The translations under genes and the position numbers were made by a program. The notes under the pieces are model-generated. The model made no database searches, was not told the origin of the DNA, and was given only the letters and a program-made list of their open reading frames with translations. Shown here piece after piece: positions 1 to 64,000 of a stretch of DNA of 64,000 bases (position 1 is its first letter; each line of letters opens with the position of its first letter). The stretch comes from an uncultured Chloroflexia bacterium (GTDB lineage Bacteria; Chloroflexota; Limnocylindria; Limnocylindrales; CSP1-4), in contig CAVZKO010000008.1 in the NCBI GenBank assembly GCA_963775855.1, positions 116,965 through 180,964 of the forward strand, in the 5' to 3' direction.

Positions 1-936
1 GCCCGCCCTTCGCGAAGATGTTCGACCGATCCCAGCGACGGAGGTCGACCTGGTACCAAGACGCATACACCCCGCCGTCCGGGGCCGGCCGGAGGCGATA
101 TCCAATCCGCCACCAGTCGCCGTAGCCGCGTGGATGTGGCGCCGGGGCGATCTCAGCGGACGCCCATGTCTCGCCTAAGTCCGCTGACGCGAGGAGGTGG
201 AAGCCGGGACCATGGGCACCGCGGGCGAGCCAGTTGTAGCCGATGTAGACCGTGCCGAAGTTCGGGCTTGCCACGTTTCGGTCGACTGCGATCTCCGGCA
301 TGCCGCCCACCCATGGCGGCGTTTCGCGTTCGACGTAGAGCTTGGACCAGCTCGCGCCCTCGTCGTCACTGTACGCGGTTGACAGGCTGAATCGGCCGTC
401 GCCGCAGCCCGGCGTGGTCATGTTCGCCCAGTACATGCGGCTCCCACCCGACGGACCGGGGCCCCAGGCGATGGCGGCGTGGAGACTGACGCCTCGGCCG
501 GATCCCGCAGCCGGACTCTTCCTCGTCGACCGCCACGTGACGCCGCGGTCGTGGGAGATGCGGACGGTGGGATTGAGTCCGCAGGCCGTGCCCGGCCCGC
601 GGTGCTGGTAAACGACGGCGACCCGGTCGGGGTCTGTCGGATGCGTCGCCACGACCGGCTCCCATGCTCGATCATCAACGGATTTCGGGACGAGGCTGAC
701 CGCCGTCTCGTGAGCGACGGCGACGCCGACCTCGGCGGGCAGGACGGGAACCGGAGGGAGCCGAACCGGGACGGCCGGGGACCCCGACGGCGGTACGGTC
801 GGTGATGGCAAGGGGGCGACGATCGGACTTACGGCGTCGCTCGCGCGATCGGTGGCTCGTTCGGCCGCCGGCGAACACCCGGCCACGAGCACAAGCACCA
901 TCACGGCGCCGGCGAGCCGCCGAATCGCAGCAGGTC
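1..936 (-). CDS. BNR/Asp-box repeat glycosidase (sialidase-like) lipoprotein; the 3' part runs off the window start
   Basis: The minus-strand frame is open from 936 to 1, so it is absent from the ORF track (no stop inside the window). GTG start at 934-936, then a lipoprotein signal RRLAGAVMVLVLVAGCS. Three Asp-box motifs (SHDRGVTW, SDDEGASW, SADLGETW) fall in the same frame. Confidence 0.6.
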
Positions 937-3388
937 TCACGGGGCGCCGATTGACGGGAGGGCCGCGTAGAGATCCGCGGCGATCGAGATCACAAAACTC
1001 GCGGTGAGGTGGTGGTTATCGCGGTAGACCAGCGTCTTCCCGATGATCGGCGGGCATCGGTTGGTCGGGCACACGACGTCGGACAGGTCGACGACCGCCG
1101 CCCCCGTCAGCCGGGCTGCCTCTGTCTCACGGCGAAGGTGGCGCCAGCCGAACGCTGCCGTGCGGGTGGTCGTGCAGCGCTCGATCGCGTCGCGATGCTT
1201 GGCGAGGCACGCGGGGACGTCAAATTCGGATCGCGGCGTGTCGACGAGGATTGCCACGGTGCCAGGGATGCGCTCGATCAGCCGCGCCAGCGCCGGCTCC
1301 CTGACGCTCGGGCTCATTGTCGCGGTTGGCGACGACCGGGAGCCAGCGGTTCGAGGTGATGATGACGAGATCCGGCTTCAACTTCACCAGGCGGTCGACG
1401 ACGTTCTCCCGCCAGGCCTCGCATTCGGTGTACTCGCGATTGAGGTTGGGCGACCAGATCGGCAGGTCGACGAAGACGCAGCTGAACTTCGTGAGCGGGA
1501 CGAGCCGCCAACCACGCTCCTTGGCCACGACGTTCAGCGCCGGGAACCAATGGGCGGCGTGCGAGTCGCCAACGAGGGCGACGGTGATCGCACCGTTCCG
1601 ATCCCCGTACACGCAGCTGGGCGGTCGGGAGCCGGCCAGCGAGAGTCCGCATCCATCTGCCAGGAGGGGATCGTCGTCGCCCCGCGACGCGCCGAGGGAC
1701 GGCGTGAGATCGCGCGGCACGGGACCGTCGATCCGCGGGCTTGGTCGAGGGATCGGGTCGGGTCGGGCTCGGGCCGACGGCGTCGGGCTCAGTGCCGGCG
1801 TCGCGGTTGCGCTCGGTCGAGGCCCATACGAACCGGGCGACACGATCGCGGTAGGAGAAGGCGTGGGTGAGGGCGTGAGCGAGGGAGCGGCTGGGACCTG
1901 ATCCAACTCGCCGTCGTACGCGGCCGCTTCGATGTCGCGTTGGGCGACAGCGCCCATCGTCGTCGAGCCGACGCCGATCGCGAGCACCGCCGCGCCCGTC
2001 ATTGCGAACCCGCGCACGCGGCCACCGAGCGACAGGCGACCTAGCGGGAGCCGACCGCGGCGGAACGGCTCTTCCACCAGCCGCCACGTGAGCGCAGCCA
2101 GGATCACGGCCAGGAGGACGAGACCGAGCCGAAGGGAAAGGTCGCCCTCGGCGGGACCGGCTTCAGAGGCTGCCAACCCGAGAGCCACGGGCGCGAGGAC
2201 GAGAATCGGCCAGTGCCAGAGATACAGCGAATAGGAGATCCGACCCAGCCAGCGGAGCGGAGGGAGGGAAAGCACGATCCGGCCGGGAGACGCGGCACGC
2301 CCGCCTGAGGCGATGATCCCAGCGGCGCCGAGCGTCGGGAGCAGTGCGGCGAGGCCCGGGTACTCCGTCATCGGCCCGATGACAAGCAGCCCGGCGACCA
2401 GCAGGCCGACTCCCAGCCAGCCGACCATGGCGGCAATCGGGCGTGGCGCCCGGCCGAGCCATGGAGCCGCGACGGCCAGGAGACCTCCGGCGGCCAGCTG
2501 CCAGGCTCGCGTCGGCAACAGGTAGTAGGCCCACGGACCGTTCGACGCCGTCACGGCGACGGAGAGGAGGAATGAGCCGGCCAGGATCACGGTGATGAGG
2601 ACCGTCATCGCGAGACGCGGCCGCCGAGTTCGGGCAGCCAGCAGGAGAAGAACGGGCCAAAGCAGGTAGAACTGCTCCTCCACCCCCAGCGACCAGAAGT
2701 GGAGGACCGGCGACGCAGCGTCGGGCGCGAAGTAGTTCGTGGCGTCGATGGCAAATCGGACGTTCGCGAGCGAGAGGCTCGCGGCGAGGGCGTCATCGGC
2801 GACGCGCGGCAGGTCGAGCGGCGAAAGGACGACTTGGGCCGCGAGCAGCGTGCTCGCCAGCACGACGATGGCCGCCGGGAGGATGCGTCGGGCACGGCGC
2901 GCGTAGAAGGCCCCGAGTCGAATCCGACCTGTCCGCCGACTCTCGTCGACGAGCAGGCCCGTGATCAGGAACCCGGAAAGGACGAAGAAGACGTCGACGC
3001 CAACGAAGCCGGCTTCGGCGCCGGGGAGGCGCGCGTGACATAGCAGGACCAGCAGGATGGCGATGCCACGGAAACCCTCGAGATCCGGCCGGAACCGGGG
3101 TTCGCCCGAGTCAGCGGTGCGGCGCGATTCCGGCCGTGCCGTCAACGCTGGCCTGCCGACCAAGGCCGGTGGCACAGCGGCAACGGCGCTGACGGGCGCG
3201 ACCGTCGCAGCCGATTCGGCGCTCACGAGGCCGCCGGAAGCCCGACGCCCATCGCGTCGTGATCGGGCCATGCCTCGGGCTGACGCACACGCACCGAGCA
3301 GCAGTCCCGCGACAATCGTCGCGGCGACCCGCTTCATCGATGGGTGCATCCCTTGTCCTCCAGGCGGAGTGTGTAGGCAGAGAGACAC
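937..3388 (-). CDS. OatA-like O-acyltransferase (acyltransferase_3 membrane domain plus C-terminal SGNH hydrolase); frameshift near 1220-1317
   Basis: ORF 1220..3388 carries the acyltransferase-3 signature (RPDLEGFRGIAILLVLLCHA) and multiple TM helices, then the start of an SGNH domain (GDSHAAHW). ORF 937..1317 in another frame carries the SGNH C-terminus (TLVYRDNHHLTASF). Confidence 0.75.
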
Positions 3389-3531
3389 GCGACAGCGTCC
3401 GCTTGCGACGTCTCAACCATGTCGCTATGCCGACACCCAGCAGCGCGTGACATCGCGCCCCGGCACAAGTCCTACGTGCCTAGACCCCAGATCGCGCCTC
3501 GCACTCGAAGGTTCACGGTACAGTCGCGGGC

Positions 3532-4800
3532 ATGCTTCGTCGGCTGCCCTACGCCTGGCTCATCGTCGCTGTCACGTTCCTCGTCCTGCTGGTCGCGGCC
3601 GGCGTTCGGGCTGCGCCGGCCGTGCTCATCAAGCCGCTCGAGGCCGAGTTCGGCTGGGACCGCGCCAGCATCTCGCTGGCGATCGCGGTCAGCATCCTCG
3701 CTTTCGGCTCGGCGCGCCGCTGTCCGGCGGCCTGATCGATCGCTTCGGCCCGAAGAGGGTCATGCTCGGCGGACTTGTCCTCATCGTCGGCGGCCTCATT
3801 CCCCTCGCCCTCATGACCGAGCTCTGGCAGTTCCACCTGTTCTGGGGGATCGTCACGGGTGTCGGGACGGGCGCGGTGACCAACGTCCTCGGCGCCACGA
3901 TCGCCCTGCGCTGGTTCCGGACCCACCGCGGGATCGTCCTCGGCGCGTTCGCGGCGGCCTCGTCGGCCGGCCAGCTGATCTTCATCCCGACGCTCCAGGG
4001 GATCATCCTCGACAGCGGCTGGCGGACGGCTGTCGCCGTCCTGGCCGCTGCGGTCGGGCTCGATGCTGCTGCCGGTGCTGCTGCTTCATGCGCGATCGAC
4101 CGGAGGACGTCGGCCAGGCGGCGTTCGGGGCCACCGGCGACGCCGCCGCGGAGGCCGCCGATCAGCAGCGAGGCCGTCCGAGCGACCTCGCTGCGCGATG
4201 CTGCGCGGACGCGCGACTTCTGGCTCCTCGCCGGCAGCTTCTTCATCTGCGGCTACACGTCGAACGGTTTGATCGGCACGCACCTGATCCCGCATGCCGT
4301 CGAGCACGGCTTCACCGAGGTCACCGCGGCGAGCGCCGTCGCGCTGATGGGGACGATGAACATCGTCGGCACGCTCGCGTCGGGCTGGCTCACCGATCGC
4401 TACGACAATCGCCGGCTGCTTGCCGTCTATTACGGCTTCCGGGCGCTGTCGATCGCCGCGCTGCCGCTGATCCTCAACATCCCGCAGCTGTTCCTCTTCG
4501 CGATCGTCTACGGCCTCGACTGGATCGCGACCGTCCCCCGACCGCGAACCTGACCGCCCGAATTTTCGGCCGAGGCTCCCTTGGCACGATCTATGGCTGG
4601 ATCTTCGCGAGCCACATGGCCGGGGCGGCACTGGCGGCGTTCCTCGGCGGCTTCTTCCACGACGTCCTCGGCGACTATCACGCGATCTTCATCTCGGCCG
4701 CGCTGATCGGCTTCGTCGCGGTGCTGCTCGCAAGCCGCATCTCCGTCGGTGGCCTCCAGGGGCCGAAGGACGTCACCACGGCCACCGCACGCGGCGGCCT
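3532..4800 (+). CDS. MFS transporter (oxalate/formate antiporter-like family), split over at least 3 frames
   Basis: N-terminus in ORF 3532..3735 (LPYAWLIVAVTFLVLLVAAGVRAAPAVLIKPLEAEFGW). Body in the 3057..4553 frame (FGPKRVMLGGLVLIVGG..., FWLLAGSFFICGYTSNGLIGTHLIPHAVEHGFT). C-terminus in the 3419..4963 frame (GSLGTIYGWIFASHMAGAALAAFLGG). The 3' end is approximate. Confidence 0.65.
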
Positions 4801-4848
4801 GACCACGGCGCCCCGGCGAGCGCCGATGCCGCCCGCACCGGAGCGGCG

Positions 4849-5553
4849 CTACTCGTTTCGGATCAGGCCGTGTCGGATGGCGTACCGCGTCAGGGCGTTT
4901 GTGCCGCGGAGGCCGAGCTTCTCGACAGGTTGGCGACGTGACGGCGAACGGTGTGGATGCTGATATTCAGCCGCCGGGCGATCTCCGCCGGCGGATGCCC
5001 CGATGCGAGAAGCGTCAGGATCTCGCGCTCGCGGATGCTCATCGGGCCGGATCTGGAGCCAGCGCATCGAGTCGTCGACGATTGCGCCCGGTGACGCTGC
5101 TGTGCAGATAACGCTCTCCGCGCGTGACAGCCCGGATCGCCTCGAGCAACTCCGACGAATGGGCGCCCTTGACCAGATAGCCGGTTGCCCCCGCGGCGAG
5201 CGCCTGCCGAACCGTCTCCGGGTCGCTGTGCATCGTCAGGACCACGATGCGCAATCGTCGATGGCGGCTGCGCAGGGCCCTGCAGCAGCGGGAGACCGTC
5301 GCCATCAGGAAACGTGAGGTCGAGCAGCAGGACGTCAGGGCGAGTCTGGCGCCACCAGATCGAAGGCGTCCTCCTGGGCGGCCGCTTCGCCGACGACCTC
5401 GAAGCCGCTTGCCCCGGCGAGGACCAGCCGGAGGCCCTCGCGAACCAGGTGGTGGTCCTCGACGAGAGCGACACGGATGGGGCGGCGGGCCTTCTGGCGG
5501 TCCGGCAGCGCGGGGATCGCTTCGGCACTTCGACATCCCGGACGTGCCATCAT
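4849..5553 (-). CDS. NarL/LuxR-family response regulator (REC plus HTH_LuxR), frameshifted (about 3 shifts)
   Basis: REC N-terminus in ORF 5335..5553 (IRVALVEDHHLVREGLRLVL). REC pieces in two other frames (RPDVLLLDLTFPDGDGLPLL; IVVLTMHSDPETVRQALAAGATGYLVKG). HTH (SIREREILTLLASGHPPAEIARRLNISIHTVRRHVANL) in the 4890..5528 frame. C-terminus (KLGLRGTNALTRYAIRHGLI) in ORF 4849..5067. Confidence 0.7.
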
Positions 5554-5627
5554 CCGCGCCTGGCCCCCGGCGAATGTTCGGCAGATCCATCAGCCCGCCG
5601 GGTCCGTTGCCGGAATCGGCGTCACGG

Positions 5628-6629
5628 TCAGGTGGCCCGCATCGAGGTCGCCGGTGAGCGGTACTTGCAGCTGGATGACCGTCCCTCACCCGGCCGTGAC
5701 TGGACATCCAGCCGACCCGCGCAGGATGGCCGGCTCGCTCCTGCATGCCGTCAAGCCCCAGACCGCGGCCTCGGGCTGACTGATCGAGGCCGACGCCATT
5801 GTCGCCGACGATGAGCCGGATCTGGCCGTCTATGACGTCGCCATCGATCCAGATGTTCGGGCGCCGTGACTGTGGCGCGCCGCGTTGCCGATCGCCTCCT
5901 GGACGATCCGATAGGCATCGATCTCGCGCTCTGCCCTCGAGCAGGCCGGGCGGCAGCTTCGCCGGGTCGAGCCGGACGTCGACAGGGACGCCGGCCGATC
6001 TGCGAGATTGCTCAAGGCCGGCGCCGAGGCCGATCTCGTGGATTCGCGGTGGGCCGCAGTCGCGGCGGCCACGTCGCGTGCTTCCTCGAGGGCGGATGGC
6101 CGCGAGCAGCTGGGCGCGCCGCATCGTCGCCTGAGCCAGCGGCGACGGGGCCGGTCCAGCCCCGACTCGGCCTCTGCGGCATCGAGGGTCAGGACCACCG
6201 CGGTCAGCGTCTGGCCGACGCCGTCGTGGAGATCGCGGGCAAGACGCCCGCGTTCGTCCTCGTGAGCGGTGTAGCAGCCGGTCGCTCGCCTGCCGATAGA
6301 GCGCGGCGTAGCGCTTGGCGGATGTCGAGAGGAGATCGGCCAAGACGGCCACGATCACGAGATCAGCGAGCATGAGTGGCCACTCTGCGAAGTCCAGTGG
6401 CTCGATCTCGAACGGCTGCCCGAACGTGTGGCCGACGAGCGAGTATCCGATCGCAACGATCGCCGCGATCAGGATCCGGCAGCAAGGCGATTCTCAGGCC
6501 GTATACGAAGGCGCCGACCCCGACCGTCACCCACAGCGCGTGCAGGAGGATTTCGGTGTCGCCCGAACGGAAGAACGTGGCGAATGCGAGCAAGTAGGTC
6601 GCTGCGTCGAGCAGGCGGCGCATCGCCAC
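5628..6629 (-). CDS. Sensor histidine kinase (NarX/DesK-type HisKA_3 plus HATPase), frameshifted
   Basis: Membrane N-terminus in ORF 6363..6629. H-box/N-box region AYRIVQEAIGNAARHS in ORF 5830..6198. G-box IVGDNGVGLDQSARGRGLGLDGMQERAG in the 5039..6373 frame. A C-terminus RLDVQSRPGEGTVIQLQVPL with stop at about 5628-5630 is recovered in a third frame. Confidence 0.65.
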
Positions 6630-6719
6630 CGGCTCGAGGCCGGACTGGCCCCAACACCGAACGGCCCGCGAACCCGCCCATGATCTTCATGACCCCCTCA
6701 ATGGCGGATTTTGAGTATA

Positions 6720-6731
6720 GGCACTAGTGCC
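6720..6731. promoter_or_regulatory. Perfect 12-bp palindrome GGCACTAGTGCC in the divergent intergenic region between the two-component operon and the RND operon; candidate regulator-binding site
   Basis: The palindrome is read directly from the sequence. It lies in the roughly 450-bp non-coding gap 6630..7079, which is lower in GC than the flanks. Confidence 0.3.
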
Positions 6732-7079
6732 CGCCTTCCGACAATGATGCTGGTTGCCGAATTCCCTGGTGTCTGCGGACAGGAATTGGGGCGTCCGCGG
6801 ACGCTCGGACCTGGAAGTCAGCGGCCACGGCGCGGCGTGTAGCCCTGTACTGCGCGGTGTCGATGAGGGCGAGATCGCATGGGGGTGTCGGACGCCGCGC
6901 GCGGATTGGCCTTACCGCGCCGGTGCCCGCCGTGGGGCCATGTCGAACGTGTGAAGTGGCCGGCCGGCTGGCGGCCGTGCGCGTCGGCACGTCGTTCGAG
7001 ACTTGGCGTGCGATCTGCGCGCGCCCGACATCGCCGTTAACGGGCGACGTCGGACGGACTGCGCTGGGAGGCCTGCAGG

Positions 7080-10000
7080 ATGATGCGATCCGTTGTTGGT
7101 TGGGCTCTTCGGTATCGAGGCATCGTTGTGGGCCTGGCCGCCGTCACGCTGCTGTTCGGCTTCCTCCAGCTCCCGAGCATGCCCCGCGACGTCCTCCCGG
7201 AGTTCACGCCGCCGTACGTCGAAGTCCAGACGGAGGCACTCGGCCTGTCGGCCGACGAGGTCGAGCAGCTGATCACGGTGCCCCTCGAGGCCGACCTCCT
7301 CCAGGGCGTGGCGTTCCTCGACGAGATCCACTCCGAGTCGGTGCGCCGGCCTGTCGTCGATCGTGATGATCTTCGAGCCCGGAACCGACATCTTCGCGGC
7401 ACGCCAGGTGGTCGCTGAGCGGCTGACGCAGGCGCACGCGCTGCCGCATGTCTCCAAGGCGCCGGAGATGCTCCAGCCCCTGTCGTCGGCAAGCCGCCTG
7501 ATGATGGTCTCGATGTCCTCGACCGACGTCCCGCTCATCGACATGTCGGTCCACGCCAAGTGGACGGTCCGGCCGCGGCTGATGGGTGTCCCGGGCGTCG
7601 CCAACGTGGCGATCTGGGGCAACCGTGAGCGACAGCTCCAGGTCCGTGTCGACCCCGACCGGATGAAGGCCGCCGGCGTCCAGCTCCAGCACGTGATCGA
7701 GGCGACCGGCAACGCGCTCTGGGTCTCATCGCTGACGTTCCTCGAAGGCTCGACGCCGGGGACGGGTGGGTTCATCGACACGCCCAACCAGCGCCTCGGT
7801 GTCCAGCACGTGTTCCCGATCAGCACCGCCGACGAACTTGCCCGAGTCCGGATCCAGCCCGAGGACACGGGCGGTCGGGTCGTCCGCTTGGGCGACGTTG
7901 CCGAGGTCGTGGAGGACCACCAGCTGCTGATCGGCGACGCCGTCGTCAACGACGGGCCCGGTCTGATGCTGGTCATCGAGAAGTTCCCCAACGCCGATAC
8001 CGTCGCGGTGACCCGGGCGGTCGAGCAGGCTCTTGAAGCGCTGCGCCCGGGGCTGGGCGGGATCGCGATCGACACCAAAGTCTTCCGGCCCGCGACGTTC
8101 ATCGAGCAGGCCATCGGCAACGTCTCGCTGGCCCTGCTTGCAGGCTTTGTCCTGGCCGCGGTCGTGTTCCTGGTCTTCTTCCGCGACTGGCGAGCCGGGC
8201 TGATCGGCCTGGTGTCCCTGCCCTTGTCGCTGGTCGCCGCCCTACTGGTCCTTAACAGCCTCGGTGCGACGCTCAATGCCATCGTCGTCGCCGGCCTCGT
8301 CCTTCGATCGGCGTGATCGTCGACGATGCGATCGTCGGCATCGACGAGGTCCTCCGCCGCGGTCGCCATCCGGAGGGCACCGACGCCGGCACGCCGGCGG
8401 CGTCGATCATCCTCGAGGCCGCCCTTGGGCGGCGGCGCCCGATCGTATTCGCGACGCTCATCGCCTTGTCCGCGATGGCGCCGGCGCTCTTCGTTTCGGG
8501 CGAGGCGGGAGCGTTCCTGCCGCAGCTGATCATCGCGTATGTCCTCGCGATGCTGGCGTCCATGGTCGTGGCGCTGACGGTGACGCCGGCCCTCGCCCTG
8601 ATCCTCCTGGCGGGTACGGCCCGGAACGGGCACCAGACCCCCCTGTCGCAGGCGCATCCACAACGCGTACGCGTCGCTGCTGTCGCGGTTGCTCCGGCGC
8701 ACCCGGCCGATGTTCCTGGCCGCCGCCGCCATCACGGTCGTGGTCGTGGTCGTGGCCGGCGCGGTCACGGCGCCGCATCTCGGCGATTCCTTCGTTCCGC
8801 CGTTCAAGGAAGGCGACATTCTGATCCGCTGGGATGGCCCGCCGGGCACCTCGCGCGAGGAGATGAACCGGATCGCCGCCCTGGCGGGAGCCGAGCTCCG
8901 GTCTATTCCGGGTGTCCGTGGCGTGGGTGGCCACACCGGCCGGGCGATCACCTCCGACCAGGTCGTCGGCACGAACGCCGGCGAGATCTGGGTCAACATC
9001 GACCCGTCCGCCGACCACGACGCCACGCTCGCCGCCATCCGTGACACGGTCGCCGGCTACCCCGGCCTCAGCCACGCGGTCAGCACGTACACGAGCGACC
9101 GGACGACCGATGTCCTCGGGGGCGACCCCAATGACGTTGCCATCCGCGTCTACGGCCAGGAGGACGCGATCCTTCGCCAGAAGGCCGACGAGGTCGCCCA
9201 GGCCCTGACCGGGATCGACGGCCTCGTCGACCTCACGGTCGTCGCCCCGATCGAAGAGCCGCGACTCAAGATTGCCGTCGACCTCGAGAGGGCCGGCGCA
9301 CGCGGCGTCGCCCCGGGCGACGTCCGGCGGGCTGCGGCGACACAGGTGGCCGGCATCGAGGTCGGCTTCCTGTTCGAGGAGCAGAAGATCTTCGAAGTCG
9401 TGGTCTGGGGCTCGCCGGAGGCCCGCCACAGCATCGACAGTGTCCGCAACGTGATCGTCCCGACCATGCGACGGCGCGGTCCGACTCGGAGACGTCGCCG
9501 ACGTCAGCATCAGCAGCGGCCCTTCAGTGATCCGGCGCGAGGGCGTGTTCCGGTTCATCGATGTCGTGGCCGATGTCCGCGGGCGCGACTTCGGCTCAGT
9601 CATGACGGACGTCAACAGCCGTCTCGCGGCAGTCGCATTCCCCTTGGAGTACCGCGCCGAGGTCCTCGGCGCACTCGCTCCAGGCCCAGGCGGACCTGTC
9701 CCGCCTGATCGCGATCGTGGTCGCCGCGGCGCTCGCGATCCTCCTCCTCCTCCAGGCAGCCTTCGGCAGTTGGCGGCGGGCATTGTTCGTCTACGTAGCT
9801 CTGCCGGTGGCGCTGGTCGGGGCGGCTCTCGGCGCGATCCTGACCGGCGGCTTCTTCTCGATCGGCGTCGTCGCCGGATTGTTCGCGGTTCTCACGATCG
9901 CGGTCCGGATCTGCATCGTGAGCGTTGACCGCTACCAGGCGCTCGAGAGCGCGCCGGACGCGGAGCTCGGGCCGGATCTCATCCTCGACGGAGCCCGGGA

Positions 10001-10247
10001 GCGGCTTTCGCCGATCCTGGCGACCGCGATCGCTACGGCCCTCGCGATGGCGCCGTTCATCGTCCTCGGCGGGCTGCCGGGGATCGAGATCCTCCGACCG
10101 ATGGCGATCGTCGTTCTCGGTGGCCTCGCTACTTCTACCCTGTTCGCCCTGTTCCTGGTCCCCGCCGTGTACCTCAGCTCAGGGCCAAGCCCGGAGCCGG
10201 ACGCGGCAACCCAGCTGGTCGAGCAGCCCGGCATGAGTCCGGTCTGA
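7080..10247 (+). CDS. Efflux RND transporter permease (CusA/CzcA-like, VDDAIV-IEN type), about 1050 aa split over at least 6 frames
   Basis: Consecutive ORFs 7080..7418, 7363..8316, 8313..9044, 8689..9708, 9527..9928 and 9717..10247 tile a complete RND permease colinear with the intact paralogue downstream. Representative segments are LPEFTPPYVEVQTEALGLSADEVEQ, MIVDDAIVGIDEV and the C-terminal 12-TM region. Confidence 0.7.
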
Positions 10248-10729
10248 TGAACGCTTCCAGACCAATCAGCACGAGAGAGAGGTTCACGATGGGGCGGAGC
10301 AATCGGAGGGCGCTGATCGGCCTCGGCCTGGCCGCGTTCCTGCTGGCGGCCTGTGCGCAGGGGGAGGTGGCAGGCATCGTCTCCGAGGATCCGCCCGTTA
10401 AGGTCGAAAAGAACGAGGTCACAGGACTCAGCCGGTTGACCCTGTCGGCCAAAGCCGCCGAGCGCCTCGGGATCGCCACCGGAGCCGTTTCTGCGGCCGG
10501 AGCGGGCACGGCCATTCCGTACGCGGCTCTCGTCTACGACAAGGCGGGCAAGACCTGGGTCTACACGAATCCCGAGGGCCGTGACTTCGTCCGCGAGGCA
10601 ATCGAGGTCGAGCGGATCGAGGGCGATCTGGCGTTCCTGTCGTCCGGCCCGCCCGTTGGCACGGCGGTCGTCACCGTCGGCACGGCGGAGCTGTGGGGCG
10701 TCGACACCGGTGTTGGTGGTGGCCATTGA
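10247..10729 (+). CDS. Small lipoprotein resembling only the beta-barrel / membrane-proximal part of an RND periplasmic adaptor (MFP); no alpha-hairpin
   Basis: ORF of 160 aa. Its start overlaps the RND1 stop (TGATG). Signal peptide with lipobox LLAAC (an alternative start MGRSNRR lies at about 10289). The body (VTGLSRLTLSAKAAERLGIATGAVSAAGAGTAIPYAALVYDKAGKTWVYTNPEGRDFVREAIEVERIEGDLAFLSSGPPVGTAVVTVG) follows the HlyD-family C-terminal pattern. Confidence 0.5.
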   Translation: MNASRPISTRERFTMGRSNRRALIGLGLAAFLLAACAQGEVAGIVSEDPPVKVEKNEVTGLSRLTLSAKAAERLGIATGAVSAAGAGTAIPYAALVYDKAGKTWVYTNPEGRDFVREAIEVERIEGDLAFLSSGPPVGTAVVTVGTAELWGVDTGVGGGH

Positions 10730-10770
10730 GGCGGTCAGCTGAACGCTGCTGACCCGGGAGGATCCCCACC

Positions 10771-13700
10771 ATGATGCGCCTCATCGTTCGTTCGAGCCTG
10801 CGTTACCGCTTCCTCGTCCTCGCCGCCGCGGCCGGGATGATGGTCATCGGTCTCGGCCGGATCCAGAATGTGCCGGTCGACGTGTTCCCGGAGTTCGCCC
10901 CGCCACGGGTCGAGATCCAGACGATCGCTCTCGGGATGTCGACCGCGGAAGTCGAGTCGCTCGTGACCGTGCCCATCGAGCAGGCGCTTGCCGGCATCGA
11001 GGGGCTCAACATCCTGCGCTCGAAGTCCGTCCCGCAGCTCTCGCAGATCGAGCTGATCTTCACGCGAGAAACAAATCTGCTGCGGGCTCGCCAGCTTGTT
11101 GCCGAACGCCTCTCCAACGTGGCCGCGACGCTACCCACCTGGGCCAGTCCGCCGTTCATGATCCAGCCGCTCTCGGCGACGAGCCGGGTCCTGAAGGTCG
11201 GCCTGTCGTCGGACACGATGTCCATGATGGATCTGTCGATGACGTCGTACTGGACGATCCGCAGCCGGCTCCTCAGCGTCGAGGGCGTCGCTAACGTCAC
11301 GATCTACGGCGAGCGGCTCAAGCAGCTCCAGGTGCAGGTCCTCCCCGAGCAGATGGCGGCGAAGAGCGTCACGCTCGACGATGTAATGGTGGCGGCAGCG
11401 TCCGCCCTCGACGCCGGGCTCCTCCGCTTCAGTGACGGCAGCCTGATCGGCACGGGCGGCTTTGTGGACACGGCCACCCAGAGGATCGTCGTCCAGCACC
11501 TGCCGACGGTCATCACTGCCGAGAGTCTCGCCAACGTCAAGGTCGAGAACGCACTCGGCAGGCAAATCCCCCTGACCGATGTCGCGAAGCTCGTCACCGA
11601 CTTCCAGCCGCTGGTCGGCGACGCCGTCATCAACGACGGCCCAGGGATCATGTTGATCGTCGAGAAGTTCCCGTGGGCCAACACCCTCGACGTCACCCGC
11701 GGCGTCGAGCAGGCGTTCGCTGAGCTGCGGCCGGGTCTCCAGGGCATCGAGATCGACACGACGATCTTCCGGCCGGCGACCTTCATCTCCGTGGCCCTCG
11801 ACAATCTCGCCCGGGCGCTCCTTATCGGCTCCATCCTCGTCTTCGCGATCCTGGTCCTGTTCTTGTTCGACTGGCGGACGGCATTGATCAGCCTCGTCGC
11901 GATCCCGCTGTCGCTGATGGCCGCCATGCTCGTCCTCGACCTCCGCGGGACGACGATCAACACGATGGTGATTGCCGGGCTGATCATCTCGGTCGGGGTT
12001 GTCGTTGACGACGCGATCATCGATATCGAGAACATCGTCCGCCGCCTGCGCCAGCACCGGCTGGCCGGGAGCAATCGCTCGACGGCGTCGATCGTCCTTG
12101 ATTCCTCTCTCGAGGTCCGAAGCGCGATCATCTACGCGACGCTGATCGATGTCGTCGCGATCATCCCGGTCTTCTTCGTCGGGGGTCTATCGGGGGCGTT
12201 CTTCCAGCCGCTCGTGATCTCGTACGGCCTGGCAGTGCTGGCCTCCCTGGCCGTCGCCCTGACGGTGACCCCGGCGATGGCCCTGATCCTGCTCCGCAAC
12301 GCCGCGGTCGAACGACGTGGCTCGCCGGTCGCCCGGCTCCTCCAGCGTGGCTACCAGGGGCTCCTGAGCCGGATCGTCCGCCGCTCCAGGCCGGCCTTCG
12401 TCGCTGTCGGGGCGATCAGCGTCGCCGGCGCCGTCGTCTTCTCCCAGCTTGGCCAGGGCCTGCTGCCGGACTTCAAGGAGCGGGACTTCCTGATGCACTG
12501 GGTGACCGCGCCCGGGACCTCGGCATGCAGAGGAGGTCCGGATCGCGACCGCTGCATGCATCGAGTTGCGCTCGATCCCCGGCGTCCGCAACTGCGGTAC
12601 CCACATCGGCCAGGCCTTTCAGGCCGACGAGCCGTACGGCATCGACTTCGGGGAGAACTGGATCAGCGTCGACCCGGCCGTCGACTACGCCAGCACGCAC
12701 GACGCCATTCTAGAAGTCGTTAATGGCTATCCCGGCCTGCGGCGCGACGTCCAGACGTATCTCAAGGAGCGGATCCGGGAGGTCCTGACGGGCTCCAGCG
12801 ACGCGATCGCCATCAAGATCTATGGGCCGGACCTCGAAGTTCTTCGGGAGAAGTCGATCGAGCTCGAGGAGGCCATGTCCGGGATCCCGGGCATCATCGA
12901 CCTCCATCGCGAGCTCCAGGTCGAGGTTCCCCAGGTCCAGGTCGAGGTCGACCTCGCCAAGGCCCTCGCTTACGGGATCAAGCCGGGCGACGTTCGACGC
13001 GCGGTTTCGGTCTTGCTGGCGGGCGAGGAGGTCGGCGACATTTTCGTCGCCGGCAAGGCCTACGACGTCATGGTCTGGACGACGCCTGCTGTTCGCGAGA
13101 GCGTGACCGACATCGAAGACCTCCCGATTGACACGCCAGTCTCGGGACCGGTTCGCCTGGGCGAACTCGCCGATGTCCGCGTGGTCTCCAGTCCCAACAG
13201 CGTCAGCCATGAGGCGCTCACCCGTCGTATGGGCGTCGGCGCCAACGTGAGCGGGCGCGACCTGGGTGCGGTCATCCGGGACGTGGAAGCGGCCGTCGCC
13301 GGTATTCAGTTCGACGAGGGCTATCATCCCGAGTTCCTCGGCGAGTTCGCCGAGCGACAGGCCGCCCAGAGCCGCCTGCTGCTGTTCGCCTTGGCCGCGG
13401 TGATCGGGATCTTCCTGCTGCTCCAGGCCTCGTTCGGGAGCACCCGGCTGGCGGTCCTGTCGTTCCTGTGCCTCCCGTCGGCACTCGTCGGTGGGGTCCT
13501 GGCGGCGTGGATCGGTGGTGGGGTGATCTCGCTCGGATCGCTCGTCGGCTTCTTCACCGTCTTGGGAATCGCCGCCCGCAACGGGATCATGATGATCAAC
13601 CACTTCCAGCACCTCGAGCGCTACGAGGGCGAGGCGTTTGGTCCGGCGCTCGTCATCCGCGGCGCACGGGAGCGGCTCTCGCCGATCCTGATGACAGCCC

Positions 13701-13906
13701 TGGCTACGGGTCTGGCCCTTGTGCCGCTGGCGATCGCCGGCGACCTGCCGGGGCATGAGATCGAGCACCCCATGGCGATCGTCATCCTGGGCGGCCTCGT
13801 CACTTCGACGCTGCTCAACTTGTTCGTGGTCCCGTCCCTCTACCTGCGCTTCGCGCGGCGTGGGGTCGGCGGGAGCGGAACGGAGGCCGCGGTCCAGGCA
13901 ACCTGA
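10771..13906 (+). CDS. Efflux RND transporter permease (CusA/CzcA-like), paralogue of the upstream copy; single frameshift near 12500-12570
   Basis: ORF 10771..12723 (650 aa) carries the N-terminal half including VVVDDAIIDIENIV. ORF 12566..13906 carries the second periplasmic loop and the C-terminal TM bundle. The two are colinear with the upstream RND copy. Confidence 0.85.
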
Positions 13907-13946
13907 TCTACCGTCACCGGGGCTTATAGAGGGGGTTTCGTTCAAT

Positions 13947-14903
13947 ATGCGTCCCATCGTTGGTCTCCTGGCAGTCGGTTTGTCGACCGTGCTAGCCGCC
14001 GCGAGTTGCGCCGCGGTCGCCAATCCCTCGCCCAGCACCGCCGCGTCCGTGCCCAGCGGCAGCGCGCCTTCCGCCACGCCTTCGCCGACGCCCACGCCGG
14101 AACCGACGGTGGCGCCCGAACCCACCGAATCGCTGATCGAGACGTTCCCCCAAGATTCCTTCAGTGACCCGACGACGGTGGACAACATCTACTACCCGCT
14201 GATCCCAGGGACGCGTCTGACCTTCGAGGGCCAGGTCAATGGCGACGAGGGGGAGCGGCTCGCCCACAGCGTCGTCATGACCGTCACCGACATGACAAAG
14301 GTCATAGATGGCGTCGAGAACCGGATCGTCCACGAGCAGGACTTCACGGCCGGTGAGCTTGTCGAGGCGGAGCTCGCTTTCTGGGCCCAGGACGACGAAG
14401 GCACCGTGTGGCACATGGGCGAGTACCCCGAGGAGTACGAGGAAGGGGAGATCGTCGCAACGCCGGCCTGGATCGCCGGGGTCAAGGACGACAAGGCCGG
14501 GATCTACATGATGGCGAAGCCGCAGCTCGGCACTCTCAGCTATTCCCAGGGTTGGGGCCCCGATGTCGGCTGGGCGGACCGGGCGAGAATCTTCGAGACG
14601 GGTTCGGCGACGTGCGTTCCCGCCGGCTGCTACGACGACGTCCTTGTGACCGCCGAGTACAACCCTGACGACCCCGACGCCTATCAGCTCAAGTACTACG
14701 CACCCGGGGTCGGCCCTGTCCGGGTCGGCTGGGCCGGCGCCCTCGAGAAGGACCAAGAGGTCCTCGAGCTCGTGACAATCGCGATGCTCACAGAAGAGGA
14801 ATCAACGAAGGTCCGACAGACCGTCCTCGACATGGAGAAGCGGGCATACGAGCTCGACAAGGACGTCTACGGCACGACTGAGCCTGCCAAACCCTCCGGC
14901 TGA
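13947..14903 (+). CDS. Secreted lipoprotein of unknown function (about 319 aa), immediately downstream of RND2
   Basis: ATG at 13947 inside the 13719..14903 frame. Signal peptide MRPIVGLLAVGLSTVLAAASC with a lipobox, then a Pro/Thr/Ser-rich linker and an acidic globular domain. No recognisable family. Confidence 0.55.
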   Translation: MRPIVGLLAVGLSTVLAAASCAAVANPSPSTAASVPSGSAPSATPSPTPTPEPTVAPEPTESLIETFPQDSFSDPTTVDNIYYPLIPGTRLTFEGQVNGDEGERLAHSVVMTVTDMTKVIDGVENRIVHEQDFTAGELVEAELAFWAQDDEGTVWHMGEYPEEYEEGEIVATPAWIAGVKDDKAGIYMMAKPQLGTLSYSQGWGPDVGWADRARIFETGSATCVPAGCYDDVLVTAEYNPDDPDAYQLKYYAPGVGPVRVGWAGALEKDQEVLELVTIAMLTEEESTKVRQTVLDMEKRAYELDKDVYGTTEPAKPSG

Positions 14904-15010
14904 GGAACTCGGGCGTCTCTGGCTCGCCGGGCTGCCGTGCAAACGGCTGATCGCTGGGCAACTGCTATCGTGCGGCGGTGGACACCTCCACGATCGCCCA
15001 CCACCCGACG

Positions 15011-15709
<699 letters not shown>

Positions 15710-15714
15710 AGCAC

Positions 15715-16728
15715 ATGGCCGCAGGACTGTTCGAACTCCGCAAGGACCCGATCACGGGCTGGTGGGTCGCAACCGTCGTGGATCGCGCCTTCCATCGCGA
15801 CCGGTTCGCGACTCCGGCGGAGCTGGTCGACGATGGTGGCGACTGCCAGAACTGCCGGTTGCCGGCAGGCGACGGGATCCGGGTCCGGACGCTCAAGGAC
15901 TACGCGTTCCATGTCGTCGGCACGAACGAGGACGCTCGCGAGCTGGACGGGACGCTCGCCCAGGTCGCGCTGTCGCAGGCGCGGGCGAGCGGGAGCTGGC
16001 GAACGATCGTCGCGCCTCCCGGCGAGCACCGGCCGCTCCACGCGGTCGGCAACGAGATCATCGAGGGGCTCGTCGCGCCGCGCACGCGCTGCTATCTCGG
16101 ACGCGCGTTCGACCGCGCCAGACGGACCACCTCCAGGTGATCCAGAACTGGGGTGCCCAGGCTGGAGCGCGGACGAACCACCTTTGCCTCGACCTCTACG
16201 ACCTTCCCCAGATCCCGCACCGCGTCGCGGAGGAGCTGGGCGGCTCGGCCCGATTCGTCATCCGCGAAGGGGAGTGCCCGTGGTGCCGCCTCGTCCGCGA
16301 CGAGACAGCGTCGGCCCGACAGGATGGTCTGGGAGGACGACTCCACCGTCGCGTTCGCGCCGTTCGCCTCACGCTCCCCGTTCGAGATCTGGATCGTACC
16401 CGCGACGCCACGAAGCGGACTTCGGGAGAGCGACGGACTCGGACGTGACGGCGACTGCCGAGGCCCTTCGGCAGGTTCTGGGCCGACTCGCGGCGAGCCT
16501 CGACGGGCCGCCCGTACAACCTCGTCCTGCACACATCGCCGCTCCGCGAGCAGGTCGACGCGACGTACCACTGGCATTGGGAGGTCCATCCGCGGCTCCG
16601 GGAGATCGCGGGGCTGGAGCTGGGAACCGGCTTGCCGGTCAATCCCGTCTCCCCGGAGGACGCCGTGGAGGAGCTCCTCGGTCGCGTCCGGCCGGCCTTC
16701 CACGATGCGAGGGAGGCGGCGGGCTGAT
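15715..16728 (+). CDS. Galactose-1-phosphate uridylyltransferase-family (GalT/HIT-like) protein, split over 3 frames
   Basis: N-terminus LFELRKDPITGWWVATVVDR and a C-x-x-C element in the 15370 frame. Middle HLQVIQNWGAQAGA...ECPWCRLV in the 15762 frame. A C-terminus recovered by hand (PYNLVLHTSPLREQVDATYHWHWEVHPRLREIAGLELGTGLPVNPVSPEDAVEELL) ends at about 16728. Confidence 0.6.
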
Positions 16729-16847
16729 GGCCGGTGCGCCGCTGCGGGGACGGCGTCACACGACGACGGCAACACCTCGTCTCTGCTTCGTGGACTGGGC
16801 GACGACTGTCGCTCGGCTCCCTCCTCTCTCCATCTTCGGAGGACGAA

Positions 16848-17470
16848 TGGTCGGCGGCCTCAGCAGCGACTTCGGCGCGACCCGGGCCCTGCTCGGCGGC
16901 GCGGCCATGAGCCGCGCCTGGGATCACGACCTCGCGGGCCTCTTCGTCGAGGAGCTTTTCGCCAAGCATCACGGCGAGATCTACGCCTACCTCATCAGGA
17001 TGATCCGCGACCCAGAGCTCGCCGCCGACCTGACCCAGGACGCGTTCGTCAAGGCGTACCGCGCGTACGACAGCCTCGAGAAGCCCGAGAACGCGCGGGC
17101 CTGGCTCTACCAGATCGCCCATCGCGTGGCGCTCGACCACATCCGTCGCCAGAAGATCGTCCGCTTCCTGCCATGGACCGGCGAGTCACGCGGTGCGGTC
17201 CCGTCGGCTGAGCATCTCGTGATGGAGGCCCACCTCTCGGGCGATCTCCAGCGTGCCCTCGAGCGCATTCCCGAACGTCAGCGGGCCGCACTCCTGCTGG
17301 CCGAGCTGCATGATCTGACCGGCCTCGAGCTTGCGGCAGCGCTCGGGGTCAGCCACGTGGCGGCGCGGGCCCTGCTCACCCGGGCCCGGGAGAGCCTCCG
17401 CCAGGCGCTCGCGTCCGAACGTGCTCGCCGAGGCCGAGCCGCGCGTCACCGCCACATCCGGAGACAAGCG
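16848..17470 (+). CDS. ECF (sigma-70 family) RNA polymerase sigma factor; 3' end obscured by a frameshift
   Basis: Inside the 15833..17617 frame: region 2 (LFAKHHGEIYAYLIRMIRDPELAADLTQDAFVKAYRAY) and region 4 (RIPERQRAALLLAELHDLTGLELAAALGVSHVAARALLTRARESL). Confidence 0.7.
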
Positions 17471-19206
17471 ATGAGCCTCCTCGGCGGCCGCGGCGGGCGC
17501 TCCGACGATTGGTCAACGCAGCACGACCGTGCTCGCGCGCGACTCTCAGAACGGCTCGACGGCCCCCTCGATCCCGAGGAGTCGCAATGGCTCGACGAGC
17601 ATCTCGCAGAGCTGTGACGACGTGCGCGGTCACGGCCGCCGAGTACGCGGCCCAGCGCCTCGAGCTCCGCGCCCTCCGCGATCGGATGCCCGCCCCGCCC
17701 CGCGATCTGTGGGCGAGGACCGCAACGTCGATCGAGCGCGAGGCTCGCCATCGTGCACTCCAACCTCGCGGCGGCCGCGCCGATCCACTCTTGCCCCGTA
17801 TGCCCTGCTCGCCGGTGCGGTGGCCGTGGCTGTCGTCGTCGGGACGCTGACCTCCTCCCAGGCTTCCCGGCGATCGCGACGGCCACGCCCGCCGCATCGA
17901 ACGAGATCGCCGTCGACCAATGACACCGCCCCTCGCCGACCCGACTCCGCTCGCTGTCGCCCGCCAGGAAGTCGAGTACGTCAGCCTCGACCCTGACGGC
18001 CTGGTCCAAGATCAACACGACCCAGATCTCGGAGGTCTGTCCAACCGGGGCCGGCACCTGCGCGACGACGCGAGCCAAGCGAGGTCGTGAGCATCGGCCC
18101 GCTGTCGAGCCCGGAGACCGTGTTCGGATCGGGCGACGCGCCGCTCGTCGTTCTTGGCGACAGCGCCAACGGGTCGAGCGTCTTTGCGGTCGCGCGGCCG
18201 GACAAGGTCGGACCCGATTCGACTCCCTCGCTCGAGCCCACGCCGTCGGTCAAGCCGACAGCCATCTCCATCGGGCTCGGACACGAGCGGCCCCACGCCG
18301 TCGGCGAGCTCGCCCGTCGAGTCGACGCCTCCGGCCTCGAACGAGCCGCCGGCCGGGACGGTCGAGATCGCGACTGGCCTCGACGTGGTCGACACGACCG
18401 CCGCCTACGCCCCGGATGGCTCGGCGTTCGCCTTCACGGCTCGGCCGTCGGACGGCTCGCACGGACCCGACATCTATCTCTGGACGGTCGGCGATCGCCG
18501 CGGCCCGTCCGATCACGACCGACCACCGATCGGTCTTCGGCTCGTGGGTCGGCGACATGATCGTCGGCAGCACGGTTGTGACCTCGGATGACGGGCTGAC
18601 GAACTCTCCGGCGGCCTTCGTGCTCGCGACCGACGGCCGGGAGGCCGTCTCGCTTCCGCAGGCCGGCCTCGCGTGGCGGCCGGTGGTCGACCCCACCGGA
18701 GGCGCCGCGGTCTACTGGGCCGGCACGCTCGAGCCGACCGACGATGATCTCGGCTGGCGGACCGATCGCGGGCGCCTCGTCATCGGTCGATGGAGTGCCG
18801 GTCCGGACGCTTCCGACGAGCCCGGGCGCAACGCCCCTGACGCGGCGACCAGGCCGTCGAGCGCGCCGAGACGACGATCGCCGAGGGTCCGCTCGCCGAT
18901 TGGGACGCGCGCTGGGACGAGACCGGCACACGGCTCGCCGTCTGGGTGGCCGACGCGGACGACCCGCGAGTCGGAACCCTGAGCCTCTACGTCGTCGACC
19001 CGTTCGACGGTCGGATCGACCTCGCAAACCCGCAGCTCGAGGACGAGCGGGCGCTCGCCGGCTTCTCGATCGCAGACGGCCGCCTCGCGTGGGCGGCCCC
19101 GGCCGGCAGCTCGGACAAGGCGAAGCACGTGAAGGTCCTCGCCTGGACGAACGAGGGATTCGGCCAGGTCGAGAGCGCCGAGGGGGACTTCCTGCTCGTT
19201 CGCTGA
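17471..19206 (+). CDS. Anti-sigma factor with a single TM helix and a large extracytoplasmic domain, split over about 5 frames
   Basis: Starts MSLLGGRG with HLAEL, then a C-rich motif after a shift (zinc-finger anti-sigma style). TM helix APYALLAGAVAVAVVVGTL. Extracytoplasmic pieces in ORFs 18087..18560, 18154..18591, 18416..18982 and 18946..19206 (TolB/beta-propeller-like DGSAFAFTARPSDGSHGPDIYLW). Confidence 0.5.
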
Positions 19207-19210
19207 GCCC

Positions 19211-19838
19211 TTGGCGCCGCGCCCATCGACGGCACAGGAGGATGCGGGCGAGCCCGAATCGGCGTATCGTGCGCGGATCGTGCGACCGAGCCGATTGCTC
19301 GCGATCGCGGCGCTCACCGCCGCCCTCGCCCTGGTCGTGCTGCCGGATATCGCCGGCTCCCGGAGCTCCGAGCTCCGCGAGCATCGTCGATCCGGCGGCG
19401 TTCCAGCCGATCCCGGTCCCAGCGTCCGCCGGCGAACATCCGACCTCGGTCGGTCCGCTCGATCCGTCGCTGGCCTCCGCCGGCTCGGGTTACCGCCGAC
19501 ACGGCATTCGTGGAGCCCGGCAAGGCGCCCGAACGGGTCGTCGGCCGCCCGACGGTCCGCCAGCCGGCGGCCAACGGCGGGTCGCGCTCAAAGCCGCCGC
19601 GCTACAAGATCAGCGGCTACGCGACGTTCTACAGCCACGGGACGACGGCGATGCGGCTGCCGCGCGGGACGACGGTCATCATCTGCGGCAAGGGCGGCTG
19701 CATCGAGCGGGTGATCAGCGACTACGGTCCCGCCGACGTCAACCAGCGGATCGTCGACCTCTACACCCCGACTTCTTCGACATCTGCGGCTGCCCATCCT
19801 GGGCCGGCACCACCTGGGTGACGGTCTCCGTCTACTGA
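19211..19838 (+). CDS. Secreted DPBB (RlpA-like double-psi beta-barrel) domain protein, frameshifted
   Basis: Signal/TM segment LLAIAALTAALALVVL in ORF 19211..19714. DPBB core GYATFYSHGTTAMRLPRGTTVIICGKGGCIERVISDYGPADVNQRIVDLYTP in ORF 19510..19821. The final residues DFFDICGCPSWAGTTWVTVSVY end at 19838 in a third frame. Confidence 0.55.
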
Positions 19839-19859
19839 CGGCGTCACCGCGAGCCGCGT

Positions 19860-20879
19860 CGCTCAGCCCCAGCGGTCCCGCAGGCGCGGCAGGATCTCGC
19901 GGCTGTAGAGGTCGAGGAAGCGGGCCTGGTCGTTGCCGGGGGCGTGGAACACCAGGTGCGTGAAGCCGAGCTCGACGTACGGGCCGGATCTGCTCGACGT
20001 GCTCGTCGGGATCGGACGAGACGAGCCAGCGGCTCGCGGCCTTCTCGAGCGGCAGCTCCGCGGCGAGGCGCTCCATCTCGCGCGGATCCTCGACGCCCAT
20101 CTTCGATTCGGCCGGCAGGGCCAGCGCCGCCCAGATCCGGGTGTCCTCGAGGGCCCGGTTCCGGTCGTGGTCGTACGAGACCTTGACCTCGATCATCTTC
20201 TCGACCGCGTCGGTCGACCGACCGGCCTTCTCGGCGCCCTCGGCGACGGCCGGCAGGAGCGTATCGGCGTACAGCTCCATGCCCTTGCCGGACGTGCAGA
20301 TGAAGCCGTCGGCGACCCGCCCGGCGAGCCGCGCCGCCGCCGGGCCGGACGCCGCGATCCAGTACTCGACCGGGTCGCTTCGGCCGGTCGTAGACGGTCG
20401 CGTTGTGGGTCTTGAAGAACTCGCCCTCGAACGTCACGAACTCCTCGCGTCCAGAGCCGCCGGATGAGCTCGCTCGCCTCCTTCAGCCGCGCGAACCGCT
20501 CCTTCTGGTCCGGCCACTCGATCCCGAGCGGCACCTCGTTGAGCGACTCGCCGGTGCCGACGCCGAGGATGACCCGCCGTCCCTCCGCGAGGCAGCCGAT
20601 CGTCGCCATCGCCTGGGCGACGATCGCCGGGTGGTAGCGGAACGTCGGAGTCAGCACGCTCGTCCCGATCGCGACCCGCTCCGTCCGCAGCGGCCAGCGC
20701 GCCCAGCCAGGCGAAGCAGTTCGGGGCGTGGCCATCGGTGTGGCGCCACGGCTGGAAGTGGTCGCTGACGAAGACGCTGTCGAAGCCCGTCCGCTCGGCC
20801 TGGATCGCGAAGTCGAGCAGCTCGCGCGGCCCGAACTGCTCGGCCGATGCCTTGTATCCGAGGGTCAACATTGAAGGGC
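19860..20879 (-). CDS. fgd: F420-dependent glucose-6-phosphate dehydrogenase-like LLM-class oxidoreductase, split over 4 frames
   Basis: N-terminus [44 protein letters not shown] (ORF 20434..21132). Core [46 protein letters not shown] (ORF 20193..20735). [19 protein letters not shown] in ORF 19844..20437. C-terminus ...[38 protein letters not shown] ends at about 19860. Confidence 0.75.
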
Positions 20880-21044
20880 GGCCTCCTCGACTGTCGTGTG
20901 TCCGCGTCCATGTTCGCCCAAGTCCGTCATTCGGGCCCGCGCCGTGTCGGTCGCGGAGCGGGCTGCGGTATCCTGTCGAGCGACCCTTCGGCGACGGCCC
21001 CGTGAGGCCGCCTTGGAGGCCCAGTGAGGCCGGGAAGGAGCGGA

Positions 21045-22650
<1,606 letters not shown>

Positions 22651-22654
<4 letters not shown>

Positions 22655-24039
22655 CCGACCTCGACATCAGCCGGGCGTGGCTGGTCGACCCGGCGGCGGG
22701 CCGAGAGGGGCCGGGCGACATCGTCGTCCGGGACGGGATCCTCGAGTCGGTCGCCTGGCTGGACGGCGCGGACGCGGACGGGATCGACGACCGCGGCGTC
22801 GTCGTCGCGCCCGGCTTCATCGACCTCCACGCCCACTTCCGCGAGCCGGGCAACGAGGACGCGGAGACGATCGCGTCGGGGCTGGCGGCCGCGGCTCACG
22901 GCGGTTTCACGACCGTCTGCCTCATGCCGAACACGACGCCGGCGCTCGACGATCCGGCGGTCCTGGCACGGGTCACCGCGGCCGCAGGCGCGAGTGGTTC
23001 GCCGGTGCGGGCGCTGGCGTACGGGGCGGTGACGGCGGGGCGCGGCGGAGAGACGCTGGCGGCGCTGGGCGAGCTGGCGGATGCCGGCGTCGTCGGCTTC
23101 TCCGACGACGGATCGGGCGTCGGCTCGGCGGAGCTCGTCAGGAACGCGCTCGCCTACGCCGGCGCGCTCGGGCTGCCGATCGTCGACCACGCCGAGGACG
23201 CGACCCAGACCGTCGGCGCCGAGGCGAACGACGGCTTCGTCGCGACCGTCCTCGGGCTGCGCGGCTGGCCCGCCGCGGCGGAGGAGGCCGCCGTCGCTCG
23301 GGACCTCGCGATCCTCGCCGAGGTGGTCCGGGACGTGCCGGGCGGCGCGGCTCCACCTGACCCACGTGTCGACCGCCGGCTCGCTCGACCTGGTCCGGCG
23401 GGCAAAGGCAGCGGGCCTGCCGGTGACGTGCGACGTCACGCCGCATCACCTCGCGCTGACCGACGAATGGGTCGCCGGCTCGCGGCGCTGGGCGTGGGAG
23501 GCGACCGGCGACCCGTGGAGCGACGGAGCGATCACGGCCGCGCCGTACGCGAGCTCGCTGCGGGTGAACCCGCCGCTGCGATCGGCCGGCGACGCGGCCG
23601 CCTGCCGCGAGGCGCTGCTCGACGGGACCGCGGACGCGGTCGCGACCGACCACGCGCCGCACACCGCGGTCGACAAGGACGTCGAGTTCGGGCTGGCGGC
23701 GAACGGGATCAGCGGCATCGAGACGGCGCTCGGCGTGCTGCTCGCGGCGGTCGACGCGGGGCTGATCCCGCTGGCGCGCGCGATCGAGTCGCTCACGACG
23801 GGCCCGGCCGCGGTTCTCGGCAGGCGATTCGTGGACCGGCCGGTCGGCCTCGTGGAGGGCGAGCCGGCGGACCTCGTCGTGTTCGATCGGTCGGAGAGCG
23901 TGGACGGTCTCGGCCGACGCGCTGGTGTCGCAGCGGCAAGAACTCGCCGCTGATCGGGCGGCAGCTCTCGGGTCGCGTGCTGGCGACGTTCGCGGGCGGC
24001 CGCATCGCGCACGAGGCCGCCCTGGAAGTCAGCCGCTGA
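22651..24039 (+). CDS. pyrC: Dihydroorotase PyrC, with 2 frameshifts
   Basis: The GTG start overlaps the pyrB stop. VVAPGFIDLHAHFREPGNEDAETIASG...VCLMPNTTPALDD in the 21712..24039 frame. HLTHVSTAGSLDLVRRAKAAGLPVTCDVTPHHLALTDE...ATDHAPHTAVDKDVEF in ORF 23081..23953. The tail ...ATFAGGRIAHEAALEVSR ends at 24039. Confidence 0.8.
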
Positions 24040-24108
24040 AGGCCACCTGGCACATTGGGCCGTCCGGCGCTTGGATGACGGCCGCCCGCTCCGCTACGCT
24101 GCGCCCGA

Positions 24109-25425
24109 TGCCAGAATTCGAGCCTCAACGACGACTTCGAGCGCCGGCCGTACTGGCACGCGACGATGCCGCCGCTGCCGGACCGGCGCGGACGGGCGCT
24201 CCCGGACGCAGTCGACGTCGTCGTGGTCGGCGGCGGCTACACGGGGATCACAGCGGCACGGGAGCTCGCCCGCCGCGGCGCCTCTGTCACGCTGGTCGAG
24301 GCCGAGACGCTGGGCTTCGGCGGCTCGACCCGCAACGGCGGCATCGTCCATCCCGGCTACAAGTGGGGACCGCGGGAGCTGGTCGAGCGCTACGGCGAGG
24401 AGACCGGCCGCGAGCTGTTCCGCGAGACGCTCGACGCATACGCGCTCGTCAAGCGCGCTCATCGCCGACGAGGCGATCGACTGCGAGTTCCGCGAGTGCG
24501 GCTACCTCGACCTCGCCTATGCGCCATCGCATGCGGACGACCTCGTCACGGCCGCCGAGACCCTCGCCACGTTCGGTGTCGAGGCCACGTTCGTGCCCCG
24601 CGAGCGGCTCCACGAGGAGATCGGGTCGGACGCGTACCACGGCGGGCTCGCCGTCCCGCTGAGCGGGCTCCTCCACCCGGGCAAGTACTTCGGCGGGCTC
24701 GTCGCGGCGGCGGAGCGCGCCGGCGCCGATCTCCACGAAGGCGTCCGGGCTCGGACGATCCGCCGCCAGGCCGACGGGCGGCATGGTCGTCGAGACCGAT
24801 CGCGGCGCGATCCTGGCGAAGGACGTCGTCGTCGGGACGAACGGCTACACGGACGGGCTCGTCCCGTCGCTGCGCCGCCGGATCATCCCGATCGGCAGCT
24901 ACATCATCGCCACGGAGCCGCTGTCGGAGGATCTCGCCGCGCGAGATCTCGCCGAAGGGCCGGGCGTTCTTCGACACGAAGAACTTCCTCTACTACTGGC
25001 ACGTCTCGGCCGACCGCCGGATGATCTTCGGCGGCCGGGCCAGCTTCCTGCCGACGACCGTCGACCGGACGGCGGCGATCCTCCACAAGGGGATGCTCGA
25101 GGTCCACCCCCAGCTCGCCGGGCTGCGCGTCGACTACGCCTGGGGCGGGAACGTCGGGTTCACGTTCGATCGAATGCCCCACGTCGGGCGGATGAACGGC
25201 GTGACCTACGCGATGGGCTGCTGCGGGACGGGCGTCGCGCTCATGACCGCGCTCGGGACCGCGGTCGGCGGCTGGCTGTCGGGCGATCCGGCGCCGGCGC
25301 TGTCGCGCCTGAAGTTCCCGCTCGTGCCGGCGCCGTACGAGGGCCGCCCGTGGTTCCTGCCGTTCGCCGGCGAGTGGTTCCGGCTCCAGGACTGGCTGGC
25401 GGCCCGCTCCAGCCCGTCCCGCTAG
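24109..25425 (+). CDS. FAD-dependent oxidoreductase (DAO family, gamma-glutamylputrescine oxidase-like), frameshifted
   Basis: ERRPYWHATMPPLPD...DVVVVGGGYTGITAARELARRGASVTLVEAETLGFGGSTRNGG (ORF 24166..25425). A middle segment in other frames. The C-terminus VDYAWGGNVGFTFDRMPHVGRMNGVTYAMGCCGTGVALM ends at 25425. Confidence 0.65.
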   Translation, partial: CQNSSLNDDFERRPYWHATMPPLPDRRGRALPDAVDVVVVGGGYTGITAARELARRGASVTLVEAETLGFGGSTRNGGIVHPGYKWGPRELVERYGEETGRELFRETLDAYALVKRAHRRRGDRLRVPRVRLPRPRLCAIACGRPRHGRRDPRHVRCRGHVRAPRAAPRGDRVGRVPRRARRPAERAPPPGQVLRRARRGGGARRRRSPRRRPGSDDPPPGRRAAWSSRPIAARSWRRTSSSGRTATRTGSSRRCAAGSSRSAATSSPRSRCRRISPREISPKGRAFFDTKNFLYYWHVSADRRMIFGGRASFLPTTVDRTAAILHKGMLEVHPQLAGLRVDYAWGGNVGFTFDRMPHVGRMNGVTYAMGCCGTGVALMTALGTAVGGWLSGDPAPALSRLKFPLVPAPYEGRPWFLPFAGEWFRLQDWLAARSSPSR

Positions 25426-25434
25426 ACTCGGCCC

Positions 25435-26267
25435 GTGAGCGACCGAACGCCCAGCGGAGGCGCCTCCGGTCCCGTACCGTCCGTGTTCGAGATCGTCGGC
25501 GGCGAGGATCGCGACGGCGTTCTCGTTCGGGACATCCGGGTGGCGCCTGGTGGCGCGGGTGAGCCGATCGAGGCGTACCTCGTCGAGCCGTCCATCGTGG
25601 ACGCCCGAGTCGCGCGGCCGGCCCTGCTCTTCGCCCACTGGTTCGACACCGAGGCACCGAACGGCAATCGGACCGCAGTTCGTCGACGAGGCCGTCGACT
25701 GGGCACGGCGCCACAACGCGGCGGCCATCCTGCCCCAGCTGACGTTCCCGTGGCAGGGCGATCCGAGCGGCTCGACCGCGGATCGCGAGCGCGTGACGAC
25801 CGAGGTGAACCGGCTTCGGCGCTGCCTCGACGTCGTGACGGGCCGGCCGGCGATCGATCCGGCCCGCGTCGGCGTCGTCGGGCACGACTTCGGCGCGATG
25901 CACGCGACGCTCCTCGCCACGGCCGACCGCCGGCCGACCGCGTACGTGCTGATCGCGGCGGTGCCTCGCTGGGCCGACTGGTTCCTCGCGTTCTGGGCGA
26001 TCGAGGAGGACCGGATCGACTACCTGGCTGCGATGCGACCGCGTCGACCCGATCGAGCACATCGGGCGAGCGGCACCCGCGAAGGTGCTGCTCCAGTTCG
26101 CCCGGGCCGACTTCTTCATCGCCCCGATGACCGGCCTCGAGTTCAAGCGGGCCGCCGGCGAGGCCGCCGAGCTGAAGGCCTACGAGGCCGAGCACGACAT
26201 GGCCGTCCCGGACGCGCTCGCCGATCGAACCGCGTTTCTCGAGGAGGCGCTGGGGCCGACCGCCTAG
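25435..26267 (+). CDS. Alpha/beta hydrolase (dienelactone hydrolase-like), frameshifted
   Basis: ORF 25435..26130 N-terminus plus the 25550 frame (VGVVGHDFGAMHATLLATADRRPTAYVLIAAVP). C-terminus in ORF 26085..26267 (LLQFARADFFIAPMTGLEFKRAAGEAAELKAYEAEHDM). Confidence 0.55.
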
Positions 26268-27918
26268 CCGGCCCCCGCCTCGGCCCTCGCCTCGGCCCCG
26301 GCCGCAAGGCCGCGAAGCGTCGCCAGCAATCGGTCGATGTCGTCTTCCGTCGTCTGGGTGTTGACGATCCCGGCGCGCAGCCAGGTCGCGCCGCGGAGTC
26401 GGGTCGTCGACAGCCAGCCGTCGCCCGATGCCTCGAGGGCAGCCTGGAGGCGATCCTGGTGGGCGTCGAGGTCGCCTGGCGCCAGGCGACGTACCGCGGC
26501 TGCGCCGCCAGGCAGGTGCCGGAAGCAGACGACCGACAGCTCCGGCTCCGCCGGCAGCGCCTCGAGATCGTCGCTCTCCGCGCAGCGCCGGGCGAGGAGC
26601 GCCGCCTGGTCGATGTTCGCCTCGATGAGCCTTGCGAACCCGCTCGTCCCGAGGTGTTTCCAGCTCATCCACAGCTTCAGCGCCCGCCACCGGCGGGTGC
26701 CCTCGAAGCCGAGCTTGTAGAAGTTGAGCTGGCCCGGGACGTCGTGGTCGCCGTCGTTGCCGTGGTCGGCGTCGGCGTCCGGGTGGGCGCCCTCGTCGTT
26801 GCCGATCGGTGCCTCGCCGCCGCGGTAGTACTCGGGTCGGCGCCCGCCGAACGTCCGCTCGAGGAGCGCCCCGTCGCGGACCACCAGCCCGCCGATGTCG
26901 TAGGCCTGGTAGAACCACTTGTGCGGATCGACCGTCACCGAGTCGGCCAGCTCGAGGCCCGGGACTCGGCCCGCGTCGCGGGCGGAGAGCCGGGCGGCCG
27001 CCCCGTAGGCCGCGTCGACGTGGAACCAGAGCCCCTCGCGCCGCGCCACCGTCGGCGAGCTCCTCGATCAGGTCGACCGAGCCCGTGTTCGTCGACCCCG
27101 CCACCGCGGAGATCGCCAGCGGCGTGAGGCCGGCGTCGCGGTCGCGGCGGATCGCGTCGGCGGCTGGTTCAGGGTGGAGCCGGAAGCGGTCGTCGGTCGG
27201 TAGGACGACCAGCGTGTCGGCTGGAAAGCCGAGCTCGTCGAGCGCCCGGCCGATCGAGAAGTGGGTCTGATCGGACGTATAGACCCGGACGCCGTCCAGC
27301 TCGCCGCCCCGTGGCGGCCTCGCCGATCCGCGCAGCCCTGCGAGGTGGACGTCACGAGCCAGCGCCATCGCGAGGAAGTTGGCCATGACGCCGCCGGAGG
27401 TGAGCAGCCCGAAGCTGTCGGGGCCGTAGCCGACGAGGTCGCACAGCCAGCGGATGACCTCCTCCTCGACGAACGTCGCTGACGGACCGGCGTGCCAGAC
27501 GTCGACGCCCTGCTGGGTGACCTGGGCGAGCAGCTCGCCGACGACCGACAGCAGGAGCGGCGGCGGGGTGAAGTAGCTCAGCGAGCGCGGATGATGGGCG
27601 TTGAGCTGATGCGGGGCGAGACGGGTCCGGAACTCGTCGAGGATCGCCGCGGAGGTCGTCGGCTGGTCCGGGGCTGCGGCTGGCCCGCCCGTCGGTCCGA
27701 AGAACGACGCACGCAGCTCGGCGTAGCCGTTGCCTTCGCCCATCGCCCGGACGAACGCGTGGTCGTAGAGGTAGTCCAGGGCGGCCGCCCAGGCCTCGGC
27801 ACCGAGGCGCTCGAGCGCCGGGCGGGCCGCGGGTTCGCCGTAGCCGAGGAGCTCAGGCTCGGGGTGCCAGGCGAACCGATCGGCGGGGGACTGGTCGTCG
27901 GGGGGCATGCCCGGATGG
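26264..27918 (-). CDS. Pyridoxal-dependent decarboxylase, group II (DABA/aromatic-amino-acid decarboxylase family), frameshift near 27050-27070
   Basis: N-terminal part (MPPDDQSP...LSYFTPPPLLLSVVGELLAQVTQQGVDVWHAGPSATFVEEEVIRWLCDLVGYG...YTSDQTHFSIGRAL) sits inside ORF 25422..28427. C-terminal part in ORF 26264..27049 carries the PLP-lysine motif SVTVDPHKWFYQAYDIGGLVVRD. Confidence 0.75.
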
Positions 27919-27991
27919 TACGTGGGGCGGCCCGGCGGGCGCGTCGGCGAGATAGGGACGCGGCTGAGCGCCGTCCCGTAGAGTTGCACGC

Positions 27992-28376
27992 CGTGACCTC
28001 CCCGGGACCGATCCAGTACAAGGGCGAGGAGCTGCAGGCCGATCGCGGCCCGGGCCTCGGTTGCTTCCGCTTCCAGCTCGTCGTACTGGCGATCGCCATC
28101 GTCCTGACGCCGCTCAGCGTCGTCTGGAACTGGCCCGACTGGCTGAGCGCCGCCCTCCTCTTCTTCGTCATCCTTCTGCTGCTCGTCGCCGGCCAGACGA
28201 TCATCTTCCTGCTCCGCCTCGTGGCTGCCGACCGGCGGACGCGGCGACGACCGCTCGGCAGCGCCACGAAGACGGTCGGCGAGATCGAGGACGAAGCGCA
28301 CGATCAGGTGCCGGATGGGGCCCCCGCCGCGGTGTCCGATCCGGACCCGAGCGACGAAGGGCCCGTGCGACAATAG
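27992..28376 (+). CDS. Small membrane protein (2 TM helices, acidic C-terminal tail), hypothetical
   Basis: Inside ORF 27492..28376, from a GTG at about 27992: FRFQLVVLAIAIVLTPLSVVWNWPDWLSAALLFFVILLLLVAGQTIIFLL. The upstream part of that ORF is antisense to the decarboxylase. Confidence 0.4.
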
Positions 28377-28428
28377 GCCGGCGCCGGAATAACCCGGCGC
28401 TCGTCGAAGCGGAGGAGGCGCCCCCAAC

Positions 28429-28755
28429 GTGCCCGTGCTCGCGACCTACTTCTCCGTTCGCCGCGGCCGGGATGCGTTCTTCAAGTTCTACATGAAGACG
28501 CTCTTCGCACGGCAGATGAAGGAGTACGGCGACAAGTACGGGATCCGGTTCCTCGGCTGGTACAACGTGGCCCACGGCTGGGACTTCGACAATGTGATCC
28601 TGCTGGAACTCCCCGATTACGCAACACTGGACAGGCTGGAGGCCGATGAGGGCATCCGGGCGATCGGACACCGCGCCGGCGAGTGGATCTTCCAGCGCCA
28701 CCACTCGATGTTCCTTCGAGAGCGGATGGGTCCGGATCTCGAATTCCACGGATGA
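28429..28755 (+). CDS. Conserved hypothetical cytoplasmic protein (108 aa), intact; translationally coupled to the next gene
   Basis: Complete ORF. GC is lower than the flanks. The stop TGA at 28753-55 overlaps the ATG of the next ORF (ATGA). No family recognised. Confidence 0.5.
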   Translation: MPVLATYFSVRRGRDAFFKFYMKTLFARQMKEYGDKYGIRFLGWYNVAHGWDFDNVILLELPDYATLDRLEADEGIRAIGHRAGEWIFQRHHSMFLRERMGPDLEFHG

Positions 28756-29738
28756 GCGACGGCGAAGACGGAGGCAGAGCGATGGACACGAGCCGCAATG
28801 ACCTGCTCGGTGAGATCGCGGCCGACGCCGCCCTCGAGCGTTCGGACTTCCTCGTCCAGGCGACGGATCAGCTCCGCCGCTTTCTCGAGGCGAACAAGGG
28901 CAGGATCGCGGAGCTCGGCGGCCTGACGCTCATCGACGAGGATCCCGACTACCTTTCGATCGCCCCCGACCTCACGTTCCGAAGCCGGACGCGGTTCGTC
29001 GACGAGCTCAGCGGGGAGTGGACGGCCGAGACCGAGGTCATCGAGTCGGCCGGCGAGCTGGTCGAGCTCTACAACCCGGCCGACATCTACGCGGCGTTTG
29101 CGGAAGCAGCACGCGACGCCGGCGGCCTCGGCGAGGAGCCGACCGCGACGCCCGATCTGCTCGAGGCGGCCGGGATCGGTCTCGACGAGGCGGTCTCGAC
29201 CGGCCCGGATCCCTACGCCGCGGCGGCCGACGACTGGGCCGCGACGCAGCCGATCCCGCTCGACGCCGACGACGACGAAGTCGCCGCGCAGCGCCTCTAC
29301 GACCTCGCGCTGGAGTTCCAGGAGCGGAGCCAGCGCAGCGAATCGCGTCTCCTCGAGCAGTTCGAGGACGCAGCCTCGCTGCTGAGCGGCCGGATCGGCG
29401 ACATGATCATCAACGACGACGATGACGAGCGGCTGACCCTCACCGCGTCCGGGGCATTCAAGGCCGAGGTCCTGACCGAGGAGGAGAACGAGTGGCGGCC
29501 GCTCGCGAGCGCCGACGAGCTCGTCGAGTACTACGACCCGACGGACGTCTTCGGCGACCTGGCCGACGCCCTCGCCGAGGCCTACCCGGCGATTGCCCCC
29601 GAGCTGGCCGGCCCGGCGCCCGACGCGACGAACGGCACAGGCGAGGGAATCCCGGCCGGGGCGATCGCCGAGAGTGATGGCGCCCCCGCCGACGACGGCG
29701 AATCGGCCGACGACGAGGAGGACGCTCCCCGCGCGTGA
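28752..29738 (+). CDS. Acidic hypothetical protein (about 330 aa) with an internal tandem duplication; translationally coupled to pyrK
   Basis: ORF 28683..29738, with likely ATG MSDGEDGG at 28752. Repeat 1: TAETEVIESAGELVELYNPADIYAAFAEAARDAGG. Repeat 2: EWRPLASADELVEYYDPTDVFGDLADALAEAYP. The stop overlaps the pyrK GTG (GTGA) at 29735-38. Confidence 0.5.
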   Translation: MSDGEDGGRAMDTSRNDLLGEIAADAALERSDFLVQATDQLRRFLEANKGRIAELGGLTLIDEDPDYLSIAPDLTFRSRTRFVDELSGEWTAETEVIESAGELVELYNPADIYAAFAEAARDAGGLGEEPTATPDLLEAAGIGLDEAVSTGPDPYAAAADDWAATQPIPLDADDDEVAAQRLYDLALEFQERSQRSESRLLEQFEDAASLLSGRIGDMIINDDDDERLTLTASGAFKAEVLTEEENEWRPLASADELVEYYDPTDVFGDLADALAEAYPAIAPELAGPAPDATNGTGEGIPAGAIAESDGAPADDGESADDEEDAPRA

Positions 29739-30603
29739 CGATGCGCCTCGTCACCTCGGAGCTCGTCGAGAGCCGCGAGATTCTGCCCGGCCAGTGGCTC
29801 CAGTCGTACCACGCCCCGGCGCTCGCGACGGGCTCCCGAGCCGGGCAGTTCGTCCACATCCGGACCGGCGACTACTCGGGGTTCGTGCTCAGGCGTCCGT
29901 TCTCCATCAACACCGCCGACCTCGCGACCGGGGTCATCACGATCCACTTCCGGACGATCGGCCGGGGGACCGAATGGTTCACCCGCCTCCGACCCGGCGA
30001 TCCGATCGACATGCTCGGCCCGCTCGGCCGGCCGTTCGAGGTCGATCCGCGATCGCGGCGCCTCCTGCTGATCGCCGGCGGCCTCGGGATGGCCGGTATC
30101 CGCTCCCTCGCGGACGAGGCGATCCGGGACGGCCGCCAGGTGACCCTCCTCTTCGGTGCCGCGAACGCTCGCGACGTCTATCCGTCGTCGCTGCTGCCCG
30201 ACGAGGTCGAGTACGTCATCGCGACCGACGACGGCTCGGTCGGCAGGCGCGGGTTCGTGACGGAGCTCGTGCCCGAGTACGAGGCCTGGGCCGATCAGGC
30301 GTTTGCCTGCGGGCCGGCCGGCATGCTCGCGGCGCTCGCGCGACAGGCCGCCGGCCGGCGGCAGCGACTCGGTGTAGCGAAACTCGGCCGGAAGCGCGGT
30401 GGCGGCCGCGTCGACGCCGGTCGGGTCGCCCGGCTGCCCGACGGAAGGCGTTCCTCCAGGTCTCGATGGAGCAGAACATGGGCTGCGCGGTCGGGGCGTG
30501 CCTCGGCTGCGTGGTCATGGGAGCATCGGGGACGCCGCAGCGCGTCTGCCGCGAGGGGCCGGTCTTCGCGTCCGACGAGATCAACTGGGAGGCCGGCTGG
30601 TGA
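29735..30603 (+). CDS. pyrK: Dihydroorotate dehydrogenase electron-transfer subunit PyrK, frameshifted near the C-terminus
   Basis: ORF 29735..31654 N-terminus: FAD/NAD-binding fold RPFSINTAD...LIAGGLGMAGIRSLADEA...AFACGPAGMLAALA. The Fe-S C-terminus NMGCAVGACLGCVVMGASGTPQRVCREGPVFASDEINW ends at 30603 in frame 29593..30603. Confidence 0.75.
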
Positions 30604-30671
30604 CCGGTCGCGGGCTCTCTTCCGTCCCGGTCCGCCTGCCGGACCAGGCGCCCGCAATCGGGTACATCAGG

Positions 30672-31654
30672 TGAGGGCAGCCGAGTCCGCCACCGACGTG
30701 GATCTGTCGGTCGATCTCGGGCGGGGTCTCGTCCTCCAGAACCCGATCCTCGTCGCGTCCGGCACGTTCGGCTACGGCGTCGAGTACGGCGACGTCGTCG
30801 AGGTCGATCGCCTCGGGGCGATCTGCTGCAAGGGCACCACGCTCCGGCCGCGGATCGGCAACGTCACGCCGCGCGTCACCGAGACCCCGGCGGGCATGCT
30901 GAACTCGATCGGCCTCCAGAACCCGGGCGTGGACGCCGTCATCGAGAAGTACGCCGGCACGTGGACCGGCTGGCGGACGGCCGTCATCGTCAACGTGGCG
31001 GGCGAATCGGTCGACGACTACGTCGAGGTGGTCCGGCGGCTCGACGGCGTGCCTGGCGTGGCCGGGATCGAGCTCAACATCAGTTGCCCGAATGTCGGCA
31101 AAGGAGGTCTCCAGTTCGCGATCGACGCCGACGCCGCTGCCGCCGTCACGGCCGCCGTCCGCCGCGCGACCGACCTCCCGCTCCTCGTCAAGCTCTCGCC
31201 GAACGTCGCCGACGTCCGGCCGATCGCCCGAGCCATCGAAGCCGCCGGCGCGGACGCCCTGACCGCGATCAACACCCTGTCGGGCATCGCCGTCGCCCCC
31301 TCCCGAGCGAAGCCCCTGCTCGGGAACATCTACGGCGGCCTGTCGGGCCCGGCGATCAAGCCGGTCGCGCTGCGGATCGTCTACGAGGTCAGCCAGGTCG
31401 TCGACATCCCCGTCGTCGCGATCGGCGGCATCACCGAGCTCGCCGACGTCCTCGACTACCTCGCGGTCGGTGCCGCTGCGGTCCAGGTCGGGACCGCGAT
31501 CTTCGCCGACCCGACGCTCCCGGTTCGTCTCGTCGACGAGCTCGAAGCGGAGTGCCGCCGCCGCGGGCTCGACTCGTACGCGCCGCTCATCGGGACCGCG
31601 TTGCCGCGGAAGCCGGGCGCGCCGTCGTCAAAGGGAGTCGAGTACCGACCGTAA
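30672..31654 (+). CDS. pyrD: Dihydroorotate dehydrogenase (class 1B) catalytic subunit PyrD
   Basis: Within ORF 29735..31654 after the pyrK region: LQNPILVASGTFGYGVEYGD...CKGTTLRPRIGNVTPRVTETPAGMLNSIGLQNPGVDAV...IELNISCPNVGKGG...LVKLSPNV...INTLSG...GGLSGPAIKPVALRIVYEV...PVVAIGGI. Confidence 0.85.
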
Positions 31655-31705
31655 CCGTTGGTCCACAGCGGGGCAAACATCCCGGCGCCGCTAGACTTCG
31701 CGGCG

Positions 31706-32382
31706 ATGACGACGATCAAGCCTGCCCTCGAGGCATCGGCGCGCGCCGCGATTGCCGCCCGGACGGAGGCGCTGTTCCGCCGGTCCGGCGCGCTCCGCGA
31801 GGGCCACTTCCTGCTGAAGAGCGGCCGCCACGGCGACGCGTACGTCGAGAAGTTCGCCGTCCTGTCCGATCCCGCGGCAACGAGCGAGCTGTGCGGGTTC
31901 TGGGCCGGCGCGTCACCGCGCCGACGACGGCTCCTCCGCGAGTCGATCTCGTCGCCGGCCCGACGACCGGCGGCGTCATCCTCGCCTTCGAGACCGGCCG
32001 CCAGCTCGGCGTGCGGGCGATCTTCGCGGAGGAGGTCCGCGACGACGACGGGTCGACGCACCGCGAGTTCCGGCGCGGCTTCCGGATCGAGCCCGGCGAG
32101 CGCGTCCTGCTCGTCGACGACATCCTGACGACCGGCGGATCGCTCCTCGCGATGATCCCGGCGGTCGAGGCGATGGGCGGCGAGATCGTCGAATGCGCGG
32201 TCCTCGTCGATCGGAGCGGCGGGCGGCCGACCCTCACCTCGCCGACGACCGGCCGCGTCTACTCCCTCCGGGCCCTCTGGCAGCTCGACCTGCCGACGTA
32301 CGAGCCCGGCCCCGAGACGTGCCCGCTCTGCGCCGACGGGACGCCGCTCCACGCGCCGGGCAGCACCGGCACCGGGGCGTGA
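31706..32382 (+). CDS. pyrE: Orotate phosphoribosyltransferase PyrE, frameshift near 31910
   Basis: ORF 31658..32128 N-terminus (LFRRSGALREGHFLLKSGRHGDAYVEKFAVLSDPAATSEL). The 30961..32382 frame C-terminus (LVAGPTTGGVILAFETGRQLGVRAIFAEE...RVLLVDDILTTGGSLLAMIPAVEAMGGEIVECAVLVDRSGG). Confidence 0.75.
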
Positions 32383-32389
32383 CGCCCTG

Positions 32390-32740
32390 ATGCAGCAACG
32401 CCGCGGCGCGATCGCGGCGCTGGGAATCGCGATCGCCCTCCTGGCCGGAGTCTTCGTCGTCGCCACGACAGCTCATGCGGCCGGCTCCGAAGACGGAGGT
32501 CGGCGTCGTGGTCTTCGTCGATTCGGTCAGCCTGACCGACGTCCGCGCCTTCGCGATCCGGACGCCGACGGGCGGACCGTCGAGTTCCGGATCGGCCAGC
32601 TCGAGAACGGCGCCCAGTTCCCGCCCGGCCATCTCGGCGTGCACCAGGCGGACGCCGTGCCGGTCCGGGTGACGTATCGGGACGAGAACGGCGAGCACGT
32701 CGCGATCCGGCTCGAGGACGCCCCGGCCGCCGTCGCCTAG
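32390..32740 (+). CDS. Small secreted hypothetical protein, probably with one internal frameshift
   Basis: ORF 32390..32740 with a signal peptide (IAALGIAIALLAGVFVVATTAHAAG). The alternative frame 32475..32672 carries VVFVDSVSLTDVRAFAIRTP. Its TAG stop overlaps the stop of the convergent lipoprotein gene within CTAG. Confidence 0.35.
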   Translation: MQQRRGAIAALGIAIALLAGVFVVATTAHAAGSEDGGRRRGLRRFGQPDRRPRLRDPDADGRTVEFRIGQLENGAQFPPGHLGVHQADAVPVRVTYRDENGEHVAIRLEDAPAAVA

Positions 32741-33662
32741 CTGAGGCCCGCGAGCGCCTCGTCGATCTCGCTCGGGCGCGAAGATCAGCTCGAACGACGC
32801 CTTGACGATGCCGTCGCCGCCGACGACGAAGACGAAGGGCTCCGTCAGGAGGCCGTAGGCATCGGTCGCCGGCACGGTCTGGAGCTGCGTTCGCGTCGCT
32901 CAGGACCGGCTGGAGCTGGCCGTCGACGACGCTCGAGCTGGTACGGCTCGACGTTGATGAACGTGACGTCCGGGTGGGCCGTCGCGACCGTCTTGATCTT
33001 GTCGAGCGTCGGGCCGCAGGTCTTGGTCTGACGCAGAACTTCGGCGTCGCGAAGACGAGGACGAACGGCTCGTGCGCGGCGAGCGCGTCGGCCACGGAGG
33101 TCTCGTAGAACGCCGGCACCGGGGTCTCGTCGGTCGAGATCTTCGAGACGTCGCCACCGACATCGGCCAGCGTCGGCGTGTCGACCGACGGCGCCTTCTC
33201 GCCCGGCTCGACGACGCTGGCGTCGTCCTTGACGTCGAAGCTGAACGGGATCGACTCCTCCGGGGAGCCCGGCGCCGACGTCGTGAAGACCGCCGTCCAC
33301 GGCACCGGCGACCGGGAAGTCGGCATGGGTGACGTACACGCCGCTTACGCCTTCGATCGCCCAGACGAACTCGGCCGCGGGCGCCGCGACCGACTCGCCG
33401 CCGGGGCCCTTGAACTGGACCGTCGCCGTTCGATCCGGCGACCCGACCGGCTTCGTGCCGCTCGCGTCGAGGAACGAGAAGACGAAACGGTTCGGCCCCT
33501 TGACGAGCTCGCTGGAGATGATCTGGGGGAGCACGCCGCCGCGGCCTCGCTCGCGGGCGCGCTCGCCGGCGACGTCGGCGTGGGAGTCGCGGGTCCACAG
33601 GCCGCGAGCGAGCGAGGAGGACGGCGGCCAGCGGGCCGGCCCATCGGGTTCGGGGATGTCAT
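32737..33662 (-). CDS. Lipoprotein of unknown function with a C-terminal CxxxxC element, split over 3 frames
   Basis: Start MTSPNPMGRPAGRRPPRSLAACGP (lipobox). Pieces in ORFs 32845..33534, 32259..33326 and 32900..33598. C-terminal element PFVLVFATPKFCQTKTCGPTLDKIKTVATAHPDVTFINVEPYQL recovered by hand. Confidence 0.45.
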
Positions 33663-33768
33663 GGCCGATAGGGTAGCGGTCAATGGCGCAGAGGGCGCTC
33701 GCGCTAGAATGGCCGGACCGTCGGACCCCCGAACCGCGTCGCCCGCCGGGCGACCTCCTGGGAGAGCT

Positions 33769-35643
33769 CGTTGACCCGGTTCCAGCGACTGGCGATGCTC
33801 AGCGTCGCGATGACGCTCGCGCCTCGTGACGATCGGTGTCATCGTCCGCGCCACCGGCTCCGGCATGGGCTGTCCGGACTGGCCGCTCTGCCACGGCCAG
33901 CTGATCCCGCCGCTCGACGACTATCAGGCCTGGATCGAGTGGGTCCATCGCACGGTCGCGGCCGCGATCGGGTTCGTGGTGCTTGCCCTGGCCTTCGTCG
34001 CGTTCCGCGACCATCGCGACCGGCCCAGCCTCCTGTGGCCGTCGGTCGGGGCCGTGCTTCTCGTCGGGTTCCAGGCGTGGCTCGGGCGCGAGACGGTCCG
34101 GCTCAACAACTCCGGCGAATCGGTGACGGCGCACCTGGCGGCCGCGATGGCCCTGGTCGGGCTCCTCGTGTACATCCTCGTCCGGTCGTTCTATCCGGCG
34201 CGTATCGGCGGCCGGGGTGGCAGCCAGCGGTTCACGCTGCTCGCCGCGTTCGGTGCCCTGGCGGTCTTCGCCCTGCTCCTGTTCGGGTCGCAGGTGACGG
34301 CCACGTCGCAGTGGTTCGTCTTCCCCGACTGGCCGCTGATGAACGGCTCGCTGCTGCCGCCGCTCAGCGAGGGCACGTCGGCCCACGTCCTCCACCGCTG
34401 GGTGGCGATCGTCGTCGGCCTGATCGTGGCGGCCGTGACCCTTGCCGCGTGGCGGACACAGCGCTCGAACAGGGCGATCCTCCGGCTTACGCTGGTCGCG
34501 GCGATCCTCTTCCCGATCCAGGCGGTCATCGGCGGCCTCCAGATCCTGACCGACCTGGCGGGCTGGACCCAGACGCTCCACGTCGCCCTGGGCGCCCTGA
34601 TCTGGGCGGCGATGGCGGCTCTCGTCACGACGAGCTACTACGCGGCGAGGACCGCGCCCGCCCCGGCCGGCGACCGGACGGGCGCGACCGGCGGCCGGAT
34701 CGGCGGCGACGAGAGCAACGCTGAGCGGCACACCAGGACCGACACGGTTCGCGCCTACATCGCCCTGACCAAGCCCCGGATCATCGAGCTGCTGCTCGTC
34801 ACGACCGTCCCCGCGATGGTCCTCGCCACGCGCGAGGTGCCGGGGATCCAGGTCGGCCACTGGGCCTGGCTCACGCTCTGGACGCTCGTCGGCGGGACGC
34901 TCGCAGCGGGCAGCGCGAACGCGATCAACTGCTACCTCGATCGCGACATCGACGAATTGATGGTCCGCACCCGACGCCGGCCGCTGCCGGCCCACGAGGT
35001 CGACCCCGAGCGGGCGGTCGTGTTCGGCCTCGTCCTCGGGGTGATCTCGTTCGTCGTCCTGGCGTGGTTCGTCAACCTCCTCTCGGCCTTCCTCGCCCTG
35101 CTGGCGATCGCCTTCTACGTCGTCGTCTACACGATCGTCATGAAGCGGACGACGCCCCAGAACATCGTGATCGGCGGGGCGGCGGGGGCCCTGCCGCCGG
35201 TCATCGGCTGGGCGGCGGTCACCGGCAACGTCGGCATCCCGGCGCTCCTCCTCTTCGCCCTCGTCTTCTACTGGACGCCGCCCCACTTCTGGGCGCTTTC
35301 GCTGCGGATCCGGAAGGACTACGCGGCGGCCGGCGTGCCGATGCTGCCCGTCGTCCGGGGCATCCCCGAGACGACCCGCCAGATCGGCCTCTACGCGATC
35401 CTCATGGTCGCGATCTCGCTCGTGCTGTGGGCCGTCGCCCGGATGGGCTGGATCTACCTCGTCGCGGCGGTCGTGCTTGGCGCGATCTTCCTTCGCCAGG
35501 CCTACCGCCTGTGGCGCGAGGGCGCCTCCGAGGAGGCGTCGACCGCCGGCGCGATCCGCCTCTACAAGTACTCGATCTCGTACCTGACGCTGCTGTTCGC
35601 GGCAATCGCGGTCGACGCGATCGTGGCCGTCCCGCTCGGCTGA
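33769..35643 (+). CDS. ctaAB: Fused heme A synthase (CtaA/COX15-like) and protoheme IX farnesyltransferase (CtaB/COX10, heme O synthase); one frameshift near 33820
   Basis: A single 605-aa ORF, 33826..35643. The N-terminal half has RATGSGMGCPDWPLCHGQLIPP and 8 TM helices with conserved His residues. The linker is YYAARTAPAPAGDRTGATGG. The C-terminal half has the UbiA-fold motifs YIALTKPRIIELLLVT...NCYLDRDID...MKRTTPQNIVIGGAAGALPPVIGWAAVTG...YWTPPHFWAL. The extreme N-terminus RFQRLAMLSVAMTLA is in the adjacent frame (ORF 33771..). Confidence 0.8.
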
Positions 35644-35710
35644 GGCAGCTCCGTCCCGCGCGCCAGGCTCTCGTGCCCGCGAGCGGGCCGAAACGTCAAG
35701 CGGCCCCCGG

Positions 35711-37453
35711 ATGGACGCTCCGATGCCACCCGCGGCGTGGCACGATGGGCCGATGGAGATCCACTTCCTCGGCGGTGCCACGACGGTCACCGGCTCCCAG
35801 TTCCTGCTCGTCACCGAGCGTGCGCGAATCCTCGTCGACTGCGGGATGTTCCAGGGCAGCCCGAACGAGGCCGTTCGGAATCGGATCCCGCTCGGGTTCG
35901 ACCCGGCAACGCTCGACGCCATCCTCCTGACCCACGCCCATCTCGACCACTGCGGGCTGATCCCCCACGTCGTCGATGAAGGATTTCGCGGGCCCGATCA
36001 TCGCGACCCACGGCACGTGCGAGCTGGCCGAGCTCGTCCTCCTCGACTCGGGCCACCTCCAGGAGGAGTTCGCCAAGCGCGAGGCGCGCTGGGAGAAGAA
36101 GCATCCCGACGAGGCGGTCACGGACGACCAGGAAGAGCGCGCGGCGTACGACGCTGCGCTCCGGCTTGCCGAGAACCCGGCCGCGGCGACGCCCATCGCC
36201 CCGGACGCCGCGACGATCGCATCGGAGGCGGCCTCTGAAGAGGTGGCGGTCGCGACCGAGACCGGCGGCGAAGGTGCCTGGGCGATTGCGTCTCACGGGG
36301 CCGGGCATGCCGTCCGCCGCGCCGGCCGGCGCCGCGATCGACGACCTCGAGGACGACCTTCGCCGCCAGCCGCCGGTCCTCGAGGTTGACCTCGACGAGC
36401 CGCTCTACACGCAGGACGAGGCCCGGCGGGCCCTGGAGCAGTTCAAGGCGATCGACTACGACGAGGAGATCGAGGTCGCGCCGGGCATCACTGCGACGTT
36501 TGTCGACGCCGGCCACATTCTCGGCTCGGCGATCATCCGGGTCCGCGTCGCCGAACGCGCCGGCGAGCCGGAACGGACGATCGTCTTCTCGGGCGACCTC
36601 GGCCGGCCGGACACGCCGATCATCCGCGACCCGACGATCCTGACCGACGCCGACTACATCCTCATCGAATCGACCTACGGCGGCCGCGAGCACGAGCCGC
36701 AGGACGAGGCCATCCGGGTGCTCGCCGAGACGGTTCGGCTCGTGGCCGAAGCCAACGGCGTACTGCTCGTCCCGTCGTTCGCGATCGGGCGGACCCAGGA
36801 GGTCGTCTGGCAGCTCGATCGGCTGATCGACGACGGGGCGATCCCGCTCCTGCCGCTCTATCTCGACTCGCCGATGGCCTCGAAGGCCTCCGACATCTAC
36901 CGCACGCCATGCCGACTACTTCGACGAGGAGACCGCCAAGCTCCTTCGGGCGGGCGGCTCGCCACTCGACTACCCGGATCAGCACGTGACCCGCCGCGTC
37001 GAGGAGTCGCAGGCGATCGCCACGGCGCCCCGGCCGTACATGATCGTCGCCTCGAACGGGATGCTGACCGGCGGCCGCGTCGTCGGTCACCTCCGCAACC
37101 TGATCGGCGATCCGGACGCGACGATCCTGTTCGTCGGCTACCAGGGCGAGGGGACGCTCGGGGCCCACCTCCAGGCCGGCGCCACCGAGGTCAAGATCGA
37201 CGGCCAGCTCCGCGAGGTCCGCTGCCAGATCCGCTCGATCAGCGGCTTCTCGGCCCACGCCGACGAGTCGGAGCTGCTCGACTGGCTGTCGAACTTCGCC
37301 CGCGGCAAGCAGCCCGGCGACAAGGGCTACCCTCGCCGCGTCTTCCTCGTCCACGGCGACCCCGAGGCCCAGATCGCGATCGAGCCGAAGGTCAAGGCGC
37401 TGGGCTTCGACACGAAGATTCCGCACTGGCGCGAGCGGGTCGTCATCGACTGA
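35711..37453 (+). CDS. MBL-fold beta-CASP ribonuclease (RNA-metabolising metallo-beta-lactamase) with an internal acidic low-complexity insertion, split over 4 frames
   Basis: ORF 35711..36238: IHFLGGATTVTGSQFLLVT...ILVDCGMFQG...ILLTHAHLDHCGLIPH. The 36166 frame: DYDEEIEVAPGITATFVDAGHILGSAIIRV...IVFSGDLGRPDTPIIRDP...ADYILIESTYGGREHEP...LLVPSFAIGRTQEV. ORF 36986..37453: C-terminal RNA-specificity domain ISGFSAHADESELLDWL...RVFLVHGDPEAQ. Confidence 0.7.
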
Positions 37454-37635
37454 CCGAGGTCCGCGGCGTGGCCCGCGTGCTTGGCGTGTCCCGTGGCGCG
37501 GAACCACGGGCACCATCAGGCGGAACGCCGGGGGCATTGGAATCGGGCCGCCACACAATCGGGCGCATGGTTGAGCTTGCTCAGCGACCGGTGCAGGAGG
37601 GTACGCTGGCGGCAACGGCCGCTCCGGCCGACTCG

Positions 37636-39199
37636 ATGGGAGCCTTGATGCGGCCGTCGTTGAACATCCTGGGCGACGAGCTGACCGGCCGGATCGTCGA
37701 CGAGGCGAAACGCGTCCTGGCCGAGGTCGGGATGGAGATCCGCGGCCCGGAGATGCGGCGCCGCCTGATCGAGCACGGTCTGCCCACGAACCCGACCGGA
37801 GAACGCGTCCTGTTCCCGCGGGACGTCGTCGAGGCCGCGATCGCCTCCGCGCCCGAGTTCGTTCATGCTCTACGACCGCGACGGCGAGCCGCACGCTGAC
37901 CTCGGCGGCGACCGGGTCCACTTCGTCCCGGGCTCGTCGGGCCTCAAGGTCCTCGACCACCGGACCGGCGAGACGCGCCTCGCGAACTCGACCGACTTCA
38001 CCGAGTACGTCCGGCTCGCCGACGGCCTCGAGCACATCGCCTACCTCGCGACGGCGTTCTCGACGAACCTCGACATCGAGGCCCAGGTCTCCGATGCGTG
38101 GCGCCTCTACATGACCCTGACCAACTCGAAGAAGCCCGTCGTGTCGGGCGCGTTCACCGAACACGGCGTGCCGCGGATGGTCGAGATGATGCAGCTGTTC
38201 CGGGCGGATCGAGCCGACCTCATCGCCCGCCCGATGAGCATCTTCACGATCACCGCGACCGGCAACTTCCGGTACAGCGAGGACTCGTGCCAGAACCTCA
38301 TCGACTGCGTCGAGGCCGGCATCCCGGTCGAGATCGTGCCGGTCACGCTGATGGGGCTCATCGCTCCGGTCACGATCGTCGGGGCGACGGTCTTCCACAC
38401 CGTCGACGTGCTCGCCGGGATCACGATGGCCCAGGTCATCAAGCCCGGCGCGCCGGTCCTCTTCGGCGGCGCCCCGGCGACGTTCCACATGAAGATCGCG
38501 AGCGCGCCGATGGCCGCGATCGAGGCGCTCCGGCTCGACGTCGCGTACATCGCGGTGGCCAAGGCGCTCGGCCTGCCGTGCCAGTCGTACATGGCCCTCT
38601 CCGACGGCAAGATCCTCGACGCCCAGGCCGGCGCCGAGACGTTCGGCAGCGCACTGCTGGCGGCCCTCGCCGGGGTCAACTCCGTGTCCGGCCCCGGGAT
38701 GCTCGACTTCCTCCTGGTCTTCAGCCTGCCGAAGCTCGTGTTCGACGACGAGATGTGCGCCCAGGCGCTCCAGTTCGTACGGGAGGTCCAGCCGGCCGAC
38801 GACCTGCCCGTGTCGGCGCTGATCGACCAACTCATGGCCGACCAGCACCTGATCATGGCCGAGCACACGATGGCCCACTGGCCGTCGGAGCTCTACCTGC
38901 CGAGCACGATCGTCGACCGCGACAACCGCGAGGCGTGGCTCCGCCTTGGCGGCAAGGACACGTACCAGCGGGCATGCGACGAGGTCGAGCGGCGGCTCGC
39001 GGCCTACCGCCAGCCGGAGACCGATCCGGCCATCGACGCCGAGCTGCGCTCGATCATCCAGGCCGGCCTGACCGACCAGACGATGCTTCCCGAGATCCCG
39101 CCCGCGCCCGAACCGGCCGCCGTCGTCCCGTCGGGTGCCGCCGCCCGCCGCCAGAACCCGCGCCGCCAGCGCATCAGCCAGGAGGGCCCACCGGCATGA
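37636..39199 (+). CDS. Trimethylamine-methyltransferase (MttB) superfamily protein, non-pyrrolysine type (quaternary amine:corrinoid or THF methyltransferase-like); one frameshift near 37860
   Basis: N-terminus [31 protein letters not shown]...[20 protein letters not shown] in the 36166 frame. ORF 37865..39199 (444 aa) carries the rest of the TIM-barrel ([14 protein letters not shown]...[22 protein letters not shown]...). No in-frame amber codon is needed. Confidence 0.75.
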
Positions 39200-40370
39200 C
39201 CAGCCCGACCGCGACCCCGGCCACGTCCGACTCGTCGACGCTCTATTTCGGGCCCTGGTACCGCCGATCGCCGTTCTTCGAGAAGACGCTCGCTGCCGGC
39301 TGCAGCGCCTACGACATCTACAACCACATGTACCTGCCGGGCTACTACGGCGACCCGGTCGAGGAGTACTGGGCCCTGCTCAACGGCGTGACGATCTGGG
39401 ACGTGGCGGTCGAGCGGATCGTCGAGATCACGGGCCCGGATGCGTCGGCGTTCACGAACACGTTGACCTGTCGCGACCTGACCAAGTGCGCCGTCGGCCA
39501 GGGCAAGTACGTGCTCATCACCGCCGAGGACGGCGGCATCGTCAACGACCCGGTCCTGCTGCGCGTCGAGGCCGACCGCTGGTGGCTGGCCCTCGCCGAC
39601 TCCGATGCCGGGCTGTGGGCGCGCGGCGTCGCGATCAACTCCGGCGATGGACGTCAAGGTCCGCGAGCCGGAGGTCTATCCGGTCCAGGTCCAGGGCCCG
39701 AAGTCGAAGGACGTCATGGCGACGCTGTTCGGCGATGCCGTTCATGACATCAAGTACTACTGGACGCTCACGACCGAGCTGGATGGCATCCCGGTCGTCA
39801 TCAGCCGGACCGGCTGGACCGGCGAGGTCGGCTACGAGATCTACCTGCGCGACCCGTCGCGCGGCGGCGACCTCTGGGACAGGATCATGGAGGCCGGCCG
39901 GCCGCACGATATTCGGCCGATCGCGCCATGCGAGGCACGCCGCATCGAGGCCGGCATCTTCAACTACGGCTCCGACATGACGATCGACAACAACCCGTTC
40001 GAGATCATGGGGTTGGAGCGGCTCGTCGAGCCGCAGGAGGCCGACTACATCGGCAAGGACGCGCTCGAGGCGATCCGGGCGCGCGGCGTCCACCGCAAGC
40101 TCGTCGGGATCGAGTTCGAGGGCGACGCGCTGCCGTTCGAGATCTCGCGGAAGCTCGCCGCGCGTCACGACGGCGAGACCGTCGGCACCGTGACCGACCT
40201 CATCTGGTCGCCGCGGCTCGAGCGGAACATCGGCTACGTCTGGGTGCCGTTCGGGCTGTCCGCGCCGGGCACGGCCCTCGAGATCGAGGCGCCGGACGGC
40301 GGCCTGCTGGCCGGCGACGACGGCAGCGATCCCATTCATCGACCCCCGCAAGGACACCCCGAAGTCATGA
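39196..40370 (+). CDS. Aminomethyltransferase (GcvT/DmdA-like, folate-binding) family protein, frameshift near 39640
   Basis: The ATG overlaps the mttB stop (ATGA). N-terminus in the 38098 frame ([67 protein letters not shown]). Remainder in the 39605 frame ([18 protein letters not shown]...[15 protein letters not shown]). The C-terminus ...[18 protein letters not shown] is recovered in a third frame. Confidence 0.65.
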
Positions 40371-41560
40371 CGTCGCCGCTCACCGCCGACGAGATCGCGG
40401 CCGTCCGGAAGCCGTACCGTGCGGCGTCGCTCCTACCCGGCCGGGCGTACCACGACCCCGCGATCCACGACTTCGAACGACGTGAGTGGTTTCGCCACGA
40501 CTGGATGGTCGTCGGGCGGGAGGAGGAGGCGCCGACGGCCGGGACGTACTTCACCGCGCAGATCGACGACGAGCCGCTGCTGATCGCCCGCGGCCGCGAC
40601 GGCGAGCTGCGAGCGTTCTACAACGTCTGCCGCCACCGCGGGACCGCGGTCGTCGAAGAGGCATGCGGCAAGGCCGTCCGATTCCAGTGTCCGTATCACG
40701 CCTGGATCTACGACCTCGAGGGCAAGCTCGTCCGCGCCAAGCACACCGACGACCTCGACGACTTCAGCTTCGACGAGTTCGGCCTCGTGTCGGTTCGGAT
40801 GGAGACCTGGCAGGGGTTCGTGTTCGTCAACCTATCTCCGGAGGCGCCGCCACTCGTCGAGTGGCTCGGCGACCTGCCGCCGCATCTGGCCCGGTTCGAC
40901 TTCTCGGGGCTGCGAAGCGCCCACGAGGTGACCTACGAGGTCGACGCCAACTGGAAGTTCATCGCCGAGAACTACAGCGAGTGCTATCACTGCCCCGGCA
41001 TCCACCCGCAGCTCAACAAGCTGACGCCGTACGACCTCGGTGGCGACTTCGCCCCGACCGGGCCCTGGCAGGGCGGCTGGATGGAGCTCGTCGAGAGCGC
41101 CGAGACGATGGCGATCGACGGCGGCCATCGCAACGGGCGACCGGCGATGGCCGGCATGACGCCCCTCGACGAGCGGCGGATCTACTACTACCTCGTCTGG
41201 CCGACGACGTTCCTGTCGATCCACCCCGACTACCTGCTCATCCACCGCCTCGAACCGGCCGGTGCGGACCACACCCGGATCACCTGCCAGTGGCTGTTCG
41301 AGCCCTCGACGATCGCGACGCCCGGCTTCGACCCGTCCGACGCGATCGCGTTCTGGGACCTGACAAACCGCCAGGACTGGCACGTCTGCGAGCTGCAGCA
41401 TCGCGGGACGCGGTCGCAGAGCTGGACGGCTGGCCGCTACTCGAACCAGGAGCCGAGCGTCCACGCGTTCGACCTGATGGCGGTCGACCGATATGCGAAC
41501 GACGGCATCAACTCGGCAGCGGACGGTCCGGCTCCGGTACGACGTCCCGACGCCGAAGGA
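40367..41560 (+). CDS. Rieske [2Fe-2S] non-heme iron oxygenase alpha subunit (GbcA/CntA/Stc2-like N-demethylating oxygenase); 3' end uncertain
   Basis: The ATG overlaps the GcvT-like stop (ATGA). Rieske motif CRHRG-x17-CPYHAW. Catalytic domain with NYSECYHCPGIHPQLN and downstream conserved Asp/His. The ORF reads on to 41782, implying an undetected frameshift or stop loss at the 3' end. Confidence 0.7.
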
Positions 41561-41675
41561 CGGGGAGGCCGATGTCTTCGAGGGCGACGTCGCGGCGGTT
41601 CGCCTGCCCCGCGCCGGGGACTCACCGACGTCCCGGTCCGATGCCCGGACGAGAGCGGCGACCCGCGGCTGACCC

Positions 41676-42498
41676 TCAGCCCGGCGGCGCCTCGTCCTCG
41701 TCGACGACCGCCCGCCCCTCGCCACGGAACGCCCCGAGCCGCCACGCGGCGAGGATCGCAAGGGCAGTTGCCGCGACGATGATCGTCGAGATCGCGTTGA
41801 TCTCCGGCGTCACGCCGAACTTGATCTTGCCGTAGATGTAGAGCGGCAGGGTCGAGCTGCCGACGCCCGAGTTGAACGTCGTCACGACGTAGTCGTCGAA
41901 GCTGAGCGAGAACGCGAGCAGGGCGCCCGCGATCACCGCCGGGAGGATGATCGGCAACGTCACGTAGCGGAATGCGCCCCAGGCCGACGCGCCCAGATCG
42001 CGCGCGGCCTCCTCCAGCTGCGGGTTCATGCTCGCCGCCCGCGCGCGGACGATGATCGCGACGTAGGAAATGCAGAACGTGATGTGCGCGACCCACAGCT
42101 GGAGCAACGAGCCATGGGCGTCGAAGAGCTGGAGGAAGAACAGCAGGAGCGCGAGGCCCATCACGATCTCGGGGGTGACCATCGGCACGAGCAGCAGCGT
42201 CTCGGTCGCGCCGCGGCCGCGGAAGCGCAGCCGTGCCAGGCCCAGCCCCAGGAGCGACCCCAGGATCGTGGAGACGAGCACCGCGACGACGGCGACCTCC
42301 AGCGTCACGCTGAGCGCATCGATCAGCTCGTCGTTCGAGAACAGCTGCGGGTACCACTTGGTGCGTGAAGCCCTGCCACACCAGGCCCCGCCGGGCGCTG
42401 TTGAACGAGAAGATGATCAGGACGACGATCGGCGCGAAGAGGAAGGCGTAGACGAGCAGCGCGTAGACCGACAGCCAGCGGTTCCGCTCGGGGGTCAT
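41676..42498 (-). CDS. ABC transporter permease (PotC/PotI-like), one frameshift
   Basis: N-terminus in ORF 41437..42498 (MTPERNRWLSVYALLVYAFLFAPIVVLIIFSFN). Body in ORF 41676..42308 (PMVTPEIVMGLALLLFF...DLGASAWGAFRYVTLPIILPAVIAGALLAFSLSFDDYVVTTF). Confidence 0.75.
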
Positions 42499-42513
42499 TG
42501 AAGGTCAGCGCTC

Positions 42514-43376
42514 TCAGTCGCCACCGATGACCTCCCGCCGCAGCGTCCGCAGCGCGAGCAGCGTCCCGCCAAGCGTGACGATCATGAGCACGAACCCGAG
42601 AGCCGCGCCGTACGGCCAGTCTCGCCCGGCGAGGAACAGCTCCTGGATGTTCTTGGCGATCGTCGTCGTCTGCGGCCCGCCCAGGAGATCGGGCGTGACG
42701 AAGTCGCCGAGCGCCGGAATGAACGTCAGCAGCGCCGCGGCGATGATGCCCGGCATCGTCAATGGCAGGGTCACGTGCAGGAACGCCTGCCGACCCGAGG
42801 CGTACAGGTCCCGCCCGGCCGCCACGAGGTTGGTGTCGAGCCGGTCGATCGAGACGAACAGCGGCAGGATGGCAAAGGGCAGGAAGCCGTACGTCATGCC
42901 GAGGATCACCGAGATGTCGGTGTTCATGAGGATGATCGGCTCGTGGGTGAGCCCGACCGCCTGGAGGATCGAGTTCACGACGCCGTTGTCCCGCAGCAGG
43001 ATCATCCACGAGTAGGTCCGGATCAGATAGCTGGTCCAGAACGGGAGCATGACGAGGATGATCAGCAGGACCTTGTGGCGACCACCGTACCGGCTGATCC
43101 AGTAGGCGATCGGATAGCCGATCGCGAGCGACAGGACCGTCGTGATCGCGGCGTACCGGATCGAGTTCAGGAACGTCGGCAGGAAGACCGGGTCGAACGC
43201 CTTGAAGTAGTTGTCCAGGCTCGGGCTCGCGAGAGACACCCGATCGAGCGCGTCACGTGATCCGAGACTGACGACAAAGATGAACGCCAGCGGGACGACG
43301 AAGAACAGGACGAGCCAGCCGACGCCGGGCAGCAGCAGCGCCGCGCCGCGCAGCCGCGAGAGACGGCCAGGAGTTG
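42514..43376 (-). CDS. ABC transporter permease (PotB/PotH-like); 5' end approximate
   Basis: ORF 42514..43239 (IGYPIAYWISRYGGRHKVLLIILVMLPFWTSYLIRTYSWMILL...DLYASGRQAFLHVTLPLTMPGII). A TM1 extension is recoverable upstream in another frame. Confidence 0.75.
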
Positions 43377-43382
43377 CCCCGG

Positions 43383-44598
43383 TCAGCCGCGCAGCTCCTG
43401 CCAGCGCGACAGGTACTCGTCACGCACGTCCTGGTCGAGCGCCAGCAACTCCTCGAGCTTGTCGACGATCTCCTGGTCGGGGTTGATCGTCGGGTCTTCC
43501 AGGATCGCCGGGTCGATGAACTCCTTGGCCGCGGCGTTCGGCCCCATGTAGTAGATGAGGTTCGTGTTGGCCGCGCTCTGTTCGGCGTCGAGCAGGTGGT
43601 TGATGAACAGTTGTGCGGCGATCGGGTGGGGCGAGCCGGTGAACGTCGCGACGGTGTCGGACCCCTTCACCCCTCCCTCGTCGGGGATGTAGTACGCGAA
43701 GTCCGGGATCGTCTCCTGGATCGCGAACCGGTCGGCGCCCCAGATGTGGCCGATCCAGATGTCGCCCGACGTCATCGTCCCGATCGTGTCGGTCGAGTAC
43801 GTCCTCACCAGCGGCTTCTGCTGCTTGAGGAGCGCCAGCGCCTCGTCGAGCTCACCCGCGTCATCAGTGTTCGCGGAGTGCCCGAGCTGGATCAGCGTCA
43901 GCCCGAAGACCTCCTGCCAGTCGTCGAGCATCGAGATGTGCTGCGACCAGCGCGTATCCCAGAGTGCCTTCGAGCTTGTGGGAGCCTCGCCGCCGAGCCG
44001 CGCCGGGTCGTAACCGACGCCCGTCGTCCACCACATGTAGGGGACGGAGTACGTGTTGCCGGGGTCGTAGCCTGGATTCGCCCACTCCGTGCCCAGGTTC
44101 TTGATGTTCGTCAAGAGCGATTTGTCGAGCTTGGCGATCGTGCCCTTGGCGATCATGTTCGGCACGTCGACCGAGATCGGAAAGCTGATGTCGTAATCCC
44201 CGCCGTCGTCGCCGAGTTTCGTGTACATCTCGTCGGTCGTCGAGAAGAAGCTCTGGGTCACCTTGACCTTGTACTTGGCCTCGAACGACTTGATGACCTC
44301 GTCGGCAAGGTAGTCGGTCCAGTTGAGGATGTTGAGCTCCGCCTCCGGCGAAGGGACCGGCGTCGGGGACGGCGGGCGAGGATGCTCCGGTCGACGGCGA
44401 AGCGACGATCGCGGTCGCGGCCGGGCTTTGTGTTCCGCCGGCAGACGTGCACGCCGCGATGATCGGGGCGAGTGCGGCTGCCGATCCGACCCGGGCGATC
44501 CGCTCCAGCAGCTCCCGCCGGCTCAGCTGACGCTCGACCATGTACCGGACGAGGGCCTTCTCCAGGTCGATCGTCGACCCGTCGTAGCGTTCGCTCAT
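43383..44598 (-). CDS. ABC transporter substrate-binding lipoprotein (PotD/PotF polyamine-binding family) with a Tat-like signal; one frameshift near 44260-44340
   Basis: N-terminus MSERYDGS...RRELLERIARVGSAAALAPIIAAC in ORF 43864..44658. Mature domain in ORF 43383..44261 (VPYMWWTTGVGYDP...FINHLLDAEQSAANTNLIYYMGPNAAAKEFID). Confidence 0.75.
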
Positions 44599-45714
44599 GC
44601 CAGAACCTCCTCCTGATCCCGATCCCCGGCGAGGACGAGCGCCTCGGCCGGCTCCCACGTGACGTCGACAGCGCTGCCGACGGCGAAACGGTTCACGGTC
44701 TTCGGTGCGAGCGCGGTGATCGCAAGCCCGCCGCTCGAGCGGACGTGGTACTGGACGCTGCCGCCGAGGTACGCGACCTGTTCCACCGTGGCAGCGATGG
44801 GCTTGGGAGAGTACGAGGTCCCGTTCGAGGGGCGGAGTTGGACTGATTCCGGGCGGATGCTCAGCTCGATCGAACGCCCGACGACGAGGTCCGCCCGACC
44901 GACCACACAGGTCTCAGCCGACTCCAGCCTGACGATCGCGTGATCGGCATCGACCGACTCGACCGTGCCGGTGAGCAGATTCGTCGTTCCGATGAAGTCG
45001 GCCACAAAGCGGGTCGTCGGTCGCTCGTAGAGCTCTTCCGGCGTCCCGAGCTGCTCGACCCGGCCGCGGTTCATGACCGCGATGCGGTCGCTCATCGTGA
45101 GCGCCTCCTCCTGGTCGTGGGTCACGTACACGAACGTGATCCCGACCTCCGCCTGGACCCGCTTCAGCTCGACCTGGAGCTGCTTTCGGAGCTTGAGGTC
45201 GAGTGCCCCCAGCGGCTCGTCCAGGAGCAGCACGTTGGGACGGTTGACGAGCGCCCGGGCGAGGGCGACGCGCTGCTGCTGACCGCCGGACAGCTGTGTC
45301 GGACGGCGCTTCTCGTAGCCCGCGAGGTGGACGAGGTCGAGCGCCTCCCCGACGCGTCGGCGAATGTCGCTCGGCTCGACCTTCCTTCGCCGCAGCCCGA
45401 ACGCGATGTTGTCGCCGACGTCGAGATGGGGGAAGAGGGCGTAGTTCTGGAAGACCATGTTGACCGGGCGCTTGTCCGGCGGATCGGCCGTGACATCCCG
45501 CCCGCGGAGCTCGATCCGCCCGAGGGTCGGCTGCTCGAAACCGCCGATCATGCGGAGCGTGGTCGTCTTGCCGCAGCCCGACGGCCCGAGCATCGAAAAG
45601 AACTCGCCCGACCGGATGTCGAGGGTCACGCTGATCGACGGCACGGACCTCGCGGAAGTGCTTCGACAGGTGGATCAGGCGGATCTCGGGCGCTCTCTCC
45701 GCACGCTCGATCAT
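44595..45714 (-). CDS. potA: ABC transporter ATP-binding protein (PotA-like, with C-terminal TOBE/MOP domain)
   Basis: ORF 44595..45644: Walker A GPSGCGKTT, signature LSGGQQQRVALARAL, Walker B LLLDEPLGALD. The N-terminal 23 aa are in the adjacent frame (ORF 44914..45714, MIERAERAPEIRLIHLSKHF). Confidence 0.85.
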
Positions 45715-45815
45715 GAGGCCGCGAGCCTAGGCGCGGTTCCGGAACGCGGCGTGTCGCGTCCCGGTGCGTGGAACGTGTGGTCAGTCGGGCCGGCGGCCCG
45801 ACCACGACGGATGCG

Positions 45816-47483
45816 TCAGGACGCCGCTGGGATCCTGGGCTGCGCTCCGAAGCGGTTGTCGGCGCGATCGGAGGTCATTCGCTGGAAGTCGCCCTGGTCC
45901 GAGACTTCCAACGCTGCGAGGTCGATCCCCTCGGCATTCATCTCTATCGATGGCCTGGCGAGCAGGTAGCCCTGTGCCGCAGAGATTCCCAGACTTCGGA
46001 CGACGGCAAGCTGGGCAGCGGTCTCGACGCCTTCCGCGACGATCGATACCCGCCATTGTTTGGCGAGCTCCTGGAGCGCCCGCAGCACCCCGTGCGACGG
46101 ATCGTGCATCGTCCCGCCCTGGACGAGCGAGAGGTCGATCTTGACGATGTCGAAGCTGATCTCGTTCAGGAGCCGGAGACCGGCGTTACCGGCACCGACA
46201 TCGTCCGCGGCAAGGCGCATTCCCGCCCGCCGGCAGGCCTCCACGTTCTTCCGCAGCTGCTGAAGGTCCTCAACCTGTTCTCGTTCGGTCAGCTCCAGGA
46301 CCACCCGCTCGAGCGCGATCCCGTTGCGGTGGAAAATCGCCTTCAGCTCGCCGGGGTGGAACAGGTTGGACTCCAGGGTTCGGGGTGAAAGGTTGACGCT
46401 GACATACGTCTCGGCGTTCGGCAGCTCAATCCCGGCGGCGACGACCTCGAGGCAGGCGAGGTCGAGTTCGACCGTGCGGCCGGCCGCCTCGGCGGCCGCG
46501 AACAGCGAGCTGGCATCCGGGAACGGGGCACCGTCGGTCGGGCGGACGAGGCCCTCGAAGCCGATCGGTTCGCCCGTCGTCATCGAGAAGATCGGCTGGT
46601 AGACCGGTCGCAGCGCCCGCGTGGCGAGGACCGTGCCGATGCCTGCGGACAGCTCGGAGACCGAGCGATCATCGGATGCCGCGCCGTGGCGCCCGGGATC
46701 GAACCCGACGACGGCCGTCCGTCCGTGGCGTTTGCACCAGTAGAGGGCCGCGTCGGCGTTGCGATAGAGGTAGTGGCTCTCAGCGCTCGGCGCCGGGAAC
46801 GCCGATACCCCGATCGACAACGAGAACGACTCGATGGAGTCGCTCGGATCGCCGCCGTTGAGGGCCGAGGCGAGGATGCGCCGCGCGACGGCCAGTCCGG
46901 TGTTGACGTCGGAGTTCGGCAACAGGATCGCGAACTCGTCGCCACCGACGCGGAAGGCGCGGTCGCTCCGCCGCAGGATCGCCGCGGTAACCCGGCCCAA
47001 TGCCTCGAGCAGTCGGTCCCCACCGACATGGCCCTGGGTGTCGTTGACACGCTTGAGGTCGTCGACGTCGACGAGCAGCAACGACAGGGGCGTCCTCATT
47101 CGTTTGGCGTAGTCGAGCTGGCGGGCCAGCTCGTCCTGGAACGCGCGGTGGTTACCAAGGCCGGTCAGGCCGTCGATCAGCGCTTCGTGGCTCGCCCGGC
47201 CGTAGAGCTCGCTGAGCTCCCCGCGTTCGTGGTCGAGGGCCTCGGCCTCGCGCAGGATCCCGCGGGCGAGCAAGGCCATCAGCAGCGGCAGGGACACCGC
47301 CGCGACGATCAGGACGACGATCGCGGTCGTCGTTCGCGAGGAGTCGACGGGCGCGAATCCCACAACCGTCGCGACGCTCATGAGTATGCCGAACGGTCCG
47401 AGCAACGCCCAGATCAGGCGTTTTCGAATGCGATCGACCCGTCCGCTGGACCATGCAGGCCCGCCGGCGGAGGGCGTGGTCAT
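45816..47483 (-). CDS. Membrane-anchored GGDEF-EAL protein (diguanylate cyclase / c-di-GMP phosphodiesterase), apparently intact
   Basis: Inside ORF 45816..47855, from the ATG MTTPSAGG: 2 TM helices, GGDEF domain (RTPLSLLLVDVDDLKRVNDTQGHVGGDRLL...RVGGDEFAILL), EAL domain (PVYQPIFSMTTGEPIGFEGLVRP...EGVETAAQLAVVRSLGISAAQGYL). Confidence 0.8.
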   Translation of the reverse strand: MTTPSAGGPAWSSGRVDRIRKRLIWALLGPFGILMSVATVVGFAPVDSSRTTTAIVVLIVAAVSLPLLMALLARGILREAEALDHERGELSELYGRASHEALIDGLTGLGNHRAFQDELARQLDYAKRMRTPLSLLLVDVDDLKRVNDTQGHVGGDRLLEALGRVTAAILRRSDRAFRVGGDEFAILLPNSDVNTGLAVARRILASALNGGDPSDSIESFSLSIGVSAFPAPSAESHYLYRNADAALYWCKRHGRTAVVGFDPGRHGAASDDRSVSELSAGIGTVLATRALRPVYQPIFSMTTGEPIGFEGLVRPTDGAPFPDASSLFAAAEAAGRTVELDLACLEVVAAGIELPNAETYVSVNLSPRTLESNLFHPGELKAIFHRNGIALERVVLELTEREQVEDLQQLRKNVEACRRAGMRLAADDVGAGNAGLRLLNEISFDIVKIDLSLVQGGTMHDPSHGVLRALQELAKQWRVSIVAEGVETAAQLAVVRSLGISAAQGYLLARPSIEMNAEGIDLAALEVSDQGDFQRMTSDRADNRFGAQPRIPAAS

Positions 47484-47655
47484 CGTCGTCCCTCGTTTCT
47501 GCCCCGGTAGGAAGGTTGTAGGCCCCAACGGATGGGTTCGATCTGGATCGAAGGTACTAGTCAGGGCGCGGCATTGTGACCAAGGACGCTCGCCACGTCC
47601 CGGCATACCTTCATGGCCGGCCCTCTCCGGTGTGGGCCAGGAGAGCCAACCGCAC

Positions 47656-48936
47656 ATGACCCATCCCAACCCGACTCGAACCGAAACAGCGCGAACGGCC
47701 ATCCTCGCGGTCGCGATCGCCATGGCCCTCGTCCTTCTGCCCCTCACCAGCGAACACGTTGCGGCGGCAAGCTGCAACGGGGCCTCGCACCCGGCTCCGG
47801 TCCTCAGCGCCGGGAAGGCCTCGCCGGGCTCGGGCACGCCGTCGACGACCATCACGTTCTCGGTCCGCTACAAGGACAGTGCCGGCTGCCGTCCCTCGAA
47901 GGTCGATGTCGTCATCCCGGGTCGGGGGCGGTATGCGCTGACGGGCTCCGGAGCGGGCTTCGCTGGGGGTGTGACCTACTCGAAGTCGATGAAGCTGCCG
48001 GCCGGATCCTGGGGCTACCGCTTCGAGGCGACCAGCGGCAACGGGGCGGGTACCAAGTCGGTCGTCCTGAAGAAGGTCGCCCCCGGGAAGGTGGTGATCC
48101 TCGCCCCAACCCCGAAGCCGACCCCCAAGCCGACCCCCAAGCCAACCCCGAAGCCGACTCCCAGACCGACTCCGCGGCCCACTGCGAAACCAACCCCTAA
48201 GCCCACGCCGCCGCCAGTCCCCGTTGCAACTCAGGCTCCAGTCGCGACCCCGACCCCCGATGCGACGGCCGGCGCCAGTGGGGCGTCAACCGGTCCGACG
48301 CCGACAGCGTCCGCCCCGGGCCACGTCGCGGTCGGTGGCCCCGCCGGACCTGGCGGTGGCGGCGGATCGTCGGGTCCGCGCGGCGGGATCGGCGTGCGTC
48401 CGACGCCGCTTCCGGAGGCACCGACGTTCGTGTCGACACTGCGGTTCGGGATCGATCCGGGCATCGGCCTTCCCGTGTTCGCATGGTCGTTGACGACCGC
48501 GCTCGGAGTGATGCTCTTCGCTCTCGTTCTTCGCCGGCCGGCCCGCCGCGGGCAGCCGGTCGGAGCAGGCCCGATGGCGTCCACGGCTGTCTCGCCGGTC
48601 GCCACGCTCGAGGCCAACCCGGACGAGGCAAATCTGCCCCGCTGGTTGCGCCCCACGCTTCGTCAGCAGCGCCAGTGGAGCGACCGCCAGGCGCCGGCCG
48701 CGGCTCGCGAGCCGGAACGGTTCGAGTCGAGGCCGCGACCGGGGGTGGACCGACGAACGATCGGCTACCGGCTTGTCCGGTTGTCCGACGGACCGGACGA
48801 TCTCAGATCCTCGGAGATCGGTCGGCTCGATCGCGGCGACGAGGTCGAGATCATCGGTGACGTCGGCGGGTTCCTCCAGGTAAGGACGCCGAGCGGGCTG
48901 GAGGGCTGGGTGCCCCGGATCGCCATCGTCCGGTAA
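47656..48936 (+). CDS. Secreted protein with a (T/A)PKP tandem-repeat linker, a C-proximal TM helix and a C-terminal SH3b-like domain
   Basis: Inside ORF 47380..48936, from the ATG MTHPNP with an RBS GGAGAG 10 nt upstream. Signal peptide ILAVAIAMALVLLPL. Repeat PTPKPTPKPTPKPTPKPTPRPTPRPTAKPTPKPTPPP. TM helix WSLTTALGVMLFALVL. C-terminus GDEVEIIGDVGGFLQVRTPSGLEGWVPRIAIV. Confidence 0.6.
   Translation: MTHPNPTRTETARTAILAVAIAMALVLLPLTSEHVAAASCNGASHPAPVLSAGKASPGSGTPSTTITFSVRYKDSAGCRPSKVDVVIPGRGRYALTGSGAGFAGGVTYSKSMKLPAGSWGYRFEATSGNGAGTKSVVLKKVAPGKVVILAPTPKPTPKPTPKPTPKPTPRPTPRPTAKPTPKPTPPPVPVATQAPVATPTPDATAGASGASTGPTPTASAPGHVAVGGPAGPGGGGGSSGPRGGIGVRPTPLPEAPTFVSTLRFGIDPGIGLPVFAWSLTTALGVMLFALVLRRPARRGQPVGAGPMASTAVSPVATLEANPDEANLPRWLRPTLRQQRQWSDRQAPAAAREPERFESRPRPGVDRRTIGYRLVRLSDGPDDLRSSEIGRLDRGDEVEIIGDVGGFLQVRTPSGLEGWVPRIAIVR
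48106..48215 (+). repeat. In-frame 12-nt periodic tandem repeat (ccSaagccgacY) encoding (PKPT)n
   Basis: Read directly at 48106-48215: ccgaagccgacccccaagccgacccccaagccaaccccgaagccgactcccagaccgactccgcggcccactgcgaaaccaacccctaagcccacgccg. Confidence 0.7.
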
Positions 48937-48947
48937 CGCGCCGGCGC

Positions 48948-49867
48948 TCAGCCGGACTTCGACGCCCGTGGCCGCGTCCGCGCGGCGATCCGTTCCAGGG
49001 CACCTTCCCAGCCGGCGTCGAACTCCTTGCCGGGCTCGTCGAGGTCGATCGAAACCGGCGCATGGTCAGACGGGATCGGCGGCCCTTTGCGCGCCTCCCG
49101 ATCGATCTCGGCGGCGACGACGCGCTCCGCAATCGGCTTCGTGACGAGCAGGTGGTCGATCCGCATGCCGAGGTTCTTGTGGAAGTTGCCGGCCCGGTAG
49201 TCCCACCAGCTGAAGCGTCCGGTCGCCTTCTCGCGGAGCCGGTAGGCGTCGCTGAGGCCCCAGTCGAGGAGCCGCTGGAACGCCTCGCGCTCCGGCTCCG
49301 ACACGTGGGTGCCGCCATGGACGGCCCGCGCGTCCCAGACGTCGTCGTCGGTCGGGGCGATGTTGAAGTCACCGCCGACGAGGAGCGGTTCGGCCGGGTC
49401 CCGCGTCTCCTTCAGCCAGCGCTCGAGCCGCTCGTACCAGGACAGCTTGCCAGTGTAGAACGGGCTGCCGACGACGCGGCCATTCGGCCCGTAGACGCGT
49501 CACGATCCGCAGCCCGTCGATGCGGGCGCTCAGCATCCGCGCCTCGTCGAACGGATTGAAGTCCTCCTCGCTGAAGTCCTTCGTGGCACCCGGGCCGCTG
49601 TCGCGGACCGGTCCGTCGCCGAAATTCGTGACGACGTCGTCGACCTGCGATCCCCTGTCGCGTCGCAATCGCGACGCCGTTCCAGCGGCCTTCGCCGTGA
49701 TGGAGGAGGTCGTAGCCGGCCATCGCGAAGGGCATCACCGGCGCGTCGGCGTCGGTCAGCTTCGTCTCCTGGATCAGGAGGATGTCGGGCGCCGCCCGCT
49801 CGAGCCACTGGTCGACCTTCTCCTGGCGGGCCTTCAGCGAGTTGACGTTCCAGGTGGCGATCCGCAT
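48948..49867 (-). CDS. xthA: Exodeoxyribonuclease III (Xth), split over 3 frames
   Basis: N-terminus MRIATWNVNSLKARQEKVDQWLERAAPDILLIQETK in ORF 49412..49867. C-terminus in ORF 48948..49304 (WDYRAGNFHKNLGMRIDHLLVT...PSDHAPVSIDL). Confidence 0.75.
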
Positions 49868-49869
49868 GG

Positions 49870-50842
49870 CTAGAACCGCCGCCCGCGCTGCCGATCGAGA
49901 TCGAAGGCGGCGGTGTCGGCGATGGCCATGACCGCCATCGTCCCGGCCTGGACGGGGTCCGAGACGACGAGATCGACGTGTTCCGTGATCGATCCGACCA
50001 TGTTCAGCGAGATGATCGGGATGCCGACCGCCCGGATCTCGTCGGCAGCGGCGCTGATGTCGCCGCCCATGATCGAGCCGGCGAGGACGAGCAGCCGGGC
50101 GCGCGGCAGGTCCGCGACGGCGCGGACGGCGGCGGCGATCTCGGCCTCGCCGACCAGGGCGATCGTGTCGACGCTGATCCGCTCGCCGCGGAGGTTGTGG
50201 CGATCGGCCTCGCTGACGGCCCCCAGCGCGACCTGGGCGACCTGGGCCCCGCCACCGATGACGATGATCCGCTTGCCGAAGATGCGCTCGAGGGCGCTCG
50301 TCAGGTGGACCTGGCTGACGTCGTCGACGTCCTCGAGAAGCGCGACGAGGTCCGTCTCGGCAAGCCCTTCGACCTCGATCTCGATCTCGGCGAGCGGCGG
50401 GCTCCCAGCGCCGCCGGCGACCCGTCGAACGGTCGACAGGGTCCGGATCCGGCCGCCGGCCGCGGCAACTCGTGCCGCGATCGCCGCAATTGCCTCGGGG
50501 CGATCGACGTGGTCGACGCGCAGCGCGACCGCGGACGAATCGGCGGGCGTCCGCCGCGGCATCGGATCGGGCTCCGCGTCAGCGCGAGGTGATGTCGGCG
50601 ATCGACATCCGGCCCGGATCGCCGCCGGCCTCGGAGTCGTGGGCCTCGTAGGCGAGGCCGAGCGAGTCGAACGTCTCACGGGTGATCGCCGGATCGCTGG
50701 TCTCCAGCATCAGCTCGCCGTTCGTGTCCTCGGCGATCCCGACGATCCCGGCGATGTTGACGCCCCGCTCCCCGAGGGCCGTGGCCATCCGGGCGAGCGC
50801 ACCCGGCCGATCGTCGAGCTTCACCGTGAACCAGACCGTCAC
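49870..50842 (-). CDS. ACT-domain-containing protein (N-terminal ACT plus a Rossmann-like C-terminal domain), one frameshift
   Basis: ACT domain in ORF 50579..50842 (VWFTVKLDDRPGALARMATALGERGVNIAGIVGIAED). C-terminal domain in ORF 49870..50679 (KRIIVIGGGAQVAQVALGAVSEADRHNLRGERISVDT...). Confidence 0.5.
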
Positions 50843-50907
50843 CCGGGCACCTCCTGTCGGGTGATGGTACCCGGCGACGGCGCCGGCCGACCGCTACGCT
50901 CCGCGTC

Positions 50908-51309
50908 ATGGCCCCGAATCCGGCCCGTCCGGCCGCCGCGCCACGCATCCAGATCTTCGGCCTCGAGAAGGATCAGGCGACGCGAGCGGCGATCCGCTTC
51001 TTCAAGGAGCGTCGGGCCGAGGTCCATCTCGTGGATCTCCGCCGAAAGCCGATCTCGCCGGGCGAGCTGCGGCGGTTCGTCCAGAAGCTCGGTGCCGAGG
51101 CGCTGCTCGATACTGCCGGCCGGACCTACCGCGAGGCTGGCCTCGGCTATCTGACGCTCGACGAGGCGGGGATCGTCGAGCGGCTCCTCGCCGACCCGCG
51201 CCTGTTGCGCTTGCCGCTCGTTCGCTACGGCGAGGCCGTGACGGCTGGACCGGCCGAAGCGACCTGGAAGGCATGGTTCACGCCCGACCGCGCAGCCCGA
51301 CCCACATGA
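50908..51309 (+). CDS. ArsC/Spx-family (YffB-like) thioredoxin-fold protein, intact
   Basis: The 133-aa ORF follows the family pattern (IQIFGLEKDQATRAAIRFFKERRAEVHLVDL...GYLTLDEAGIVERLLADPRLLRLPLVR). Confidence 0.7.
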   Translation: MAPNPARPAAAPRIQIFGLEKDQATRAAIRFFKERRAEVHLVDLRRKPISPGELRRFVQKLGAEALLDTAGRTYREAGLGYLTLDEAGIVERLLADPRLLRLPLVRYGEAVTAGPAEATWKAWFTPDRAARPT

Positions 51310-51475
51310 AGGCGATGCCCACCACGACTGCGAGCGCCCCGAAGATGATCCACAGCGGATCGCCCACCATGAAGCTTCCGCCGCCCACCAGGCCAGTGCC
51401 CTGACCGACCCACACCGCGCCGGTGGCTACGAGGATCGCCCCGCCGATCGTACGCGTTTGGTGCCGCCGCTCCAT
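51278..51475 (-). CDS. Small membrane protein (about 65 aa, 2 TM helices), hypothetical
   Basis: Internal start MERRHQTRTIGGAILVATGAVWVGQG...LWIIFGALAVVVGIAFMWVGL within ORF 51278..51634. The rest of that ORF is AT-rich promoter DNA. Confidence 0.35.
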   Translation of the reverse strand: MERRHQTRTIGGAILVATGAVWVGQGTGLVGGGSFMVGDPLWIIFGALAVVVGIAFMWVGLRGRA

Positions 51476-51560
51476 CGAGCCTCCTTCGCCCAATCCTAGC
51501 CGGGCCTCCGTAGGTGTTGCCGGCCGTTGCGGCAACGCCCCGCTATCAACAACATCAAGC

Positions 51561-51588
51561 TTGACTTCGGTTTCGTTATCAATATAGT
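51561..51588 (+). promoter_or_regulatory. Near-consensus sigma-70-type promoter (-35 TTGACT, 16-nt spacer, -10 TATAGT) in an AT-rich islet, oriented toward the HTH gene at 51633
   Basis: Read directly: aagcTTGACTtcggtttcgttatcaaTATAGTtcatg. The intergenic stretch 51476-51632 is about 45% GC against about 70% background. An RBS GAGGG lies 5-9 nt upstream of the ATG at 51633. Confidence 0.5.
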
Positions 51589-51632
51589 TCATGTAGATAT
51601 TACTTTTCTTCCAACTCGGCCACGAGGGCTGC

Positions 51633-51938
51633 ATGGCATCGGACGGACAGAAACGATGGATCGACTACCTCCCTCCCGAGGACCTGGCCTTCCTCAAACG
51701 GTTCCTCCTCTCCTCGGGGACGCTCAAGCAACTGGCGACGGAGTATGGGATCTCCTACCCGACGATCCGGCTCCGACTGGATCGGCTCATCGACAAGGTG
51801 CGACTGATCGACGAGCACACAGAAGCTGGACCCTTCGAGCTCCGACTTCGCATGCTCTACGCCGATGGACGGCTCGACGACGACACATTCCGGACGCTGC
51901 TATTGGCTCACCGGAGCGAGGGCGGCGCCGAGCAATGA
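51633..51938 (+). CDS. Small HTH protein (DUF2089-like C-terminal HTH); GC lower than genome average
   Basis: Complete 101-aa ORF. HTH-like core LKQLATEYGISYPTIRLRLDRLIDKV. Its stop overlaps the next ATG (ATGA). Confidence 0.55.
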   Translation: MASDGQKRWIDYLPPEDLAFLKRFLLSSGTLKQLATEYGISYPTIRLRLDRLIDKVRLIDEHTEAGPFELRLRMLYADGRLDDDTFRTLLLAHRSEGGAEQ

Positions 51939-52774
51939 AGACCAGGATCGGCTGGGCGGCTGCCATCGCCGCGCTCCTGGTCTTCAACCTGCCAGGCATC
52001 GTCGCAGCCGAGGAACCAATGATGGAGATCGATTGGGCTGCGCAGGCGCCCGCCTCCGGTCAGGTGATCGACGGGAACGTGCGGCTGTCGGCGGACCCTT
52101 CTGGCGGCCTGTTCCCGCTGATCGCGATCGACGCCCCGGACCTTGGACGAACAGGGTTCGCCGTCCGTGGCCGCGTTCGCTACAGCGACGTCGTCGGCAG
52201 CGCTTACCTCGAGATGTGGAGCGTGTTTGCCGATGGCAGCCGCTACTTCTCGCGGACGCTCGGAACCGACGGGCCCATGGCCGTCCTGACCGGGACGTCG
52301 GATTGGCGCTCGTTCGAGTTGCCGTTCTTCCTCGAGGGAGCGGCTCCTCCGACTCGGCTCGAGGTCAATGTCGTCTTCCCGGCGTCGGGGACGATCGACG
52401 TCGGACCGCTCGAGGTCGTTCGATTTACGGAAACAGGTGTCGGCGCCTGGCTGCCGGATCGAGCGGTGGGTGTCATCGGGGCGGTCCTTGGATCGACGAT
52501 CGGCCTGCTCGGTGCCCTCGTCGGCGTACTCGTCAGTCGCAACCGCGGGCGGCGCTTCGTGCTGCCGGCCATGACCGTCGCCACGGCTCTCGGCGTCGCG
52601 CTGATCGTCGCATCCATTGCCGCGATTCCAGCGGGCCAGCCGCCCGGCGTGGTGCTCCTTCTGTTCGTGGCCGGCGCGATCCTGGCCGCGGCCTTCGGCG
52701 CTTCGCTCCCCAGAGTGAGGCGAGCCTACGCGGAGGCCGAACTGCGGCGAATGCGCGCGATGGACCACGCCTGA
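51935..52774 (+). CDS. Secreted protein with a C-terminal double-TM anchor (about 279 aa), unknown function; coupled to the upstream HTH gene
   Basis: Inside ORF 51527..52774, from the ATG MKTRIGWAAAIAALLVFNLPGIVAAEEP (signal peptide). A roughly 150-aa extracytoplasmic domain, then two hydrophobic helices (AVGVIGAVLGSTIGLLGALVGVLV; AMTVATALGVALIVASIAAI...LLLFVAGAILAAAFG). Confidence 0.55.
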   Translation: MKTRIGWAAAIAALLVFNLPGIVAAEEPMMEIDWAAQAPASGQVIDGNVRLSADPSGGLFPLIAIDAPDLGRTGFAVRGRVRYSDVVGSAYLEMWSVFADGSRYFSRTLGTDGPMAVLTGTSDWRSFELPFFLEGAAPPTRLEVNVVFPASGTIDVGPLEVVRFTETGVGAWLPDRAVGVIGAVLGSTIGLLGALVGVLVSRNRGRRFVLPAMTVATALGVALIVASIAAIPAGQPPGVVLLLFVAGAILAAAFGASLPRVRRAYAEAELRRMRAMDHA

Positions 52775-52823
52775 CCAACCAGCTGCCGAAGCGGGCGCGG
52801 GGGCCTGCTGGCATGCTACGGCG

Positions 52824-53706
52824 ATGAGCGATCCGAAGGCCAACCGCGGCGAGTCCGCCTCGTCGACTCCAGAGGCCGATGCGGGTCAGGGCGCCGGTGC
52901 GGCGGTGTCCGGCTCGAGCCCGTCGCCGCCGGAGCGGCGCAGCGGCCGCATCGTCATGCGGCGTGACGCCGCGGAGCGGATCGGCAAGCCCAAGGCGACC
53001 GAGGACGAGCAATTCCTCGAGCGGGCACCCGCCGGTCGCCCCGACTTCGTCGACAGCGACCCGTGGCGCGCCCTCCGGATCCTGTCGGAGTTCGTGGAGG
53101 GCTTCGACGCACTCGCTGCCGTGGGCCCGGCCGTCACGATCTTCGGCTCGGCCCGGGTTGCCGATACGGAGCCGACCTACGAGCTCGCCCGAACGATCGC
53201 CCGCAAGCTGGCCGAGAGCGGGTTCGCGATCATCACCGGCGGCGGCCCCGGGGTCATGGAGGCGGCGAACCGCGGCTGCCGCGAGGGCGGCGGGCTGTCG
53301 GTCGGCTGCAATATCGAGCTGCCGCACGAGCAGGGCCTCAACCCGTACGTCGATCTCGGCGTGGAGTTCCGCTACTTCTTCGCTCGCAAGACGATGTTCG
53401 TGAAGTACGCCGACGCGTTCGTCATCCTGCCGGGCGGCTTCGGGACGCTCGACGAGTTGTTCGAGGCACTCACGCTCATCCAGACGGGCAAGGTCCGCGA
53501 CTTCCCGGTTGTCCTCGTCGGGAGCGGCGTACTGGAAAGGGCTGCTGGAGTGGATGCGCGACGTCCAGCTGCCGGCCGGCGCAATCGCCGAATCAGACCT
53601 CCATCTTCTGCAGCTGACCGACGACGCCGACGAGGTCGTCCGCATCGTCCGGGCCTACGCCGCGCGAGCCCACGACGACATCCCGTCGGAGTCCGAGCTG
53701 CGCTAG
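52824..53706 (+). CDS. LOG-family protein (TIGR00730, cytokinin riboside 5'-monophosphate phosphoribohydrolase-like) with an N-terminal extension; frameshift near 53530
   Basis: ORF 52824..53735: AVTIFGSARVADTEPTYELARTIARKLAESGFAIITGGGPGVMEAANRG...VGCNIELPHEQ...MFVKYADAFVILPGGFGTLDELFEALTLIQTGK. C-terminus in ORF 53509..53706 (YWKGLLEWMRD...). Confidence 0.7.
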
Positions 53707-53743
53707 CCGACCGGGGTCCTGTCGTGGCGAGCTGACGCGAGAG

Positions 53744-54225
53744 CTAGCCCGGCAGGGCGACCTCGATCCGGCCGTCGACGACCCGAACCGGGTAGTAGCG
53801 GAACCGGCGGACCCGGGTCAGGCGGCGGGCCTCCGCCTTGAGGCCGGGCGGGTCGGTCTTCGGCGGCAGGCCGGCCGGCGACCACGTCGGGTGGTAGACG
53901 CCGTCCGGATCGAGCCCGCCCGTCGTCGGCATCCGGACCGGATCGCCCGAGCAGAGGTCGAATTGGCCCTCGTGCAGCGGGCAGGCGACGACGCATCCGT
54001 CGAGCTGCCCGATCGAGAGCGGGCGCCGCCATGTGCGGGCACCGATCGTCGACGGCGACGATGCCATTCGGGGTGTGGGCGATGAGGATGTCCAGGTCGC
54101 CCTCGGGAGACGCGTCGCATCGCCCCGGGCGGCAGCTCGTCGGCGTCGAGCACCGCCTCGAAGGGCGCATCGGCGGTGCCGGGCGCGGCGAGTCCCGCGG
54201 GGATGGGGGCGGGTACGGGGGTCAC
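53744..54225 (-). CDS. Rieske [2Fe-2S] ferredoxin-like small protein, frameshifted; last gene of the marR-MFS operon
   Basis: Start MTPVPAPI (ORF 53818..54225). CPHMAAP (ORF 53703..54170) and CPLHEGQFDLCSGDPV...YYPVRVVDGRIEVALPG (tail of ORF 53744..55465) give the CxH...CxxH Rieske pattern. Confidence 0.5.
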
Positions 54226-54306
54226 GCCGGCGATCGTAGCGCAGGAACGAACAACGGCCCCGGCTCGAGGTCGAGCCGGGGCCGTTGCCGAGAGGAGGAG
54301 CGAACG

Positions 54307-56062
54307 TCAGTCGGCGGCGGGTAGCGGTGGTCGCGGACGATCCTGGCCGCCTGCCGGCGGAGCCGGAACGGGTGCGGCATTGGTTGCCCGGAGGGGCAGC
54401 TCGCGCATGAACAGTGCCACCACGAACGCGGCGACCGACGTCCGCGACCGCGATCCAGAAGGTCTGGGCGATGGCGAGGCTCATCGCGTTGTTGAACGCC
54501 TGGTCGAACTGGGGGACGAAGGGCTGGATCGCGCTCTGGAAGGCGGCCGGGACCTGCTGCAGGATCGCCGTCCCGAAGCTCTGGCCGACGCCGGTCTGGT
54601 TGTTCAGGTCGATCCCCTGCCCCGACTGGATCAGCTGGTTGAAGCATCGAGTGGAACTGCTCGATCTGGGGGCGAGCCGCCTCGGGCGCCTGGGCAGCCA
54701 GCGAGTTGAAGACGGGTCCGTCTGGGCTGGAAGCTGATCCCTGAGCGCCGTCCCGAACTGCGTCCCGGCGATTGCCAGGCCGACGGACCCGCCGATCTGC
54801 CGGAAGAACGTCAGGTTGCTCGTTGCCACGCCGAGCTTCGAGAACGGCACGGCGTTCTGGACGATGATCGTGAAGACCGACAGCGTCGGGCCGATGCCGA
54901 GCCCGGCGATGAACATCCAGAAGAAGAGCGCCGGGTACGGGGTGTCGGCCCGGAGCTGGGTCATCAGGGCGATGCCCACCGTCATCGAGACGAGCGCGGC
55001 GAGGATGATCGCCTTGTACTTGCCGGTCCGCGACACGAGGGCGCCGGCGACGATCGAGCTTCCGATCAGCCCGATCAGCATCGGGAAGATCAGATACCCG
55101 GAACTCGTCGCCGACTCGTGGCGAACGACCTGGAACCAGCGCGGCAGGAAGATGATCGCCCCGAAGAAGCCGAAGCTGACGAGGAACGTCGAGATGATCG
55201 ACGACGCGTAAGTCCGGTTCCGCCAGAGATCGAGCGGAACGATCGGCTCCTTGGCCCGCGACTCGACGAACGCGAACAGGGCGCTGCCGAGCAGGCCGAT
55301 GGCGATGAAGCCACCGACCGTCGGGTCGGTCCAGTCGCCTGACAGCTTGTTCGTCAGGCCGACGAGCAGGAACCCGATGGCAATCGTGAAGATCAGGCCG
55401 CCGAGGTAGTCGAAGTTGCGCGAGGCGCCGGTCCGCTTGATCGTCGGCAGCAGCCGCCAGATCACGCGCGAGGCTGACGATCCCGATCGGCAGGTTGACG
55501 AAGAAGATCCAGTGCCAGCCGACGTTGTCGGTCAGGAAGCCGCCGAGTCCGGGTCCGATCAGGAACGAGATCCCGAAGACCGCTCCGAACAGGCCCTGGT
55601 ACTTGCCGCGCTCTGCGGGAGTGAAGAGGTCGCCGATCACCGCCAGGGCGATCGGGAAGAGGGCGCCGGCTCCGAGGCCCTGGATGCCGCGGAACAGGAT
55701 CAGCTGCCACATCTCCTGGCTCAGGCCGGACAACACCGACCCGACGAGGAACAACGTGATGCCGATCATCAGCATCGGCTCGCCGGCCGTAGATGTCGGA
55801 GAGCTTGCCGTAGAACGGGACGGTGATCGTGCTCGTCAGGAGGTAGATCGTGACGACCCAGGTGTACAGGTCGTTGCCGCCGAGATCGGTGACGATCTTG
55901 GGCAGGGCCGTTCCGACGATCGTCTGGTCGAGGGCGACGAGGAACAGCCCGAGAAGGACGGCCCCGAGGATCTCGAGCTTCTGCCGCTGGCTCAGCCCGA
56001 GGGCTGGATCTTCGGCGACAGCTGGGGGTGGACCCGCCGTTCTGGGCGGGGAAGGCTTCCAT
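54307..56062 (-). CDS. MFS transporter, DHA2 (EmrB/QacA) drug-efflux family, 14-TM type, split over 3 frames
   Basis: N-terminus in ORF 55462..56385 (QRQKLEILGAVLLGLFLVALDQTIVGTALPKIVTDLGG...YGKLSDIYGRR). Middle in ORF 54222..55775 (MLMIGITLFLVGSVLSGL...FRGIQGLGAGALFPIALAVIGDLF). C-terminal half in ORF 53744..55465. The stop at about 54307 is recovered in the correct frame by hand. Confidence 0.7.
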
Positions 56063-56068
56063 GACTCG

Positions 56069-56590
56069 TTAGTCCCTTCGTGCAGTCTGGGGGTGAAGGT
56101 GGTCGTGTCCCGAGAGGTAGTCCGGGCCGAACTCCTCGAGGACGGCGGCACGGATGTCGTCGAGCGCCGCCGCGAGGCGATCCAGCTGGGGCGCATCGAG
56201 GTGGCCGAGGATCGCCTGCAGACGATCATGCTTGACTGCCTCGATCTCCTCGAGCGCCTGGATGCCGCTCTTGGCGATCCGGACGAGAACGACCCGTCGA
56301 TCGTCCGGGACCCGGACGCGCTCGACGAGGCCTCGCTCTTCCATCCGGTCGACGATGCCGGTCGCGTTGCTGAACGAAACGTCAAGGAGCTCCGCCATCC
56401 GGCTCATCGGCAGATCGCCGTGATGCTGGAGCAGCCACATGACGTGCATGTGGGTCATGCTGACCCCGGCCTTGACGAGACGGCCCGTACCCGCACAGCG
56501 GAATCCCGCGATCATGTCGTGGATGCCGGAGGCGATTCGGTCCTTGGGCGTCTGGTCGTTGACAGTTGAGGCCGTGTCAATAGTTCGCAT
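56069..56590 (-). CDS. MarR-family transcriptional regulator, intact
   Basis: Complete 173-aa ORF with a winged-HTH core (MSRMAELLDVSFSNATGIVDRMEERGLVERVRVPDDRRVVLVRIAKSG). Sits immediately upstream of the MFS efflux gene. Confidence 0.85.
   Translation of the reverse strand: MRTIDTASTVNDQTPKDRIASGIHDMIAGFRCAGTGRLVKAGVSMTHMHVMWLLQHHGDLPMSRMAELLDVSFSNATGIVDRMEERGLVERVRVPDDRRVVLVRIAKSGIQALEEIEAVKHDRLQAILGHLDAPQLDRLAAALDDIRAAVLEEFGPDYLSGHDHLHPQTARRD
56559..56580. promoter_or_regulatory. Inverted repeat TTGACA-N10-TGTCAA overlapping the marR 5' end; candidate MarR autoregulatory operator
   Basis: Read directly: ttgacagttgaggccgtgtcaa at 56559-56580. The arms are exact reverse complements. Confidence 0.3.
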
Positions 56591-56669
56591 TGAGTGAATA
56601 ATCTACCAGCTGGCAATCATCGCGTCAACATGGATCATCGGAACACAACGAGATCGAGGGAGGCCGCGC

Positions 56670-57645
56670 GTGCGTTTCGCGCTGATGATCGAGGCCCAGC
56701 AGGGTCTGACCTACGACGAGCAGCTGGCGATCGTCCGGCGGGCCGAGGCGGCCGGGTTCGAATCGTTCTTCCGATCCGACCATTACCAGAGCTTCCCGGG
56801 CCCGGCGGGGGAGCGCGACCACCGACGCGTGGGCGGTCCTCGCCGGGCTGGCCCGGGAGACATCGCGGATCGGGCTCGGAGTGCTGGTCTCCCCGGTGAC
56901 GTTCCGCCACGCCGGCAACCTCGCCAAGGTCGTGACGACGGTCGACGAGATGTCGGGCGGCCGGATCGAGTTCGGGCTTGGCGCCGGCTGGAACGACGAA
57001 GAGCACCGCCAGCTCGGGCTGCCGTTCCCGCCGATCAACGAGCGAGCCGACCTCCTCGAGGACAACCTCGCGATCCTCCACGGGCTGTGGGGCGAGCCGG
57101 ACGGCTGGTCGTACACCGGCAAGCAGCTGAGGATCGAGGGCGCCCAGTTCTACCCGAAGCCGGTCGACGCGCCCGGCCGCCCGCGCCTGCCGAACGGCGC
57201 CGCCCGGCCGCGGCTCCTCGTCGGTGGCGGAGGGACGCCGCGGTCGATGCGGATCGCGGCCCGCTACGCGGACGAGTTCAATCTCTCGTCGTCGTCACCG
57301 GACACCGGCCCGAGAGAAGTACGCGGCAATCGCGGCCGCCTGCGAGGCGATCGGGCGGGATCCGGCGACGATGACCCGCTCGACGATGGCGGGCGTGCTC
57401 ATCGGCCGCGACGCGGACGAGGTCGACCGGCGGAAGCGGGCGCTCCTGGCGCGCGTTCGGCGATGACGCCGGGGGCGAGGACTGGATCGACGCCCGCGAG
57501 CCGCGCTGGATCCTTGGCACGCCGGATCAGGCCCGGGCGATGGTCGCCCGGTTCGAGGAGGCCGGCGCGCAGCGGATCATGCTCCAGGACTTCCTGCCGC
57601 GCGACCTCGACATGATCGACCTCATGGCCGAGGCCCTGTTCTAGG
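56670..57645 (+). CDS. LLM-class F420-dependent oxidoreductase (luciferase-like monooxygenase family), 2 frameshifts
   Basis: ORF 56670..57374 N-terminus (VRFALMIEAQQGLTYDEQLAIVRRAEAAGFESFFRSDHYQSF). ORF 56881..57615 middle (IGLGVLVSPVTFRHAGNLAKVVTTVDEMSGGRIEFGLGAGWNDEEH). The C-terminus ...AQRIMLQDFLPRDLDMIDLMAEALF ends at 57645. Confidence 0.7.
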
Positions 57646-57652
57646 TCGTCGG

Positions 57653-58847
57653 CTACTCGGCGGCGGCGGCGGACTCGGCGTAGCGCGGGTCGTCGCGGCG
57701 GATCGGGTCCGGATTCGTCCCGCGGGCGCGGGCGATGCGTTCGGTGAGGAGCTGCAGCGGCGTCGCGGTGCCGAGCAGCGCCGCGACCGGCGCCGGCAGG
57801 GACGGCGCCTCCTCGACGAGGAGCCGACCCGCGGGCGTCAGCGACGGCTCGAGTCTCGTCGTCGAGGTCGCGGGCGAGGATCGCGGCCGCTCGAAGGCCG
57901 AGCACCCGCGCCGCGGCCAGGGCCTCGCGGGCCCGGCTCGAGCCGATCCGCTCGCGCCGTCGCGATCGGCTGAGGATGAGGACAGCCCCGTCGACTCGTC
58001 CGTCGCCGGCAGGTGGCCGTGGAGGAACGTCTCGAGGTCGCGCATCGTCGACGGCAGCCAGGAGGCCTCCTCGACCTTGATGGCGAGCTCCCGCGCGGCC
58101 GGTCGATCGGCGCCTGATGCAATCACGAGCAGGGTTCGTGCGTCGGCGAGTCGCGCGGCGATCGCTTCGGCGCCTGCCTCGTCCCGCGCCCCGGCCGCCA
58201 GCAGCTCGACGACGTCCTCGGCGACCACGGGTCGCGCCGCGAGGTGCGCCGCCGATCGACGTCGCGGCGATCATCGGCGAGACGTAGCCGACCGTATGGC
58301 ACCAGCTGTGGTCGAGCTCGACGGTCTCGACCGTGATCTCCGCGAGCTGACCGCCGGGCGATCCGGCGCTCGCCGTGAGCATCGCGGTCCGGGCACCGGC
58401 CGCCGCGGCCCCGGCGATCGCCCGGTTCGTGGCGCCGGTCCCGCCCTCGTGCGATACGCCGATGACGAGCCCTCGCGACGGCGGGTCGAGAGCCAGCTCG
58501 AAGGCCTGCGCGGCGATCACCGAGCCGACGCCACCGTGCATGCCGGCCGCCCGGATCGCCTCGGTGAGGATCTCGACCATGGCGAGGGCGGCGTGCTCAC
58601 TCGTGCCGCAGCCTGTGACGACGATCGGCTCGCCCGCGCTGGCCGCCTGCCCGACGGCTCCCGCCAGCTGGCCCGCCGGACCGTGCGGATCGGCGAGGCG
58701 GTCGAGGATCCGGCGAGCGATGAACGGCTCGGCCGCGATCATCTCGGTCATGTGATACGGCGGGCCGTCGCGAAGCGATGGCTGGGGGCAGAAGGCCCAC
58801 GGATCGGGAGCGCCTGCCAGCGGCTGTCTCGGGTCGAACTCGGTCAT
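57653..58847 (-). CDS. SIS-domain sugar phosphate isomerase (AgaS/GlmS-isomerase-domain-like), one frameshift
   Basis: N-terminal SIS domain in ORF 57399..58925 from MTEFDP (IVVTGCGTSEHAALAMVEIL...VIGVSHEGGTGATNRAIAGAAAAGARTAMLTA). Second SIS domain in ORF 57653..58228 (TLLVIASGADRPAARELAIKVEEASWLPSTMRDLETFLHGHL). Confidence 0.65.
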
Positions 58848-58881
58848 ACGCGGAGTATGGCCCGGGCGCGCAGTGGGTCGC

Positions 58882-59277
58882 TCACCGAGTGCGCGGGATG
58901 CGCCCGATACGGCCGAGCGGCGCATATCGGAACCACGCCCGCCCGACGAGCAGGTCGACGGGCACCGGCCCGTAGCGTCGCGAGTCGACGGGCTCGCCCA
59001 ACCCCGCCGCCATCAGCTCCGCGTCGTTGGCGTCCGACAGCAGCCAGGCCTCGTCGGCCGCGAGGATCAGATAGCCATCGGCGTACGGCACCCGGTCGCC
59101 CGGACCCGCCGCGACTCGCTTGATCGCCAGCGCGTCGGAGTCCGGCTCCCGGAACACGACGACCGAGCCGCGCCGAGGCCAGCGATCGACGGTCGGGTCG
59201 ACCAGGAGCCAGTCGCCCGGCTCGATCGCCGGGCGCATCGAGGCTTCGGTCACCGCGACGCGCCACGGTCGGCGCAA
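58882..59277 (-). CDS. sodX: Nickel-SOD maturation protease SodX (S26 signal-peptidase-like), intact
   Basis: Complete 131-aa ORF directly downstream of sodN, with an S26-like serine region (VTEASMRPAIEPGDWLLVDP) and later ...KRVAAGPGDRV. Confidence 0.7.
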   Translation of the reverse strand: MRRPWRVAVTEASMRPAIEPGDWLLVDPTVDRWPRRGSVVVFREPDSDALAIKRVAAGPGDRVPYADGYLILAADEAWLLSDANDAELMAAGLGEPVDSRRYGPVPVDLLVGRAWFRYAPLGRIGRIPRTR

Positions 59278-59338
59278 CCGCCGTCCGAGGGAAGCGCCGC
59301 CGCGCGCGCGAGGGCCGATGGTCAGGAAACGGGCCGAA

Positions 59339-59770
59339 TCAGCCGGGGCGGCCGGCGACGCGGGTCTTCTCGTTGCCGCCCGTCGCCTTCCATGCGGCGT
59401 CGATCTCGTCGATCTGGTCGAGCAGCTTCTTCGCGTCGGCGATGTCGGTCGAGGCCTTGACCTTCGAGACCTGCTTGTTGGCGTTCCAGAACAGCTCGTG
59501 CAGGTTCGGGACCTTCTCGAGGTGCTCGGGCTTGAAGTAGTCGTGCCAGAGGACGTCGAGGTGGTGCTTGACGAGCTCCGCCCGCTCTTCCTTGATCGCG
59601 ATTGCCCGCGTCCGGAACGTCGCGTCCTCGTTGGCGCCGTACTTCTCGATGATCTTGTAGCAGGACTCGGCCTCGATCCGGGCCTGCTCGGGGTCGTAGA
59701 CGCCGCATGGCAGGTCGCAATGCGCTCGAACGATGGTCGCTGGGGCGAGCCATCGGCTGAATCGGGACAT
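59339..59770 (-). CDS. sodN: Nickel-containing superoxide dismutase SodN precursor, intact
   Basis: Inside ORF 59339..59863, from MSRFSRWLAPATIVRA. The mature N-terminus HCDLPCGVYDP is the Ni-hook motif. The body matches Ni-SOD (AESCYKIIEKYG...HHLDVLWHDYFKPEHL). Confidence 0.85.
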   Translation of the reverse strand: MSRFSRWLAPATIVRAHCDLPCGVYDPEQARIEAESCYKIIEKYGANEDATFRTRAIAIKEERAELVKHHLDVLWHDYFKPEHLEKVPNLHELFWNANKQVSKVKASTDIADAKKLLDQIDEIDAAWKATGGNEKTRVAGRPG

Positions 59771-60204
59771 CTGGGCTCCTCCGGGCGATGAGGTTCTGGC
59801 GACCGCGAGATGGGCGGTGGCGCCTGGATCTCGAAGTGTCCGAGCCGCGCGGAAGCCTGTCAAACGTCGGCGCAGGTGGGGTCGAAGACACAGGGATGAC
59901 GCGCCCAGGGAGTCGACGCGCTCAATGGATACGGGTGGTCACGGGCGTGCCGATGCCCTACGATCGAGCAAGCGGGAGACCTCACGCAGCAGCCTGACGG
60001 CATCGCCGCCAGCGGTTCTGTCATCGACCTCCCGCCTGGTGACTGCAGGTTCGATTCCTGCTTCACGCTCGTCGCGGTCGGATCTGCCTCGACGCAAGCA
60101 GACCGCCGGCCATGCAGGCTTCGGGCCTCCGCCGCCGGGCTGCGGTCCGCCGCGATGAGCATCTGATCGACCGGGAGTCCCGGTCCGAACAACGGACGGA
60201 GCCC

Positions 60205-61030
60205 GTGGAAGCACTCGTTGGCCCGCTGATCGCCCTGATCGTCGTCATCCTCGCGCTCCTCCTCGTGCGGGCTCTCGTCCGGGTCGTCACCGTTCACGAC
60301 TACGAGCGCGGCCTGCGCTACCGACGCGGCCGCTTCAGCGGGCTCGTCGATCCCGGAACCCACGTCACCATCGCCCCGCTCACGGAGATCCGCGTCCTCG
60401 ACGGCCGTCCGTCGTTCGTCACGATCGAGGGCCAGGAGGTCCTCACCGCCGACGGCGTTCCGCTCAAGGTCAGCCTGGCTGCCCGCTATGTCGTCGGCGA
60501 TCCAGTTGCCGCCGTGACGGGCGACCAGAGCTACGGACGGGCGATGCACCTCGAGCTCCAGCTCGGACTTCGAGAGGTGCTCTCGGCGCGGACGATCGAC
60601 GAGATCCTCGGCACCCGCTCGACGATCGGGCCGGCCGATCCTCGAACGGACCGCCAGCAAGCTCGCCCGGATCGGGATCGAGCTGCTGGCGGTCGAGGTT
60701 CGCGACCTGATGGTGCCGGGCGACCTCAAGCGGGTCTTCGCCGGGGTCGTCGCGGCGCGAAAGGAAGGCGAAGCGGGCCTCGAGCGCGTGCGAGGCGAGA
60801 CTGCCGCGCTCCGCAACCTGGCCAATGCCGGGCGGATGGTCGAGGACAACCCCGGCCTGCTCCAGCTCCGGATGCTCCAGCAGCTCGGCGGCTCATCGGG
60901 CAATACGGTGATGCTCACGATGCCCGACGGCCAGGGCTCGACCGGCTCGACTCCGGCGCCTGCTGCGCGGGCCGTTCGGCCCAGAGTCAGCGGGACAGGT
61001 CCGAGATCGAACCGCCGTCCGACTCCTGAG
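60205..61030 (+). CDS. SPFH / band-7 (stomatin-prohibitin-like) domain membrane protein, one frameshift near 60640; ends approximate
   Basis: TM helix LIALIVVILALLLVRALV, then the SPFH core VVTVHDYERGLRYRRGRFSGLVDPGTHV...IEGQEVLTADGVPLKVSLAARYVV (ORF 60112..61029). Continues LARIGIELLAVEVRDLMVPGDLKRVFAG...NTVML (ORF 60710..61153). Confidence 0.65.
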
Positions 61031-61125
61031 GGACGCCGCAGACGAGGATCGAGATTGCCGCTCCGAACACTAGGAGGAAGGGGCTTCTCACCGGCGGCTG
61101 ACGTGCGCATCCGGACCGATGTTCC

Positions 61126-62466
61126 GTGCCACTTCGGTATGATCCCACCGTGAGCGAACGCGGGATGCCGATCGCGGACGGCGCGAACGCCTGTCCGTTC
61201 GTCGCTTTCGAGGACGACCGCGATGAGCGGGCGAGCGTCCCCGATCACCGACACCGCTGCTATGCGGAGGTCCGACCGGCGCCGCGCGCGCTGGCCCACC
61301 AGGAGGCGTACTGCCTCTCGAGCGCATTCCCGGTCTGCCCGACGTTCCAGGACTGGGCTCGCCGCGAGGCCGCACGCGCCCGGGATGCGTCGGCCGCGGC
61401 GTCGGCGGCGGCTTCGGCCGCGGCGGCAGCTCGCCGACCGGCCGCGACCGCCGTCCACCCGGCGGTCGCACCCGACGTACCGCTGGCGGCCGCAAGCGCC
61501 GCCGGTCCCGCCGACGACCCGGCCGATCCCGCCGACGGAGATTCGATCGAGTCGGATGCAGCCGTGACCGTTCCGGCAGGCGCTGCGACCGATCCGACCG
61601 TGGCGACGACGAGGACACGGCCGACGCCGACCTCGGAGACGACGACGACGCGGCTCCGCGGCGCAACCCGCCGCGCGACTGGTCGGCGCCGCCGCCCTGG
61701 CTCGCGAGCGCCGAGGCCGGTCAGCCGGTGCCAGCCGAGCCGCCCGACTTCCTCGTCGGGTCGGTCGGAGCCGGGCCGGGGCCTCGCCGGCAGCGCCGCC
61801 GACCAGCTCGCGGGCGGCTCCCCGCCGCCGCGCCGGGTGCCGCCGGCGTCGCGTGTACCAGGCTCCGCCCAGGGACCACGCCGACGCGGGCGCGGCCGAC
61901 GAGCCGGAATTCGAGGAGGCCGATGCGCTCCGCGGCGCGGTCCCGGCGCGTCCGGCCGCGTCGCCGCGTCGCCCGCGGGCCTACGACCAGCACCTCGGTG
62001 GGCCGACGACCGGGCCGGACTGGGAGCGACCGCGCCGCTACGAGGCGTATCCGACGATCAAGACCCGGATGGGCATGCCGGCGATCCCGCGCCTGGCGGG
62101 GATGGCCGCTGCAGTCGCGATCGCGGCGGTCGCCCTGTTCTTCCTGCCGGCCCTGCTCGGTATCGGCTCCAGACGACGAAGCCGGGCGCCTCGCCAACGC
62201 CGACCGCGAGGCCGTCGCGATCGATCGCCCCGACGCCCACCCCCGCCCCGACGCCGATCGTCTACATCATCAAGAAGGGCGACATCCTGAACAAGATCGC
62301 CGCGGCCCACGGGATCACGCTCGAGGAGCTGATGGCAGCGAACCCGGACATCAAGGACCCGAACAAGATCATCGAGGGCCAGCAGATCACGATCCCGACG
62401 CCCTCGCAGGCCCCGCCGGAGGAGTTCGGAGGATCGGCCCAGCCGTCGTCGGCGGCGTCGCCCTAG
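61126..62466 (+). CDS. Membrane protein with an N-terminal Cys-rich (putative zinc-ribbon) cytoplasmic domain, Ala/Pro-rich linkers, one TM helix and a C-terminal LysM domain; internal frameshifts
   Basis: ORF 61126..62466: N-terminus ACPFVAFEDD...HRHRCYAEV...CLSSAFPVCPTF. C-terminus YIIKKGDILNKIAAAHGITLEELMAANPDIKDPNKIIEGQQITIP (LysM). TM helix MAAAVAIAAVALFFLPALLGIGS in alternative frame 61853..62290. Confidence 0.55.
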   Translation: MPLRYDPTVSERGMPIADGANACPFVAFEDDRDERASVPDHRHRCYAEVRPAPRALAHQEAYCLSSAFPVCPTFQDWARREAARARDASAAASAAASAAAAARRPAATAVHPAVAPDVPLAAASAAGPADDPADPADGDSIESDAAVTVPAGAATDPTVATTRTRPTPTSETTTTRLRGATRRATGRRRRPGSRAPRPVSRCQPSRPTSSSGRSEPGRGLAGSAADQLAGGSPPPRRVPPASRVPGSAQGPRRRGRGRRAGIRGGRCAPRRGPGASGRVAASPAGLRPAPRWADDRAGLGATAPLRGVSDDQDPDGHAGDPAPGGDGRCSRDRGGRPVLPAGPARYRLQTTKPGASPTPTARPSRSIAPTPTPAPTPIVYIIKKGDILNKIAAAHGITLEELMAANPDIKDPNKIIEGQQITIPTPSQAPPEEFGGSAQPSSAASP

Positions 62467-62491
62467 CGCGGTCGCCGCAGGCGCCGAGCGC

Positions 62492-62844
62492 CTAGCGCGG
62501 CGCGAGGTTGATCGAGGTGATCTTGCCGGCCTCGACGCGGAACGTCGCGTCGAGGTGGAGCGAGGCGCGCCGGGCCGGACGACGAGGACGTCGGCCTCGT
62601 AGGTATTGCCGGTGTCGCGGACCTCGCCGGGGATCATCTTCAGCCCGGAATCGCCCCGGAGGAACCAGCCGCCGACCCGGTCGACGCCGCGCAGCGTCTG
62701 GGCGCTGTCGCCGACGTGGATGCGCATCTCGGCGTTCTCCGCCATGAGCCCGACCGCCGCCTCGCGGTCGCCCGCGTTCAGCAGCTCGAAGAACGTGTCC
62801 ATGGTGTCGACGGCTCCCACGGGCCGCAGTGTACCCGCCATCAT
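62492..62844 (-). CDS. NTF2-like / SnoaL-like small protein, one frameshift
   Basis: [60 protein letters not shown] (ORF 62038..62910). C-terminus ...[17 protein letters not shown] (ORF 62492..63403). Confidence 0.5.
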
Positions 62845-62850
62845 TCGAGG

Positions 62851-64000
62851 ATGCCGTCGGCTCTCGCCCGCCACTGGCGACTCGATCCGGCCGTGACGTT
62901 CCTGAACCACGGCTCGTTCGGCGCCTGCCCCGGGCCGCGTCCTCGACGTTCAGCGCGAGTGGCGGGACCGGATGGAGGCGGAGCCGGTCCGCTTCCTCGC
63001 CCGCGAGCTCGACGGCCACCTCGCCGCCAGCCGCGCGGCGCTCGGCGGGTTCGTCGGCGCGGATCCCGACGACCTCGCCTTCGTGACGAACGCGACCGGC
63101 GCCGTCAACGCGGTCGTCCGCTCGCTGTCGTTCGAACCGGGCGACGAGATCCTCACGACCGATCACGAGTACAACGCGATCCTCAACGTCCTCCGCCACG
63201 TCGCGGAGCGCGACGGCGCTCGCGTCGTCGTCGCCCGCCTGCCGTTCCCTGGCCGGTCCGCCGACGACGTCGTCGAGCGCGTCCTCGCGGCGGCGACCGC
63301 CCGGACGCGCCTCGCCGTCATCAGCCACGTCACGAGCCCGACGGCCCTCGTCCTGCCGGTCGAGCGGCTCGTCCCGGCGCTGGCGCGAGCGGGGGATCGA
63401 CACGCTCGTCGACGGCGCTCACGCCCCGGGCATGCTGCCGCTCGACCTGGACCGGCTCGGCGCCGCCTAGTACGCGGGCAATCTCCACAAGTGGGTCTGC
63501 GCGCCCAAGGGTGCGGCCTTCCTGCACGTCCGGCGCGATCGGCAGCCGGGTGTCCGTCCCGGGCACGATCTCCCACGGCGCCAATTCCCCGCTCGGCGCC
63601 CGGTCGCGCTTCCGGCTCGAGTTCGACTGGCAGGGGACGCTCGACCCGACCGCCTGGCTGTCGGTGCCGGCCGCCCTGACGTTCGTCGGCGGCCTCGTCG
63701 AGGGTGGCTGGCCGGCGCGCCATGGCCCGGACCCATGCCCTGGCACTCGAGGCGCGCGACGCCCTGGCGACCGTCCTGGGCGAGGATCGGCGGCGCGACG
63801 CCGGACGTCATGCTCGGGTCGATGATCGCGATGGCGATGCCCGAGGGCGGTCCGCTGGGCGGGCCGGCGGCGGCCGATCAGTCGTCGCCGCTCGACGCGG
63901 ATCCGCTCCAGACCGTGCTGTTCGACCGGTTCGGCATCGAGCTGCCGATCGTCGGCTGGCCGGTGCCGGCGGTGGAATCGACAGAACCGATCCGGCGGGT
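62851..64000 (+). CDS. Aminotransferase class V-fold PLP-dependent enzyme (isopenicillin-N-epimerase / cysteine-desulfurase-like); frameshifted; 3' end beyond the window
   Basis: [30 protein letters not shown] (ORF 62716 frame). ORF 62972..63679 ([41 protein letters not shown]...). HKW motif region ([19 protein letters not shown]). Confidence 0.65.

Follow-up and report, generated by a model that had tools for sequence, protein, structure and literature searches.

Periplasmic adaptors are usually explained as bridges from an inner-membrane pump to an outer-membrane channel, and the locus described here raises the question of what such a protein might do when it is cut down to a small lipoprotein encoded between two RND permease genes. 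The locus lies in a 64-kb stretch of DNA, the whole of which was analysed (the window), and a sequence-only reading had described it as a tandem pair of CusA/CzcA-like permeases with a hairpin-less adaptor-like lipoprotein between them, a second lipoprotein and a divergent two-component system. Based on gene boundaries transferred from an intact orthologous locus (L001, 93% DNA identity), we recovered the same gene content, order and strands (Table 1). The length of 160 aa given earlier for the small lipoprotein holds for the longest reading from 10247; the conserved protein starts at M15 of that reading and is correspondingly shorter. The statement that the locus encodes neither a full membrane-fusion protein (MFP) nor an outer-membrane factor (OMF) agrees with our searches, as neither an OMF family nor a full MFP appears among the annotated genes of the orthologous 20-kb locus and tblastn of the window, with AcrA and a longer homologue of the small lipoprotein (P0298) among the queries, detected no further RND or MFP-like sequence elsewhere in it.

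Table 1. Features of the locus, in window coordinates
Feature	Coordinates	Strand	Remarks
RR, NarL/LuxR type	4849-5590	-	mapped from L001 gene
HK, HisKA_3 + HATPase_c	5590-6681	-	start tentatively placed by orthology; ORF start 6629 in the sequence-only reading
Divergent intergenic region	6682-7079	none	alignment with five related loci
RND1 permease	7080-10247	+	1054 aa in orthologue; ACR_tran
Small lipoprotein lipoS	10289-10729	+	146 aa; lipobox LAAC; frame intact in window
RND2 permease	10771-13906	+	1044 aa; ACR_tran
Second lipoprotein lipoL	13947-14903	+	318 aa; lipobox AASC

We then examined 53 related loci for conservation of the cassette. The order RND1-lipoS-RND2 is kept in essentially all of them, with the upstream permease copy always of the RND1 type and the downstream copy always of the RND2 type, and lipoL follows in about half. 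As this one order recurs in essentially all 53 loci, the arrangement is, judged by synteny, far above chance expectation; the conservation of gene order in related genomes that had been anticipated is thereby borne out, and the inclusion of the second lipoprotein in the unit is likewise supported. The proposed host, a monoderm actinobacterium, had to be abandoned: the nearest genomes are Chloroflexota/Limnocylindria MAGs, with cassette-bearing loci found in Chloroflexota, Actinomycetota and Dormibacterota. A few MAGs labelled Proteobacteria also carry the cassette, such that its restriction to monoderms is not clean. Genes for MacB-type ABC transporters, for an M48 peptidase and for an ECF sigma factor recur next to the cassette, in contrast to those for metal regulators, P-type ATPases or CDF proteins, none of which does so. 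We propose that the cassette is probably a functional RND efflux operon of soil bacteria without an outer membrane that has been kept across phyla.

The identity of lipoS, which is 100% identical to a called protein (P0002), is central to this proposal. Structure prediction supports the earlier notion of a hairpin-less adaptor derivative: the best 24 Foldseek matches of the AF2 model (pLDDT 82.6) are all MFPs, with CusB (3ne5_C) first, albeit with weak E-values (8e-3 and worse) and about 60-70 residues aligned, and the matches include ZneB, AcrA, MexA, BesA, TriAB and an MPD construct of SilB. A profile of the lipoS family, which gathered 2397 matches among 50%-identity cluster representatives, matches the TriAB fusion in the C-terminal region of TriA/TriB (E 4.4e-5) and is collinear, without reaching significance (E = 0.66), with a SilB construct comprising the N-terminus and MPD; hhalign gave no match to AcrA, and none of 52 family members matches the MFP Pfam models HlyD_D23, HlyD_3 or Biotin_lipoyl_2. 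In the AF2 model the chain is too short for beta-barrel, lipoyl and alpha-hairpin domains. Hence, of the resemblance to the beta-barrel and membrane-proximal portion of adaptors claimed from the sequence, the membrane-proximal domain (MPD) stands, while the beta-barrel is missing and so is the lipoyl domain.

Longer homologues further clarify the relationship. The MPD is built from an N-terminal strand and C-terminal elements (PMC4446572), and P0298, whose gene likewise sits between RND genes, as that of lipoS does in essentially all loci, has an N-terminal part 55% and a C-terminal part 56% identical to lipoS, with a HlyD_D23 lipoyl domain (2.3e-11) in between. Homologues of about 260 aa contain a beta-barrel insert only, and the beta-barrel/HlyD_D23 inserts of the longer forms all enter at one loop, near lipoS residue 70. 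In other homologues (P0260, P0380 and P0266) lipoL is nested in lipoS, at this same loop, or tandem-fused to it, and on the strength of these gene fusions the two lipoproteins are tied to one machine. Based on the predicted fold, the profile match to TriAB and the homologues with inserted adaptor domains, we conclude that lipoS is a periplasmic-adaptor relic in which the MPD alone is retained; as read from the graded series of homologues, the hairpin, lipoyl and beta-barrel domains of the adaptor have been shed stepwise in this family.

Gram-positive adaptors were noted in a 2015 review to retain their hairpins unexpectedly, YknX being the only one of them noted with an MPD (PMC4446572). The lipoS family offers a large natural set of proteins in which the pump-contacting MPD is all that is left of the adaptor, yet its gene has invariably kept its place between two RND permease genes. 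This retention suggests an independent function of the MPD beyond bridging, such as pump activation or substrate vetting; a substrate-vetting role is reported for the MPD of AcrA (PMC8934357). The family could thus serve as a minimal system for studying what the MPD does.

With regard to the permeases, all five ORF fragments of RND1 match Pfam ACR_tran in collinear order (profile positions 9-83, 91-393, 397-499, 531-782 and 869-1018), those of RND2 cover positions 2-573 and 647-1020, and every fragment scores above the 28-bit cut-off of this model (PF00873), placing both proteins in the RND superfamily, AcrB/AcrD/AcrF family. The best-scoring family for both is TIGR00914, and overall they are nearer to ZneA/CusA and TIGR00914 than to HAE-1 models, with ZneA (322 bits) and CusA (306 bits) as the nearest solved structures to RND2. 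The label CusA/CzcA-like is thus apt as regards the nearest family, but the indel-corrected proteins (RND1 424.8 bits, RND2 562.1 bits) fall below the TIGR00914 cut-off of 701.45 and lack both the HME TM4 motif and the Met triad. Specifically, the TM4 sequences of RND1 (IGVIVDDAIVGIDE) and RND2 (SVGVVVDDAIIDIEN) conform to VGX3DDAX3IEN, in place of the HME signatures DFGX3DGAX3VEN (HME1-3) or AVGX3DAAX3IEN (HME4) (PMC7060636, supplement file 9). The Asp-Asp pair is invariant in 33 of 33 RND2 orthologues, in which D413, D414, R936, H576, D619, E620, E628, E666 and E670 are all unchanging; D413/D414 and R936 are near-invariant in RND1. The CusA triad M573/M623/M672 aligns to RND2 H576, F626 and E670, so that the methionines are not conserved, and CusA E625 aligns to E628. 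The ZneA proximal site, which we take to be E136/D602/E610/D654/D658 by counting along the alignment (the residue letters alone being confirmed), aligns to R139, E620, E628, E666 and E670; four of the five positions are thus acidic and invariant in the orthologues, with Arg at E136. The main phylogenetic survey of HME-like RND pumps left out the phyla that harbor the cassette (PMC10872679), and the present permeases extend such pumps beyond it.

As the TM4 Asp-Asp pair and the TM10 Arg are kept in each permease, both RND1 and RND2 would be proton-driven. By sequence comparison the two are anciently diverged paralogues, always encoded together, and from the co-occurrence of the paralogues alone we predict an assembly that is probably heterotrimeric, like MdtB/MdtC, in which two RND permeases of one operon form a heterotrimer. 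The MdtABC and MuxABC systems similarly have two paralogous permease genes co-inherited with one adaptor gene, although in the cassette the gene for the adaptor, here a minimal one, stands between the two RND genes and the heteromer is a prediction. In such an assembly the MPD-only adaptor would dock on the permease porter domain, as the MPD of CusB or AcrA does, and would gate or activate transport without forming a duct, with lipoL possibly positioned atop the adaptor near the pump exit or entry, handling substrate. Alternatively, RND1 and RND2 might be independent homotrimeric pumps that share an operon, lipoS serving RND2 and RND1 acting alone or with lipoL. We regard this as possible but rather doubtful: the lipoS-RND2 order does resemble acrAB and cusBA, where the adaptor gene precedes the pump gene, the lipoS-RND unit is repeated in two Gaiellaceae loci (L025 and L035), and each paralogue has its own proton-relay residues; however, essentially all loci, even those of different phyla, retain both paralogues, most loci have a single adaptor gene for two pumps, and the distinct conservation of the two (58-89% identity to the reference across loci for RND2, the better-conserved paralogue, and 44-62% for RND1) is what characterizes obligate partners such as MdtB/MdtC.

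The cargo may be cations or amphiphiles. A cationic substrate appears most likely, with divalent metal ions as the simplest case, given the invariant cluster of His and carboxylates that RND2 carries at the metal site of CusA/ZneA. Certain features speak against a metal cargo, namely the non-HME TM4 motif, the missing CusA Met triad, the Arg at ZneA E136, the lack of recurrent metal genes nearby and the fold class of lipoL. This last protein, 100% identical to a called protein (P0121), is one of over 2400 members of a family that gives no Pfam or NCBIfam match, carries a Pro/Thr-rich linker, and is extremely acidic (pI 4.1). Its AF2 model (pLDDT 85.4) is an open beta-barrel with a C-terminal helix, for which the best Foldseek match is the YmcC-like 3fzx (E = 1e-6, TM 0.36/0.50), followed by LolA-type matches with E around 1e-2 and the barrels of BDI_3050, DUF1849, RseB, VioE, nitrobindin, ependymin and VtrC. 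The LolA/YmcC/nitrobindin fold class usually binds hydrophobic ligands, and a TM4 Asp-Asp pair is the pattern of amphiphile pumps. In light of this, the same architecture might handle a hydrophobic cargo, be it a lipid, glycolipid, lipoprotein or amphiphilic antimicrobial, with the RND pair extracting it from the outer leaflet, lipoL accepting it or passing it on, and the kinase sensing membrane perturbation. The absence of an extracytoplasmic sensor in the kinase and the recurrence of MacB-type transporters, M48 peptidase and ECF sigma factor in place of metal genes are in line with this option, which we nonetheless hold to be the less likely one in view of the overall proximity of the permeases to ZneA/CusA, the invariant cluster of RND2 at the HME metal site, the acidity of lipoL and the low TM-scores (0.33-0.5) of its fold matches. 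Whichever cargo is involved, the gene fusions link a large, hitherto uncharacterized lipoprotein family to efflux.

A bolder and decidedly improbable extension is that the cassette represents a previously unrecognized, Terrabacteria-specific RND class in which, once the outer membrane had been lost, the adaptor was reduced one domain at a time to the MPD, and in which a LolA-like lipoprotein replaces the duct and accepts lipidic or envelope cargo. Were this the case, the system would serve in envelope building or trafficking and not as a pump for detoxification, and it would be a molecular fossil of diderm ancestry for Chloroflexota and Actinomycetota.

The preferred reading of the cassette, a probable RND efflux operon with an MPD-only adaptor, can be set against several known systems. 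With CusCBA and ZneCBA it shares permeases that match ACR_tran over their full length and have ZneA and CusA as closest solved structures; lipoS resembles CusB of the CusBA complex most closely in structure, and RND2 has acidic residues where CusA has E625 and at four of the five positions of the ZneA proximal site. It differs from them in having no OMF, an adaptor cut to the MPD, permeases below the TIGR00914 cut-off, Asp-Asp in TM4 as against Asp-Gly or Asp-Ala, His/Phe/Glu in place of the Met triad, two permease paralogues and an additional acidic lipoprotein. In MmpS-MmpL systems of mycobacteria, bacteria that lack a classical Gram-negative envelope, an accessory protein of only ~140 aa, anchored in the membrane, is encoded beside an RND-superfamily transporter. 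The likeness to a small anchored protein next to an RND transporter gene is one of functional analogy, as the cassette permeases belong to ACR_tran, neither gives a match to Pfam MMPL, and lipoS has no MmpS-like structural match. BesA of the Borrelia burgdorferi BesABC system is a natural adaptor without an alpha-hairpin (PMC4446572); its chains are among the structural matches of lipoS, and relatives of the P0298 type share its hairpin-less three-domain layout, but BesA retains the lipoyl and beta-barrel domains and uses an outer-membrane channel, neither of which applies to lipoS. Finally, YknXYZ also features a monoderm adaptor with no OMF to reach, and ABC transporters of the MacB type are recurrent neighbors of the cassette; in contrast to lipoS, with its MPD alone and RND permeases, YknX has a prominent hairpin and works with an ABC transporter.

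The divergent gene pair had been read as a NarL-type two-component system, and Pfam searches with the indel-corrected proteins, together with the intact orthologues, concur. The RR (245 aa in the intact orthologue) matches Response_reg (1.3e-26) and GerE (1.4e-13), and the HK matches HisKA_3 and HATPase_c, as the annotation of its orthologue also states. Hydropathy of the latter shows the N-terminal ~120 residues to be hydrophobic, with 3-4 membrane segments and no extracytoplasmic domain. The two-component system lies beside the cassette in seven close relatives, in two orientations, and among the related loci this linkage is absent outside Limnocylindria-like relatives. The idea of a signal-regulated module thus finds support in the close relatives and is limited to them; in the lineage of the window, the operon would be under the control of this neighboring pair, a HisKA_3 kinase embedded in the membrane and a regulator of the NarL type. 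In the intergenic region a GGGAGG ribosome-binding site precedes RND1, a consensus scan detected no sigma-70-like promoter, and a 12-bp palindrome, GGCACTAGTGCC (6720-6731), which occurs once in the window against an expectation of 0 and is partly conserved across five related loci, is a possible operator.

Several of these genes are broken in the window, a feature of the large genes that the sequence-only reading had missed. RND1 lies in six frame pieces owing to 1-bp indels at 7345, 8304, 8649, 9467 and 9673, RND2 in two owing to a single 1-bp insertion at 12522, and the RR and HK have 8 and 23 indel positions relative to L001 (about 31 together); in lipoL a 1-bp insertion and a 1-bp deletion near 14790 compensate relative to L001, leaving the frame open. 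By a composition HMM, the 64-kb window falls into about 105 frame segments, and splits are also found in lipB, GcvT, an MFS gene and genes resembling those of RNase J and MttB. Once the indels relative to L001 are taken out, none of the six genes contains an internal stop, and most differences fall at third codon positions. Corrected RND1, pieces of which are 95-98% identical to that of L001 by tblastn, has substitutions distributed 18/11/76 over the codon positions (76 of 105 at the third), with 68 codons changed synonymously and 30 non-synonymously. Given the absence of stops, the third-position bias and the window-wide frameshifts, the broken frames are almost certainly consensus errors of long-read metagenome assembly rather than marks of pseudogenes, and the earlier concern that the upstream permease copy might be a decayed pseudogene falls away with the stop-free frame and third-position changes of RND1. 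That the source genome harbors a decaying, non-functional remnant, with real mutations in RND1, RND2, HK and RR, is very unlikely: the number of frameshifts relative to the intact orthologue and an indel density in HK/RR well above the remainder of the locus would fit it, but no large deletions accompany the indels, frameshifts are about as frequent in housekeeping and unrelated genes of the window, and further dense-indel patches occur elsewhere in it. Moreover, the nearest relatives are nanopore MFD MAGs, and several sister MAGs of this project have the same type of split, for example in lipB of L004. Broken genes in the window should accordingly be treated as artefacts and not be taken for pseudogenes.

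Very unlikely as well is that lipoS is unrelated to adaptors and is some other small beta-protein, for instance a CusF-like metallochaperone or a substrate-binding lipoprotein, a view that could draw on its lack of any Pfam match, its weak Foldseek E-values and a conserved C-terminal GVGGGH tail that is not a feature of known adaptors, but that is at odds with the best 24 structural matches all being adaptors and none CusF, with homologues of more than 50% identity that are interrupted by a genuine HlyD_D23 domain where adaptor topology expects it, with the name adaptor subunit already given by NCBI to a 153-aa member, and with the lack in lipoS of any conserved Met/His/Cys metal motif besides the lipobox Cys and the terminal His, the latter being Lys in many members. 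The lipobox Cys is invariant in the family, and in a Catellatospora member a TM helix replaces the lipid anchor.

Transferring gene boundaries from an intact orthologous locus (L001, on the 1.6-Mb ENA contig_5478; 93% DNA identity across 4843-14930), we recovered six genes in the set, order and orientation already proposed by the sequence-only reading: a divergent histidine kinase (HK) and NarL-type response regulator (RR), and a plus-strand block coding for two tandem RND permeases (RND1, RND2), a small lipoprotein between them (lipoS, 146 aa) and a second lipoprotein (lipoL). Three gaps of about 40 bp separate the genes of this block, and the inspected starts of RND1, lipoS, RND2 and lipoL each have a Shine-Dalgarno-like purine run upstream. 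Scans of the operon found no site resembling a consensus promoter, internal or otherwise, and no credible terminator, only two weak terminator-like hairpins at chance level, both within coding sequence.

Genes of the efflux locus and frame-disrupted unrelated genes, in window positions
Feature	Position	Strand	Remarks
RR	4849-5590	-	receiver + GerE domains
HK	5590-6681	-	HisKA_3 + HATPase_c domains
RND1	7080-10247	+	Pfam ACR_tran
lipoS, small lipoprotein	10289-10729	+	mapped from L001
RND2	10771-13906	+	Pfam ACR_tran
lipoL, 318-aa lipoprotein	13947-14903	+	mapped from L001
RNase J-like beta-CASP gene	35711-37453		frameshifted
MttB-like gene	37537-39199		frameshifted
GcvT	39605-41782		read through into Rieske oxygenase

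As assembled, RND1 is spread over six successive frame pieces and RND2 over two, while hardly any continuous frame is seen across HK/RR in the ORF list and third-position GC plot. Alignment with L001 shows that the differences are nearly all single-base indels: five in RND1 (7345, 8304, 8649, 9467 and 9673), one in RND2 (12522), eight indel positions in RR and 23 in HK, and none in lipoS. With the indels taken out all six genes read without an internal stop, and substitutions fall mostly at third codon positions (18/11/76 by codon position in RND1, 28/14/119 in RND2), RND1 having 68 synonymous and 30 non-synonymous codons. The disruption is moreover window-wide. A composition HMM finds about 105 frame segments in the 64-kb window and several patches of 1.5 kb devoid of coding signal, single Pfam domains are divided among overlapping ORFs in differing frames, and unrelated genes are likewise split, including lipB (break at 15331), the RNase J-like and MttB-like methyltransferase genes, the GcvT-Rieske read-through and an MFS gene. 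Bins from long-read 'MFD' metagenomes are the nearest relatives, and the same splits recur in several of them (e.g. lipB in L004). These observations indicate low consensus accuracy of the assembly, which renders any pseudogene call in this window suspect. Based on the stop-free read-through, the third-position bias, the window-wide frameshifts, the split unrelated genes and the same splits in long-read relatives, we consider that the organism itself carries an intact locus and that the broken frames are a matter of data quality; that the frameshifts are real and the locus decaying, with RND1 the pseudogene that the sequence-only reading had allowed for, is very improbable. Third-position GC signal is wholly lost in patches of about 1.5-2.3 kb at 4775-7120, 17419-18842, 47419-49005, 51241-52900 and 60936-62222. 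In the first, which holds HK/RR, the loss is due to one indel per ~60-90 bp; the other four may be similar dense-error stretches or genuine non-coding DNA.

The lipoS family is large, with 1211 matches in a word-indexed search and 2397 among 50%-identity representatives in a profile search, and scans of Pfam and NCBIfam assign it to no family. Its lipobox Cys is invariant, save that a Catellatospora member carries a TM-helix anchor in place of the lipid, as do some adaptors. The C-terminal tail (ELWGxxTGVGGGH, 10700-10729) is conserved as a nearly invariant ELWG(V/A)(D/E)TGVGGGH in the close family and ends in GVGK or EIGH in distant members; it is modelled at low confidence, and we know of no counterpart in canonical adaptors. 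The AlphaFold model of lipoS, built from 52 sequences, has an overall pLDDT of 82.6, exceeding 90 at residues 50-140. When compared with the PDB by Foldseek, all of its 24 best matches were periplasmic adaptors, a uniform ranking at weak E-values (8e-3 and worse), bearing out the expected structural likeness to adaptor domains. The top match was CusB in the CusBA complex (28% identity over 72 columns, rmsd 2.4 Å), followed by ZneB, TMexC, AcrA, TriAB, MexA, BesA and a SilB construct comprising the N-terminus plus membrane-proximal domain (MPD). In profile comparisons the family matched the C-terminal region of each half of a TriA-TriB fusion (4.4e-5) and aligned collinearly, without significance (E = 0.66), with the SilB construct; hhalign against E. 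coli AcrA aligned the signal peptide alone.

The strongest evidence on the identity of lipoS comes from homologues in which the matching sequence is split. In 31 of the 150 best representative matches the lipoS match falls into two parts, separated by extra sequence inserted in the loop around residue 70. In one such protein (P0298, 331 aa), encoded between RND genes, the flanking parts are 55% and 56% identical to lipoS and the insertion comprises a Pfam HlyD_D23/HlyD_3/Biotin_lipoyl_2 match (2.3e-11, exceeding the gathering score) and then a segment of beta-barrel type, making P0298 a hairpin-less adaptor. Intermediate forms of 240-295 aa (five among the fetched loci) carry an insert without a Pfam match that we read as the beta-barrel segment only. 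The homologues thus form a graded series, MPD plus barrel plus lipoyl, MPD plus barrel, and MPD, of which lipoS is the end point. As the lipoS-like halves correspond to the N-terminal strand and C-terminal elements that make up the published definition of the adaptor MPD (PMC4446572), we identify lipoS as an MPD-only adaptor. Thus, of the beta-barrel/membrane-proximal match noted from sequence alone, the membrane-proximal part stands and the beta-barrel part falls, barrel and lipoyl domains being confined to the longer homologues. lipoS falls outside the adaptor family on three of its four domain criteria, and it is clearly derived from that family; NCBI names a 153-aa C. paridis member 'efflux RND transporter periplasmic adaptor subunit' and most others 'hypothetical protein'. 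A CusF-like chaperone was considered and rejected in light of the uniformly adaptor-like structural matches and the HlyD_D23-split homologues. At the locus of P0298 (L055), the upstream RND gene is separated from the adaptor gene by an inserted ABC-2 type transporter (ATPase and ABC2_membrane_2 permease; 3738-6160 of that locus).

The lipoL family likewise has no counterpart in Pfam or NCBIfam scans, and shows more than 2400 matches. Its model (pLDDT 85.4) combines a curved sheet of 12 strands with a long helix at the C-terminus and a disordered, Pro/Thr-rich tether, and retrieves the YmcC-like BF2203 (1e-6), BDI_3050 and DUF1849, with weaker matches to LolA, RseB, VioE, nitrobindin, ependymin and VtrC barrels. 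In its mature form lipoL is very acidic (52 Asp/Glu vs 18 Lys/Arg; pI 4.1, family range 4.05-4.9). Gene fusions link lipoL to lipoS: two proteins, P0260 (417 aa) and P0380, have a lipoL domain nested in lipoS at the very loop that holds the barrel and lipoyl domains in longer adaptors, the domain of P0260 being 49% identical to lipoL of the window (E = 1e-77), and in P0266 the lipoL domain is joined to the C-terminus.

The CusA/CzcA-like character ascribed to the permeases holds for their nearest solved structures, ZneA (322 and 292 bits) and CusA (306 and 221 bits), against about 175-225 bits for the AcrB/MexB type, and for their best NCBIfam model, TIGR00914; it does not extend to membership of this heavy-metal (HME) family by the curated rule, as RND1 (424.8) and RND2 (562.1) score below its cut-off of 701.45. 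The proton-relay residues are conserved: the TM4 motif is xVGX3DDAX3IEN, with RND2 D413 aligned with CusA D405, and TM10 offers Arg936, aligned with CusA E939, at what we take to be the position of AcrB K940. RND2 orthologues keep the Asp pair and Arg936 without exception, and RND1 copies almost without exception. Opposite the proximal site of ZneA, whose residues would be numbered E136, D602, E610, D654 and D658 when counted along the ZneA alignment, RND2 has R139, E620, E628, E666 and E670. The residue letters of that site (E, D, E, D, D) and its motifs DPFSPSHIE and DGVLD appear in the supplement to PMC7060636. The copper site of CusA comprises M573, M623, M672 and E625 (PMC8092243), where RND2 has H576, F626, E670 and E628, respectively. 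H576, D619, E620, E628, E666 and E670 are invariant in 33 of 33 RND2 orthologues and kept partly in RND1; by alignment, then, the metal-binding site of HME pumps corresponds in RND2 to a conserved carboxylate pocket that includes a His.

The closest genomes are metagenome-assembled genomes (MAGs) labelled uncultured Chloroflexia, Candidatus Limnocylindria and Chloroflexi CSP1-4, placing the host in Chloroflexota and not, as had been supposed, in Actinobacteria. A classical outer membrane is generally considered absent from Chloroflexota. Among 53 loci retrieved with a degenerate pattern built from the lipoS family, tblastn places one RND gene directly upstream and another directly downstream of lipoS in essentially all that are sufficiently long, so that the gene order is indeed conserved, with lipoL downstream in about half of the cassette loci. 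Carriers include Limnocylindria, Anaerolineae, Ardenticatenaceae, Caldilineaceae and Thermoflexales, and further Thermoleophilia/Gaiellaceae, Acidimicrobiia, Catellatospora and Dormibacterota. Among intact copies, with the reference counted in each set, all 35 upstream permeases are nearer RND1 and all 33 downstream ones nearer RND2, the latter being much better conserved (58-89% identity to the reference vs 44-62% for RND1); hence the duplication is old and both copies have been retained. Two Gaiellaceae MAGs (L025, L035) have an extended cassette, RND1-lipoS-RND2-lipoS'-RND2', with a third permease and second minimal adaptor, which suggests that lipoS-RND is the repeating unit. A few carrier bins are labelled Proteobacteria or Methylomirabilota; the cassette with minimal adaptor lies on contigs, one of 358 kb, labelled Steroidobacteraceae, Alpha-/Betaproteobacteria or Methylomirabilota (L006, L020, L032, L033, L034, L026), and these may reflect mis-binning, mislabelling or transfer into diderms.

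The suggested divergent, NarL-type two-component system is upheld by its domains at this locus, and its linkage to the cassette is limited to seven close relatives, where the pair takes either of two orientations. Near the cassette in ten loci farther removed there is, in its place, a HAMP-HisKA kinase. In 13 loci (e.g. L022 14834-16867, minus strand) the cassette is adjoined by a fused MacB-type ABC transporter (ABC_tran + MacB_PCD + FtsX), accompanied in some of them by PG_binding_1 and by a 370-aa protein lacking annotation; this may be a second efflux system within the same island. Other recurrent neighbours encode an M48 peptidase and an ECF sigma factor, and neighbourhood clustering of the related loci found no metal-related partner genes.

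We propose that RND1 and RND2 would form a proton-driven, probably mixed, trimer, on whose porter domain lipoS would dock in the manner of the CusB or AcrA MPD. There it might tune substrate access or activate the pump, a role documented for the AcrA MPD (PMC8934357), and it would form no duct, given the lack of an outer membrane to connect with. On its long-linker tether, lipoL would sit above lipoS at the place of the barrel domain and handle cargo, and in this lineage the membrane-embedded kinase and NarL-type regulator would turn the operon on. The RND2 pocket suggests a cation as substrate but does not prove a metal, and we favour a cationic cargo only slightly over an amphiphile or envelope lipid. 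Pulling the other way are the Asp pair in TM4, the likeness of the lipoL fold to LolA, a kinase without a sensor, and the MacB-type, M48 peptidase and ECF sigma factor neighbours, all of which suit an amphiphile or envelope lipid equally well.

The cassette may be likened to a CusBA or AcrAB pump minus everything serving the outer membrane, and differs from HME pumps proper in its score, its TM4 motif and its lack of the Met triad and of a locus-encoded outer-membrane factor. Reviews describe the hairpin-less BesA and MPD-less EmrA, and state that Gram-positive adaptors keep their hairpins (PMC4446572); an MPD-only adaptor, monoderm or otherwise, is not described in the literature searched, reviews included. 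The main HME/HAE-1 phylogeny, furthermore, left out Actinobacteria, Chloroflexi and Firmicutes (PMC10872679). We rate the cassette a variant of a known pump type that is interesting both for the mechanism of efflux pumps and for the monoderm/diderm question.

A perfect 12-bp palindrome, GGCACTAGTGCC (6720-6731), single-copy in the window, lies some 40 bp ahead of where the kinase gene starts, within a block, TTTTGAGTATAGGCACTAGT, that is kept in two relatives (L003, L004) and changed in L001. Alignment of the HK-RND1 intergenic region with relatives gave no convincing operator, just this one partly conserved palindrome, a possible operator or promoter element. Adjoining the response regulator, ~1.37 kb (3474-4843) are missing from the otherwise collinear L001, reflecting either an insertion or a deletion; this segment bears an MFS_1 transporter gene, frameshifted too (ORFs 3057-4553 and 3419-4963). 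Elsewhere in the window, a single 605-aa ORF (33826-35643) combines COX15-CtaA (heme A synthase) and UbiA (heme O synthase, CtaB-like) domains, either as a natural CtaA-CtaB fusion or by indel-caused read-through. The cluster at 36166-41782, coding for an MttB-superfamily methyltransferase, a GcvT-type aminomethyltransferase and a Rieske/ring-hydroxylating oxygenase alpha subunit, looks like a methylated-amine or glycine-betaine demethylation pathway.

Follow-up and report, generated by a model that had tools for sequence, protein, structure and literature searches.

Parts of the locus analysed here resemble several described systems. In the MtgBCD systems (MtgB of Desulfitobacterium hafniense; MtgB, MtgC and MtgD of Ruegeria pomeroyi), methyl transfer starts at a non-pyrrolysine TIM-barrel protein of family PF06253. 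The aerobe Ruegeria pomeroyi has several MtgB copies per genome with no corrinoid gene adjoining the methyltransferase, and their partners MtgC and MtgD come from distant genes (PMC12478193). Group V Rieske oxygenases comprise clade Vb (GbcA/BmoA, Stc2), which carries out oxidative N-demethylation, and clade Va (CntA, choline monooxygenase, OxyBAC). In the published scheme, a tyrosine at position 203, the cation-pi position of CntA (PMC7948474), is a signature of the C-N-cleaving clade Va and not of the demethylating clade Vb. GcvT-type folate proteins include DmdA, the DMSP demethylase, and are genetically paired with oxidative demethylases in dimethylglycine dehydrogenase (DMGDH), Tdm and Dmm. 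PotABCD imports spermidine and putrescine.

Relatives of these proteins are encoded together in a window of 64,000 nucleotides (the whole stretch of DNA analysed) from a member of the Limnocylindria (Chloroflexota). In contrast to MtgBCD, the MttB-family gene is followed by an overlapping gene of the GcvT family and not by one for a pterin-binding methyltransferase, MtgC and MtgD were not found in the window and related loci, and the importer is of the PotD rather than the betaine type. Unlike in TMAO demethylase, dimethylglycine dehydrogenase and DmmD, the GcvT-like protein stands alone, with no flavin or DUF1989 domain attached, and its lineage is one of soil and freshwater, whereas that of DmdA is marine. 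The importer has the same four components as PotABCD but the gene order A-D-B-C.

Gene layout and recurrence

Genes throughout the genome that the window comes from are broken by 1-nt indels, most likely assembly errors. Four single extra bases (one in the MttB-family gene, two in the GcvT-like gene and one in the Rieske gene; Table 1) were placed by alignment to a 91%-identical relative, and with these deleted all three genes are intact. The repaired plus-strand operon, MttB-GcvT-Rieske, faces the convergent importer genes, in which the potD start overlaps the potA stop and the potC stop lies 3 nt from that of the Rieske gene. The N-terminus of potC was matched to the homologue of a related locus (L005).

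Table 1. Features of the locus (positions in the window)
Feature	Position	Strand	Basis
Non-pyrrolysine MttB-superfamily methyltransferase, 543 aa after one base deleted at ~37851	37567..39199	+	PF06253
CUC (Leu344) codon where true MttB has pyrrolysine UAG	38597..38599	+	Rfam PYLIS_3 alignment
MttB stop/GcvT-like start overlap, ATGA	39196..39199	+	Sequence read directly
DmdA/GcvT-like folate-binding aminomethyltransferase-family gene, 390 aa after deletions at ~39646 and ~40305	39196..40370	+	Pfam GCV_T, GCV_T_C
GcvT-like stop/Rieske start overlap, ATGA	40367..40370	+	Sequence read directly
Group V (quaternary-amine type) Rieske non-haem-iron oxygenase alpha subunit, 434 aa after deletion at ~41516	40367..41672	+	Pfam
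Rieske [2Fe-2S] ligand motif CRH...CPYH	40628..40699	+	Translation
Rieske catalytic motif ENYSECYHCPGIH	40967..41005	+	Translation; aligned to CntA DNYMECYHC, Stc2 ENNRECYHC
potC-like ABC permease, one frameshift at ~42365-42400	41676..42498	-	NCBIfam PotC 210, under cutoff 326
potB-like ABC permease, start codon approximate	42514..43419	-	NCBIfam PotB 237, under cutoff 348; ORF
PotD-like solute-binding lipoprotein, one frameshift at ~44350-44420	43383..44598	-	Pfam SBP_bac_8
PotA-like ABC ATPase, one frameshift at ~45635-45660	44595..45714	-	TIGR01187

A preliminary description had placed the three enzyme families here, and Pfam matches to MTTB, GCV_T with GCV_T_C, and Rieske with Ring_hydroxyl_A bear this out. 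Both ATGA overlaps are likewise found exactly where it had put them. The operon stands as described, but position 37454, given as its beginning, is merely the first base past the stop of the upstream gene. ATG 37567 is the more probable start of MttB, which may also begin up to ~30 nt further upstream. A GGAGGG run precedes the GcvT-like start at 39196 by 10 nt, and the TGA of the second overlap is in frame only once the base at 40305 is corrected.

Many uncultured Chloroflexota from soil share this arrangement of operon and importer. Of 67 related species-level loci, 19 have MttB, GcvT-like and Rieske genes together, while 16 have only the GcvT-like gene beside the Rieske gene, 6 only the MttB-family gene and 26 neither; as loci were chosen via the Rieske gene, these counts are biased toward it. 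The MttB-to-GcvT overlap of 4 nt (ATGA or GTGA) is kept in all 15 other loci checked, short-read assemblies included, and the arrangement is therefore not due to chance. The GcvT-to-Rieske junction overlaps in 6 checked loci and is a gap of 13-106 nt with a ribosome-binding site in the rest. Such overlaps suggest that the genes are expressed together. Ahead of the Rieske gene, the cassette varies between an MttB gene, an FAD amine oxidase gene and a second Rieske gene, an FAD amine-oxidase-like gene being an addition in some sister loci. On one contig (loci L002 and L027), MttB lies ~30 kb from a GcvT-Rieske-pot locus.

Conserved and altered residues of the encoded proteins

The MttB-family protein matches PF06253 (MTTB) with 272 bits over profile positions 29-492 of 500, and scores 279 against TIGR02369, under the cutoff of 525; homologues at 97% identity have 543-553 aa. 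Its match to Rfam PYLIS_3 is sub-threshold (32.9 bits; gathering score 38), and the UAG of the model aligns with a leucine codon, in agreement with the earlier assignment as non-pyrrolysine. MtgB is the best solved relative (9yce/2qne, 181 bits). All four of its glycine-betaine ligands are replaced (Y97S, R312Q, H348S and F356L), and the replacements are invariant in 16 sequences of the clade. Betaines, named before as possible substrates, are thus unlikely. R312 is kept in all characterised MttB-family members, all of which have acidic substrates (PMC13080624). As in Ruegeria, there are several copies of the MttB-family gene per genome. In other genomes, MttB copies of 84-86% identity are found at other loci, adjoining an ammonium transporter gene and N-methylglutamate-pathway-like genes.

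The GcvT-like protein matches GCV_T with 146 bits and GCV_T_C with 47 bits, and homologues are uniformly 388-391 aa long. It scores 332 against the NCBIfam DmdA model NF009133, under the cutoff of 410, and is likewise under the cutoffs of the GcvT models. Among solved structures it matches Pelagibacter DmdA best (3tfh, 229 bits) and TMAO demethylase, in its C-terminal folate domain, second best (175 bits); the DmdA active-site Trp, Glu and Tyr (residues from PMC7487153) are kept. The protein is thereby nearest to an enzyme that transfers methyl directly from a sulfonium compound, and not to formaldehyde-capturing domains, an observation that runs against the pathway favoured below.

In the Rieske protein (Rieske 68 bits, Ring_hydroxyl_A 160 bits; 218 against the GbcA model NF058607, under the cutoff of 670), the cluster ligands C88, H90, C108 and H111 are invariant (alignment A1). 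The catalytic motif ENYSECYHCPGIH, found in all 88 Rieske copies of the related loci, includes a tyrosine at the position of CntA Y203, the bridging Glu205, the Cys206/Cys209 pair and the iron ligands His208 and His213 (roles of these residues: PMC7948474, PMC10952381). The protein carries all signatures of group V, with which it shares the CxH...CxxH cluster, the 2-His-1-carboxylate iron site, Glu205 and Cys206-x-x-Cys209. The best solved relatives are 3n0q, Stc2 (3vca/4qup) and CntA. This bridging Glu, the Cys-x-x-Cys pair and these relatives uphold the view that the oxygenase belongs to the quaternary-amine and not the aromatic clade. It is closer overall to Stc2 and 3n0q, the sole relatives with an alignable catalytic domain, but resembles clade Va in having Tyr rather than Asn at position 203, and is in this sense a mosaic. 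Homologues are stand-alone proteins of 425-445 aa; the protein differs from described group V enzymes in a conserved C-terminal tail, and no plasmid-borne homologue from cultured bacteria exceeds 35% identity to it. As noted before, no reductase gene adjoins: neither the window nor 1.42 Mb of related loci contains one, and none of the GbcB/CntB type lies next to the Rieske gene in any of 80 loci.

The PotA-like ATPase scores 382 against the TIGR01187 potA subfamily, over the cutoff of 355.6, whereas PotB, PotC and PotD remain under their equivalog cutoffs (158 against 582 for PotD). The PotD-like protein has an N-terminal signal peptide with lipobox and matches E. coli PotD (1pot) with 153 bits. 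Most PotD ligand residues are kept (W34, T35, Y37, D168, E171, W229, D257 and Y293, with E36 changed to Asp), while Ile, Val and Gly stand at the positions of S83, Y85 and W255. Among sister loci, binding proteins are 41-91% identical, the membrane and ATPase parts being more alike, and this identity, judged by eye, does not track cassette content. A functional link between importer and demethylation enzymes is weakly suggested; because gene order is shared over the entire region throughout the class Limnocylindria, the adjacency could also be inherited synteny.

Candidate pathway and alternatives

We tentatively read the locus, giving this slightly less than an even chance, as a catabolic one through which an aerobic Limnocylindria bacterium would take up a methylated or quaternary amine without carboxylate and demethylate it stepwise, with one-carbon units passing to tetrahydrofolate. 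Three features, each based on alignment to relatives of ~30-35% identity, point to a substrate without carboxylate: the Gln in place of MtgB Arg312, the Tyr at the CntA Tyr203 position of the oxygenase, and the acidic ligand residues kept in the PotD-like protein. In a plausible series of steps, the importer would take in a polyamine-like cation, and the MttB-family enzyme would transfer a methyl group from the quaternary nitrogen to a corrinoid protein encoded elsewhere, as in Ruegeria MtgBCD. The Rieske monooxygenase, supplied with electrons by an unlinked reductase or ferredoxin, would hydroxylate an N-adjacent carbon of the same or the next intermediate. The GcvT-like protein, binding tetrahydrofolate, might capture what the oxygenase sets free (formaldehyde or iminium), or demethylate an intermediate directly. 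Against this series, Tyr203 marks clade Va, and the oxygenase may therefore not release formaldehyde.

The absence of an adjoining corrinoid gene, part of the preliminary description, holds: the cobalamin-binding motif DxHxxG...SxL...GG does not occur in 1.42 Mb comprising the window and related loci, four other MttB contexts included; no genes for a corrinoid protein, a methyl-corrinoid:folate methyltransferase or an activase were seen in the window and related loci; and the window has no cobalamin riboswitch. With the Ruegeria partners encoded so far from MtgB, this says nothing about independence. The proposal built on it, that the MttB-family protein hands on its methyl group, either directly or within a complex, to tetrahydrofolate bound by the coupled GcvT-like protein, which would replace both the corrinoid protein and an MtgA/MtgD-type methyltransferase, draws further on the invariant overlap (15/15 loci with both genes) and on the likeness to DmdA, a direct maker of 5-methyl-THF. 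However, the two genes are separable in both directions, no GcvT-only gene adjoins the 84-86%-identical MttB copies elsewhere, and all characterised MttB-family enzymes methylate Co(I), the partners of the aerobic example being unlinked (PMC12478193; PMC13080624). No corrinoid-independent family member is described in the literature searched, and general chemistry makes folate N5 a far weaker nucleophile than Co(I) toward a quaternary ammonium methyl. We consider such a transfer highly improbable.

Rather unlikely, but less so, is that the Rieske and GcvT-like proteins form a two-part oxidative N-demethylase, in which N-methyl hydroxylation yields formaldehyde trapped as methylene-THF, while MttB is a passenger that acts independently and that some lineages happen to carry at this variable site. 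Dimethylglycine dehydrogenase, TMAO demethylase and DmmDABC follow the same logic, the second of these supplying the runner-up match of the GcvT-like protein. The 16 loci with GcvT-Rieske but without MttB, often ATGA-overlapped, the variable upstream cassette and the genome with MttB ~30 kb away are consistent with it. Yet the pair is not obligate, the oxygenase lacking either partner in 26/67 of these Rieske-selected loci, and the invariant MttB/GcvT overlap argues against random insertion. That the enzymes serve three different compounds, for instance a DmdA-like activity on a sulfonium compound such as DMSP or S-methylmethionine, CntA-like C-N cleavage and MttB on another quaternary amine, grouped by common regulation of one-carbon harvesting and not as one pathway, appears improbable. 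The independent assortment of the genes, Tyr203 and the DmdA-type residues (PMC7487153) would fit this, but the DmdA score falls short of its curated cutoff, the overlaps suggest joint expression, and the three hints from residues all indicate a single substrate class.

Precedents for the favoured stepwise demethylation exist at a distance. In rhizobia, distant MttB genes adjoin genes for DMGDH-like FAD-oxidoreductases, which from their size (~806 aa) rather than annotation would carry a GcvT domain, and a betaine importer, again without a corrinoid gene. In Priestia, a distant Rieske homologue accompanies solA, which is sarcosine-oxidase-like, and an FAD-dependent oxidoreductase of 803 aa, likened to DMGDH from its size only.

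Gene layout and probable assembly indels

Deletion of four extra unpaired bases, which colinear alignment to L001 (a related locus at 91% nucleotide identity, retrieved with the MttB protein) places near 37851, 39646, 40305, and 41516, yields clean MttB-family, GcvT-like, and Rieske proteins. The frameshifts recognized in the preliminary description are thereby resolved into three intact proteins, whose lengths agree with those of hundreds of database homologues (MttB 505-553 aa, GcvT-like 388-391 aa, Rieske 425-445 aa). The underlying fragments were obtained by three-frame translation of the + strand between 37454 and 41672, joined, and matched to Pfam.

The G+C content of the window is ~70%, and a third-position GC frame plot displays coding frames that switch within single genes. 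The same type of break occurs in potA, potD, and potC as well as in unrelated genes of the window (beta-CASP hydrolase, DAO-family oxidoreductase, and pyridoxal decarboxylase), at a rate of ~1 indel per kb in the region studied. Since unrelated genes are also broken and third-position GC exceeds 0.9 in every gene fragment, the frameshifts are most simply explained as assembly indels, as from an unpolished long-read assembly. On the same grounds, and because related long-read assemblies show the same indel trouble, pseudogenes in a decaying locus are judged unlikely. Further, a GcvT-Rieske fusion protein was considered, as suggested by a 766-codon open frame in the window and by an 824-aa gene call in L001 that matches GCV_T, Rieske, and Ring_hydroxyl_A. 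This candidate is rejected: the call is an artefact of a 1-nt insertion in L001, after which no stop is met and 146 codons of the ORF are out-of-frame read-through, while clean assemblies carry separate genes of 390 aa and ~430 aa.

Both ATGA overlaps that had been proposed to link the three genes are read directly in the sequence, at exactly 39196-39199 and 40367-40370, with GGAGGG located 10 nt ahead of the first. Only 3 nt separate the stops of the convergent Rieske and potC genes, and window positions 37300-41900 contain no terminator-like hairpin. Transcripts of the two operons would extend into one another. On the ctaAB side, a single ORF joins haem A synthase-like (COX15/CtaA) and haem O synthase (CtaB/UbiA) domains, a fusion also present in the related locus L004; L001 has a separate 361-aa CtaA call.

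Coordinates of features in the window and at related loci (L numbers denote related genomic loci in other genomes)
Feature	Location	Strand	Remark
MttB-family gene	37567-39199	+	543 aa after indel removal
GcvT-like gene	39196-40370	+	390 aa after indel removal
Rieske gene	40367-41672	+	434 aa after indel removal
potA-, potD-, potB-, potC-like genes		-	GGDEF-EAL gene next upstream
Convergent Rieske and potC stops	41670-41678
Indel-split regions	24079-25422, 26267-28064, 35711-37453		plus potA, potD, potC
COX15/CtaA-CtaB/UbiA fusion ORF	33814-35643	+
PYLIS_3 match	38597-38696	+	sub-threshold
GGDEF-EAL gene	45816-47867
SH3-domain gene	48370-48933
Rieske-type ferredoxin-like ORF	53747-54258	-	small, frameshifted
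Ferredoxin-like ORF at sister loci	L005:18843-19343, L006:19467-19952		same relative position
GcvT-Rieske 'fusion' call	L001:11659-14133		1-nt insertion at L001:12392
GcvT-like gene start remnant (suggested)	L031:7957-7995		after MttB stop
Rieske paralogue and/or FAD amine-oxidase-like gene	L005:5692-10004, L036-L038, L045, L007, L050
MttB copies at other sites	L002:10001-21533, L091:1-17373, L092:9001-13324, L093:9001-12839		84-86% identical to window MttB

Conservation of the locus across Limnocylindria

Every close homologue belongs to Candidatus Limnocylindria/Limnocylindrales, a Chloroflexota class, and stems from a soil or freshwater metagenome. A scan with the Rieske alignment at one genome per species yielded 559 relatives; the best 80 of these loci were used, and nearly all of them belong to Limnocylindria, with two short contigs labelled Methylomirabilota and Verrucomicrobiia. 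Mapping of the window proteins by tblastn reveals a colinear region leading from ctaAB and the beta-CASP gene through a variable cassette and the Rieske gene to the convergent potCBDA, followed by xth, ACT, ArsC, and LOG. The Rieske gene is constant by construction, since it served to pick the loci. Among the 67 loci with sufficient upstream sequence, the cassette comprises MttB plus GcvT in 19, GcvT only in 16, MttB only in 6, and neither in 26.

Junctions were read in 24 loci, many of them short-read assemblies. The MttB/GcvT junction is a 4-nt ATGA or GTGA overlap in 15/15 loci, and the GcvT/Rieske junction is formed either by the same 4-nt overlap or by a 13-106 nt spacer with a ribosome-binding site. 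As these junctions are kept across loci, short-read assemblies included, the operon and its coupling are real and conserved.

Some sister loci encode two Rieske alpha paralogues in tandem, the second one also with the ENYSECYHC motif, or an FAD amine-oxidase-like protein of 538 aa, or both; these additional genes stand instead of, or alongside, MttB and GcvT. With these swaps, the site behaves as a variable demethylase cassette. At L031, an MttB-Rieske locus, the sequence ATGACCAGTCAGCC after the MttB stop resembles the start of the GcvT-like gene, which suggests that GcvT was deleted there.

Recurrent neighbours, identified by ORF clustering of 84 loci, are housekeeping or unrelated genes (ctaAB, beta-CASP gene, xth, ACT-domain gene, LOG, and MFS). 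The GGDEF-EAL and SH3-domain genes of the window are missing from the otherwise colinear L069, corresponding to a ~3.2 kb indel (window 45816-48933) between close relatives; L001 does have a GGDEF-EAL gene. In a plasmid collection, the closest annotated relatives are only 28-36% identical and thus serve only as analogies.

Active-site residues of the enzymes and the binding protein

The MttB-family protein matches PF06253 (MTTB) over its full length (272 bits, profile positions 29-492 of 500), which makes it a member of the MttB superfamily, but with TIGR02369, the equivalog of the true TMA methyltransferase MttB, it stays under the cutoff (279 vs 525 bits). It belongs to the non-pyrrolysine branch, as originally assigned, with CUC (Leu344) aligned to the UAG of the PYLIS_3 model and to a Leu of MtgB. 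The match to PYLIS_3, the mttB pyrrolysine insertion element, stays below threshold (32.9 bits vs a gathering score of 38) and is coding-sequence homology. Among solved structures, it is closest to MtgB, the glycine betaine methyltransferase (181 bits). In MtgB, Y97 and F356 are cation-pi ligands and R312 and H348 carboxylate ligands, and every functionally characterized member keeps R312 and acts on acidic quaternary amines (PMC13080624). In contrast, the window protein and 15 clade members (MAFFT, 16 sequences) invariantly carry S, Q, S, and L at Y97, R312, H348, and F356. Judged by the replacement of all four glycine betaine ligands, the protein is not an MtgB and probably acts on a substrate that has no carboxylate or phosphate.

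The GcvT-like protein matches GCV_T (146 bits) and GCV_T_C (47 bits), in line with its original family assignment. Its best model is DmdA (NF009133 equivalog), albeit with 332 bits vs a cutoff of 410, and all curated GcvT models score under their cutoffs (173 vs 300, 137 vs 236, 107 vs 459); no gcvH or gcvP neighbours were seen in the locus. Of the solved structures, Pelagibacter DmdA (3tfh) matches best with 229 bits, ahead of the TMAO demethylase folate domain with 175 bits. In the DmdA motif GW..GGYE.Y, the Trp contacts DMSP and the Glu and Tyr contact folate; as the Trp is also common to non-DmdA relatives, the motif is not diagnostic (PMC7487153). The Trp/Glu/Tyr motif is present in the GcvT-like protein (counterpart in 3tfh, SGWSKQGGYEVY), which derives from a non-marine lineage. 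It is the most conserved of the three proteins, with 81-93% identity over the best 120 matches.

The Rieske protein (Pfam Rieske 68 bits, Ring_hydroxyl_A 160 bits) is of the quaternary-amine type. Its best solved relatives are 3n0q, stachydrine demethylase Stc2, and carnitine oxygenase CntA, and all aromatic dioxygenases rank lower; the aromatic-clade placement that would have weakened the preliminary description was not found. Group V is marked by a Rieske cluster, an iron triad, a bridging glutamate in place of aspartate, and a Cys-x-x-Cys beside the iron; in CntA, the bridging residue is Glu205 and the pair Cys206-x-x-Cys209 (PMC7948474, PMC10952381). The window protein displays the Rieske cluster CRH...CPYH, ENYSECYHCPGIH with the bridging Glu and Cys-x-x-Cys, and Asp337 aligned to the Stc2 Asp, and the catalytic motif recurs in 88/88 Rieske copies of related loci. 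Position 203 separates the clades: an aromatic residue in Va forms a cation-pi contact to the quaternary nitrogen for C-N cleavage, while Vb has Asn, binds the substrate carboxylate to iron, and catalyzes N-demethylation (PMC7948474, PMC10952381). The window has Tyr at this position (ENYSECYHC), as does CntA (DNYMECYHC), and not the Asn of Stc2 (ENNRECYHC); it thus carries the aromatic residue of clade Va (CntA, choline monooxygenase, OxyBAC) and lacks the Asn of clade Vb (GbcA/BmoA, Stc2). Overall similarity and the catalytic-domain alignment nonetheless favour Stc2 and 3n0q, so that the protein appears to mix Va and Vb signatures. The quaternary-amine reading is retained. Tyr203 and a score far under the cutoff of its best model, GbcA (218 vs 670), depart from the clade Vb demethylases, and the enzyme may either take off a methyl group or cleave a longer substituent.

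No dedicated GbcB/CntB-like reductase recurs beside the oxygenase in the 80 loci, as had been noted for the window itself. A ferredoxin-like ORF, located ~12 kb from the oxygenase beside MFS and MarR genes and found at the same relative position in two sister loci, could be an electron carrier for the oxygenase.

All four components of the Pot-type importer are present. PotA passes the polyamine subfamily cutoff (382 vs 355.6), whereas PotD (158 vs 582), PotB (237 vs 348), and PotC (210 vs 326) fall under their equivalog cutoffs. As reference for the binding protein we took 13 ligand-contact residues of E. coli PotD, which reportedly go back to the structure work of Sugiyama and Kashiwagi in 1996. 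Nine are kept (W34, T35, Y37, D168, E171, W229, D257, and Y293, plus E36 as Asp), S83I, Y85V, and W255G are changed, and Q327 lies outside the comparison. This pattern would fit a polyamine-like cation. Identity of the binding protein between sister loci ranges from 41 to 91%, and inspection by eye of loci mapped by tblastn gave no obvious correlation between binding-protein type and cassette type. Since the region is colinear across the class, adjacency of the importer alone does not prove a functional link with the demethylase genes.

Proposed demethylation route and the question of corrinoid dependence

We tentatively favour a pathway in which a cationic methylated amine, once imported, is demethylated step by step and its one-carbon units end up on folate. 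In this scheme, MttB would demethylate the quaternary nitrogen with the help of a corrinoid protein encoded elsewhere, oxidation of the same intermediate, or of the one that follows, would fall to the Rieske monooxygenase, and the DmdA/GcvT-like protein would link the release of one-carbon units to tetrahydrofolate. Three independent residue-level hints (R312Q in MttB, Tyr203 in the Rieske protein, and the PotD-like acidic ligands), together with the methylamine-pathway neighbours of other MttB copies, point to a substrate without a carboxylate, which makes the betaine-type compounds named in the preliminary description (glycine betaine, carnitine, proline betaine) unlikely. These other copies are flanked by a GNAT or D-Ser-dehydratase-like gene, a second divergent MttB, an ammonium transporter, and a cupin-HTH regulator, and also by N-methylglutamate-pathway-like genes (GATase, GXGXG, Glu_synthase, SoxD/SoxA-like).

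The individual families are already known, as is the overall scheme of a methylated-amine importer, several demethylases, and folate capture. The searchable literature on MttB with Rieske or aminomethyltransferase genes, on Limnocylindria, and on corrinoid-independent MttB holds no description of this locus, nor of such a tightly coupled combination, its occurrence across an uncultured class, or the active sites that depart from known patterns. The conserved three-enzyme set has residue patterns outside every characterized specificity, comprising an MttB that lacks the carboxylate-binding arginine, a Rieske oxygenase mixing Va and Vb, and a non-marine DmdA-like enzyme. Limnocylindria are abundant uncultured soil and freshwater bacteria. 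Many environmental genomes, among them genomes of aerobes, have genes annotated as MttB-family; to our knowledge, most of these lack an assigned substrate. Substrate identity would extend the routes returning methylated amines to one-carbon and nitrogen pools in soil, and would show whether cobalamin demand in Limnocylindria includes amine demethylation.

The main rival to stepwise demethylation, in which Rieske and GcvT form the functional pair while MttB is a passenger that acts independently, is unlikely but a serious contender, and a mixed-substrate locus, with the enzymes acting on different compounds, seems improbable. A further reading, which builds on the corrinoid-independent transfer raised by the preliminary description, is that this MttB clade moves the methyl group from a non-acidic quaternary amine to tetrahydrofolate without any corrinoid protein, directly or in complex with the GcvT-like protein; if true, the MttB superfamily would gain its first cobalamin-independent member. 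The observation behind it holds on a larger scale: a motif scan of the window and 1.42 Mb of related loci, four further MttB contexts among them, found no canonical cobalamin-binding motif, and ORF clustering of 84 loci placed no corrinoid protein, pterin methyltransferase, or reductase among recurrent neighbours. Likewise, an Rfam scan of the window detected no cobalamin, THF, or glycine riboswitches; the only hit of any kind was the sub-threshold PYLIS_3 match. By analogy with aerobic Ruegeria pomeroyi, however, a missing corrinoid neighbour is uninformative: there, MtgB homologues, MtgC, and MtgD are encoded by dispersed genes, a split methionine synthase also draws on MtgC and MtgD, and a single MtgC is believed to serve as many as seven PF06253 genes per genome (PMC12478193). 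Limnocylindria similarly have several MttB copies.

Moreover, MttB and GcvT have come and gone separately at the locus, which argues against an obligate relay between them, whereas their invariable translational coupling when adjacent leaves corrinoid independence a small probability; we regard it as very improbable. The finding is real, conserved, and testable, but its most exciting interpretation, corrinoid-independent transfer to folate, is unsupported. Nor can the sequence of the docking surface decide corrinoid use, because MttB in the MttB-MttC structure contacts the corrinoid chiefly through hydrogen bonds of the backbone, aided by a loop from the partner subunit.

On rhizobial plasmids, distant MttB genes, with no corrinoid gene next to them, adjoin ~806-aa FAD-oxidoreductase genes and a betaine importer. 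These oxidoreductases are DMGDH-like by size, and we infer that they contain a GcvT domain that is not annotated.
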